Source of the DNA: Takakia lepidozioides
Taxonomy: Eukaryota; Plantae; Bryophyta
DNA: 64,000 bases
NCBI GenBank assembly: GCA_030704615.1
Contig: CM060734.1
Coordinates: 50,716,001-50,780,000, forward strand
Direction of reading: 5' to 3'
Shown in pieces: positions 1 through 64,000 of this stretch. The notes under the pieces are model-generated. The model ran no database searches, had not been told where the DNA came from, and saw only the letters and a list, made by a program, of their open reading frames with translations. Within the stretch, counting starts at the first letter, position 1; every line of letters starts with the position of its first letter. A program made the position numbers and the translations under genes.

Positions 1-790
1 CTGATCAGTGTTTGCATTCCTCAGATTGACACCCTGTATATTCATGCTAAAGGGCGTGACATATATATAATATATTGTTATATATTCCCTGTACGTGACA
101 TTTGTCAGGGGCATCCCTAATTCTGTGGTCTGTCTGGCTTCTCAGCTGTACTCCCAGATACGCAGATATTGTGCTCAAGTTTGTGGGTGGGTAGGTATTT
201 CTCTGGAAAATCACCAAGAATTACATACTGCAACTAACACATCTTACAAGCGCGATGCATGCTCTAGTTTTACCGTTGGAACAGGAAGTTCCCGCCACCC
301 TTCAACATGATCGAAAATGGATTCATCAGGTACTACTGTGGTCCCAAATCCTTACCGAGCATTGAACTGGCATTGAACTGGCATTGAATTATGCTTATCT
401 TTCGAATTCTAGCTTTGAACGAAATTCCTCATATTGTTTTGCTCATATACATGTGTTGAAACAACATTCTAGCTCATGCTATGCTTGTTATGCAAGCGAA
501 TTCCTTAAGAACTTAGTGTCCTACACAGAGCTCATGACAATTGACCAACTATTCTACAGGTGTTCAGTATTTCGTTGCCAACGAAAGTGCGGTGCCAACG
601 GCTCACTGAGCAGTTACACTAACGAGGGAGGAGACTATCTATCTACCACAAATTACACCAAGAAAAATAGTATTTCTCCGTCACTAAATGGGGGGCCAAG
701 TGTGCTCGCCCGCTTGCCCACCAGGACTGAGAATATGGGGAGAAGAGAGACTCCGGCCACCAGGTGCAAGAGCTTGACGTGTGAATAATT
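1..790 (+). pseudogene. Partial paralog of the unknown intron-containing gene at 51264-51904
   Basis: Blocks such as aatcaccaagaattacatactgcaactaacac (~209-240) and tcaggtactactgtggtcccaaatc (~326-350) match the reverse complement of ~51587-51712. Peptide CYACYASE resembles CYACCASD. Function not recognised. Confidence 0.35.
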
Positions 791-1289
791 AAAGATTGTC
801 GTGGGTCAGAGGAACGCATACATTCAGCTATGTCTAAACTAAGTTCTTCATCATGAGAACTTAAACCATGATCAATATTGCAGATTGTCGATTGTGAGTT
901 GAGAAATGCAAGAGATAGTACAGGTAAGAAGAACACAGCCGAACTCTACACTAAGCAAAGCCGAATAGAGGTCTATACTGCTCAATTATCTGTGGTAGAC
1001 AGATCGGTTCCTCGCTCCTTGGTGCAACTGGCCAATGAGCCGTTAGAACCGCAATTTCCTTCTGCAATGAAAATGCTGAGCTTGCGGCAACAAGATCAAG
1101 CAACACTGATGGACATCAACAGGATATATATTGAGATATGGAACATCACAGTTTGTATTGACATATATAGACTAGCCCAACCTTTGAACCACTTTCACAT
1201 TGATATATGTATTTGGATTCACTCTGGAGAGACGACCCTTATCGAGGATTACAAATGGAATACTCTTGACGCCTAGCAATTTGTCCGAT

Positions 1290-1640
1290 GAGGTTTGTAT
1301 AGCGAGCAAAGCATATCATAATTAGGAGATAATAATATAAGCTGGAGTGCAGCTGCATGTTGCAACACATGCATAGCAAGATGAGGAATCTCATGCATAA
1401 TATTAAAGCTAGAGCTCCAAAGGCATGTAAGCATTTAATAACGTTCACCAATTATTTGGGAGTACCTGATCATAGATTCACTGGCGATGTATAATACGGG
1501 TTTGGCCTGATGCAACTGAGCAAAGATGTGTTAGCAATAGCTCTCCCACCTACCCACCGAGAAACTCAAGTGAGATCACCCTAAGTTGAGCTAAGGTTGA
1601 TCTCCAAGCCTTTGCCCCCGGGAACAATAGATCTTCTAGC
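1290..1640 (-). pseudogene. Second degenerate paralog of the same unknown gene
   Basis: agcaagatgaggaatctca (~1375) and ctaaggttgatctc (~1591) match ~51503 and ~51777 in the same orientation. The minus frame reads RSIVPGGKGLEINL versus RSIVLGGKCFEINL. Confidence 0.35.
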
Positions 1641-4284
1641 AGGAGCGCGAATGAAACAATTGCAAAGCAATCAATTTAGTTGCAGTGAAGCCACGGAGAA
1701 ATATATTGAGCGAGGCTGATCGGTAGCTGTGGATGCTATGAATAGATTAACAACAAGCTGCAAACCGCGAGAGGCTCTGTCTGTCCGTTGAAGCAACAAT
1801 TTTGAGAAGCTGCCACGTGGTTTATTCTTAACGTGGTTTATACTGAAGAGCTTTTCTAGACCAATCATACTCTTGACACGGTGTAAGGTCCATTGACCAC
1901 ATTTTCTCCACTGACTTCAACATCTCTGCTAACAAGGATTGTTGTTGCAGTCAAGTCACACTTAGATTTGAAATCAGTGTGTTTCGTGACCTCTGCAACC
2001 GCCCATCACGTAAAGACTGTGCGGTGGGCCAAGGACCCACGCCAGCGACTGGGAGTCTCAGGGGTGTAGTTTTCAGCCAATAACTTAATCTGGACTATGA
2101 CATGATGACATGATTGTCAAACTTGCCTCCATCAAATGTTGCATCAAATTGTTGCCATGGAGGTTGGGTGGCGTGTGAGCAGGCTCACGCCCAGCTGGCG
2201 TGAGCACAAAGGCATATTCTAAATAGTCCAAAAGATTCTAGAGACAGATTGCGAAACCAAAATTGTTCACGTGGTAAGAAATACTAAACTATCTAAAACT
2301 GTGCTCACATGAAAAAAATTCATGAAATTAATCGTCCAAAGCTTAACTCGTGAGAGCACAAAGACCCACAAATATATATGCCAGAACTCAAAGATCAGCG
2401 CACGTAAACAATGTGGCATTTGGTAACATTGTGTGTAGAACATCCAATAACCACCCAAAAAAATGGGTTTCGCCAGCAAAACGCAAATGGTTATTGCCAG
2501 CGAAACTTGGTTTTTGCCAACAAAACTTGGATTTTCTTCGGCGCAACTTGGTTTCTGCGAAATTGGGGTTTGGTTTTTGTTTTTTTTTTAAGGTTTCTCC
2601 CTTTCAAGCTCCTTATATATGTTTGAGATTATATATAGAAGCCATGGAGACCCTATTAACGCAGAACGACCCTATGTCCATCTATTATATGTATTTTCGC
2701 TGATATACATATCACCCCTATAACGTAGATCTTGCTCATGTGGTGATTGTTTGTGCTCGCGCCGTTTGTGCTTACACCATACTAATCCCCCTATGAGGTG
2801 GCCCCTCATATTGTAGTGTTCAAGAAGCCTCGAAAGCTTTATTTTGCTTCTTCATCAGCTCACTTAGCTGCATGTTCCATCAAAAAATGGGTGTACTGCC
2901 ACCTCAGTAGCCTACTTGGCCGCTAGGGACTTGTTCCACTTGTCTTGTTGGGCCATGTCTTAAGGCAATGACTTCATAGTCGCTTGGGTCTACAAGAACC
3001 TTAAGGCTAAAAGTAGCTTGGACCTTAAGATTAGGAGTAGGTGATGACTATAGAAAGTACCTATAGTACAACTAGCCTGGCGAGGGATCTTGGTTTCTTG
3101 GGAGGGGTGTCCTTAAGGTATCGGTCAACCAGCCAATATATAGCAGAGTATTTTTCCAATAGCCATGCGAGTCAGTAATTGGGGATGGTCCCCATGAAGC
3201 GGCTGTGTGGAGCGTAGATATTGGAGAGGCGGGGGCCCACATGAATAAGTGGTTGGTTATGCTTGATATCTTTGTCGGGATTGCATTTCGTTATGCAGAT
3301 ATGTACGTTGGGGTCGAGGAGCGGTTGTCCGTGGGTTGTTTCATTTGGTTGACAAACAAGCAAGCAAAGACGGCGCTAGAAGGGAGTGCTTTTGCTAGTT
3401 CTATGAGTTCTTGGATTGCTCTTGGTGAAGCAAGTGATTGACCAAGCAAGTGGCGCATGTGTGGAGCATGCTTTCCAAGTGTGGCTTCCAATTCAAGCTT
3501 GAGGAGAGCTAGAAGGTGAAGTGAGCAAGTTCATTCCTTGTGTATGAGGTGGTGCATGTTGTGGAAGAAAAGCCAAGGAGCTACATAGGCTAGGGCTTGA
3601 AGACAACAAAAGCAACCACTTGGAGAGCATCAAGAAGCTCAAGATGACTCCAAAGGGAAGCATGTGGGTGAGAATTCTATCCATGATGATGTGAAACCAA
3701 GCCTAGAGTATTGAAGAGCTTGGAGCACATGTGGGAAATCATTGGAGGTGGTCTTCATGAAGAAAGGAGATTGTGGCTCACGGCATGCATAGCAACTTCA
3801 ACCATACATTAGCATGTGACAAGACAAGGAAGGGGAAGGTGAAGGTGAAGCTCATGTATTCATTCCCTTTTTGCTTAAGTTTTGTGGTGGATGGTTGATC
3901 AAGCAAGTGATGCTTATGTGGAGCATGCTCTTTAGGGCTTGTGACTTCAAGTTTGAGAAGATGAGCTCTTGAATAGAGGTGTGGATACACATTATGATGA
4001 ATGAAGACAACACCTAGGTCAAGAGGTGGAAGTGTGTGTGACTAGCCCATGCAAGGGAAAGCACATGGAAGATGGCATACAAAATTCAAATTCAAGCAAG
4101 GCTTGGCACTTGTCATTGGGCACATTAGCGTGCTATGAGATCAAGAGGAACTTGTCAATTTGGGATGAATGCATTGCAATGTAAGATAATGAAATTTTGC
4201 ATGCATGTTAGGGGAGAAGATACCATGAAGAAGGTGTTTCTTACTATACTCTACAAACCCTAGTCTCCATACTCTTCAAGAAAC

Positions 4285-4470
4285 TGTATATGGGCTCCCT
4301 CTGCCCATCATACACTTTTGTGAACAGTGTATGGAACCCCTCTTCCCAACATACGTTTTTGTGAACAGTGTATGGGCTCCCTCTGCCCCTTCATACACTT
4401 TTACGAACAGTGTATGGATACAAGTGGAGAGACTTTGCCTACAATACGTTTTCATTAAAAGTGTATGACA
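4285..4470. repeat. ~42-bp tandem repeat, 3-4 degenerate units
   Basis: Unit approximately tgtatgggctccctctgcccatcatacacttttgtgaacag. Confidence 0.75.
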
Positions 4471-4499
4471 TCTAGGGTGTATCTGGAGGAGTATTGCCT

Positions 4500-4830
4500 T
4501 TGGAGGATCTTTGGGGGGTCCTTTGAGGAGCTTTTGTAAGACACTTGAAGAGCTCTTGAAGGGGTGTTTGGAGGACTGTTTGGAGGACTATTGGGGGTCC
4601 TTGAAGACCAATATTTGGCAAACATTTGGAGCATTTGGAGGGCTATTTGGAGGACTATTTTGGGGTCCTTGGAGGCTAATATTTGGTGCGCTTAAGGAGT
4701 CTTTAGCAACTTGTCTGAAGGACTTTTTGGGGTGCTTGAGGGCCAAGATTTGGCAAGCTTTGGGGGCCTTAGTGAGATTGTTTGAGAGACATCTTGAGGG
4801 CTCTTGGAGAGTTATTTGAGAGACCCTGGA
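4500..4830. repeat. Degenerate G-rich tandem repeat
   Basis: Recurrent tttggagga / ttggggtccttg motifs. Confidence 0.5.
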
Positions 4831-5024
4831 AGGTAGTTATGTCTGTTGGTCATGAGCAAGAGCGTTTAGAGATAGGGGGAGACTAGTGGGATGAGAGCAT
4901 TCTGGGATTAGGAATTGCTTTATTCTCTCTTCCCCGTAGTCTTCCACCCTCTATGTAGGCCAAAACCTTTCCGTAGGTGGAGGCAAGAGTCAGTCCGGGT
5001 TTGGGCTGGGGTGTCCTTGTAGGA

Positions 5025-5987
5025 CACTAGAAGAAAAACGCAGAATAACCACTCTGTTAACCACTCATTTTGAGTGGTAAAAGACACTAAACCACTCTGG
5101 CCTCAGAGTAATGAAGAACCAGTACATTAGGACAAGTGAGTGGTAAAAGACATTACGTGGCACCGGTGGTTAAGGACAGTGGTTCGAACCACTCACGTCC
5201 GGGTCCACCTGTTAGCTGACGTGTCACTGAGGTAAACCAACCACTTATGACGTGTCACAGTGGTAAAGTGACGTGTCATAGTGGTAAAGTAACCACTTCC
5301 ATTTTGTAGTGGAGACGTGTAAGCCGGTGGTCCGTGGATGATATTGGAGATTATGTTGACACGTGGCGACACTCTCAGCATGGACACGTGTCGTGTGTCA
5401 GTGCTACGAAATGGATGGAGTGAAAAATTCAATGACTTCCGAAACCACTTGTTGAGTGACCACAAAATGACTCATAGAGTCATGCTATGAAAACTGAGAA
5501 TATACAATATCACTCACAGAGTGGTTATGTGAGTGGATGACGTCTCTCAGCATGTCATTGGAATGAATACCCACAGAGTGGTGTGTAAGCTATTTGAGTC
5601 ATTCATGGTGTCTCTCTGAGTGGGAACTATGGATTGGAGTCATTACTAACAGAGTGGTGTGTAAGTGATTAGGAATACCACTGGAGGAATTCATACCACT
5701 AGTACAGTAATGTATATGTGACTACTTATACCACTATACAAGTGGTAATGTAGGCAATTGTGTGCATTTGGCTACTCCCACAGTTTTAAATTATATCATT
5801 ATTACAGTGATGTGCAAGTGATTATGAACATGACTAGAGGAACACATACCACTAGTATAGTGTTTAAAGAAGTACCATTGGGGATTCAAGCTCCACAAAA
5901 TAGAATAGAATCCCAGATAGTTAGGTGTTGGAACACTGTCAACAAAATCCAGCCATGATAAAAGCACTAAGCCTAACTTTTACACGG
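5025..5987. mobile_element. CACTA (En/Spm) transposon terminus with subterminal repeats
   Basis: Begins CACTAGAAGAAAAA at 5025, followed by many direct and inverted accact(c)/(g)agtggt motifs. A TnpA-like fragment follows the nested LTR element. Confidence 0.7.
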
Positions 5988-6581
5988 TATCACGGACATA
6001 GCCCAGAGGAACTTACCAGGAGTAAATACCAGAAGTTATCAAGTTACCATGACTTACCGTGATTTACCATGATCTACCATTACTTACCATTACTTACCAA
6101 GTTACCGGGAGTTTACCAAATTACCAAGAGTAACTTGGGAAACTACTCAGGAAGCTTCCTTTGGAGGAAACTTCTCCATCAAGATACCTCATTTGTTTAA
6201 GGAAGCTTCTCCATCAAGAAACCTTTGTTTAATCTTGGAAACTTCTCCAGTAAGCAACCTCCATAAGGGAAGCTTCTTAGTAGCCAGTATATATAGGAGG
6301 CGAGATTGGACACTCTCGCCAACACCAGTTCAAGCTACTCTTGTTTCCAGTTCCCAGTACCCTAGCCCAGTTTTCAGTATCTGATACTCCAGTCCAGTTT
6401 CCAGCATTCCAGTATTCAAGTCGTGTTCCAATATCTTGTACTCTTGTTCATTGTTATAAAGATCGTCTTGATTCATATTTACTCATCGTGCATTCGGCCA
6501 CGCTGACCTTGACTTCTTATCTAGCCTTGTACCTCTAGTCTTATCTCTTGTTTGTGTTCAGTCATGTTCTCGTCCTTGACA
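5988..6581 (+). repeat. 5' LTR of the Tcn1-like element (TG mutated to TA)
   Basis: Near-identical to 11653-12273 apart from small indels; ends ...TTGACA. Confidence 0.95.
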
Positions 6582-6583
6582 GT

Positions 6584-6594
6584 TTGGCGAGACT
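6584..6594 (+). promoter_or_regulatory. Self-priming PBS (Tf1 type)
   Basis: TTGGCGAGACT is the exact complement of AGTCTCGCCAA in the 3' LTR (11984-11994), about 25 nt after the TATATATA box. Confidence 0.75.
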
Positions 6595-6619
6595 GCAGTT
6601 TGTTCCTTAGTTAGTTAAG

Positions 6620-7600
6620 ATGGAAGGCACATTTGCGGAAATGGTCGTTACATTGCAGAGTCTTCAGCTCCAGATGCAAGAACTTCGTGCCTGTACTGCC
6701 CAACTACAAGCTGATCAGTCTCAAGACCTTGGCAATGTTCTCAACAATTTGCAACAACAAATTTCAGAGTTGAAGGAGTCGAACAATGGATCTTCAACCT
6801 TACGAGTCCCTACTACAACAAATCTTACTGCAATGGTTCCTCCAAATCTTCAACAGATTACAAGGGAACCAAAGGTCAGCATGCCTGAGAAATTTGATGG
6901 GACGAGATCAAGATTTCGTGGTTTTGTTCAACAAGTACGATTGTTCATACGATTACATCCACAATGCTACTCTGATGAAGGTATTCAAGTGGGATTCGTG
7001 GGCACCCTTCTATCAGGCACTGCCTTATCTTGGTTTGCACCGCTATTAGAGAAAAATTCGCATTTACTATACAATTTTGAAGCGTTCATGTCCGAGTTCA
7101 CTGCAACATTTGGAGAGAATGATAGAAAGAGAGTTGCAGAGACAAAGATGCAAAATCTTCGACAAAGAGCACGTCTAGCTTCCGTTTATGCTGCCGAATT
7201 TCGACAACTTGCGTGCGACCTTGACTGGAATGAGAAGAGCCTCATTAGTCAGTTTCGATGTGGCCTAAAAGATGATGTTAAAGATTTGTTGCTGACAATG
7301 CCAAACATGAATACACTGAGCGAATTCATCACCCAAGTCATTGCATGCGATAATCGTTTGTTCGAAAGACGTCAAGAGAAGCGATCTGGATGGTCGACGG
7401 CGCACCATGCCGCTGCTACTATAGCACCAACAACGATCCATCAGACATCCGGTAATGATCCTATGTAGATTGATGTTGTCCGATTCAAGCCATTGACGCC
7501 ACATGAAAAACAAAGACGGCGCTCGAATGGATTATGCCTTTATTGCGGAGAAAATGATCACATGGCATTAAACTGCTCCAACAAGAGAAGATTCAAAGCT
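6620..7600 (+). pseudogene. gag: Retrotransposon gag with CCHC zinc knuckle
   Basis: PEKFDG..., FRCGLKDDVKD; in-frame stop at 7466-7468; CLYCGENDHMALNC follows in the same frame. Confidence 0.9.
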
Positions 7601-7699
7601 CGGGGCACCACTCAAGTGTTCGATACGAGGAGGTCGGAAAACGAAGATGTCCATCACAGTAGGGACCATGCGGCAAGACACCCCAAATTCCTCACAAAA

Positions 7700-10600
7700 A
7701 AAAATCTCTTTCTACCTCCAGACCATATATCTTGTTTCACAGTTCCAGTAAAGATCAGGATGCAAAATCGAGATATCTCCGTAGAAGCACTTTTGGACTC
7801 GGGCGCTTCAGCGTGTTTTATTGACAAAGACTTTGCGAAGCAACACAATTTAACGCTCGTAAAAAAGAAATTTTCGGCCCCTGTTGAAGTTATCAATGGA
7901 CGACCGTTAGCATCAGGAAATGTTGACCATGAAACTCGACCCCTTGAAGTGAAGCTTAAAAATCAAGCATCACAGATTGTTTTCAATGTCATCCAGTCTC
8001 CAACAAATCATGTGATCCTTGGACTTCCCTGGTTTGTACTTCATAATCCTAACATCGACTGACAATCATGAAAAATTTCGGCAAGACAAAAATGCAAAAG
8101 TACCAAAGGTATTCAACCCCTGTTTCTTGGAGCTAGAGCCTTCATGAGAGCTACCAAAAAGGAGGTGGCATTTGCACTTTATGCGAGAAAAATGCAGACA
8201 TATTACCAGAACATCGACCTTATGACTGTGCAATTGAGTTACAAGAAGGAGCCCAACCACCATTCGGCCCAATCTATAACTTATCCCAGACGGAGTTGGC
8301 TGCATTACGCGAATACATTGATGAAAATTTGTGAAAGCACTTCATCCGACATTCCAAATCACCCACGGGGGCGCCTATCTTGTTTGTGAAAAAGAATGAC
8401 GGATCATTACGCATGTGTGTCGACTATCGCAGTCTCAACAAAGTCACAATCAAGAATCGTTATCCGTTGCTGCTGATTTCTGGGCTTCTCGACCAGCTGG
8501 GACGAACGAAGATTTTCACCAAAATCGACTTGAGAGGAGCTTATAACGTTGTACGGATAAAAGAAGGAAACGAATGGAAAACAGCTTTTCGAACAAGGTA
8601 TGGACATTTTGAATACAGTATTATGCCTTTCGGTCTTACAAATACTCCAGCAATTTTCCAACATATGATGAATGACATCTTTCGAGAATTTTTAGATGAC
8701 TTTGTAGTCATCTATTTGGACGACATTTTGATATTTTCACAGAACAAAGAAGAACATGGCTGCCATGTACGCCTTGTCCTTGATAAATTAAGAGAAAGAT
8801 GACTATATGTCAAGTTGGAGAAATGTCTTTTCCATCAATCTGAGGTCGAATTTCTGGACTACATTATTTCCGACAAATGCGTCTTTATGGATCAGAAGAA
8901 AATACAAACCATCATCGAGTGAATTAAACCAACTTCGGTCCGAGATGTACAATGTTTTTTGGGTTTTGCAAATTTCTATAGAATCTTCATCAATGTCTAC
9001 TCCAAAATTGTTGCACCATTGACACGACTCACAGGGAAGGACAAATTTGTATGGGACGAGAAGGCTGACTAGGCATTTGAAAGGCTGAAGCAGGCGTTTA
9101 CAACGGCTCCAATACTGGTACATGCAGACCCATCAAAACCATTCTTCTTAGAAGTAGATGCATCGGACTTTGCACTTGGCGCGGTACTCTCACAATACGG
9201 TATAGATGGCCGACTCCACCTTGTTGGTTTTCGTTCTCGCAAATCAATTATGAAATCCATGACAAAGAACTTCTAGCAATTATCGATGCTTTTAAGGAGT
9301 GGCGTCATCTATTGGATGGAGCTAAACATCAGGTCACTGTCTATACCGATCACAAAAACCTCGAATATTTTATAAGTGCTCGTGTTTTGAATCGACGTCA
9401 AGCAAGATGGAGTATGTCACTAGCAAGGTTTGATTTTGTTATTATCTACCGTCCCGGACATCTTCAAGGAAAACCAGATGCTCTTTTTCGACGATCGTAT
9501 CTTGCCAAAGGAAGGGGATGCAGTTTTTGACCAACATAAATCTATCATCTTGAAACCAACAAATCTCCAATTGAATATGTTATCCATGTCCACCTATGAC
9601 GATGCCGAGATCATAAAAGAGATTCAGGAAGCACTGAAGAATGACCAATTCACTATGACACTACGAAGTCAACTAAATCGACCTCGAGACAACCCACATG
9701 TTACAAACGACTTCGAGTTCAAAGATGACTTACTTTATTTCAAGGGACTTCTCTATGTACCTCCAGGACCTACACGACTTCGAATTCTTCAAACATGTCA
9801 TGATCTTCCGGCTGCAGGACATTTCGGCTTCAACAAAACAATGGAATTGATATCCAGGGACTATCGGTGGCCGCAGATGTGGAAACTCGTGAAAGAATTT
9901 ATAAAATCTTGCGACATGTGTGCTAGAGCGAAAGGACCACGACATCGACCTTACGGCCTTCTTCAACCATTACCCATTCCCAAGGGTCCATGGTCGTCCG
10001 TGTCTATGGACTTTATTACGGACCTTCCAATCTCCAAGACCATTGATTCAATCTTTGTTATTGTAGATCGTTTTACAAAGATGACACATTTCATTCTATG
10101 TAATAAGACAGTTACCGACGAGGAAACTGCAAGACTCTTCCTCAATAATATCTACCGCATTCATGGACTTCCGAAGGACATCGTATCTGATCGAGGACCA
10201 CAGTTCATATCAAATTTCTGGAGGGGATTATTTCACATATTGGATACTAAGATCAACCTTTCTACAGCTAATCATCCACAGACTGATGGTCAAACCGAAC
10301 GTGTAAACCAGATTTTGGAGCAGTATCTTCGCTGTACGATAAATTATCACCAAGATAATTGGACGGACCTTCTGTGATTGGCTGAGTTTGCCTACAACAA
10401 CACTATACATTCTTCGACCCAACAAACTCCATTTTTCTCCAATTATGGTCACCATCCTCGAGCAAACCCTTTCCACATGAAGACTGTTGGAAGCCGTGCT
10501 GCAGAAAACCTTACTACTTATCTTACTACGATTCACAAGGAGCTTACATTCCACCTCGCAGAAGCTCAAAAATAATACAAGGAGTATGCAGATCAACGTC

Positions 10601-11049
10601 GTCAACTCCAACCCCAGTTCAAGGTCGTAGATCGTGTGTGGCTTCTTCAACGGGACATACAAACCTCACGACCATCAAGGAAGTTGGATTATCAACACCT
10701 GTGCCCATTCAAAATTATTCGACAAATAAATCCGGTCAGTTTTTGGCTTGAACTCCCACGAAGTATGCGCATTCGTCCAGTCTTTCATGTTTCATTATTG
10801 GAGTTGTATCATCCATCGAATATTCCAGGGAAAGTTTCCGTACCACCTCCACCAATCGAAGTCAATCAGGAAATTGAGTATGAAGACTCTCGCATCAAGT
10901 ATAAACGTCTTGAGTATTTCGTACATTGGAAAGGCTACGACATCAGCGAACGAATGTGGGAACCTTCATTCAACCTCGTCAATGCATCTGACAAAGTCCA
11001 AGAGTTTCATCAACGATATCCAGCTCAGTCCCGAGCTACATGTCAATAA
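7700..11049 (+). pseudogene. pol: pol (protease, RT, RNase H, integrase, chromodomain), disrupted
   Basis: LLDSGAS; YLDD; [10 protein letters not shown]; GHFG...C..C; SMDFITDLP; SDRGPQF; TDGQTER; EYFVHWKGY...WEP. Several stops and frameshifts. Confidence 0.93.
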
Positions 11050-11195
11050 GACGTCACAACGATGATGTCAGCCAAGTTAGCTTCAAGGTGAAGACTCCGC
11101 ATTCAATGTACCTGATACACATTAAGGAGGGAGGAGCACCACACATCAGTATATATAGCTAAACTTCCAGCACTCTTGCATCTTATATTGGCAGT

Positions 11196-11597
11196 ATGGA
11201 GTCGCAGGAAACAGATACATTGGAGTTGTCGCTTACCCCGCTACCAGATCAGCCATTTCGACTCTCACAACTTTCAACATCACGCCGACGCTCTCGAGAC
11301 GATGGGCCACCAATGCGACGCGTACTTCCTCGTCTGGACCCCGTACGACGGCAAATGGAGCCTACTCGAAGTCTGATAATTTTGTTGGAGGTTGAGGCTT
11401 CGGACCCAGAGGGCAACGAAATCATGTTTGAAGGCAGTTTCAAAAATCAGAATGCTCAAATCACTGCGTGGTCCCAAGTTCAAGGTGTTGGACACTATCG
11501 ATGGTTGCAGGGACCTATAAATCATTTGAGTCAAGAACAAAGAGCCGAATACTTGGCAAGTACCATTCGTCGGATTTTGGATTTTCTCCAACTCTAA
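11196..11597 (+). CDS. Extra 133-aa ORF between pol and PPT, unknown function
   Basis: Uninterrupted ATG-to-stop ORF inside the element, with a TATATATA motif at ~11149-11157. Confidence 0.45.
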   Translation: MESQETDTLELSLTPLPDQPFRLSQLSTSRRRSRDDGPPMRRVLPRLDPVRRQMEPTRSLIILLEVEASDPEGNEIMFEGSFKNQNAQITAWSQVQGVGHYRWLQGPINHLSQEQRAEYLASTIRRILDFLQL

Positions 11598-11652
11598 GCA
11601 AGTCCAAGATCTTACCGCTCCTCGAGGAACTCGGCGCTAGAGGAGGGGGTGA

Positions 11653-12273
11653 TGTCACGGACATAGCCCAGAGGAACTTACCAGGAGTAAATACCAGAAG
11701 TTATCAAGTTACCATGACTTACCGTGATTTACCATGATTTATCATGATTTACCATTACTTACCAAGTTACCGGGAGTTTACCAAATTACCAAGAGTAACT
11801 TGGGAAACTACTCAGGAAGCTTCCTTTGGAGGAAACTTCTCCATCAAGATACCTCATTTGTTTAAGGAAGCTTCTCCATCAAGAAACCTTTGTTTAATCT
11901 TGGAAACTTCTCCAGCAAGCAACCTCCATAAGGGAAGCTTATTAGTAGCCAGTATATATAGGAGGCGAGATTGGACACTCTTTAGTCTCGCCAACACCAG
12001 TTCAAACTACTCTTGTTTCCAGTTCCCAGTACTTCAGTCCAGTTCCCAGTACCCTAGCCCAGTTTCCAGTATCTGGTACTCCAGTCCAGTTTCCAGCATT
12101 CCAGTATTCAAGTCGTGTTCCAATATCTTGTACTTTTGTTCATTGTTATAAAGATCGTCTTGATTCCTATTTACTCATCGTGCATTCGGCCACGCTGACC
12201 TTGACTTCTTGTCTAGCCTTGTACCTCTAGTCTTATCTCTTGTTTGTGTTCAGTCATGTTCTCGTGCTTGACA
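11653..12273 (+). repeat. 3' LTR of the Tcn1-like element
   Basis: TGTCA...TGACA, preceded by the PPT. Confidence 0.95.
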
Positions 12274-12364
12274 CACGGCGTCTCCGCATGCATGCTAGGA
12301 ACACTGAACTACTTTCATGCCTTCTTATCACTGCCAGCAACGTCTATGCCCGGGCGAACAAAAT

Positions 12365-12640
12365 CTAAGCCCTCTTCATGTTCTTCTCTGGCCAAAGACA
12401 ATTCAAACCAACGACATCCTCCAACATTGTTTGCGGTGGGACCTCTTCCTCGTTAGGGTGAGGCAAGACACAATTGACAATATAGATATCATTCACCTCA
12501 ACCCGCCACAATCCCTCAGGTATAACACGACAATGATATGTATCTTTGTCAGGCACACTAGTGACAATTCCACTGGCAGCCCTGTGTCGTGGTAAATGAG
12601 GATCATACATGCTGATTTTGTCCTTCAACTTAAACTGCAC
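12365..12640 (-). pseudogene. CACTA TnpA/Tnp1-like C-terminal domain fragment
   Basis: The pattern A.G.V...P....H...IP.G..RV.V......LP.P......L.D.VG....WP resembles En/Spm accessory proteins, and it lies inward of the CACTA terminus. Confidence 0.6.
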
Positions 12641-15600
12641 ACTAGAAGTAGGTAATTCTAGTTAACCATGACTAAAACCATGACAGCTGTCGTGCACCTA
12701 AGCATCGTGCCACAACATACATCGCTGTCCACCATACATTCTAAGCACACAATCCTAGAAAACTATGCCACAATCGCCCCCCTAGCTGGTGATTAGTATC
12801 TAAAGTCAATAGATCAAGAGGCCGGGTGCAAAAGTAGCCCCATCGTTACTCGCCTTCCTGCAATCCATTATCTTCAATTAAGTATCCATGGCGTTGAGCT
12901 CCTATTCCACCATTGTCATGCCCACTACCTATGTCCAAGGCATCGTGGACACAACCATTCTCCACTAGGAACCTCCTCAAGTGGCGGTGTCAAGCATCCC
13001 ATGTGTCACCCCCTTGAGCATTTGTCACACACCAACATGGTCGCGGCACCACCAGCATGCCCACATAGCATGCAACGCAACCCTGCAGCTACCACTGCAA
13101 GGTTGGGATCTATCCTCCCATCCACATGTGGAAGGTGACATGGCGTACAATTGCGCACATGGTCCTTCCATACCATGCCATCTCGACCCTCCAGAATCAA
13201 CACTCCTGAAGGCAACACCTCCCGGACCCTTAGAATCACACGCCCTGCTGTGACATCCAAAGTCGTAGGCGCTGTCTGCTGCAGATACACATAGTCCCTA
13301 GGGTGGAAACGCCGAACACCTGGCCGATATCCCCCTCCACGTATAGTGGCGTACCTCAGTGTGTCTCGGTGTTGGGCAATAGCAAGGTTCTCAAAAGCCA
13401 TAGGCATGACTCTCTTGAACAACTCTGCCCGTTGGGCACATGCTTGTGTCTACACATCCGGATCATCAAGGTTGAGAACTACTGTAGTCTCCCTGCGAAT
13501 AGATGCAGGCAAATCTGGCTCTCGGCCAAAGAGAAGAAAATAAGGCGAGAACGAGGCAAGTGATGTTTATTTGCTAAACCTATAGTCCATGGCCAACCAG
13601 GTAGCTGAAGGTCCCAATCTCCTAAGTGTCCCTTCTGCAAGCCATACTTGCGCAAGCCTCGCTTGACTGTTTGTACAACCCTCTCTGCCATGCCATTAGC
13701 CTCGGGATGATCCCGAGAAGTAGTGCGGTGATCTATCAAGGCTTGCTCACACAAAGCCTGAAACTCCCCCAAGAACTCTCTCCCCTGGTCCGTGAGTACT
13801 TCGGCTGGAGCACCAAATTGGCTAAGCACTCGATCTAAGAATGTATACGCAGCCCTTTCACTTGCCTTGTCAGGCAATGCCACTAGTTCAATCCACTTGG
13901 AGAAATGTTCCACCATCACCAGCACATACTTGTTATGGCGAATCGTTAGTGGCAATGGACCTGCGAAGTCAAGACTTCAACGATAGCCCAAACCCATAAT
14001 GGGTAAAGGATGCAATTGTGGAGTAGGTGCATTGAAAGAAGCTCGCACTCTATCACACACCATGCACCTTGCCACTAATTGTTGCACATCCGTGTGCATG
14101 CCCCCCCCCACCAATACTGTCCTTGCAGCAAACTATGAGTGCGCCGCACCCCAAAATGTTCCAACTCCTCATGGGCATGGCGTACCAATCGCGCTCGTTG
14201 TGTTGGATGAGGCACAATCCTCACTCGTCCATCCTCCCATACTCGGAGTAGGTGAGTCCCCTCCTACTTGAACCTCTTGGCTCGTTGTAGGATCCGATCT
14301 CTCATTGAAGTGGTTGATGGAGTCAGACAAGCTTATAGGGAAGCTTGCACGGTGGGCACTTATGCTTCAAGAATACGACTTTCAGGTGGTGCATCGAGCC
14401 AGTATTGTCAATCGGGATGCAAATGGATTGAGTCATAATCCATGCACGAGCGAGCATGATGATACTGGAGCTTGGTGGCATGGTGAGACGGATGAGGAGA
14501 TGGTGCCAGGATGGCATGCATCTACATTTTTGTGCATCCTAGCAATGGGAGCTCAAGCTGGTCCATCCCATAGCATTGGTCATGTCGATGGTGTACATGA
14601 CGATCCGAAGATCAATGAGGAGCTTGGTGGTGCTAAGGATGTACATGACGATGCAGCAGTGTTGGCCTACCTTCGTACTAGAGAGACATCAGCCAATGTG
14701 AGTGAAGAGATTGCCATAGAGGTAACATCTGAAATGTGCCACTGCCCATACCGCAGCTAGACACTCCCCTTCATAGGAACTATACTTCGCCTCGGCATCA
14801 TTGTTTGAGCGGCTACCATATGCCATTACAAACTCTCTTCCCTCATCATCCACCTGTGTGAGCACTACTCCAATCCCCAACATACTTCAATCCGTATGTA
14901 GTTGGAAAGGCCGCCTCAGAATAGGTGCAGAAGTCAATCGAGCCTTGAGTTCCTCAAAGGCTTCCTCCTGCTCCTCCTTCCACTGTCACTCCTGACCCAC
15001 CTTGGTTAACTTAGTAAGAGCCTTTGCAATACTGCTAAATCCCTTGACAAACCATCGATAGTAGTTTGTCAACCCCATGAAAGCATGAACTCTGCTAACA
15101 TCTATGGGGCATGGAATGCGTGCAATGGCCTCCACCTTCGTCTTTTGAACACCCAATCCTCCGGGGTATATCATGTGGCCTAGATACTCAATCTAGTTGT
15201 GGAAGAACTTGCACTCCCCAGGGTGCAATTTCAACCCATGCGCTCTCAAGCGCTCAAACACCACCTGAAGGTGTCTCTCATGCTCCTCAACCGTAGCACT
15301 AAAGACAATAATGTCATCAATGTAACACCGGGCAAAGTCTAGCCCCGCGAGAATCCTATCCATAACCCTCTGAAACTCTGCAGGAGCATTCTTCAACCCA
15401 AATGGTAGGAAGCGCCATTGGTACAAGCAATCATTCCCATGTTGATCAATCCCCCAGAATGTCGTCTTTTGCTTGTCAGCCTCTTTGATTGGCAACTGGT
15501 GGTAACCGGATCACAAGTCCAATGTGCTAAACACCTTTGCATGCCCAATGGCATCAAAGATTTCCTCTGGAGTTGGCATGGCATATCTATCGGACTTAGT

Positions 15601-16399
15601 CTGACGGTTCACAGGACGATAGTCCCCACACATCTTTCTTTCTGTCCAATTGCCATAGATATCCTTCTTAGCTGACATCACCGTTGCCGAGGCATACTCC
15701 CCGCCTGACAACTCCACCAATTCAGCTTCGAACAACTCCATAGTCCGTGACTGGATCAATGACCTCTCCATGTCACTATACCGGTAGGGCCTTCGAAAGA
15801 TTGGCGTGTCACTTGCCAAATCAATACGAATCTCCTGACCCTTCAAACTCCCCAAATCCTTCAAACCGAAGACAAAGCAATTTCTATAAGCCCTTAGAAA
15901 TCGCTGGATCCTCCGTCTCTCTCCTCCGGTGACTATAGGTCCAACATTTGGTTCCCAATTGTCCTCAGTGACTGCAACCTTGGGTACATCAGGCTTGGAG
16001 GTAGGAGACGAATCATTGCTAGATAGCAACCTCTTGGGCCTTGTCCGCCCAATCTGACTGTGGCGTAGCCTCCACTTGCTCTGCCATAACCACCTTGAGA
16101 ACATCCTCTGGGGAAGAAACATTCTCAACCTCTTCAAAAACATTGGTCACCTTGGCCTCCAACTGATCTTCAGTGTATGGCTTTCCCCACTCCTCATATT
16201 GTTGCTTGAGAGATCCAATGACTCTCTCTTTCCGCATCTCAGCCCACATCTGCCATGGGTGTTTGCACCCCATGATCCTGTGCTCGCCCCCACTCACTGC
16301 CTCAACCATCCCGGTTGGCAGAGGGGATACAATACCAAATGGGAGTACAGAAGTAGCCACCACTGTCTGCAACCTCCGTTGATCAGCCATGCACAAGCC

Positions 16400-17345
16400 A
16401 ATGACCCATGTTAAGCAATTTAGATCCATTGCTTGACCCAACACATGTCGGCGTGATGCCTCTGACAGAGCTGGCACAGCTGTAGTGCCCGTGGCAAATC
16501 CCATTGCCCGCTCTCGCTCATCTGCATTGGGCTCCACCAATTGTTGTAGCACACTGTCCCAAATCAACCCAGGACCATTGTCTCAAAAAACATGAGACGA
16601 GGGAAAGCTCATGAGCGTAGGCAAGGCCGCACGTGGCTGCCCCACTCGATTTACCACTGCTAGAGGTGGACGGTTATCATGTCGCACCCTTTGTGGTTGC
16701 CTCCCTTGGTCCAAAATGCCCTCAACTGTGAGATTGGGTGGCCGTTGAATGGAATCGTATGCTCTCTTGAGCAGCTCTGGTGGTGCAAGATTGGTCCACC
16801 ACAATCGAGGTCGATGCGCTCGTGATCCCACCGCTGCTACATCCAATAGCACCGCCGATCCAATCCAAGACCGCACCTGATGCACACTGGCCATAACCCT
16901 GGCCCGAGAGTCCCCCATAAGAGGAACATTCTCCAAGATATATGCTAGAGGTTGCACTTGCCTCATCTGCAAGTCACGCACATACTCTCAACATCTCCCA
17001 AAATAAATGCGATCGTGCATCATGCAAGCCGTTCCCATGACCCGCGGGAGAGTGTCCTTGGCAAGGCTATCCTGCTATCACCAAGTCAATGGCACCATGC
17101 CGGTCCAAATCATCCGCCCCCAGCAAGTTAATGTCTACTGGCAAGGCCTTTTGATACCCTTGAATTGCTGGGAGAGGCAACAACTCAGGATACCGGTGTA
17201 TGAGCAAGGCGATGTGGCGCATAGAAATACGCCGAGCTATCTCATCCTTCTCCACATATAAGTACTTGCGTACTTTAATCCCAGCTTGCAACACTCCTGC
17301 AAGCCCAGTGCTCATGCCTCCAAACAGGTCTAGTAAACAAATCCC
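16400..17345 (-). pseudogene. DNMT3-like C5 cytosine methyltransferase domain in copy 1
   Basis: LDLFGGMSTG (motif I), DLVIAG*PCQG (IV), YILENV (VI), AHRPRLWWTNL (VIII), ERERAMGF (IX), RRHVLGQAM (X). Confidence 0.9.
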
Positions 17346-19270
17346 TGATTCAGGTGGTTGCCAGGTAATGGGCACTGTATCCAAAGGAGCTAACTGAGGA
17401 GGTCCAGGTGATGTCACTAAACTCCCCTCACCCACCAATGGATAGGCCTCCTGTCATGCTTGGTGCACACACTCGCCTGCTACTCGATGCAAATTCCTAA
17501 CTGTACCCCACAGTGGAATATGAACAGACACATGAGGATGCAAATCAGCCTTGTATGCCAATTGTTTGTCCTCATCAGGTGGTGGCCTATCATCTGCATG
17601 GCTATTGCCCTCCAAGAGCTCACCACCCCAAGCCACCACCCCTGAGAATGCAGCCAATGTGGGCATCATGTTCCTATGATCCACCGCTACATTCCCAATA
17701 AACCGCACTGGGAGCAGTGCACGTCGACCATCCCCTGACTGCCATTCCGGCCTGTAGGATGCCGTTTCCTCCCAAAAGTCCAAAGTAAAGCCCATCGGGT
17801 ATAACACAGCCCCACCAACAAGCACATCATAAGACATCGCGTCCGTAACAATGGCTTTAGCTCTCATGACAGAGCCATCTGTAGGATGATCTGGCTGCAA
17901 TCAAATGAAGAGCTCATGGCTTGTAATCCCTCGTGCCTTCTCTAAACCGCCCAAAGATGTTTGAATTTGGAAAGGGCAAGGCTCCAAATCCGCCTCTGTA
18001 AGACCCAAGCGTGCAATTGTTGCTCTCCCCAACATCAATGGCTGTGCTCCCGAGTCCAACAAGACCCGCAGTGGCCTATACCTCCTCCTGGCTGGGCCAC
18101 CCAACTTAAACACATCATCCTGATTGTCCACCAGGACTACCCCAGGAGTCACCATACTACGCTCAATGGCTGGTCTAGCTGGCAACTCTTGCAACCTTGT
18201 AGCTGTCGCTTGCCACGACGCAGCTGTGGCTATCTTCACCCTTGAATCCAGGGCATCCATGCACTGCACCTGATCCGCTATCCCCGCAGATAGTGCCAAT
18301 GCATCACCACTCTCACAGAGTCTAGCTGCCAGTCTAAACACTGCAACTGGCCGCATCCCCGACATTGCAATTGTCGTGGCAGAAAACAATAGAGCTTGGC
18401 AAATTGCCGTAGCCGCCCCCAACAATGTACTGGCTGCACCTTGCTTTGCAGCACCACCCACTGGCATTTCCCGAGCCACACCAACTCTCCCCAATGACAC
18501 TCGTGGCTCTACTTCTGACACACTTGGGCGAGCGGGTGTCATCGATGACATAGTTGGCACTGTCTCAGCCAATGTGAAAGACTGTGGAAGCCTTGTCTGC
18601 CGACTTGCTTCCCCTCTTTGTGGATCAAAATCCACATTCGCTCCTCTTGGCTCAGGAACACGCGTTGCTGCTCGAGTGACAGCAGCTGCAGAGTCCACAT
18701 GCAATGGTCCTGCAAGTGCGGCTCCACACATGAAGCCCATACCAATCTGGTCTTCCCTAGACATATGAAGTTATGCAGGTGGGGCTTGAACCTCAAGCCT
18801 TGGAGCTGGTGCAACATGAGTAGTGGCCATGGCAGCAAGACGTTGCTCTAGCTGGGCAAGTCTATCCACCATGCCTTGGTCATAATCTTGACCTTGACCA
18901 TGTGCTCCTTGGTTTTGGTTATGTCCTCCACCCCGACCTCTGGCTCCTCTACCTCTCTGGACTACATTGCCTCGTCCTCGGCCACCTTTGTTCTCTTGGA
19001 ACTGGCCTGGCCGTAGCTCAGGATGTAAGTCATAACAATGGGTCTCTTCATGCCCATACTTGCCACAATGCCCACATTGTAGTTGTGTAGGTTGTGCCTG
19101 TGCCGGCCCTTTGCCTCTCTCCGGGCAATCTCTCTTAAGGGTCCTCCACAATCCCAACAAATCATACTTGACTGTTGTTGGCCTGAGAATGAAGGAAATG
19201 ACCTATGCAATTGAGATCCTCTCGGCCCTTCCCTGGGCTTTGCCTTAGCCCCCTTGTTGCCTTGAGCACG

Positions 19271-20113
19271 CACTACAACAGATCGCGGTAGTTATGACTG
19301 CCAAACCATGGTAGTCATGGTTTTCATGACTTTGACCATGACTGCACCATGTTTTTATATGAAATTGACCTCCCGCAGTCGTTCATACGACTGTAGTCAT
19401 ATGAACGACTATCTAAGTAGTCGTCTGTGTGACTACATGGCTCCGGAATGGGCGGAAGGCTGGTCAACGGCAATTGACCAAATTTAGCTCACCATTCATA
19501 GTCATTTCCATGACTACAGTGTACATGGATGAGGTTACGTAGTCATGATGACTATCGGGGATTTTGTAATTTGGTGTGTATAATACAATTAAAACACCAT
19601 ATGATCATATGAATGACTAATGGGTGTATTGGTTAACAGGTAGAGAACTATAACTCTTATAGTAAAGAGGTTGCAGGTTCAAACTCCTCTAAGTACAATC
19701 AAATGGAGAAGATGGTCTTAGGGTTAGTAGGCGAGCTAGGTATAGCACGTGGTACCCTAGATGGACTGCCACGTGGTTTTTTCATTATTATAAAATGCAT
19801 TATGTCACGTGGCACAATGCGGTGCGACGCGGCGTTTGACATATGTTTTTATTTTTTTAGTTTTAATTTAATTTAATTTAATTTTCAATTGCGCCTCGCC
19901 ACGTGACGCGGCAGCGGCGGCTACAGTATAGTATATATGACTGCAGTGAGAGATATCACTTGGTTCATCTTACTGTAGTTATCCGGACCGTACCATTCTA
20001 TACTCATTGTATTGACTTGGTATACATGACTTACAGTCATAGAAGTCATATGTACCGTTATAACTGCAAAATAGTCATATATACAGTCATAAATACCGCG
20101 ATCTGTTGTAGTG
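19271..20113. mobile_element. Non-autonomous CACTA element (843 bp) inserted in copy 1 gag
   Basis: TIR CACTACAACAGATCGCGGTA perfect over 20 bp (29/30 extended); 3-bp TSD ACG; many atgact/agtcat subterminal repeats. Removing it restores QQQPLPQRAQGNKG. Confidence 0.95.
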
Positions 20114-21246
20114 ACGTTGGGGTAGTGGTTGTTGTTGGCTAGGAGTCCCACTTCGTTGTGTCTCCTGACCAAATCCCACCATGACCACTCGCTCCTCCAC
20201 CATATTGAGCTCTATCCGCTCTGCCAGCAAAAACACATTTGCTAAGGTGGGTTGGGCCATTTGTAGGAGAGTTGCATCCCGCACCCTTCTCCTCAACTCC
20301 TTGTCCAATATCCCATACCAGAATTGGACTGCTTGAGCTTCCGTAACTCCTTGGGTTACATTTATCAATCGCCTCATGCGCGTGTAAGCCTCCCTTAAAC
20401 TCTCGGCAGATATTCGTTGGAACTCTCGCAAACTCCGCAATTTCTCCGTCCTTATCCCGTGGTAGTTTCTCTTTAACTCCTCGAAAAACTCCACAACTGG
20501 GTTAAAGGCAGGCACGGGTGTTGGTGCTGCAGCAGGAACTTGGGTGGACTTCCCAGCTCTTGTTCCACTTGACGTCCCACTGCTGCTTGCAAAAGCTGCC
20601 GGTGTAGCTGCCAGTGTCACCACTACCCTTGTGCCTCTAGTGATGGAGACATAGTCGGTGACCAATACACCTGTCATTCCTCAATCTCCACCTCATGTCC
20701 CCGCCTAAACTCATGGTAGTTATCCATGGGCGGCCCCTCAAGGTGCTGAAACAGCCCCTTCCACGCCATAAAAGGCGTAAACAGTTGTGGATTGCGCATC
20801 TGCTGCAAATCACACCAACTATCAAATTCCTATATGAAATCATCAAGCTCGATGGTGCCCACAACTCCAGAGTACCGACGTGGCCCCTTGGTAGCCCCTT
20901 GGTAGCTCTATACATTTCCTCCATTGTATCCCACAACAATGGCACGGAAATGGCTTGCACCCTCGGCGAGAATCCTCCTAACTCTAAGTCTGAACCTTCC
21001 TTAGAAGACACTGAAGGTGAAGGTGGCCTAAACCGCATACCTCGTCTTGTATACCCACTAGTATCGCTGGTGCTCGTACCGGCACTCTCCTCAGCAACTG
21101 GTGGCACCTCCGTGATGAAAACTCACAACCACACCTGTTATAAACCTGTCTCTAATCCCCATTTCCACAAGGTAACCTGGTAGAGAACCTGTTGCAGCTC
21201 ATGGCTTAGACTACTTAGGTTCGTAACATAAACCTGCACCTGCATC

Positions 21247-21800
21247 CACCACAAGCACTTATATGGTCTGCTGGTCATCAACCCAGCCTCACCATAAAAG
21301 AAACAATGATGGTCTGACTGGTCATCACCCCAGCCTCACCATCGACAACATGTTACAATACAAGTTGGGCTTTTCGACTCTGTATTTGACTCATTTTTGA
21401 GTCGTTTGCGACATTTTTACTCCCAACCTCCATAGTCGAACATGCGTAACAAAGGTCAAGTCATTTTAGTCAAGCAGTCGAATCCAGATGCCAGGTTCTG
21501 ATAGTGAAATGTGACAGTAAAACCTAGGGGGTGACGTGTAGGGAGCACAGTATGACGTGGATGTGACGTTGCTATGACGTGTAGTAAAGTGCTTTAACTG
21601 AATTATAAGGTGGATGCATGACGTGTAGTGAGTGGCTTAAGGGCAGAGTGACGTGGATGCATGACATATAGTAAAGTGGTCTAACTGAAGTGGAACATAT
21701 TGACTATGTTCCATGATGTTTAGTATACGGTTTGACTGTGAATCAGTGATAGTGAGTTTGCTTGCCTTTGTATAGTGTAATATTCTACTGTGAAGCAGTA
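21247..21800. mobile_element. Possible degenerate CACTA-like terminus or subterminal region
   Basis: Starts CACCACAAG; ~33-bp direct repeat pair (~21262 and ~21309); clustered gacgtg motifs like those at 5220-5400. Confidence 0.3.
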
Positions 21801-22139
21801 AAAGAGGACACATTTTAGCAAATAGGTTTCACTCTGGGGGTGTATATATATATATTGGGAGGCTTTTTATTTAATATTTGGTTTTTTTGTTTATTACTGT
21901 TATTTCGTTTTTTTCATTTACTTTTAGTTTATATCTGTATGTATGTGAATTAGTGGGTATTGTATTTAAATATTTTGATTCGCTGCACTGCATTGAAAAT
22001 ATATTACAAATACAACAAAACATAGAATACAAATACAGGTCGGAACCAAAAACATTTGGATGGCTCAAAACTGGTTTATATCAAGAGTGTTTTGCAAAAC
22101 AAGTTTTGACCACATTCTACAAATGACCAATATGAGGGC

Positions 22140-25100
22140 CATGTTGCCATATCCATAGATCACTGCCCAACTGAAGTCATTGAGTAAGGATAATCTGCTG
22201 TGCAGCTAGGTCCAGCACTATCGTGGACATGTCAAGGGAACGTTAGAAATCATTTGAGAATGAATTCAGGCAGTTTCAGAGAATGGTGGTGCCAGCTACC
22301 TTGTCATCCAAAGTGACATCCACTTCTAGGGCTGCCTTAACATACATATCCAACAAGGCAGTGTTTAGAGTGACAACTCCAGCTTTGACGATGTCATCAT
22401 GGACCTTTGTGCCCTTTTGAGGGCTGCCAGGCTCACATTTGACGTAGATGTACACCAGGGGAATGTGAGAATGACATCTGGTACAATTTCAGCTTGGATA
22501 ATGTCACCATAAACCTCTTTGCCCCTTCCCAGGGCTGCTAGGCTCGCATATGCATATTACAAAAACAAATGAACATAACAGCCTGGTCTGGCTTCATCCC
22601 TTCCCACATCATTTGCTCTTATGTTTCCAAAGCCTTAATCCCATACGCATGCTGCACATACCTTGCAATCATGGCACTCCAAAATACCACATCTCGTTCA
22701 GTCATATTGTCAAACTCTCCCTTCACATCAGGCTTGCTGCACCCACATTTGGCATACATGTCCACCAAGGCAGAGTTCAGAATGACAATTTCCACTTTAA
22801 CGATCGGCATAAGCAAGGGGAAGGAGACAACAGAGCTGCTGCACTCTCCCAGCGCCAAAAAAACCAAAAGAAAAAAAAATGGAGGGGCTGAGAGAGCCGC
22901 CATGGCTGTGAAGTGCCAGTATGCTGCAACGTGATGTGGTTGGGCTTCACCCCTTCCCCCATCAATATTTGATCATAGGTCTCCAAAGCCTCCATTCAAT
23001 GTCCCTGTTGTGCATACCCTACAAGCATCACATTCCCCCCACGTTCCATGACACCACATCTCGTTCAGCCATAGTGTTGAAAACTCCCTTCGCATCCTTA
23101 ATGCACCCACATTTGGCATATATGTCCACCAGGGCAGTGTTCAGAATCACATCTCATACAAATCCAGCTTTGACGATGTCACCATGGACCTCTATCCCCT
23201 TTTCCAGAGCTCCCAGCCTTGCACACGCATGGCATAACACAAACAAATGTGATGTGGTTGGGTTTCACCCTTTGCGCAGCAGTTGCTCATAGGTTTCCAA
23301 AGCACTCCTACCACACCCATCCTTGGTAAATCTTGCCAACATTATATTCCACGTGATCAAGATGGTTGAGGCACTCTGTGGAAAACTTGGAGAGCATCCA
23401 TGATGCTCCCACATTGGCGTTAATCCACTTTGGATAATGTGAGTGTGCACCTGTTTCCAGCTTCCAGACCTTTCATCTTGATGCACTTAAGCAAGAGACA
23501 GACAGACGTATCTGAATCTGCTGAAATGCCTTGTTGGTTTAAAGTTGTAGAGCCTCTGTCAGTCTGCCTGCCTCACAAAGCATCTTCATATGCCCAGCAG
23601 AAGAGGCATTGTGGACTCCCTCTCTTGATCCTCTTTCAGAAGCTGTGGTCATGGTTGAGGTGCTTGATTTTATCAACTGTGTCGCTGCAGCTGCTACCTT
23701 TACTTGACCATCTACCCATGCAACAGGTTTCTTGTAGCTATTGATCCACATGGAATCATAGGTAATCTGGAGCTTGAAATCCAGCCCTCTTGGATGAATC
23801 TGGACCCACACTCTATCCCTACCCCTTCAGCTATCCATACCTCTGCACAAATCATACATACATCCTTGCCTTGCTGCTAGCAGCTGACAATGACAGCCTA
23901 GAATTGTTCCAGCAAACACCCCAACCCTACTTATCACACTAGTTCAAAGTCACTCCAAACCACCACAGATCCACCCAATGAGCTAACTTACATAATTCAG
24001 GGCCAAGTCTGGTGAGGGGGCAAAACAGGCTGCAACAGATCAAAGAAGAAGGTGCCCTCACCACATTGTCCTTGACTCATGGATTTGACCGAGCATCAAC
24101 CCAAAATGACCTCTTGTGTGTGATGTTTGTGTCTGTAGTCAGGTAATGTTGGATTGGTCTATGAGAACCACCACGGTGCAGCTGAGCAAGCATAGATTGA
24201 AACACGGCCTACTAAGACCAAGCTGACTCTCCCAAGAACCTTGTAAACATCAGGAAGAACACCAAATCATGGTACTAACAGGAGCCAAGAGCCCACCTTT
24301 GCAGGATGGACAAACTTCTTCACATCGTACATTAAGAAAAGCCACACCTTGTGATTGCGGTTGTCCCACCATCGTGAAGGATCTTTATAAAACTCATGCC
24401 AGCTCACATCATGAACGAGCTAACTTGCAGAATTCTAATTTAGGGACGACTCTGATAACATGGTTAAACAGGGTGAAATGTATTGAAGAAGATGCCTTCA
24501 TTAGCAGTGAATTGTTCTATCAATTGGGCTGCAGCCGCTTCTATTTCCAAGATGACATCTGGTACAATTCCAACTTCGACAATGTCACTATGGACCTCTT
24601 CCCTCTTTTCCAGAGCTCCCAGGCTTGCAAACACAAACAAACGCAATGTGGTTGGGCTTCACCCCTTCACGCAACATTTGCTCATAGGTCTCCTAAGCAT
24701 TCCTACCACACCTACGCTTGGTAAATCCTGCCAACATAATATTCCACGTGATCAAAGATCATTGAGGCATTCTGTTGAACACTTGGTGAGCATCCATGAT
24801 GCTCCCGCACTTAACATACATGTTGACAAGGGTGTTGAGTAGAAAAACATTTGGTGTGAATCCACTTTGGATAATGTGAGTGTGCACCTGCTTTCCAGCT
24901 TCCAGACCATCCATCTTGATGCACTTAAGCAACAGACAGACATATCTGAATCTGCTGAAATGCCTCCTTGGTTTAGAGTCTGTAGAGCCTCTGTCAGTCT
25001 GCCTGCGGCACAAAGTATCTTCACATGCCTAGAAGTGCCAGAAGAGGCATTGTGGACTCCCTCTCTTGATCCTCTAATTTCAACAGCTGTGGTCATGGTT

Positions 25101-26760
25101 GAGGTGCCTGATTTTATCAACTGTGCCACTACAGCTGCTGCCTTTAATTGACCATCTACACATGCAGGTTTCTTGTAGCTACTGATCCACCTGAAATCAA
25201 GGTAATCTGGAGCTTGAAGTCCAGCCCTCTTGGATGAATTTGGACCCACACTCTATCCCCGCTCCTTCAGCTATCCATGCCTCTGCACAAATGATGCATA
25301 CATCCTTGCCTTGCAGCTGATAATGACAGCCTAGATTTGTTCTAAGAAACACCCAACTCAGCTTATTACACTAGTTCCTATACTGAATTGCGTCTGCTAC
25401 TCTCCTGTAATCTAACAAGCATTCACCTTTTTGCCTCGTGTCCCACCACTGACTGGAGTCAGAAAAGTATTCATTCCACATCTTCTCCTCATCTCTGTTA
25501 CGTATTTTTGGATACTTTGTTGTTGTCACGGTGGCAGTATCATGTCAAAGTCACTCCAAACTACATTCACTCAACCAGCTAACTTACAGAATTCAACATG
25601 GAAATTCAGGGCCAATTCTAATAAGAGGGAAAAACAGGGTGAATGTGAAGAAGGTGCCTCGATTACCAGTGCCTGATTTTATCAGTTGTGCCGCTGCTGC
25701 TGCGGCATGACAGTTGACCATCTACCCATGCAGGTTTCTTGTAGCTATTGATCTATAGGAAATCATAAGTAATATTGTGCTTGAAATCTGGCCCTTTTGA
25801 ATGAATCTAGACCTACTCTCTATCCCTGCCCCTTCAGCTATCTCTGCTTCTACACAAATCATGCACACATCAGGGAGCTAATGACAGGGGAGGAGGGCAT
25901 GGAAATTCGAACCAAGGTAGGGAAGCTCAAATATTATGCTCATGAGGATATGGTAGAGGGTGGATCCTCAAAACATGCTGGCCTTTGTGGAGGATCTCAA
26001 GTCTCAGATTGTGCAGACCAAGACTTTGCAGGAAGAATGATTGATTGTTGATACTGTCTCTTGCATGCCCTAAAGATCTGAAAATCAAGTTGAAAAAGTA
26101 AACCACGTGACTCTGTTCAACCCATCTGCTGAAGGCCTTAAGAGACATTTAGGGCCGGTTCTGATAAGAGGAAAAAACAGGGTGAAATGTGTTGAAGAAG
26201 GTGCCTTGAGTAGCAGTGCCTGAATTTTATCAATTGTGCCGCCGCTGCTGTTGTTGCGGCTTCCAGTTGACCATCTACGCATGCAGGTTTCTTGTAGCTA
26301 TCATTCCACAGGGATTCATAGGTAATCTAGAGCTTGAAATCCGGCCCTCTTGGATGAATCTGGACCCACACTCTATCCTTGCTCCTTCGGCTATCCATAC
26401 CTCTGCACAAATCATGCATAGTACCTCCTTACCTTGCTGCTAGCAGCTGACAATGACAGCCTAGATTTGTTCCAGCAAACACCCTAACCCTACTTCTCAC
26501 ACTAGTTCCTATGCTGACTTGTGCTTCCAACAGGCATTCACCTTTTTGCACCAACGTCGAGCTAACTTGCAGAATTCAACCTGAAAATTTAAGGATGACT
26601 ATGAATCTTGATAACAGGGAGAACAGGCTGAAATGTGTTGAAGAAGGTGCTCATATGTCTGCAAAGCCTCCATCCCGCGCCCTTGCTGTGCATATCCTGC
26701 AATCATCGCACCCCACGACACCACATCTTGTTCAGCCATACTGTTGAACACTCCCTGCTA
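22140..26760 (-). pseudogene. Cluster of fragmented PLS-class PPR gene copies
   Basis: Repeated NSALVDMYAKCG, NTLVNMYVKCGSIMDAHQVFNRMP, ALETYDQ..GVKPN motifs broken by frameshifts and duplicated modules. Confidence 0.85.
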
Positions 26761-27221
26761 TCTCCGCTCTAAAGCTCCCATATAGCACACGTCGTGACAA
26801 TGGCCGATACAACAAGAGCAAACATACAGGTCGATCCCACAAACAGTACACTCGTTGCGCGACACTTCTCTCTCTCTATTCTCTCCTCCCCCCGCCCACT
26901 CGCTCTCTCATGTGCACACAACAAGATACTAGTATCTTAGAAACCGCTTATCCTGGTTCGCGAACTGTAAGAAAACACAGATGGTGGCACAAAGACAAAC
27001 AAACGTGAAATCCCTAAGCCTGCGGAGCTCTCGAACCACGCCGACCCCAAAAAAAACACTCTGTCCCAGCCAGGCTGCACACTGTGACCTAACAACCCTA
27101 AACTCGAGCCAAGTGCATTATCATCCGTTCATACGTTCATACAATAGTTGTCAGCAAGGCGTTTTCTTTATCGTTCGTTCATACGTTCATCCAGTGCACA
27201 AAAATTATATTTCATTCGTTT

Positions 27222-27377
27222 ATCCAATAGCTGCCAGCAAGGCGTTTGTTTATCACTCGTTCAGGTAATTCAGTTGTTTTGTTTCACTAACCTTTCATAT
27301 GTTCATCCAATAGCTGCCAGCAAGGCGTTTGTTTATCATTCGTTCATATAATTCAGTTGTTTTGTTTCACTAACCTT
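27222..27377. repeat. Tandem duplication of a ~84-bp unit
   Basis: tccaatagctgccagcaaggcgtttgtttatca...aattcagttgtttttgtttcactaacctt occurs twice. Confidence 0.8.
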
Positions 27378-27635
27378 AACTAGCACACGATTAGTTTACT
27401 ATTAATGTGCTGGGTCAGTGAAAAAATAGGTATTTTTTTTACTTCTTATTATCCACATATATATTGCTATATAATTTATATATTGTGATTACACGTGCCA
27501 TTGCTTAACTGGTTGTCTCAGTCAGCTCATTTTAGGTAGTCAAAGTCTCTCACTAGAGTCAAAATTTTCGCGGTTGTCTAGCATCTCAAATATTTTAATA
27601 TAAATTTTGACTGCAAAATGGTTGGAACAGTCGAA

Positions 27636-27980
27636 AGTGACAACAGTAGGTGTCAAACCTCACTTGGGACATGGGGATGGGTTTTCCCCTTGTGAGTGTT
27701 GAGGAGGGCTCATCTTCTTATAGTTGAGCCTCCATGAGCCGCTCCCACCTCCATAGCTCTAGGTATTGAGAGAGAGTGTGGTGAGGGCTTTGTAGGGTGG
27801 ATTCCTTTAGCAAAGGTGCCCTTGGCTTGACTTAGTTTATGTGATTGAGTGGATTCATGAGTGGAGTGTTTCCATTGTGTGTTCACTTCCATTATCACTA
27901 TTGTGGCATAGTTTTCTAGGATTGTGTGATTAGAATGTATGGTGGACAGCGATGTATGTTGTGGCACGATGTGCACGACA
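27636..27980 (+). mobile_element. Displaced 3' terminus (rest of A2 plus B2) of DNMT-PHD gypsy copy 1
   Basis: 27902-27980 is nearly identical to the reverse complement of 12688-12772 and ends GCACGACA. The upstream part carries the A hairpin ggctca-N12-tgagcc, cttggcttgactt and ttatca. Confidence 0.85.
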
Positions 27981-29346
27981 CCCACCCTTTACTACGCCTG
28001 CCGGTAGGGGTCAACCTACTAGCCACAATTGATCCAAATCAACTTAAATACGCTCATACCCCCCCTCTCCCCAAATACCTTAGACGGAAAGAACCTACCC
28101 TAACCCTGATCATACGCGTTCAGCACCCCCTACATACAGACATACCGACACCCTTCTGTCACTAGCTCGAGTAGCTATTAACCATAACTCATAAAATGAA
28201 GGCCACCATCCACTTCCCAGATACACCCCTCCACACCCGTGCAACCACACCCTTCTGGATCAAAACAAACAAAGCTTGGGCATGGCACAACCGCACCCCT
28301 TCCAAGTAACACAAACAACACCCCCTCCCCCCCTTCCTTCAATATATCGACAAAACACCACCCTCAAATATCCCCCAACAAACTCACATTACACTGATGG
28401 ATCCCTTACCAACCATACTGCAGGATATGGAATTTACCATGCTGGCAACGGTCAGGGGGTTGCCCTCCGGCTCCCTGGCCCTGCCACCATTCTACGAGCG
28501 GAACTCATGGCCATCCACGACGCCCTCTCCCTGCTCGACGCCTCCCCCCCGTACTATATCTTCACTGACAGCCTCACCTCTCTATATCTTATCCGTAACC
28601 ACATCTCCCGCCCCTCTTCCCAGCATCATCACCCCGACCGTAACCTTATTGCTGCCATTGCTAAAAAATCCACCTCTATAAACCACCCAGTACATATGCT
28701 CAAAGTCCGCTTACACACTGGTATTCATGGCAATGAAGAAGCAGACTTACTCGTTCAACTCGGTGCTTCCCAATCCCCAGTAATACCAACAAATGATCCT
28801 ATCCACATCGCACACACCTACCCCTTCTGGTTCATACATCTAGTCCCAGACCCCCCTGCACTTAGACCAGTCTGCAACCTTTTGACCACTTTGACCAAAG
28901 AAGCAAACAAACAAGCTGCCGCCCCCATCAGCCATACCAAAGTACACATACAAAAATGGACTCAATCCGATATACTGCACCATAAACTTTCTAACCACTT
29001 CTGGCTAACCAAAACCACCACTGACGCACAAATCCCATTTTGCCATGATCGCTACCCAAACGACTCAATTCAATAAAATGGATGGTGAGTTGTGGGGATG
29101 GGGAAGTGGGGGGCATAATGTTGGGTAGATCATGTACTAGGAGTATGTCTGGGCATAGCCTAGCTGGGCAAGAACATGGTGTTCGAGTGCATATGCATGG
29201 TAGCAGCCATGGTGGTACAGTGTGGTCGGGTGGCCGGCCTTGGTAGGTGCCAGCGTTCATGAGAGAGAACCATCGAGTTTTAGCACGTTTTTAAAAAAGC
29301 TTATGGAGGTGCCATATTGCCTGGTTATGTCTCGTGATATGTAGGC
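27981..29346 (+). mobile_element. Non-LTR retrotransposon 3' region (RNase H plus part of an RLE), Dualen/RandI-like
   Basis: ORF 28276-29076 has YTDGS, RAELMAI, IFTDSL, HTGIHGNEEAD. ~29070-29346 is an inverted piece encoding RHN...PDILL...IHFIE. Confidence 0.75.
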
Positions 29347-30072
29347 TGTCACGCACCTCACTTCGGTAAGCTCCCCTTCAAGTCATAGTTACTCGCTTTG
29401 ATGCGCGCGCCTGACTCCCAACCTGGCCGCCCGGGCCAACTTGGAGCTTCGGCTGCTCACCGGGACATAACGGTCCCCCCTTCGCTTCCTCTAAACCCTC
29501 CACCTAATTGGGACTAGGAGAATCCCTTTGGTAGATGGCAGTCCGGGACAGCTCCCCACTCTTTGTCGCTTTCCGGCTCGCTCGCTTACTCACTAGTTTT
29601 TGGTCACCAACGGGCTTGCACCGTTCTCGGGGTTACTACTCCCTATATATACTTCTGTAGCTGTCCGCGGGGGTTCCACAACCAGCCATGCCATTTTATG
29701 GCGAACCACCACGAAAACCCTCGACTCCCGGTGATGAGTCGCGGTGAGTCTTGGCCCGCTCACCACGGCCCCTATGGACCGCGATGAGTCCCAAGACTCC
29801 CCACGACTCCCACCACGAGGTCTCCGCCCCCATGGTGAGTCCTATGCCACCCCACTAAGTCCCGCTAAGCTACCACCACCCCTTGTGGAGCCACCCCCAC
29901 CGCAACCCGGTGTGCGGGGCTCCACCTAGTGAGCGCCTCCGCCTCCTTGAGTGCCTTGGGCACTCAAGGGTGCTTCAGCCCCCCCCCATACCTATCACTG
30001 CCGCTGCCCCCACCACAGGGGCAGCCCCTCATGTGTCCCGACCCCCTGCCCTCAAGGGAAAGGGCCGCGACA
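29347..30072 (-). repeat. 3' LTR of the host chromovirus
   Basis: About a dozen differences from 46643-47371 by eye. Confidence 0.95.
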
Positions 30073-30924
30073 CACACCCCTATCAACAGAAAGTCGATGT
30101 CCTCATCGACTTGCCCATTTTGTAGAAACGAACATCCAAGTTGTGGCGTCCCACATGAAGGAGTTTGTTTCTGTACCATGGCGTCCCATGGCAAAGAACC
30201 AAACCCCACACTTGACTCTACTCTCTACTAGCTAGTTCGGCCGACTTCCTCCAAGTCCCGGCCAAGGGTGGAGCCTCTCCAGCTCCTCCCAGTGCACTCT
30301 TCTTGGCTACTTCAAGGCCAAGGAACGATCCTCCCCGAGGATCGAATCGCCTTACTGCAACAACATTGCTTGCGATCGCTCATGATGCCGCTTTTGGCAT
30401 CACCTTGAGCAAGGGTTCACCTGGAACCCTCTTTGACTAGGAAGATAACCTTGAATCAACCGTGCGCCCCAATCACTACAATTGGGTCCGCCTTTGGAAT
30501 GCTGGCCTGAGGTACGGGAACACGCCGAAGCCGCACTACGACTTCGTCCCGAGGCTACACGATTATAGTACGTGAACGGAAGCACGTAGCTTCCGCGTTA
30601 GCCCGCACTACAAGGCAACCCCCTCGGTAGCGCAGTTATAGTACGCGCACGCGCCAGGTGCGCACTAGCATGTGAACTCCCAAAGAAAGGCGCAAGTTTC
30701 CTTGCCCCTTGGATGGGAGTCACCCGATTTCGGCACTGCGCAAACACACGATTAACCCAATTTACCTCTCCCACTTTTGTAAGCTAGCATGCATTCTACA
30801 CACTAGCCAACCACACCATGCATCACCATTCTAAACACAATAGGACGCACAATATTTGGAACCCATTTCCTTTATAACAAATTTTTGTACAATACAAGTT
30901 TTTGCAATCGGATTCCTGAGCTAG

Positions 30925-33900
30925 CTAAACCGGGCTAAGCATGCATTTCCTCCCCCACGCTCCAAGGTTGATGTCCCCATCAACGCTTCTTCCGCTTTTG
31001 AGGACGCCATTCGAAAGCTGCAACCGCCTCGGATGCGTTTCCCATTTCTGAGGCACGCACCCAAGATGCCTCCACATGATGATAGCCCTTCCATTTGACG
31101 AGATACTCTGTTTCTCGGTTCCTGAACCTTCTCGACTTAAGTATTGCCTAGACCTCGTACTCAGGTTCATTTTCATGATCCAACAGCATAGGTGGCGGAC
31201 GCAACACTTGATGCCGATTCGGACGCGCTTCATCTTTGAAGTAAGGTTTCAAAAGGGAGACATGGAATATTGGGTGCACCTTGCTGTTTGCCGGCAGCTC
31301 CAATTCATACACATCCTCATTCATAACCTTCCGAATGCGAAAGGGTCCCGCATACGGAGGTACGAACTTCGGACTCACTTCCGGAGGTAGTTGGAAATTC
31401 TTGATGTTCAACCAGACCTCTGTGCCTGCCTCAAACTTCACTTCCCTCCCGCTTCCGATTCGCCTGCCTTTCATACCGTTTCCTAGCTTTGGCAATATTG
31501 TACTTTGCGAGCTTCAACAAAAGCTCGCGTTCTTCCAGTACCGCTGCTACTGCCGGTTCCTCAACGTCCTGGGCGGCCCAACTTGTCGGCACCAGAGGTG
31601 CTTTTCCATAGACCAATACGAAAGGGGAAACTCCCGTTGTGGAGTGTTCTGTGTTATTATAACAGAACTCTGCCGCGTCTAAGTGTTCCATCCAGTCTGA
31701 TTGGTCTGCCGACACGTAATTCCGCAAGAATTGCTTCACTACGGAATTCACTCTTTCCATTTGGCCGTCCGTCGTAGGTCGGAAGGCGGTGCTCATCTTC
31801 AGCCTCGTCCCCATCTTCTTCCAAAGTGTCCTCCAAAATTTACTCGTAAACTTTGGATCGCGATCCGAGACAATATCCTTCGGGACTCCATGATGCTTTA
31901 AGACGTGGGCGAAGTAAAGTCGCCCTGTCTCCTGCGCCGTTGCCGTCTCCTTGGTGGGGATGAAATGGCCCATTTTACTGAACCTATCCACCACCACCAT
32001 GATTACATCGAATCCTTTTGACAGCGGCATAACAGTCATGAAATCCATCGAGACGCTTTCCCAAGTCCCCTCTGGCAAGGGTTGTAACAGCCCCGCTTGC
32101 TTTTTGTACTCGCTCCGGTTTTGTTGGCATGTGGTGCATGTCTTGACATACTCCTCTGCCTCCTCCCTCAGTTTGGGCCAAAAATACTCTTTCTTCAGGA
32201 GTGCCGCAGTGCGCTTGGCTCCGCCGTGGCCCGCAAGCGGGCTATCATGGCATTCTCTCAAGAGGCTATCTCTGATCCCTCCCTTCGGCACGTAGAGACG
32301 CTTTTGCTTATACCGGAGCAACCCATTTTGCAAGTGGAACTGCGATTTAACCCCCATTCTCAAGTCCTGCATCACGGACTTTGCCAGCTCATCCTTCCGG
32401 CAGCCTTCGGATCTTCCTTTGGAGCGCCGTCTCGCCCTTGTACACCAACAAGAGCTGCTGCTTTCTACTTAAAGCATCGGCCACCACATTGTCCCGTCCC
32501 GGTTGTACTGGATATCCACGTCGAACACCGCCAAAGTATCTTGCCACCTAAGTTGTTTTGGGGACAACTTGGGCTGCGTGGCAAAATACTTCACTGTGAC
32601 ATTGTCCGTGAACACCTTCACTGGGTTGGAACCAACATAGTGGCGCCAAAGCTCAAGACAGTGCACCACCGCCTTCATCTCTTTTTCGTGCGTCGGCCAC
32701 CGTCGCTCCATTTCATTCAGTTTCTTACTTTCGTAAGCCACCGGACGTCCATCTTGCATAAGTACACCCCCAATCGCGAAGTCCGACGCATCTGTGTGTA
32801 TCTCGAACGTACGGTCAAACTCCGGGATTTTCAAGACTGGAGCTTCCGCCATCCGCTGCTTCAATTCAGCAAAAGCTTGGCCACAAAAGGTGTTCCATGC
32901 CCAGACTTTAGATTTACACAGAAGGTCTGACAGCGGCCCCGCAATCTTGGCGAAATTTCTCACATACTTCCGGTAATAGGAGGCGAGTCTTAGGAAGGAT
33001 CGCACTCCCGGGACCGAAGTCGGAGGCTCCCAGTCCAAGATCGCCCTCACCTTTTTGTCATCCATTTTGATCCCATCCTGTGTAATCACATGCCCCAGGA
33101 ACTCCACTTTTGTGACCCCGAATTCGCACTTTGAAGCTTTGGCACACAGCTTCCCTTCCCGCAATTTTTGGAACACCCTTTTGAGGTGCTCCTCCTTTGT
33201 TTTCGAGTACACCAAGATGTCATCGATGTACACGATCACAAAGTCATCCAACCACTCCTGAAAAAGGCTGTTCATTAGCGTGCTAAATGTCGCTGGTGCA
33301 TTGGTGAGCCCAAAAGGCATCACCAAGAACTCATATGAATCGTACCTTGTCATGCACGCGGTCTTCTCCTCATCTCCTTCCGCCACCCGAATTTGGTGAT
33401 AGCCGGAGCGCAAGTCGATCCGGCTGAAATACTTCGCTCCTGCCAACCGATCGAAGAGGTCGTCGATCCTTGGCAAAGGGTACGGTTTTTGATAGTCACC
33501 TTATTCAGAGCCCTGTAATCGACACACATCCGCAGCGTCCCATCCTTCTTGTCTGCAATAGCACCGGGGCTCCGTAAGGTGACTTACTCGGCGGATGTAC
33601 CCCTTTGACATTAGATCCTTGAGCTGAGTCTTCAGCTCGACCAACTCTCTGTGGCTCAACCGGTAGGGCGCCTTGGCAGGCAATTCCGATCCCGGTATCA
33701 CCTCAATCTTGTGGTCAACTCCTCTTCGAGGTGGCAAGCCGCTTGGTAAATCCTCCAGCATCACATCCTGGTATTTCTCCAAAATCCCCTTGATCCAATC
33801 TGGGCTCGGCTCCCCATCGCCTTCTCCTTTCACTTCTCTAATGTAAAGCAAAAACTGGGGCTCGTGTGCCTCCTCCACGGCCCACTCCTTTGCTGACAGA

Positions 33901-34291
33901 AGGTTTATTCGCCCTCCCACGGATTTGGGCGTTTCAGACACTCGTAAAACCTCGCCACCATTCCCACATGGCAGCGTGACTACTCTCTTGCGGCCATCTA
34001 TGACCGCTCCGGATTTGCTCAAAAAGGTCATCCCAAAATGAGATCCACTCCATCGATCTCGCAAATGGTGAAGTTCTCACGTCCATCCCAACTCCCCAGT
34101 TGAAGAGGAACATCAATCGCCAACCTTGTCACCAACTGTGGTTCTCCTTTGGCAGAACGCACCTCAATAGAGGCCCCCACGTCACTTGTCGGGAGTCCCA
34201 GCTTTTGTGCCGTTGCCGGTGTCATGAAGGAGTGCGACGCTCCTGTGTCCACCAACAACGACACATTAGTTCCGGATATTATCCCATCCAC
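30925..34291 (-). pseudogene. pol: pol of the host chromovirus (PR, RT, RH, INT, chromodomain)
   Basis: LLVDTGASHSF; YIDD; [10 protein letters not shown]; GHGG..C..C; SMDF; SDRDPKF; a frameshifted chromodomain reading EYLVKWKGY at ~31000-31150. Confidence 0.93.
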
Positions 34292-34806
34292 GAATAATAA
34301 CTGACTCCCTTTTCGTAAGGCGCCAGTTCCTGATACAACTCACAAGAAAATTTGCCTACCTTGCAAGTCCTGGCGACCACCGCTTCCACCAAGCGACTGA
34401 TGGTATCTTCCGACAGCTCCATGGTCGCCCGAGTCATGTTCAATTGCCGGGGCTTCGTGCACTTCTTGGCCATGTGCCCGGGCTCCCCGCAATTGAAACA
34501 CACTCCATCAAAGGTCGCCTTCTGTCCGCCATAAGCCGCTCCACCCGCTTTTCCTTTCGAAGCACCGGGTGCCGCCTTGACGTGTGAAGGCCCTCCCTTC
34601 GATTTCCACGTGCCATTATTGCCGCGTGGCCTATCCCACTTCTTTTCCGGTCGGAAGGAGTCACCTTCCCGCCGAATCTTCTTGTGGTTCAGCTCCGTAC
34701 GACCTTGTCTTTCACCCCTAGGGACATCTGAGAAACATTCAGCCCTCTCAATAGCCTCATTCAAAGTCTTGGGTGGTTTCTCCTCCAACTTCCGCCTGGC
34801 CCATGG
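34279..34806 (-). pseudogene. gag: 3' part of host chromovirus gag with CCHC knuckle
   Basis: CFNCGEPGHMAKKC; joins 45874-46641 in frame (GLA|PWARRKLEE) after removing copy 2 and one GGCC. Confidence 0.9.
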
Positions 34807-34810
34807 GGCC

Positions 34811-35137
34811 TGTCAAGTTATTTTACCACTAGTGTGAAACTAGCTAGGAAACAACTAGCTTTTACATATTGACATTTGGGATTGGCCCAAGTGTCAATCC
34901 AGGGGTCCAGGCAGATTTAAGCCCTGGAGTGGTTATCTTCACGGCAAGCGCGGGAGGCTCATCTTTCTCGAGTTGAGCCTCACCGCGCCTAGCTATGGCG
35001 CCGTAGTGTGGATTCCCCATGGCGTGGGGTGCACTTGGCTTGACTTGTATTTGAGTGATGAGGTTATATATGCATGAGTTTATGCTTCAGCTTTGTGAGC
35101 TCGCATGAGCTTGTGCTTGTATTCTTCTTCTTTATCA
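34811..35137 (+). repeat. Terminal repeat A1 (327 bp)
   Basis: Appears identical to 45358-45684. Confidence 0.95.
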
Positions 35138-36669
35138 CTCGAGAAAGATCAGCTCGTATCTGTGAGTGCCAGATACGAGTTAGTTGTAGCACTTGTGGTT
35201 TTTGCTTGAGAATGAGAGAAACCAAGTTGTTATGCAGGGAGCACCATGGAGCTCTTGGTTGTTAGAAGCGGAGGCGATGTGGGTTACGAGGTGGTAGACC
35301 TTGGCATTCGATCTTCAGCTTCAGAGATGAAAGCACCATGCTGCAGGTAATTCCAGAGCACCTTGAGGTTTCAGATTGTGTACATGCATGAGCAAGCACG
35401 ATTGGGAAGAGGACCAGTCAAGAGCAGGTTATAGTGGCTTTGGTGGCAAAGCTGAGAACTGGACCTGGGAATGCGAGCTTTCATTGTGTGAAGGATTGCA
35501 AGACCAAGCAAAAGGGCTGATTTGGCTTGGGGCAAATCAATGCACTTTGTGAAGTATGGTGAGATTGGGTTTCAATCTCGAGCTTCAGCATTGAGAGGGC
35601 TCTTGTCATGGCAAGAGCAGGGCTGGAACAGGAGCTAAGAGGTGCGGCAAGGCCATGGAATGTACACCTAGGGTTTCAGAGCTTGGAAGAAGAGCTCTTG
35701 CACCACAAGAGAAGTGTGTTGTGGCTGGAAATGTAAGCCTTAGGGTTTCAGGAGCTTGGCAAAGGTTGTGGAGTGCTTAGTCTTGTCTTAGAGAGCATCA
35801 AGGAGCCAAGGAGCCAAGATAGGGGGCTGATATCTCTTGTGTGAAGAGGTTGCATGTGTGGAGCATGTATTCAGCTCATTGAAGCTTCCATCTTCAAGCT
35901 TGGAGGGCAAGCAAGGAAGAGGGAAGGGCTGACTTCCCTTATGTGAGGGCAATGTATGTGTGGAGCATGCTATCAGCCTGGTGAAGGCTTGCACTTTTAG
36001 GTGTGGGAGTGCAAGAAAGGAAGGAAGGGGCTGGTTACCCTGTAGGGCATGTAGAGCATGCTTTCAGCCTGCTGAAGCTTGTAATTTCAGGTTTGTGGGT
36101 GCAAGAAATGAAGCAAAGGAGCTGATTCTCTTATGGTGAGGGTGGGGCATGTATGGAGCATGCCTTCAGCCCATTGAGGCTCTTGTTTTCAAGCCTTAGA
36201 GAGCTAGAACGGAAGGTCTAGGGCTGGTTTCCACTTGGAGTGAAAGAAAAGCACTTGTAGGGCCTATGTGAGTTGGGGTTTCAACTTCAAGCTTGAAGGG
36301 AGCGCAACTCTTGAAGCAACAGGTGTAGAGGGCTGGAATAGGCTCTAAGACAGATGCTATGGCCAATGAGAGTGCTTGAATGAGTGCTCATAAGGGCTGG
36401 GAACCAGCAGGGCTTGGTTGTTTGCCATTGAGTTTAGTGGCGTGTTTGGGGAGGCTAAGTGAGAAAGAAGGCTTGGTTTGTGGCAACCACCTCCTGGCTT
36501 AGGGCTACTATGGTGGTGTGTGGGAGCCGAAAGAGCAAGGATACCTTGCTGATTTCCTCATAGCCACCATAGCTCGGTGGAAAGAAGCCTAGAGTCCAAG
36601 AGACACAAACCCTAGCTTGGCGTGGCTAAACCCTTGGAGAAATGGCTAAACTGCCAGAGCGGCCATGTG

Positions 36670-37460
36670 TGGGGCTGTGACAGGCTGTGGCGAGCTGTGA
36701 CGGGCTGTGAGGGGCTGTGACAGGCTGTGGCAAGCTGTGACAGGCTGTGATGGGCTGTGCCCTGTGGCCTGTGGGGCTGTGACGGGCTGTGACAGGCTGT
36801 GATGGGCTGTGATGGGCTGTGACAGGCTGTGACAGGCTGTGCCCTGTGCCCTGTGGGGCTGTGACGGGCTGTGTCAGGCTGTGACAGGCTGTGCCCAGTG
36901 GCCTTTGGGGCTGTGACGGGCTGTGACAGGCTGTGGCAAGCTGTGACAGGCTGTGATGGGCTGTGATGGGCTGTGACAGGCTATGCCTTGTGCCCTGTGG
37001 GGCTGTGAGGGGCTGTGACAGGCCGTGCCTGAGGCCTTTGAGGCTGTGACGGGCTGTGAGGGGCTGTGACAGGCCGTGCCCATGGCCTTTGGGGCTGTGA
37101 CGGGCTGTGAGGGGCTGTGACAAGCCGTGCCTGAGGCCTTTGAGGCTGTGACGGGCTGTGCCTGAGGCCTTTGGGGCTGTGACGGGCTGTGAGGGGCTGT
37201 GACAGGCCGTGCCTGAGACCTTTGGGGCTGTGACGGGCTGTGCCTGAGGCCTTTGGGGCTGTGACGGGCTATGCCTGAGGCCTTTGGGGCTGTGACGGGC
37301 TGTGTGGGGCTGTGACAGGCCGTGCCTGAGGCCTTTGGGGCTGTGACGGGCTGTGAGGGGCTGTGACAGGCCGTGCCTGAGGCCTTTGAGGCTGTGACGG
37401 GCTGTGAGGGGGCTGTGGCAGGCCGTGCCCAGTGGCCTGTGGGACTGTGACGGCTGTGAC
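36670..37460. repeat. Minisatellite of ~10-bp units (ggctgtgaca/g) with higher-order structure, in the copy 2 leader
   Basis: Directly visible. Antisense ORF 36626-37639 runs through it. Confidence 0.9.
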
Positions 37461-37764
37461 CAGTGAGCTGTGTGGGCCTGTGCTGGTCTGTGGTGGCCCG
37501 TGTTGACCTGTGGACGGCCTGTGCTGACTCGTGGAGGCACTGGTGGACTGCCTAAGGACTGGCATGTGGTCTGGAAGGCCGAATTTTGAAGCTCGTGGAG
37601 GGCGGTTTGAGGAGTATCTTCATGATATTCCATGGTCATGCAAGTACAGGTGTAGGCTATGTTAGGAACTTAGTATTCCAAACCATAAGCCGCAACAGGT
37701 TCTCTACCCGGTTACCTTGTGGAGAGGGGGTTAGGGACATGTTCATGACCGGTTGAGTGTCAAC

Positions 37765-39214
37765 ATGGAGGTGCCACTAGTTGCTGGGGACAGTGCCGGT
37801 TCGATACTAGTGGGTACACGAGACGAGGTGTACGGTTTAGGCCACCTTCACCTCCTATGTCTTCCACGGAAGGTTCTGATTCGGATTGTGAATCAGGAGG
37901 ACTCATACCGGCGGTGCAAGTTGTTCTTTGCCATTGTTGTGGGACACAATGGAGGAGATGTATGGAGCTACCAAGGGGCCACGAAGGTACTCTGGGGCGG
38001 TGGGCACCATCGAGTTGGATGATTTTATCCAAGAGTTTGATAGTTGGTGTGATTTGCAGCAAATGCGCAATCCACAACTATTTACGCCTTCATGGCATGG
38101 AAAGGGCTGTTTCAGCACCTTGAGGGGCCGCCTATGGATGATTACCATGAGTTCAGGCGGGGGCATGAGGTTGAGATCGAGGAGTGGAGGATGTACTGGT
38201 CACCCGACTATGTCTCCATCACTAGGGGCACTAGAGCCACGAGGGCAGTGGCTACACCTGCCGCTGCACCGGCAGCTTCAGCAAGTAGCAGTGGGACTGG
38301 TGGTACAGTAGCTACGACGTCCACCCAAGCCACTACCGCACCAGCACTAGCACCCGTGCCTGCCTTCAACCCTGTTGTGGAGTTCTTCGAAGAGTTGAGA
38401 GGGAACTACCAAGGGGTGAGGACAGAGAAGTTGCGGAGCTTGCAAGAGTTCCAACGGAAGCCGACCGAGAGCTTGAGGGAGGCTTTCATCGCATGTAGGC
38501 GGAAGCTTGATATAACCTGAAGCGGGAAAGTTAGTGTGTTTGCTGGCAGAGCGGATAGAGCTCAACATGGTGGAGGAACGAGTGGTCATGGTGGGATTTG
38601 CTAAGGAGACACCACGGGGTAGTGGTGCTCCTAGCCAACCACTACCTCAACGTGCTCGAGGCAACAAGGGGGCTCAGGTAAAGCTCAGGGAAGGGCAGAG
38701 AGGACCTCAGATGCAGGGGTCTCTCCCTTCATTTGCTGGCCAACAACGGGCGGATGTGGTGTGCTGGACATGTGGAGGACCCCATGCCAAGAAGGATTGC
38801 CTAGAGGGAGGCAAAGGGCCGGCACATGCACAGCCTGCACAGTTGCAGTGTGGGCATTGTGGCAAGCACGGGCATGGAGAGGCCCAGTGTTATGGTTTGC
38901 ATCCTGAGTTGCGCCCAGGCCAGTTCCAAGGGAACAATGGTGGCCGGGGGCGAGGTGGAGCAGCCCAGAGAGGACGAGGTGGCCAGCCACGAGGTGCAGG
39001 CCAAGGGCAAGCTCAACGTGGCCAAGGACGCGGAGGTCAGGGTGTTGACCAAGGCATGGCCAACCGGCTTCAGCAGCTAGAGCAGAGGCTCGCTGCCATG
39101 GCTACAGCTCAGGTGGTACCAGCTCTAAGGCCGGATGGTCCACCTCCTGCTCCTGAGGGAGGAGATATGGGAGGCATGGGATTCATGTGTGGAGCAGCAC
39201 TACCACTAGTGTAG
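37765..39214 (+). pseudogene. gag: gag of copy 2 with two zinc knuckles
   Basis: CWTCGGPHAKKDC and CGHCGKHGHGEAQC plus an RGG-rich tail. Frameshifts and an internal deletion near 38490-38535 relative to copy 1. Confidence 0.8.
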
Positions 39215-39699
39215 GTGGAGTCTGCTGCAGCCATGACTCAAGGAGTAGCACGAGTTCCTGAGCCACGAGGTGCAGAGGTGGAGTTGGATCCACAGCGTGG
39301 GGAGGCAAGCCGTCAGGCTAGGCTTCCTCAGTCATTCACATTGGCGGAGACAGTGTCGACGCCATCCATGGCACCTAGTTCTCGCCCGACTGTTACCGAG
39401 GCGGAGGTTACTATGCCATTGGGGAGAGCTACACGGGTAGCACCACTACCTAGTGTTGCCAAGGCTACGGCAGCTAGTGTGCTGTTAGGAGCGGCCACAT
39501 CTGTGTGCCAGGCTCCATTGTTCTTGGCTACCATGATTGCTGGCAGCTACACTCTGTGAGAGTGGGGAGGTTACTTCATCTTCTGTGGAGATAGTGGGAG
39601 GTGTAGTGCCAGAGGGATCCTCGGATTTGAGGGTCAAGACTGCCACGGCGGCGCCATGGCAAGCTGCAGCTGCCAGGTTGATGGAGCTGCCAGCTAGGC

Positions 39700-40120
39700 C
39701 AGCTATTGAGCGCGCCATGGTGACACCTGGAGTTGTCATGTTAGACAACCAGGATGACATTTTCTGTTTGAGTGGACCGGCAGGCAAGAGGTACCAGCCA
39801 CTGCGGGTCTTGTTGGACTCGGGAGCTCAGCCACTGATGCTGGGCAGAGCTGCTATAGCAGGCTTGGGCCTCACGGAGGCGGATATGGAGCCTTGTCCTT
39901 TCCAGATACAGACGTCTCTGGGAGGATCGGAGCAGGGTCGGGGCATGACACGGCATGAGTTGGCTATCAGACTACGGCCGGATCACCCTACAGATGGCTC
40001 GGTGATGTGAGCCAAGGCCATTGTGACAGACGCAGTCTCATACGATGTCCTGGTGGTGGGGCAGTGTTGTACCCCATGGGCTTCACCCTGGATTTTTGGG
40101 AGGAGTCAGCTTCCTATAGG
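39700..40120 (+). pseudogene. Aspartic protease domain of copy 2
   Basis: VLLDSGAQ...YDVLVG. Confidence 0.85.
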
Positions 40121-40524
40121 CCTGCATGGCAGTCAGGGGAGGGCCGGCATGTGCATTTCCCTATGACGTTCATATGAGGAGTTGCGGTTGCCCAGCGAGG
40201 CAAGATGCCGACACTAGCAGCATTCACAGCGGCAGTGAGTTGGCCTAGAGAGTTGCTTGAGGGCAATGCTCATTCAGAGGATGTACCACCTCCGGGAGAG
40301 CAGGATGACATGTATGGTATGGCGGAGTTGCCTACCATGGTTGCTCAGACTCCATTGTGGGGCACGAGCAAGGATTTGCAGCGGGATGCTGATCGACGGG
40401 TGCAACAAGCCTGGGTGGAGGCTTTTGTACCGTCAGGAGAGGAGGAGAGTGTGGGGATTGCACCAGGACCACCTCAATTGTCTCCATTGGACACCACACC
40501 TATTGTGTGGCAGTATCCGGATGA

Positions 40525-41480
40525 AGGCATTTGTCTTCTGGACTTGTTTGGCGGGATCAGCACCGGATTGGCTGCTGTGTTACAAGCAGGTGTACGAGTT
40601 CGGCGTTACCTGTATGTGGAGAGGGATGAGACTGCACGACGCGTTTCACTTCGCCATGTTGCTCAGTTGGTGCAGCGATACCCTGAGTTGTTGTCGGTGT
40701 CTGCAATTCGTGGATATCAGCAGGCCTTGCCAGCAGACATTTCGTTGCTGGGGGCGCAGGATTTGGAGCGGGTTGGCTCCATTGATCTGGTAGTGGCAGG
40801 TTGGCCCTGCCAAGGCATTCATCAGCCGGGCATGGCAATGGATTGCAAGACTCGAGGTCGGGTCTGTTTTGGGAGATGGTGCGGGTTTTGCGCCACTTGC
40901 AGCTTCATCAAGCTGTATCTCCAGCATACATCTTGGAGAATGTGCCACTGATGGGCGATTCTCGGGCCAGGGTGATGGCCAGTGTGCATCAAGTCCGGTC
41001 GTGGCTTGGGTCAGCAGTGTTGCTAGATGCAACTACAGTGGGGTCACGGGCTCATCGTCCACGGCTATGGTGGACTAACTTGATGCCACCCGCACTGCTC
41101 AAGCGTGCATTTGATGGGGTGCAGCGGCCAGCACATCTCACAGTGGATAACATTCTGGACACAGGGAGGCAGTCTCAACGTGTGAGACACGATGACCGTT
41201 CGCCTTTGGCAGTGGTCAACAAGGTGGGTCAACCACGAGCAGCATTACCTACACTGCTCAGCTTCCCAGGATCGCATGCTTTCCGGGATAGTGGACCCGG
41301 CCTCCTGTGGGATGCTCAGTTGTAGCAGTTAGTGGAGCCTAATGCTACGAGCGTGAGCGGGCAATGGGTTTTACCACTGGTACCACGGCGGTGTCGTCTC
41401 TTTCTGAGGCATCACGTCGTCAAGTGTTGGGGCAAGCAATGGATCTCAATTGCTTGACCTGGATTATCAGCTTGGCTCTG
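40525..41480 (+). pseudogene. DNMT3-like C5 cytosine methyltransferase domain of copy 2
   Basis: LDLFGGISTG, YVERD, DLVVAGWPCQG, YILENV, AHRPRLWWTNL, ERAMGF, RRQVLGQAM. 1-bp frameshift just after PCQG. Confidence 0.92.
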
Positions 41481-41849
41481 GCTGAGCAACGCAGAGTGCG
41501 GAGTACACTTCCCTCAATGGTCTCTCTGCCTACCGAGACGGTACAGGCAGTGAGCGGGGGCGAGCATGTGAGGACCACGGGGTGCATGCATCCATGGCAC
41601 ACGTGGGAGGTGCTCGAGGTTCAGAGGGAGTTGGCAGCCAAGGCGGCTGTGATGGATGAGGTTGGGGATTCTTCTCGGGTTGAGGAGGTCCTCAAGGATG
41701 AGATGATGAGGCAGGATGAGGCCTTGTCATTGACTGAGCAGGCAAGGAGTACTGCTCAAGAGGTTGCAACATAGCAACCATTGGACGCGTCCTCTACCTC
41801 TAAGCCCACTGGACTTAAGGTTGCAGTTACGGAGGACAATTGGGAGCCT

Positions 41850-43270
41850 AACATTGGACCCATTGTCACCGGAGGAGAGAGACGACGTATACGGCGGTTC
41901 CTGAGGGCTTACAGGAATTGCTTTGCCTTCAGTTTGAAGGACTTGGGAGCACTGAAGGGTCAAGAGATCCGTATTGAGTTGGCCACTGACACGCCAATCT
42001 TTCGGAGACCCTATAGATACAGTGACATGGAGAGGTCTTTGATTCAGATGAGGACTCAAGATCTCTGGGAGGCAGGTTTGGTGGAGCTCTCTGGTGGAGA
42101 GTATGCTTCAGCCACAGTGATGCCAGCCAAGAAGGATGTCTATGGCAATTGGACGGAGAGACGTATGTGCAGTGATTACCGGCCTGTAAATCGTCAGACC
42201 AAGTCCGATAAGTATGCCATGCCAACACCAGAGGAGATCTTTGATGCCATCGGGCATGCTAAGGCCTTTAGCACTTGGATTTACTATCCGGATATCACCA
42301 ATTGCCAATCAAGGAGTTGGACAAGCAGAAGACGGCATTCTGGGGGATCAATGAGCACGGCAAGGATTGCCTATATCAGTGGCGGTTCTTACCATTTGGG
42401 CTAAGAATGCTCCTGCAGAGTTTCAGAGAGTCATGGATAGGATTCTAGCAGGGGTGGACTTTGCTCGGTGCTACATAGATGACATCATCATCTTTAGTGT
42501 TACGATGGAGGAGCATGAGAGACACCTTCAGGTGGTATTGGAGCGCTTGAGAGCGCACGGATTGAAGTTGCATCCGGGGAAGTGCAAGTTTTTCCACAAC
42601 CAGATTGAGTATCTGGGTCACATGATATATCCTGGAGGATTGGGGGTACAGCAGACTAAGGTAGAGGCCATTGCACAAATTCCACGCCCCACGGATGTGA
42701 GCCGAGTTCGAGCTTTCATGGGGTTGGCAAACTATTATAGACGGTTTGTCAAGGGATTTAGTACCATTGCAAAGGCTCTAACCAAGCTGACCAAGGTGGA
42801 CCAGGAGTGGCAGTGGGAAGATGAGCAGGAACGAGCTTTTCAAGAGCTCAAGGCGAGGTTGACCTCGGCGCCTATCTTGAGACGACCTATCAGGGGGCGT
42901 CCCTTTCAGCTGCATACGGATTGGAGCATGCTGGGGCTTGGAGCGGTACTCACACAGGTGGATGATGAGGGAAGAGAGTTCGTAGTGGCTTACGCTAGCC
43001 GCTCGAGCAACGCTGCAGAGGCTAAGTACAGCTCATATGAGGGAGAGTGCTTAGCTGCAGTGTGGGCCGTGGCACACTTCAGGTGCTATCTATACGACAA
43101 TCTTTTCACCCTTGTCACGGATCACCAGCCACTCAAGTGGTTGATGGAGTCAGACAAGCTTACGGGGAAGCTTGCACGGTGGGCTCTTATACTCCAGAAG
43201 TATGACTTTCAAGTTGTGCATCGACCGGGTTTGGTCAATCGGGATGCGGATGGATTGAGTCGCAATCCAT
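41850..43270 (+). pseudogene. pol: Reverse transcriptase and RNase H of copy 2
   Basis: DYRPVN, YIDD, LHTDWS, YEGECLA, VTDHQPL, DADGLSR; frameshifts near 42280 and 42400. Confidence 0.93.
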
Positions 43271-43659
43271 GCATGAGCCAGTAGGATGACACTGGAGCTC
43301 GGTGGCATGGTGAGACGGACGAGGAGATGGTGCCGGGATGGCACGCATCTGCATTTTTGTGTATCTTGGCATCGGGAGGTCAGATTGGACCTACAACAGG
43401 GATGACTGTAGACGGAGTGTCTGAGGACCCTGAGGCTAGTGATGAGCTAGGTGGTGCCAGAGATATACATGAGGATTCGGCTGTGTTGGACTACCTCCGC
43501 ACGGGAGACACGGCAGCCATTGTGACTGCCAGGGAGAGGGATCGGATCCTGCAACGAGCCAAGAGGTTCAAGTGGGAGGGGATACACCTACTTCGAGTGT
43601 GGGAGGATGGTCGGGTAAGGATTGTGCCTCACCCCACACAGCGTGCACGGTTAGTGCGG

Positions 43660-44907
43660 CATGCCCATGAGGAGTTGGGGCATTTTGGAGTGCGACGCAC
43701 TCACAGTTTACTGCAGGGGTAGTATTGGTGGCGTGGTATGCATACAGAGGTGCAACAGTTCGTGGCTAGGTGCATGGTGTGTGACAGGGTGCGTGCTTCA
43801 TTCAATGCCCCTACACCACAGTTGCATCCTTTACCAATCATGGGATTGGGCTACAAGTGGAGTCTTGACTTCGCAGGACCGTTGCCACTGACTATGCGCC
43901 ACCACAGATATGTGTTGGTGATGGTGGAGCACTTCTCCAAGTGGATTGAGTTGGTTCCATTGCCTGACAAGGCTAGTGAGGGGGCTGCGTATGCATTCTT
44001 GGATCGTGTGCTTAGCCGATTTGGTGCTCCAGCTGAGGTACTCACGGACCAAGGGAGAGAGTTCTTGGGGGAGTTTCAGGCTTTGTGTGATAAAGCCTTG
44101 ATAGACCACCGCACCACTTCTCGGGATCATCCTGAGGCCGATGGCTTAGCAGAGAGAGTTGTTCAGACGGTGAAGAGGGGGTTGCGCAAGTATGGCTTGC
44201 AGAAGGGACACCTAGGAGATTGGGATCTTCAGGTTCCTTGGTTAGCCATGGGCTACAGGTTCAGCAAACAAGCATCACTTGCCTCCTTCTCACCATATTT
44301 CCTTCTCTTTGGCCGAGAGCCGGATTTGCCTGCAGCCATTCGTAGGGACACTGCTCAAGTCCTTAACCTTGACGATCCGGACGTGTGGGTACGTGCATGT
44401 AATCAGCGTGCAGAGTTGTTCAAAAAAATCATGCCCATGGCTTTTGAGAACCTTGCCATTGCACAGCACCGTGATACGTCGAGGTATGCCACTATACGTG
44501 GTGGAGGATATCGTCCTAGGGTTCGGAGGTTTAGCCCTGGTGACTATGTTTATTTGCAGCAGACTGCTCCTACGACTCTGGATGTTACTGCAGGGCGTGT
44601 TATTCTGAGGGTTCGAGAGGTGTTGCCCTCAGGGGTCCTGATCTTGGAGGGTCGGGATGGCATGACTTGGAAGGACCATGTGCGTAATTGTGCGCCATGT
44701 CACATTCCCAATGTCGATGGCAGAGTTGACCCAAACTTGGCAGTGGTACCTGCAGGTTTGAGGTGCATGCTCTGTGGGTCTGCCAAAGGGGCAGCCACCA
44801 TGCTGGTGTGTGATCGATGCTCAAGGGGTTGGCATATGGGATGCGTGACACCACCTCTTGAGAAGGTTCCTGACGGAGATTGGTTGTGTCCACACTGCTT
44901 GGGATAG
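43660..44907 (+). pseudogene. DDE integrase with C-terminal PHD finger
   Basis: H....GHFG...C..C; SLDFAGP; LTDQGREF; DGLAERVVQ; PHD CMLC...CDRC...WH..C...P...VP.G.W.CPHC (44764-44898). Confidence 0.93.
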
Positions 44908-45152
44908 TGGCAGTGGACATGACTGGAGGCAGCTAACAAGACATGGGAGGCCAAGCTCATAGGAGTCAATACATGAGATCCCAAGCTCAAGTTCACAGGT
45001 TGCAAGACGGCGACTAACGATGGGGCAACTCTTGCATCCGGCCTCTTGATCTATCGAGTTTGAGTGTAGTAGGGATAGTGGTGGAGGACTTAGTGAGGCT
45101 ATGGTCACTATCACATCGTGTGGCTACCTGGACTTAGAGGGACCTAAGCACC

Positions 45153-45165
45153 AGCTAGGGGGGCG
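45153..45165 (+). promoter_or_regulatory. Polypurine-tract-like plus-strand primer site
   Basis: agcta followed by a G-run and cg, then AT-TG at the start of B1. Conserved in copy 1 (12775-12787). Confidence 0.8.
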
Positions 45166-45167
45166 AT

Positions 45168-45873
45168 TGTGTGGACTAGTGACTGCCATAGTGGGCAGCA
45201 TAGTGGCAGCCTAGTGACTGACTAGTTGTAGCCTAGTGGTTGGACTAGTGGCTGGACTAGTGGTGGACTAGTGGTATACTAGTGTGTGGTGTGCACATGT
45301 GTTGTGTGGTTTTGGACAGCGATGTAGTTGTGTAGCGATATGTATGCGCACGACAGCTGTCAAGTTATTTTACCACTAGTGTGAAACTAGCTAGGAAACA
45401 ACTAGCTTTTACATATTGACATTTGGGATTGGCCCAAGTGTCAATCCAGGGGTCCAGGCAGATTTAAGCCCTGGAGTGGTTATCTTCACGGCAAGCGCGG
45501 GAGGCTCATCTTTCTCGAGTTGAGCCTCACCGCGCCTAGCTATGGCGCCGTAGTGTGGATTCCCCATGGCGTGGGGTGCACTTGGCTTGACTTGTATTTG
45601 AGTGATGAGGTTATATATGCATGAGTTTATGCTTCAGCTTTGTGAGCTCGCATGAGCTTGTGCTTGTATTCTTCTTCTTTATCATTGTGTGGACTAGTGA
45701 CTGCCATAGTGAGCAGCATAGTGGCAGCCTAGTGACTGACTAGTTGTAGCCTAGTGGTTGGACTAGTGGCTGGACTAGTGGTGGACTAGTGGTATACTAG
45801 TGTGTGGTGTGCACATGTGTTGTGTGGTTTTGGACAGCGATGTAGTTGTGTAGCGATATGTATGCGCACGACA
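45168..45873 (+). repeat. B1-gc-A2-t-B2 terminal block
   Basis: B1 and B2 are 188 bp with one visible mismatch; A2 equals A1. Confidence 0.95.
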
Positions 45874-46641
45874 GGCCAGTCCCGCCACAAGGTTGAAGAC
45901 CATTTCTGGTTCTGCCATGTCCGCGACTTCGAGCAACAGCACATTGAAAGCCTGGACATACCCCCGAATGTCATCTGTTTGCTTCAAATTCCTCATCTTG
46001 TCCCGGGCAAGCCAGGACGCGTTGAGGGGCACAAACTGTCTCTTCATCAATTCCTTGAACCCACTCCAGTTCAAGGTTTCCGGGCTTGGACCTCGGTCGT
46101 GAAGGCGTTTCTGCCACCATTGTTGAGCATAGCCCCTCAAATAGGTGGGAGCCACTTCCACCCGATCCTCGTCACTCAACTTGGCCGCCCGGAAGTACTG
46201 CTCTAGCTCCAAGAGCCAGGTGTTGAGTGCCTTCCGATTTCGGACGCCCTCGAAGGTGCCGGGTTCTTTAGGCTTCACCTTAAACTTTGCCTTAGTGGAA
46301 GTGGCATTAGCCGCCTTCAACACGTCTTTCAACGTCCCGCCAAACTGCGCCAACAACCCTTCCCAAAAGGCTGCCGGCATGGGAGGCATCTCTTGGCTTG
46401 TTGGAGCTCTCAAGGATTCCTCGGGCTCCGACTCCTCGGATTCCTCCCGCTCTTGGGCGGCCTCGTTTTCGGAAACATGAATCGCTTCCTCAAACGGCCG
46501 CCTCGGTGACACGTCGCCCCCATCGGGCTCACCGGGATCATCATCTTTTGGGCCGTTCCGCTTTCGCTTCGGCTTGCCCGACCCCATGATGAGGCCAATC
46601 CCAAGGACGATCGCGTACTGAACTCTAAGCTCTGATACCAA
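45874..46641 (-). pseudogene. gag: 5' part of host chromovirus gag
   Basis: KPKEPGTFEG...WLLELEQYF...YLRGYAQQWW...LKQT. Confidence 0.9.
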
Positions 46642-46642
46642 G

Positions 46643-47371
46643 TGTCACGCATCTCACTTCGGTAAGCTCCCCTTCAAGTCATAGTTACTCGCTTTGATGC
46701 GCGCGCCTGACTCCCAACCTGGCCGCCCGGGCCAACTTGGAGCTTCGGCTGCTCACCGGGACATAACGGTCCCCCCTTCGCTTCCCTCTAAACCCTCCAC
46801 CTAATTGGGACTAGGAGAATTCCCTTTGGTAGATGGCAGTCCGGAACAGCTCCCCACTCTTTGGTCGCTTTCCGGCTCGCTCGCTTACTCACTAGTTTTT
46901 GGTCACCAATGGGCTTGCACCGTTCTCGGGGTTACTACTCCCTATATATACTTCTGTAGCTGTCCGCGGGGGTTCCACAACCAGCCATGCCATTTTATGG
47001 CGAACCACCACGAAAACCCTCGACTCCCGGTGATGAGTCGCGGTGAGTCTTGGCCCGCTCACCACGGCCCCTATGGACCGTGATGAGTCCCAAGACTCCC
47101 CACGACTCCCACCACGAGGTCTCCGCCCCCATGGTGAGTCCTATGCCACCCCCACTAAGTCCCGCTAAGCTACCACCACCCCTTGTGGAGCCACCCCCAC
47201 CGCAACCCGGTGTGCGGGGCTCCACCTAGTGAGCGCCTCCGCCTCCTTGAGTGCCTTGGGCACTCAAGTGTGCTTCAGCCCCCCCCATACCTATCGCTGC
47301 CGCTGCCCCCACCACAGGGGCAGCCCCTCATGTGTCCCGACCCCCTGCCCTCAAGGCAAAGGGCCGCGACA
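46643..47371 (-). repeat. 5' LTR of the host chromovirus
   Basis: Adjacent to the initiator tRNA-Met PBS. Confidence 0.95.
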
Positions 47372-47962
47372 TAGGCCATGTATGATCGGGTGCGTACATT
47401 GGCTGAGGAGATGCGGTCAGGTGTCACTTGCTTGGTGGATGGTAGAACATAGCGGGCAGTATGGGGATGAGAACAGGTGTGGCCAAAAGATGTGTTTGCG
47501 TTGGTGGCCTATGTATTGGGCATACCTAAATTAGAAAAATGTCAAAAATATGCCGCGCTCATCCTCGCAATCCGAAGACGGGGCTGGAAAACCGGTCCGC
47601 TAACCGTCATTACCGCCGGTACCTGAGGCGGCATTCATAACGCCAGTATTAATGACATACACAATAATTTTCAAATTCCCATCCTACCCATCCACAAATG
47701 CTGAAAAGAAATTCATCTCGACACTCCGATCACTCACAGCTATAATTACCAACAAACGCCAGCTGGAATCCGGCACCTCAAACGTCCCCTAGGTCTCCCA
47801 GGGTACCCAGGGGTACCACTATCTCCTCCGTTCTCGAATGTCATCGGGTGTCCCACAGGACACCCCCCCTCGTTATAAACCACCCCCGAAAGGGGGCAGT
47901 AGCCGCAAGGCGAAGTGGCTCTTAGTTACGCCGGCTTTGGCCGGAGTCTTCTCTCTCTCTCT
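47372..47962 (+). mobile_element. Remainder of the Dualen/RandI-like LINE: inverted CCHC piece, RLE C-terminus, 3' UTR, (CT)n tail
   Basis: 47377-47530 minus strand encodes CPLC...HLLSQC; 47534 onward plus strand encodes KCQKYAALILAIRRRGW...VITAG. Confidence 0.7.
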
Positions 47963-50900
47963 AGTACAACTAGCTTAAAGCTAAATAATTTCGATTTGAA
48001 ATAGATAATTGTTTTTAGACTTTATGAGGTTTTGGGACGTTCAATCCTTAATTTCATAAAATTATGTTTTGGGCATCTTTGCTTGTGGCATTAAAGATAT
48101 AAATTTATATAAATATTTTGGCATGGCACTCATGTACCTTACACTTTATTGTTCACTTCTCTATGTGATTGGCCTCTTTGAGAGTTTTCATTATTTTCTC
48201 TTGAATAATTTGATAATAAAGTCTAAGTTCAATCTAGTGTTGCGCGGATATTTGATTCATCGTCAAACCCTTGATAGATCCCAGCCCCGGACATATATAT
48301 GTGAATCTGCTAGAGGTCAAAATTCAAGTATCTTCCTCCCTTAAGAACCGCCGGATATAAAGAGATGGGATAACCGGATCCGGTTGAGAACCGGCGGTTT
48401 TGTATTTTTGTTTATTTGATTTGAACCGGAACTTCTCATTTTTTTCCCAAAAGGGAACAGCTGGGAGCGATAGGCCACTTAATTACAGTGAGAGAACACT
48501 CTTCACTTCATTTCTACTCATCACGTTCTCAAGGGCAGCGATGGATTTTTGAAAAGGTGACGGTTCTGGATCTTTTATGTTCTAGCCTAATCATTGTAAC
48601 TATTTTTCATTAGTATTTTTAGTACATGAGATTCTTAAGTTTGAATTATTTTATTGTATTAAGATATTAAACTTGGATTTGTTTGATAACCGGATACTGA
48701 ACCGCCGGAGGCCATCATGACATAAACTCCATTTGGCCATAACCCCATAGGGTTAAATTTTGTGTTTGTTGCCAACCGGCAGAACCGGGAAAGCTTCAAA
48801 ACCCCAAAACCAGAGGATGTGAACATAAAGTTGAAGTGAAACACCCCTAACCGGCTGATATAAAAAGCTCAATTAATGGCACAACACTGGTTCAATCGTA
48901 ACTTAATATGGAAAGAATGAAAAGTGAAAATGTGAAAGGGTAAGGCAGCCTCCAAACGAAGTGCAAACTTTTTGAAAAACGGACGTGTGGGTGCCATCAC
49001 GCCATTTAGCATTTTTTTCCTGGCAAATTTCCGCCAAGAGGCTCCCTTTTCCTTGGGCTCATACCACACTAAAGGAAAATGAAGGCATTTTTTTCCCAGT
49101 TTTTCTCCAAAATAATGAACGAGAGGTTGTCACCAGAAAATCCATAATGGACCTGTGAAGACATATAGTGACCTTTCTAGAGGTGCCAGTTTGCCACCCG
49201 GGCACTCGGTAGAATACACAGGTGGCCGCTAGAGCTACTTCTGAAAAATGAGAAAATAAAAAACTTATGCCTATCATTTTAGACCCCACAAAGTCCAACA
49301 TTTCTAGAATCGCCCAAATTGCCCGGAAAGTCTTATTAGCCCCAAGTGCATCGGGTAGGGACCCACAACATGAGTGCTTAGTGACATTTACGGCCAGTAC
49401 ATTCTTTTTTTGGAGGGCCGCATTCCACTGCATCATTGACTCCATCAAGCATAAGGAAAACGGCCCCTAGACCTGTCAAGGTGGCAAGCTCCCAATCACT
49501 TTGACAAGTTTTATTCGGCACGTTTTAGCTTGGCCCTGGCCTTCGCCATCGAACATACATGTCGGCAGCCCCACCCTGACCCCCCCCCCAATTAGGGCTT
49601 CCCCCGTCTAGTCAACCATCGATTTCAAGCCCCAAAAGGTTTTCTTTTCTTCCGAAAAAAGGAGACGCCTAGGTGCCACAGCTCACAAATCAGGCCCCTT
49701 AATTTTTTTAATTTTTTTTTAAATTTTTATGAAAAGCGAGTGGACGCTTGACACCCTTAATTTTTATAAAAGAAGGGGACAAAAACGTCCAGGCAATACA
49801 AAGAGGAAAAAATACTCTACAGAGTGCCATGAAGGCTGATCCCGGAACTGATCCCGGAAGGCACTGCTTCTGACACAAGGGAGGAGAAAATAGTGAGAGG
49901 AGAAAATAACCTCTTTAAGGATTTTGCATGGGACGGAAGGGGGAGAAGAACATACCACACCCGTCCAGGTAGCAGGATTTGACCCCAGAACCATCTTGGT
50001 GGCACTGAGTGCAGCACTATCCAACTACGCTACTACTGACTGTTGGTCAAAAGGTTAGTGTCTGGGGTGGAACTTTCATAGGTTTTGTTTTGTTCTGTTT
50101 TTTCTTAAGGGGAGATGCTGGATGAGAGCGGGGGCTGACATTTTTGGTTAGGGAATCATCCCCTTCCGAAGCTTCTCCCCAAGCAGCAACCCGATTTGGG
50201 TTGCTTGGGAGATGGTTAACGATAGAAATTGTTTAGATACTCAACATGTCCAATCACACAATTGCACAATAATTGTAGTATACAAACTTTAATAAAACAG
50301 CCTGTTTTTTAATTTCTATTTTTATTTATTTATTTATTTTAAAGCCTGCCATTGAGAATCCTATTTTAAAAAACCATATAAAAATAATTATTCACATGGC
50401 GGAGGTCACAAGAGGCACAGAATTTAGGTGTGGATGTGAACACCATGTCTCACTCTGTGCTGGCAACAAACATCATTAATAATATGTATCCATAAAATGG
50501 CTACTGTCACTTTTTTCATCCACTTGAGGGCCTGTACATCCATCACAGGGACTTGTGTTTCTATCCAAAACATAGTAGGACACAGAGCGGGGGCCAAGTA
50601 TCGATGCAAACTTATCTGCATGCGAATAATAACTTAACTTAAGCAGTATCGCCACTAGCTAGTGAGCAGTCTTGTCATGATCCAGCAATTTGTTTCATGC
50701 GACTAGTTTCAATACTCTACTTTTCCTGAGTAGGGTGCCCTGGATTTTGTGGAGATACATACATTGCAGGGCTCTTTAGTAATTTTGGTTCACATGGATC
50801 GGTTTCTTGGATACTTGCAAAGGTGGACATGAGAGACCCGGAGAGCTCATACACTGCTGCACCATTTCCATACCATGCGCACTGCACTGCACAGACAGCA

Positions 50901-51263
50901 TGGAGTTTAAGAACAACTCAATTCATGAGTATGTAATTGTGTAATGGTATTTACATGACTCCGCAGACGGAGAGAGGGCATACGAACTGAACTACAGACT
51001 ACACCAGTATGTGCAGCACCCTCTGCAAATTATTAATGGCGTAAAGCCTTCTTGTATGTAGCTACTTAGGGTAGCAGGACTCCCACAAAGGGAGAGACTA
51101 CATACGAACTGAGCAGCTACACAGTAGTATACCTGTGCATCACTACTACGCATGCATCCTCTTCAATTATTTACAAAAGGCTTATTGTTTGTCCCCACGT
51201 CTTAGAACGGCAAACTTGTGCTGGCCATAGTAACCTGACCTGCCGCTCTATGCCACTGGCGCC

Positions 51264-51904
51264 TCACTCATTGGCGCAGGTGGAAGGTGGCCAAGCACAG
51301 GGGGGCAGCGTCGAGACAGCATCGACGGGAAGTTCGGGAAGATATTCCCTGGAAGTAGTAGCAGACAAGTGATCTGCATCTAGTCCCTCCTCCGTGAAGC
51401 ACTTCTCGTTCGTGAATATGAAGACGCTGAACTTGCATATATAGCAGATTGTTAGATGTCGATCGCTTGCGCAGCATGCATAGCACATATGTTAATCATA
51501 ACAGCAAGATGAGGAATCTCACGGTAATGCTTAAGCTACATTAATTGGAAGATGTACATATGCACACCAGTGATCAATTACAACCTGATTTGGGACCATA
51601 ATAGTACCTGATAGATACACTCTCAAAGTGGATGGGGTCAGGATGGCGGTTGCAGCTGTAAATGCATACGCAAACAAGTGTTAGTGGCAGTACGTAATAT
51701 CGTGGTGATTACAGCAATAGCACTCCTACCTACTGAGTTCTGCGAAACTCGAGAAGATAGAAACATGAGAGCAGCTCTAAGGTTGATCTCGAAGCATTTT
51801 CCCCCTAGCACAATGGATCTCACCTCTCGACCAGGCACCAATCTTACAGGGAAGCACTTACATGCACGCGTTGCCGCATCCACAGCGGCGGCAGCAGAAT
51901 CCAT
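51264..51904 (-). CDS. Putative multi-exon gene of unknown function
   Basis: ATG at 51904 (MDSAAAAVD...), plausible GT/AG sites, and two paralogs at the start of the window. Exon structure unresolved. Confidence 0.3.
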
Positions 51905-53370
51905 GATCGCACGACATCTTGCTTCTGGAGGTTTGAGTGGAGGAGAAAAGATGTGGAGAAGCACGAAACGCTGATGATAGATGATAAAGCAAGCACAGAT
52001 ACATACCACAATGCAGTGAGAGATGAGTGCGGGCTTGCTCGCTTTTATAGAGGCAGCTCGCCTCCTCCGACCATCCCGGATACCACGATCTTCCAAAGCT
52101 TGCCGCATATTGCGCCCATCACGATCCGCGAAATTGCATGTGGAATCCACGAGAAGATGTGCCTCCCTCGCTATTCTTCATCTCTCGCCTTCCACTCCTC
52201 CATCGCCGTCACAGCATCTGCTACTTCTCTTCGAATCCAGACGGACGACGCACACGGATCGGCCAACGCTGCACAGTGTGTAATCAGACTGGAACCTGCC
52301 CCATTCCAGCCTTGCGGATTTGACCACAAGATCCCTTCAAACTCCAAAACCAGTTCGCTGCAAATGGACACGTAGAAGGCAAGATAACTACTAAAAATAG
52401 TTGCAGGAAAGCGAGGGAGTTATGAGCGAGGCTGTATGATGTGTCATGCAGATTCATTTATATGAATGGGTTTGTGGTGTTTTGCTTCCCGCGGCCCCAC
52501 TGATTGGCTCTTCCCACAGTGTCGGGTTGCCTGACCTTCCCACACTGGCCAAATGAATTGGGGTTACATAGTGAGATTTAATCCCTAACTGCCTGAGGTG
52601 TTTTTTCCAGGAGAGCAGTCTCCACAACTTGACTTCTGGAGACCAAATTGGCATAACTTTCTCAATATTTACATCCAAGTAAATTACTGCATGAATAGCT
52701 GGCTACCAGCTTGCAGCTCATAAAATTTGGGGTCTAAAAAGAGGTTGTAAATTACTTTGAGGACAAAAGTAATTCTAAAAGTAATTTTCGTGGGGGGGGG
52801 GCCAGTTTTTTTAGTATATTTTATTTTATTTTAACCAGAAAACAGCTCCCCTTCACTCATTTTCACGGTTTACAACAACACACCTTCACCTCAATGAAAG
52901 AAAACTTGGGCACCATAAAATAACTCGAGAAGGTTCAATTCATGGAATATGAATATTTACTACAGTCAATCGAATAAAAAAAATTCGGGATTCAAGTCCA
53001 TTGAAATCTCGGCCAGATGGGGGAAGTTGTGGCATCCTTCATGTACATTTGCACCTCTCACACACAGTGTGCACAGCAAATGCGAAATGACTCGTTCCAC
53101 ACAGGATCTCTGAGTTCACCTTAAGATCTTACATTCAATCCAGAATCTTGCAAACAGTGGAAAGCTTGTTTTAGGCAGAGCATGACTCGTTAATGGCCTC
53201 TTGAATTGTATGTGCTTCTTGTCTAGACTTCCTAAGGCCCCTGGTCCCCAGCATCCAATTCATCCACCCAGTACATAATTAATACATCTGATGCAATCGC
53301 CCCCCCTCTACTTCTATGTCTTGCCCCCGCCCACCTGTCCCCTGCTTACCCCCAGGTCATCACTTCAATG

Positions 53371-53372
<2 letters not shown>

Positions 53373-53408
<36 letters not shown>
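53373..53408. repeat. (CT)n microsatellite
   Basis: Directly visible. Confidence 0.95.
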
Positions 53409-53411
<3 letters not shown>

Positions 53412-54496
53412 CATGCATTATTATTGTGCTAACTACTAATGCCAGCACATGCCTCTCTCAATGTTCTTGGGTGAATGCGTCTCCTCTCTCGAGAATGACA
53501 CATTATCAGCAATCACGCACATACGTACCTAACAACAAGCTTCATCCATTGCGCCTCTGTGCCGTCCCCCACTTCCCAGTTCCTCCAAACAAATCACATC
53601 TCAGGAACAGTCAGACCTGCTCACTCCGCTAGCTCTGCTATCAATGTTTCACTCCCAGCCCTCCATCAGCAAAATTACACGATCTCATCCAAACCCAACT
53701 CCAGCCATGAGCCTGCTCAGCACTCTTACGCCCTGCATGTTGTGAGTCCTTCTAGGATTAACATAACAACCCTCAAGTCTGATAAATTTGCAAATGAAAC
53801 AGACGCAGATGGCTCTGAGTCGGATGATGATGATAATAGCTGGTAGTGTCTCTCACATTTTCCAAAGATCGCCCGAACTTCATGACACAGGTCTCACCAG
53901 GCAATGGCAGTGCTACTACATACTAGCAGCATTTTCTCCCAAAGGCCTATGCCAATTGTTACTACCTTTCAAAATGGTCCTCTACGAAAGAGAAGACGAA
54001 GAGATATAAGTAGGAGAAAACCTTTGTTTCTGAATTTTTTAAGCATTGAAAGTTCAGCATGCACATACGAAGAACAATTTGTGAAACACTGAGTTAACAA
54101 GATTCACCTACTTTGACAGTACAGGAGAAACAACTTCAAGAAAAAGTTAGACTTAGTTAGACTTATATGATAACTGAAGCATCCCAAATAACCCAAACAA
54201 GTACACTCCCAATTGAAGGGGAGGTGCTCAGTGCCCACTACTAGGTTCTCCGCTTTTCTATCATGTCAAACCTTCTGCTATGCTGGTTTATGGTCACTAG
54301 GCAAAGGCCAGGGAAGTAGTCGGCATGTATGGACTCTCTGCCACTCTCTGTCTCGATCTCTCACAAATTTAGTTCAAAAGTCCCTTTCATGAACCCAAAG
54401 TGTTTAATGTTTTGGTGACTTAAGCCCATTGCAGCTAAAAGGAAACCCTCGAGAAATGGATCTGTAATGATTTGTGGCTTTAAGTCGGGCTTAATA

Positions 54497-54575
54497 GAAG
54501 AGAAGAAGACTCCGGCCATAGCCGTAACTAAGAGCCACTTCACCTTGCGGCTACTGCCCCCTTTAGAGGGTGGGC
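54497..54575 (-). mobile_element. Short 3'-end fragment of the Dualen-like LINE family
   Basis: Reverse complement matches 47880-47955 (agggggcagtagccgcaagg.gaagtggctcttagttacg...ggccggagtcttct). Confidence 0.8.
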
Positions 54576-54699
54576 CCTATTAATGGTCGGGCTTAATGTA
54601 CTCACTAAAGCACTTGGCATAGAGCTCACAGCGAGCAGTCAACCAGAAACCCCACTCATCTTTCAGCTGCTGACAGAGATCGAGTGAATCTAGTTTGGA

Positions 54700-55860
54700 G
54701 TGACTTGACATGATACTGCCAATGTGACAACAGGAAAGTATCCAAAAAAGAGATGAGGAGAAGCTGTGGAATGAATACTTTTCTGACCCCAGTCAATGGT
54801 GGGACAACCGAGGCAAAAAGGTGAATGCCTGTTAGATTACAGAGAGTAGCAGACGCAATTCAGCATAGGAACTAGTGTGATAAGCTGAGTTGGGTGTTTC
54901 CTAGAACAAATCTAGGCTGTCATTATCAGCTGCAAGGCAAGGACGTATGCATAATTTGTGCAGAGGCACTGATAGCTGAAGGAGCAGGGATAGAGTGTGG
55001 GTCCAGATTCATCCAAGAGGGCCAGATTTCAAGCACAAGATTACCTATTATTCCCTGTGGATCAATAGCTACAAGAAACCTGCATGGGTAGATGGTCAAC
55101 TAAAGGCAGCAGCTGCAGCGGGGCATGTGAAGATGCTTTGTGAGGCAGGAAGACTGAAAGAGGCTCTACAGACTTCAAACCAAGGAGGCATTTCAGCATA
55201 TTCAGATACGTATCTCTGTCTCTTGCTTAAGTGCATCAAGATGAAAAGTTTGGAAGCTGGAAAGCAGGTGCACACTCACATTATCCAACGTGGTTTCACG
55301 CCAAGTGTTTTTCTCCTCAACACCCTTGTCAACATGTATGTTAAGTGCCGGAGCATCATGAATGCTCACCAAATGTTCAACGGAATGCCTCAACGATCTT
55401 TGATCACCTGGAATATAATGTTGGCAGGATTTACCAAGCATGGGTGTGGTAGGAATGCTTTGGAGACCTACAAGAAATCTGCGTAGGTAGATGGTCAACT
55501 GGAAACAGCAGCGGCACAATTGATAGAGCAAGGCACTGCTAATGAAGGCACCTTCTTCAACACATTTCAGCCTGTTTTTCCCTGTTATCAGAGTCGTCCC
55601 TAAACTTTCATCTTGAATTCTGCAAGTTAGCTCGTTGGTGGATCTATGGTGGTTTTGGATTGATTTTGACATGTTACTGCCAATGTGGCAACAGGGAAGT
55701 ATCGCAAAACAGATAACAGAGACGAGGAGAAGCTCTGGAATGAACACGTTTCCGACCACAGTCAAGGGTGGAACAATCCAGGCAAAAAGGTGAATGCCTG
55801 TTGGAAGCGCAAGTCGCATAGGAACTAGTGTGGTAAGTATGGTTGGGGTGTTTGCTAGAT
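54700..55860 (+). pseudogene. PPR gene fragment, inverted paralog of the 23200-26600 modules
   Basis: ORF 54995-55486 reads LCEAGRLKEAL...NTLVNMYVKC...ITWNIMLAG, then is truncated. Confidence 0.85.
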
Positions 55861-56472
55861 CCTGCCATAGCAGATGTTCACAGCTATCTTACCAATCCTG
55901 TCTCTCACACCGGGTGCCCTTTGTTACCTTCCATGTAATAGGTGCTTCCAGTGAAGTCTCCTACCCGTAGTATACAATTCTTTCATCTGATCAACCACGC
56001 TCCAACCCAGCACTTTGTCATGCTTTCTTGCCTGGAGCCAAGGTTTTCATATTTGAGCCTGTCCAACCGAAGCTTTTCAACTCCTTTCTGGACCCTCTCC
56101 CCTTACCATCTGAATTAATCCTTCATGCTGTCAACATTCCACATTACCTTTTCTTCTTCATTTCATGGATTTCCAACAGGAACCACTTCTCATTATTATG
56201 GTTCGCCTATACTTCCGTGTCCCCCTTGTTTGCCCTTTCCTCCTCCTGCCTTCCTCTCAGAGAGGATGCGTACAAGCAGTTGGGCGACAATCTACCTTGG
56301 GAACTGCCATAGCCTCCCACAGCCAATGACATCCAATTTTTCCCAAGAATGAAAATGACATTGTCTGAGAGAAATGAAATGAAATGGAACTTTATAACGT
56401 CCGCGAAAGAAAGAGAGGAAAGAGGAAAGGACAAGGATCATGAGTGGCTCTGACCAAGGCAGTCAGGCCTAC

Positions 56473-56700
56473 CTTCCGGTGCTTGCCAATGATGTTGCCA
56501 TGATTCCGAATGAAAACTGCAGTGTTCCAGAGGGTGCCTCCATGGGCGGCATCTCGCTCCCAGATGGGGCTCACAATCACCATGTCATATTTCCTTGCAA
56601 GCTCCTGCATCAGTTTTGTTTTTACCCGTCTCAGCACTCTCAGAAAATTCCCACCAGCTGCGTTCCCGTGACAAAATGCAAATTGCATTGTCCATGCTTC
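56473..56700 (-). pseudogene. Isolated frameshifted exon of beta-ureidopropionase (PYD3-like, nitrilase family)
   Basis: EAWTMQFAFC...QELARKYDMVIVSPIWERDAAHGGTLWNTAV...GNIIGKHRK bounded by AG/GT. Flanking exons not found. Confidence 0.8.
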
Positions 56701-57386
56701 CTGCTAGCCCATTTGTTATGAAATTTCATGCTTGCATGAAAAATAACATGTTCACTCTGTTTCCCACCTTCTCGCCTAGGAGGCACGTTTTTGGGGAACA
56801 GAGTATGAGTGTACTAACCATCACAGAGACATTGCTGCCATTGACCTTTCTGCTACAACCTGTTTCCAAAAGGATGACATTTTGGATAATATAGTACTGC
56901 CACAGCTAAGCCATCAATGTCCCACTTCCAAGATTACGATCACCTCAAATTGATATTTGACGTATCGAGAGGTAAATGTAGGTAATAAACACTCTTGGAT
57001 CCGTTACGGAGAGAGAAGTACGAGTGTATCACCAGCCTCCCAGCCCCCCTTTCTTATTGCAGAAAGAAACTATCTAGTTCCCGTGACTAAGAGGTTCCCA
57101 ACCACCCGCAAAGGGCTTGCGTGAAGAGAAAAAATACCAGCAGTGTAGTCTCTTGTGAAGATTAATGGTGTACTCGCGGGTGACTGCCTCATGCCCTTCT
57201 CCACCATCGTGCTTACAACTCCTAGGGCTGAGGCAGAGCTTCACCTGTGCTTGAGAGAGGGAAAGGAACCATTGTTTCGTGGACCGTCTGGATTTGCTTC
57301 CATTACCGGCACTAACAGGTCAAGCATTAGGGCTCAGGGTTTTAGTTTTCGATCTCATCTTTCGTTTTGGGGGTAGGTGACGAGCA

Positions 57387-57730
57387 ATGGCATCTATGCG
57401 AATTGGAGCTCTGCTGTCAATCCCTTCTTTCAACAATGCGCTGGAGGCACCTGCCCATGCTTTAAAAGGCACTGGTTCAAGGGTCCTACTCTCCTCCCAT
57501 TGCTTTGGAGCTGGAGGTCTAATTAGGATCGAATGCAAAAGTGGAGGAGGAATTGGCAGCAAAAGAAGGGGTCGGCAATCGGTGAGTATAAAACGACATC
57601 ACTGGAAGTGTTGGGGTTTTGAGAAAGTGTGAGCCCTTGAATGCTGTAGTATATCAGACCTGGCAACCTCCCTCGAATATTTGGGTCTTCTTTCCTTCCT
57701 CTTTAAATATGAGTGTACGGTGTGTGACAC

Positions 57731-57788
<58 letters not shown>

Positions 57789-58167
57789 CAATGGTACTTT
57801 GACAACCAATTTATTTGTATAGCACATTTGCTTCTGTTGTTGTGATCAGGGAAGGAGAGATCCCAAATTAGAGGAGAAGGAACAGATGTTGCCCTTCCTG
57901 GAAACACAAGAGCGAATGTGGTTAGAGGCAAACAAGCAGATCCTGGTGGATGCTGAGATTTTACTGGAGCAGTCTAATAGTAAGTTTGGGCTTGTACTAG
58001 AAATTGCTGAGGAAGCCAATGAGTATCTTAGGCATAACAAGGATGAGAGCCTGACGAGGAAACCAATTCTGAAGGTTATAAGTGATCGAATCAATGAGGG
58101 CGCAGGAGAGCAGGTGGTGGATTCATATATTGAGGATTCAAATGACCTTATTGACCCCATTGATTAG
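57387..58167 (+). CDS. PTAC7: pTAC7/PAP12-like (omega-like subunit of plastid-encoded RNA polymerase); exons 57387-57581 and 57850-58167
   Basis: Phase-0 GT-AG intron gives 170 aa with a transit-peptide-like N-terminus. LPFLE.Q.R...D.E.LL...N.KF..V.EIA.EANEY...N.DE...KPIL.V.S.R.N recalls pTAC7 and cyanobacterial omega. Confidence 0.7.
57733..57786. repeat. (GA)n microsatellite in the intron
   Basis: Directly visible. Confidence 0.95.
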
Positions 58168-59737
58168 ATCCACCTTTGATTGGTAAGCAGTGTTTATGTC
58201 TTGTAAAAATGCAGGGAGCATCACAAAGAGACCATAGAAGGTACTAGTATGTTGGATCATTCTTTTACTGAGGGCTTATGTGTTGTAAACTAATCTGGGC
58301 CTTCTGTGAAAGATGTTGGGTAGTTATGGTCAATGTGATGAAGTTTTAGTATTCATGAATGGTACTGTTTTAATTATATATACCATGTTCTGGAATTTAC
58401 CCCCTCTTGAGAAAATCGACATATCCAGGTAGATTGTATACACCTGTGGTTTTTTGTGATTACAGTGCATGTTTGTTAGGTTGCAATATACTTCTTAACA
58501 CCAATCTCCTACCACAAGGGTTGATTTGAAGTTGTTTTGTAGTCTTCAGAACTTGGGTTGAAGTGCATGGACCTCGTTATGGTGCAATGGCAGCACCTTT
58601 GAGTTCAGTGTAAGTTTTGCACAACATGGAGGGGTTTGGTGTCCATGAGCTCATGGAAGCAGTGTATGTCATATTGAAGGTGGTCAAAACTTCTCTGCAT
58701 GCAAATACATGTTCTGGTGCAGCTGTAGACCAATGGAAAGATTGAACTGACGGGCTTAATCAATCACTCACTATGACATTACAACCTGATTTTGTGTGAA
58801 GTTGCAGAGCTTGAGTTGAAAGTTGTAAATACATGTTTACTTCCAGTGCAAATTATATTTCTGGAAGGTGCCTTGTTAAGATCCACCATTAAAAAGGATG
58901 TATGTTGAGAGGGTGGTGAAAGGAACTATTGAAGATAAAGCCCCTCACCAAGGTAATGTATGTCCCCTCTTGTTCCACCCACACTGGGCACAGGGTTTAT
59001 AGCCCTGAGTCATGCGTCCTCTCTCTCTATTCTAAGGATTGCAGTTTTTGGCCTAGACAATCTTTATTTCTCTTGTTCTACTACGCCCCAAAGACACCCT
59101 GAGGTGTACATAGATGTAGCAAATTTCCTCAACACTATCCCGGCCAGCCCATTGGGCCTCCTCGTTTCCTTGCAACTCCCCATTCTGCACAGGGAATCAG
59201 TCCCTCAATCAAAAATGAAGTATGCAGTTGTGCACACCATTGTTATCAACTTTGCAAGCCAAATGCAATCCACATTTGTATCACTGGAAGAGTCCAAATC
59301 TGTATATTCAAGACATCTCGGTGTGGACTGTGATGTGGCAATATGCTTTACAGACATCCTCATCTAAGATGCCTACAACGCATTTTCTTTTCTTCTTCCG
59401 GATGAGTGTGCGTGATTGTGCAGAGGCATCTCGTGATTAGTTCTCTCTTTTTTGCAAGTCATAGTGCTTCTACAACGTCGAACAATGAAGTCTACAAAGC
59501 ACGGAAAGTATGTTGCACATGATGTAGGCGATGCTAAGCTAATGACATTCACGAAAGACGTTGGACTCAGATCATTCATAACCGAGTACAGCCACCACTG
59601 CGCTCATGGATGATGCTTTTTCCTTCATAAGGAGCATTCCTCAACTCAGAATCTAATCTCCAACTGATTGCTGACCAAGCTCCTCATGACGATCAACTAC
59701 TCCTCCTGTCCAGCAAATCTTGGACTACAAAATGTGA

Positions 59738-60352
59738 CTACTTTCGGTGCCGGTCACGGCGCCGAAGCTTCCTCTGCTTGTGCTTATTCATTTTCTTTTT
59801 CCTCTTTCGCTTTACACTGCTAGTCTCCAAAGGCGTGTGTCCGTTCGCCCCTGGCAACAACATACCCCAATCTTCTGCAGCTAAATGAGGGTTGAGAATT
59901 GCTTCTCTTAAAGAAGTGTCATGCCGAGGCCCTGGAGTACAAAGTTTTGGCACAAAACGCGAACGCTGAGCTGACTGCTGGAAAACACCCTGCTCCACAG
60001 GCGCCGTCGAATCTGACTTTGGCACATTCCCCACCTTTTTCCACCACTGAGTTTCCCCCGACTCTATGCACGAAGGGTAGCCATCCCTCACAGCTACTCT
60101 GTCCACTACCTGGATCCAAATGTGACTCGTTTGACCTTCAGATCTCTCTGGCCACATTACAACAGCCTCCCTTCCTGCATTCGCGTGACTTCCCTGTTTG
60201 ATCCATCCCTGACGAGCTACTGATCTGGTCGTTTCACACACCGCTCCATGCTTCTGCCCTTGTATACATGCAGCATCCGACAAAAGCTTGCGGTGAAGAA
60301 ATTGCAGAGCGCGCGAGGAAACAGAAATTCCCTGCGATGTGCGAGATCCCAT
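59738..60352 (-). CDS. Mitochondrial mS38/COX24/AURKAIP1-like protein (DUF1713 C-terminus), 204 aa
   Basis: C-terminal SSVKRKRKKKMNKHKQRKLRRRDR signature; first ATG at 60352. Confidence 0.8.
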   Translation of the reverse strand: MGSRTSQGISVSSRALQFLHRKLLSDAACIQGQKHGAVCETTRSVARQGWIKQGSHANAGREAVVMWPERSEGQTSHIWIQVVDRVAVRDGYPSCIESGETQWWKKVGNVPKSDSTAPVEQGVFQQSAQRSRFVPKLCTPGPRHDTSLREAILNPHLAAEDWGMLLPGANGHTPLETSSVKRKRKKKMNKHKQRKLRRRDRHRK

Positions 60353-62134
60353 CAAGGCCGCGATCCAGCCAGCGTCCCACCCCCAAAACGAAAGATGAGA
60401 TCGAAAACTAAAACCCTGAGCCCTACTGCTTGACCTGTGACGGAGGCAAATCCAGACGGTCCACGAAACAATCGTTCCTTTCCCTCTCTCAAGCACAGGT
60501 GAAGCTCTTTATATTTGTATTAGTGGGGGCAGCAATATAGATAGTTAGTCATATGGGCAGTCATAGTGATATAGGCTAGTCATTTGCTACTGACAGCCGT
60601 TATGTGAACAGGAGCCCTCCAACCAGGCCATCACTGCCAGGGAAGCTCTTCTTCCCGCGACCATGCTCCAGGGGTCCTTCTTTCCTTGTGTCTGTCTACA
60701 TCGGACGTCTGTCTATGAAAACATATCGGGATTGTAATGCTAGCAGCTTGCGAGGATTTTGGGAACTCTGACTGCGCGAGAGAGAAGGCCGGGGTCGCTA
60801 GTGAGCATCAAATCTCTTACTCGGGTGGCCTCTTAGTATTTGCGGATGGACGTCTGTTTTTATTTATGGGTTTGCAGTATCAATATCCCTGTTGTGAACG
60901 ACATGAGGCACTAAAGGGTAATCAAACTCTGGCCCATGAGTCTTATGGTAATTTATGATGTTTACAACCTTACCCTCTGAACTTCAGGAATGGGTCCTCC
61001 GAATTGTTAGATCAACCGACCCCCTGCGTGCGAGCGGATGCGCAGGTGTTTGGGGCAGATGACTTAAGCGTGTGGAAATGTTTGATTGCGAATGGCTTCT
61101 TCTTGACGTTTTTTACTTTACCTCTGCATTAGTACTTATTTGGTTGGGCTGTTAATTGTCACTTGCCATTGGTGCTACTTCGTGCAGTTATGGACGAACT
61201 ATTATTAACACCAGTCCAGAAGGGGAAGTGAGGAGTTTCATTAACCAGATTCTGTACACCTTGGGCTGTGGATTTGGTCGTTCCTTAGACCTGACTGTGG
61301 TTCTGGGTTTTGATAATTCTTTAGACTCCAATGTGTTGAGAGGTTCCAGCTACATCAACACAAGAGAGGTCTTGTAGACCTTGATTATGGATTACCGGGG
61401 AGAAGTTTGGTGGATTTGCGATGGGTTCCTGGACCTTCATTGTCGAATGATCCAAAGAAACTGGGGTGTATAAGGGAGGCGCAAAGCAAGCCATGACAAA
61501 GCTTTACATGGTGACATCTGGATGAAGAGAGGATCCTTGTAGTTTTGATTCGAAGAGGTAAATGACACCTGGTTTCTTAATTTTCTGCATGGCAGACTTT
61601 GCATGCACTTGGTCTGGTATACTTTTGAAGTCAGCCAAAATTGCTCATGCTAGTCACTATAATGATCTTGACTTGCAAAAATTGAAGTTCCTCTTTCTTG
61701 GTTAGAGTGGTTACAAAGTGTCTTTTGTGTCATTGTTTCCGCTGCTTTTGGGTCTTGTGCTGAAAGGACCTCACCATCAGTTGGAGTGTCAATTGTCACT
61801 CTCCCAGTTATAGTGTCAAGTAGCACTGCACTTGGCAGGAGGCATGTTGGTGAGCAATGTATTTGTTGGTGGCAGGGTGGCTCATGGCTCATAAAACCTT
61901 GTTAGAGAATGGTCCACTGGCTACACCACCAAGTACACCAACAAGTGCCAGGTTTGTCTTTGTCTCATACAAAATTTGGTTGTCATTGTTTTAACTTAAC
62001 CAAGGGTGATTCTGTTGGGATGCCATTGTGGCATTGGGGCTGTCTACATGCTTGTCTTGACTCCCTGTTTCTAGAAAGTGATGACTCATATGTGTTGGTT
62101 GTCCTTTTTGTTCAGGTCAGACAGTGGTGGGAGC

Positions 62135-63558
62135 ATGAGGGACAGTCAAGAGAGACCGGTGCTGACATCTCCCCGAAATCAGTGGGGTGTGCTGAGCTTG
62201 CTGTGGGGTTCTGCTAAAGATGAGCAGGTTGGCTTACCATGGTATGACCTTTCCTGCTGTTCAAGTCTTTGTTTCGTGTCTTCTTTAGTCTTCAGAACTG
62301 CCATTAGAAGATTCAATTCCTGGCTTATAAGTTTCCCTTTCTCTTTGGTAGATTGTGTTCCACTTGTGACATCGTCCTTTTGTTGACCTAAGCTGTGTGC
62401 TGCTGGTTGCGTGGCAGATAGAGGCCCTTGTAAAGGAAGTGCAGTCATTGCGAGGAGAAATTGTAGCCGTAGAGGAGCGGGAAACCACACTGCTAGCCCA
62501 GTATGTCCATCCTCTTTCTCTAACATTTCATACACGGCATTCACGGATACGAGATTTACCATCTTTCAACTGAGAACGGAAACTAGCACACCTCTGCCAT
62601 TCACCTGAGGTTATGTCCAGCAACCAATGGTAGAACTCTGCTGAAAGCTGGGCCTACCAATGGCTTGTTTATCATTCAGAGGGGTTGATCACTCCTTTCA
62701 AGAAGGCCAGGTTATTCAGGCTGATACTTGTAGCTCAACCTTCGCTTTGGGCATGGTGATCTGTTGTATGATATGTTTAGAGTCTAGCTGGTGGGGAAGT
62801 GATTTCCCGCTTGTAGATTCTTTTGTGCTAAAAACTTTCTCATCTGAAGGACCCCGGCATTTTAAAACATCTCGTCAGGGGTTCTACACAAAATGTGATG
62901 ACAAGCTTTTCTTTACTGCTAACTGTGGAAATTTCTGGCTTACACTGTGAGATGATCGTAGAAACCTGTTAGGATTTGATACAGGACGTGCCATGTGGGA
63001 CAGATTGGACCATGTTGATAAAGTGCTTCGGACAGCTCAGCTTGCAAGCTACCTGCACACACGCACAGTGAGTCTTCAGTGGCGTAGTGGGCTTAGATTC
63101 TGCCAAATCCTATACCATGTTTGTGTGTGAACCTCGCTTCTGGAGTGGGGAAGTGATGATAGGGAGGCTAAGGAGGGAGATAATATCAGGGAGTTATTGA
63201 TCTGAATGTTTAAGCGAGGAAATCTAGGTCGGCTGACTGCCCTTTATAGTTCCGAGAAGCAGAACAATGCAACTATCTTTCAATGTAAGCTTACTGTGCA
63301 GCAGTAAGGTTCCCTCCCGTTTTTTCCCTTCGTCTGGGGTTCTCACAATGATTGCATGCTTCTGAGAGGTTGCTATCTGGCTTGATATATTCTCAAAATA
63401 GAAAGCGGTGAGATAATAGTTGGTGGCCGGTTATGTGGAGCAGAGATGGACAGCGTTGCCAGGGGAACCACCATTGGATGATACAGATGTTGATGATTGG
63501 TTGCTCCGGTTTCTTGTGCTTCGTGGGTCCTCTATCTGTTTCTACCTCCGTGCAACAG
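62135..63558 (+). CDS. Plant coiled-coil plus PH-domain protein, 3'-partial; exons 62135-62227, 62418-62500, 63004-63067, 63444-63558
   Basis: GT-AG introns join in frame: ...EVQSLRGEIVAVEERETTLLAQLDHVDKVLRTAQLASYLHTRTRWTALPGEPPLDDTDVDDWLLRFLVLRGSSICFY. Confidence 0.8.
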
Positions 63559-64000
63559 GTGCATGTTATTTTGTATTGTCTCTTCTGTGTGGGAAGTATG
63601 GACATACAGTAGCTTGCTTTTGGAGAGATGCTGATCACCCTGGTACAAGAGAGAAGATAATGTGGGTAACCCAAGTAGATGTTGGCTTGCCCAGACACAA
63701 TTCATTCTAGTTCCCAGAAGTCTAAAATCACATTCTCATGGGAGGAAGATTCTTTTGTATTATTCCATGTTTCACAGTATAGCCAGAGTATTGTGTTATT
63801 GTTGTCAGTATGGTAGTTTTTTGAGTCACCGTACCATCATTGTGCCAGATTTGAGACCCCAATGCACTATAATGCAGAGTGAGATTGTAGAGGCAGGCCC
63901 CATCCCTCAACACCTGCACCATCAGGGTGATCCACGTTGGTCGGCATTTCACATCACAACTTGCCATGGCTTACGTCTCGAGTGCTCTTCGCTTGTGAAT

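Follow-up and report, generated by a model that had tools for sequence, protein, structure and literature searches.

A DNMT3-like cytosine methyltransferase domain in a lineage of split-repeat Ty3/Gypsy retrotransposons of land plants and algae

Why would a retrotransposon carry a cytosine DNA methyltransferase between its protease and its reverse transcriptase, and what could the enzyme do there? The question is raised twice in the 64,000-nucleotide stretch of DNA analyzed here (the window), for which a preliminary description had reported DNA methyltransferase (DNMT) motifs in canonical order, at the same position in two gag-pol chains. Six-frame translation of both copies confirmed the order and the placement, with the motifs spread over broken frames in the following regions.

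40523..41486 (+), DNMT3-type C5 cytosine methyltransferase domain of copy 1 with motifs I-X, broken by a stop and two frame changes
16382..17348 (-), the corresponding domain of copy 2, interrupted by a frame change and three stops

Copy 1 motifs start at 40541 (I, DLFGG), 40799 (IV, GWPCQ), 40933 (VI, LENV), 41050 (VIII, AHRPRLWWTN), 41349 (IX, ERERAMGF), and 41415 (X, RRQVLGQAM). The same set (I, IV, VI, VIII, IX, and X) follows in the same order on the minus strand in copy 2, so that motifs I-X are linear and unrearranged. The catalytic Cys of the PC motif, ENV, and RxR are retained in both copies despite the breaks. In copy 1 the frame shifts near 40820 and again near 41347, with a stop at 41323; in copy 2 it shifts once, near 16975, and of the three stops one is the codon immediately before PCQ. 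Such a motif set is far beyond chance.

The open piece at 40786-41325 scored above the Pfam cut-off for PF00145 (24.5 bits, E = 2e-5); five other pieces submitted from the two DNMT regions had no Pfam match individually. A protein search with the same open piece returned 32 proteins at E ≤ 1e-10 with 43-74% identity (best match 69%, E = 7e-73). The named proteins among them come from Marchantia polymorpha, Calypogeia fissa, and Riccia sorocarpa, and the cluster of one matched protein includes proteins of Sphagnum jensenii and S. troendelagicum. The earlier suggestion that such elements extend to land plants thus holds for these named proteins, which carry the lineage; for the window itself a nonseed land plant is the probable host, as suggested by fragments of PPR genes and by nearest relatives among bryophytes.

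A family profile built from nine sequences placed DNMT3A first among PDB sequences (E = 4e-14), followed by DNMT3C and DNMT3B (5e-11 and 1e-10), with lower matches to a 357-amino-acid entry named “DNA methyltransferase” (5e-6), HaeIII (7e-5), and DRM2 (0.02). A single liverwort relative also had DNMT3A as its top match (E = 8e-11), and no DNMT1 was among the PDB matches listed for this relative or for the profile. The predicted structure of an open relative, metagenome locus L001 (pLDDT 71, pTM 0.76), matched DNMT3A best (TM 0.63-0.64, E = 2e-14). These sequence and fold comparisons used relatives (P0006, A2, and L001) rather than the broken window copies, and the protein atlas annotates the domain as PF00145 only. 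Both results favor the DNMT3-like assignment made at the outset; the window methyltransferase is of DNMT3 type, closer by sequence and fold to that type than to DRM, DNMT1, DNMT2, or bacterial enzymes.

The domain lies within a complete mobile element (copy 1), and the second copy lies in an older relative of it.

34811..45873 (+), copy 1, whole Ty3/Gypsy element of 11,063 bp with TGTC...GACA ends, inside the gag of another gypsy element
34807..34810 (+), left target-site duplication GGCC, from empty-site contigs
45874..45877 (+), right target-site duplication GGCC, from empty-site contigs
34811..35137 (+), repeat A1, 327 bp, identical to A2 by sequence comparison
36672..37459 (+), tandem array of 10-bp units within the 5' leader
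37949..39547 (+), gag region with zinc knuckles, frame-broken, located by tblastn with Marchantia protein P0008
39705..40174 (+), aspartic protease (LLDSGA), broken
41856..43281 (+), reverse transcriptase (RT) and RNase H, two frame changes, the lead in frame with the DNMT tail past the stop described below
43618..44346 (+), DDE integrase with an H2C2 zinc-binding part, one stop
44764..44898 (+), PHD finger at the Pol end (Pfam PF00628, E = 1e-10)
45153..45166 (+), polypurine-tract-like stretch 5' of B1, common to copy 2 and related loci
45167..45355 (+), repeat B1, 189 bp, one difference from B2 by sequence comparison
45352..45361 (+), palindromic B1/A2 junction GACAGCTGTC, shared with copy 2 and two loci (L003 and L062)
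45358..45684 (+), repeat A2, identical to A1
45685..45873 (+), repeat B2, one difference from B1
12682..21242 (-), copy 2, older sister-family member with 70-81% DNA identity and the domain order of copy 1

Copy 1 has the order gag-PR-DNMT-RT-RH-INT-PHD and, in place of a terminal LTR pair, repeats arranged as A1-coding-B1-A2-B2. Copy 2 retains the polypurine tract, B1, and the B/A junction palindrome; its 5' end and the remainder of A2-B2 were not found in the window, and its Pfam Retrotrans_gag match fell below the cut-off. About 400 bp of copy 2 (14308-14704, from the RNase H end to the start of the integrase linker) are inverted relative to the rest. An orphan A-B terminal remnant at 27651-27981 (+) has a B that is 92% identical to B1 of copy 2, starts with TGTC, ends with GACA, and is flanked by no matching duplication.

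Copy 1 sits in the gag of an outer gypsy element (29347-47371, -) whose LTRs are 98.4% alike and whose family is present in high copy in sequencing runs. Nine contigs from a sequencing set (X1) of the organism holding this DNA join 34806 directly to 45874. Such empty-site contigs show that the insertion is real and young. Its mapped domains nevertheless contain seven frame changes and three premature stops; either a decayed donor was mobilized in trans to give copy 1, or the assembly has lost some single bases in error. Nine of 11 listed single-base differences are adjacent to homopolymers, and the two frameshifts in the copy 1 DNMT are missing from many family contigs (46 and 19 contigs in X1).

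The repeats had suggested a DIRS or Ngaro element, an identity that we rejected: the element has an rve integrase and a 4-bp duplication, and no tyrosine recombinase family was found among the 45 ORFs scanned in the window. A 2-bp duplication, with ends read as CTGTC..GACAG, was likewise rejected since other insertions show TG..CA ends and 4 bp. Nor does the element conform to a chromovirus, as a PHD finger stands at the Pol end where the chromodomain would be. An Rfam scan of the window gave no match.

It is extremely unlikely that the domain is a recent neutral capture of a piece of host DNMT3, or an assembly chimera, although both window copies are broken. Between copies 1 and 2, dN/dS was 0.095 for the DNMT (confidence interval 0.058-0.149, 318 codons), beside 0.069 for RT, 0.062 for integrase, 0.12 for the PHD region, and 0.141 for gag. 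The window DNMT evolved under purifying selection, and neutral capture, which would have left a ratio near 1, is contradicted. Close pairs of decayed metagenome loci gave higher values (DNMT 0.40-0.45, RT 0.24-0.34), as expected where decay after insertion contributes. Synonymous sites are saturated when the window is compared with metagenome loci, so that dN/dS is rough or undefined there. The domain is also far from absent in other copies of the family. The 80 loci retained from a metagenome scan (L001-L080, the best of 105 confirmed) were all retrieved by way of the DNMT and have it in the same domain order wherever neighbors are present, and family contigs carry it at a depth similar to that of RT and integrase, these depths being sums over contigs and not a measure of copy number. 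Orthologous placement in algae is a further argument against capture from the host. Host DNMT3 of nonflowering streptophytes, as described in the available text of PMC6453930, shares the DNMT3-type catalytic domain and linear motif order and differs in having a C-terminal DUF3444; the element domain is free of introns, and no DUF3444 was found in the Marchantia protein P0008.

The preliminary description had the domain embedded in the polyprotein. It does lie between protease and RT, but a conserved in-frame stop parts it from RT.

41772..41777 (+), in-frame TAG followed by CAA at the end of the Gag-PR-DNMT frame, the TAG itself at 41772-41774
16019..16021 (-), the corresponding TAG of copy 2 at the aligned codon, with CAA next

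The stop lies 115 residues past motif X in copy 1 and 140 in copy 2, and the RT lead stays in frame over tails of 100, 114, and 115 residues. Proteins from Marchantia (P0008), Calypogeia (P0006), and Sphagnum (P0033) end 98 to 100 residues past motif X, and the nearest relatives of Pol stand alone as proteins of about 1,030-1,080 amino acids. The junction could be aligned in 59 of 82 sequences, which gave 54 distinct contexts: every one has a stop (35 TAG and 19 TAA), and in 53 the next codon is CAA; TAG-CAA also occurs in L035. No variant fell at 41770-41780 among the 40 of 52 family-contig variant rows listed. The 13 TAA rows on a 40-row tree represent at least 12 origins, at a rate (0.33) that matches the upper end of the values for CTA sites; because TAA is thus recurrent decay at a CTA site, we take TAG to be the working form.

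UAG-CAA is a leaky stop context of the tobacco mosaic virus (TMV) type. From the conservation of the stop it follows that the DNMT closes a Gag-PR-DNMT frame, and RT, RNase H, integrase, and the PHD finger are likely made by readthrough of the TAG. No stimulatory RNA structure was found 3' of the stop (fold z -0.6), and the literature searched held no match for the leaky UAG-CAA context. Re-initiation just past the stop is another way in which Pol might start: an ATG stands two codons after the stop in 49 of the 54 related contexts, but it is absent in copy 1. The TAG could also belong to a splice acceptor, with Pol made from spliced RNA. We had counted the 19 TAA variants against a splice acceptor and have dropped that argument, as they reflect recurrent decay at the CTA site. 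In algal relatives from Closterium (P0423) and an unnamed source (P0066), the DNMT runs into RT without a stop.

We postulate, with a probability of about 0.55, that this is an element of the KnitGypsy lineage that ends its Gag-protease-DNMT3 frame at TAG, makes Pol by readthrough, releases the methyltransferase in its particle, and methylates its own cDNA before integration. We infer the steps as follows. Ending the frame at the TAG would give the enzyme Gag-level dosage, and readthrough would add RT, RNase H, integrase, and PHD; the methyltransferase would be packaged and released inside the particle, where reverse transcription would be self-primed; and the enzyme would act on the new cDNA of the element before integration, with CG as its presumed target.

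The kind of element is known from the charophyte Klebsormidium nitens. In the available text of de Mendoza et al. 2018 (PMC5890265), KnitGypsy-Dnmt3 is an intronless, unrearranged DNMT3 in a Gypsy element with a DDE integrase, has A-coding-B-A-B repeats (Fig. 4c legend), and is under purifying selection. The window element shares the Gypsy order RT-RH-INT, the DDE integrase, and the lack of a tyrosine recombinase, and the ratio of 0.095 for the window pair falls within the KnitGypsy-Dnmt3 mark of Ka/Ks < 0.2. In KnitGypsy-Dnmt3, however, the DNMT and RT share one ORF (authors' reply to review), whereas in the window a conserved TAG stands between them; because of this difference we regard the window element as a variant of the KnitGypsy-Dnmt3 lineage and not as the same family. 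The host likely differs as well, being a land plant, and the window lineage has named relatives in three liverwort genera and in Sphagnum. A PHD finger, target duplication, and self-priming, as found or proposed for the window element, are without mention in the main text of PMC5890265, Fig. 4c apart.

We consider it very unlikely that the domain no longer methylates DNA and is kept to bind DNA or RNA or to methylate RNA. The K. nitens DNMT gave no methylation signal in yeast, which the authors regard as inconclusive in the text available of PMC5890265, and the tryptophan of GWPCQ, together with the GWECQ variant of many relatives, is unlike the DNMT3A loop. Against such a loss, most open relatives keep the SAM-binding, catalytic Cys, ENV, and RxR motifs, and the predicted fold is that of DNMT3. 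DNMT3s of Symbiodinium DIRS elements, according to the same paper, carry out de novo CG methylation in yeast, and cDNA self-methylation was proposed there for SymbioDIRS-Dnmt3. Those elements resemble ours in their A-coding-B-A-B repeats and element-borne DNMT3 (in Pol in SymbioDIRS); they differ in having a tyrosine recombinase and no DDE integrase, and they represent an independent dinoflagellate capture. EpiLTRs of Cymbomonas and Euglena (bioRxiv 10.64898/2026.05.21.726589) are also LTR elements with a cytosine DNMT and a chromatin reader. As far as the passages available go, their DNMT is sister to DNMT4 and accompanied by DAM and a chromodomain, and they are stated to be distinct from the streptophyte Gypsy-DNMT3.

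Copy 1 has two candidate replication signals.

34961..34973 (+), 13 nt of A1 that can pair with the primer-site position, likely the 5' end of the transcript
35137..35149 (+), primer-binding-site position directly after A1

The 13 bases that follow A1 complement 34961-34973 without a mismatch (13/13, against 0 of 2000 shuffles), and the region of A1 and the primer site folds with z -6.4. Pairing at the same offset is exact over 10-17 bases, with letters that differ from those of the window, in 9 of 23 loci that have an A start; in the remaining ones it is shorter or decayed. By analogy with Tf1/Tcn1 elements, the pairing likely reflects self-priming. In Tf1/Sushi and Tcn1 Gypsy elements, as given in the available text of PMC6317226, the primer site is likewise complementary to a stretch of the 5' repeat and not to a tRNA; those elements differ from ours in having ordinary terminal LTRs and a chromodomain.

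Because the polypurine tract precedes B and the primer site follows A, the working LTR would be B+A. The element ends would then be produced at the palindromic B/A junction, acting as an integrase attachment site within the B+A LTR, and opening of a two-LTR circle at this junction would yield A-coding-B-A-B, a model suggested by the anatomy of the repeats. Ten metagenome loci have both ends, five as A-coding-B-A-B and five as A-coding-B; seven of them have a perfect 4-bp target duplication, two have one with a single mismatch, and in one it is ambiguous. The A-coding-B forms may be assembly collapse.

An alternative hypothesis is that the DNMT is kept for the replication intermediate, where it might, for instance, direct integrase cutting by binding or marking the circle or the palindromic B/A junction, and not for epigenetic disguise. 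DNMT and split repeats do co-occur in K. nitens, the window, five loci, and the unrelated SymbioDIRS-Dnmt3, and the junction is a conserved palindrome containing a CWG site. Split-repeat DIRS elements without a DNMT exist, however, and four elements without a detected DNMT nest in the chlorophyte-type clade of the RT tree; we therefore consider this role quite unlikely.

The base composition of the copies offers indirect evidence on self-methylation. CpG observed/expected over RT-INT was 0.57 and 0.53 in the two DNMT elements, whereas the window's two other gypsy elements reach 0.97 and 0.91; the intervals do not overlap in this comparison of two against two. The depletion is not specific: the window background is 0.46-0.49, and four other retroelement stretches in metagenome loci range from 0.11 to 0.51. 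Among L001-L080, over the 1.3 kb before the stop, C-to-T decay was highest in CWG (0.24-0.26) and about 0.2 in CG, intermediate in CTC, CTA, CAA, and CTT, and near zero in CCH, CAC, and CAT. This context pattern is a fossil record of host methylation contexts.

The heavy decay in CHG, CG, and some CHH contexts might also be read as the work of a DNMT that is active after integration or in trans, on the insertion site, other copies, or host DNA, damping its own family or competitors. Production at Gag level would make the enzyme plentiful and independent of RT; in mosses, CHH methylation is laid down by the host DNMT3 (from passages of PMC10952607), and de Mendoza et al. raised a host-benefit reading in the text available. 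Host MET1, CMT, and DNMT3 would yield the same decay pattern, however; the domain is located in the protease-processed precursor of the particle; and selection on a transposon domain should favor its own progeny most directly. We regard activity after integration or in trans as unlikely and keep methylation of the new cDNA as the preferred reading.

Two residues before its zinc-binding histidine, the PHD finger lacks a tryptophan that is typical of H3K4me3 readers. It may therefore resemble readers of unmethylated H3K4, and such reading would suit targeting to silent chromatin.

How old the association is can be approached from its relatives. The metagenome scan was led by a query (P0045) that shares a 90% cluster with named Sphagnum proteins; because the loci come from few samples and include near-duplicates, we treat them as one or two families and not as independent hosts. 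A metagenome scan with one protein as the query gave no match, and a scan of viral contigs gave just five weak methyltransferase matches (E about 1e-4).

In an unrooted tree of 47 DNMT domains picked from 153 rows, with host DNMT3 and DRM left out and the bootstrap not fully settled, all 24 rows with the DNMT before RT lie on one side of a branch supported at 99/97; five of these 24 had no automatic architecture and were labeled from an earlier tree or by eye. On this side are K. nitens GAQ93235.1, Mesostigma viride, Closterium, Marchantia, Calypogeia, Sphagnum, and both window copies, with the two window copies as sister of a group that contains the bryophyte sequences. The grouping with K. 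nitens, represented by one named protein taken as element-borne from its gag-PR-DNMT content, is the reason for placing the window element with KnitGypsy-Dnmt3 and upholds the charophyte precedent that had been invoked for it.

The other side of the tree holds elements ordered RT-RH-DNMT-INT-PHD. Among 120 integrase relatives, the DNMT stands directly before the integrase in 62 and before RT in 3, and 55 have none in that ORF. Named examples of the position after RNase H come from Pleodorina starrii, Haematococcus lacustris, and Cymbomonas tetramitiformis; Pfam misses the DNMT domain in the first two. In the chlorophyte Gypsy-PHD polyproteins P0131, P0201, P0227, and P0155, a DNMT of the same lineage lies between RNase H and integrase, a placement in chlorophyte elements that was not found in the literature searched. 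A Pol of the same clade, P0394 (in the cluster of P0100), is labeled uncultured cyanobacterium; its source is probably a plant or alga whose DNA entered a metagenome bin.

In the RT tree, the window groups with Marchantia, moss-type loci, and Coleochaete, a Coleochaete scutata Pol being among the closest relatives; this tree does not resolve whether the position before RT or that after RNase H is ancestral. A single capture followed by a move within the polyprotein would be the simplest reading, the order of events being set by neither tree. In the available text, the 2018 paper assigns the capture seen in the charophyte element to the K. nitens lineage (PMC5890265). With liverworts, peat mosses, Closterium, and Mesostigma now joined by chlorophytes that carry the DNMT in the other position, the lineage looks old and widespread.

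Only tentatively do we extend this to an ancient Gypsy lineage that gained a DNMT3 before the chlorophyte/streptophyte split, kept it from then on, moved it within the polyprotein, and in land plants adopted a leaky stop that would allow packing at capsid level; such an element would self-prime, methylate its cDNA, and have its circle opened by the DDE integrase at the LTR palindrome. If this doubtful history were true, elements abundant in nonseed plants yet invisible to LTR finders would be a hidden source of de novo methylation.

We found no paper on the family in land plants or chlorophytes, on the stop, or on split repeats of the integrase type in a search that covered few subscription papers, and the names of the family occur in just two of the papers searched. 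Later papers of the de Mendoza group, in the passages available, attribute the element to “streptophytes,” and their supplementary trees may include land-plant sequences; the passages available of 10.1101/363937, PMC11244446, and PMC10952607 do not mention the element. The self-priming site of this family was likewise absent from the literature searched.

The combination of split repeats, DDE integrase, and target duplication points to an unusual integration route and accounts for why the family would be overlooked by structure-based LTR catalogues. Split-repeat elements are likely missing from REXdb because, according to the available text of PMC6317226, it was built from elements with 5' and 3' LTRs; neither “PHD” nor “methyltransferase” occurs in the main text of that paper. 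Surveys of plant DNMT3 genes may be confounded by element-borne domains, some of which are annotated as ordinary genes. Because open copies occur in Marchantia, where methylation mutants and transformation are available, self-methylation of cDNA is testable.

The remainder of the window holds other repeats and gene fragments. A chromodomain Ty3/Gypsy element at 5990-12273 (+) has ordinary LTRs (93.5% alike overall) and the order gag-PR-RT-RH-INT-SH3-chromo. An isolated RNase H ORF of non-LTR type (PF00075) at 28195-29076 (+) adjoins the LTR of the outer gypsy element. Duplicated, broken fragments of PPR genes, with motifs of PLS type, cluster at 22300-26800 (-) and 54600-55900 (+), and those near 55200-56700 are interleaved with pieces of a carbon-nitrogen hydrolase gene. 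An ORF at 59738-60508 (-) ends in a COX24_C-like basic tail, and its start matches 57235-57377 in inverted orientation at 89%.
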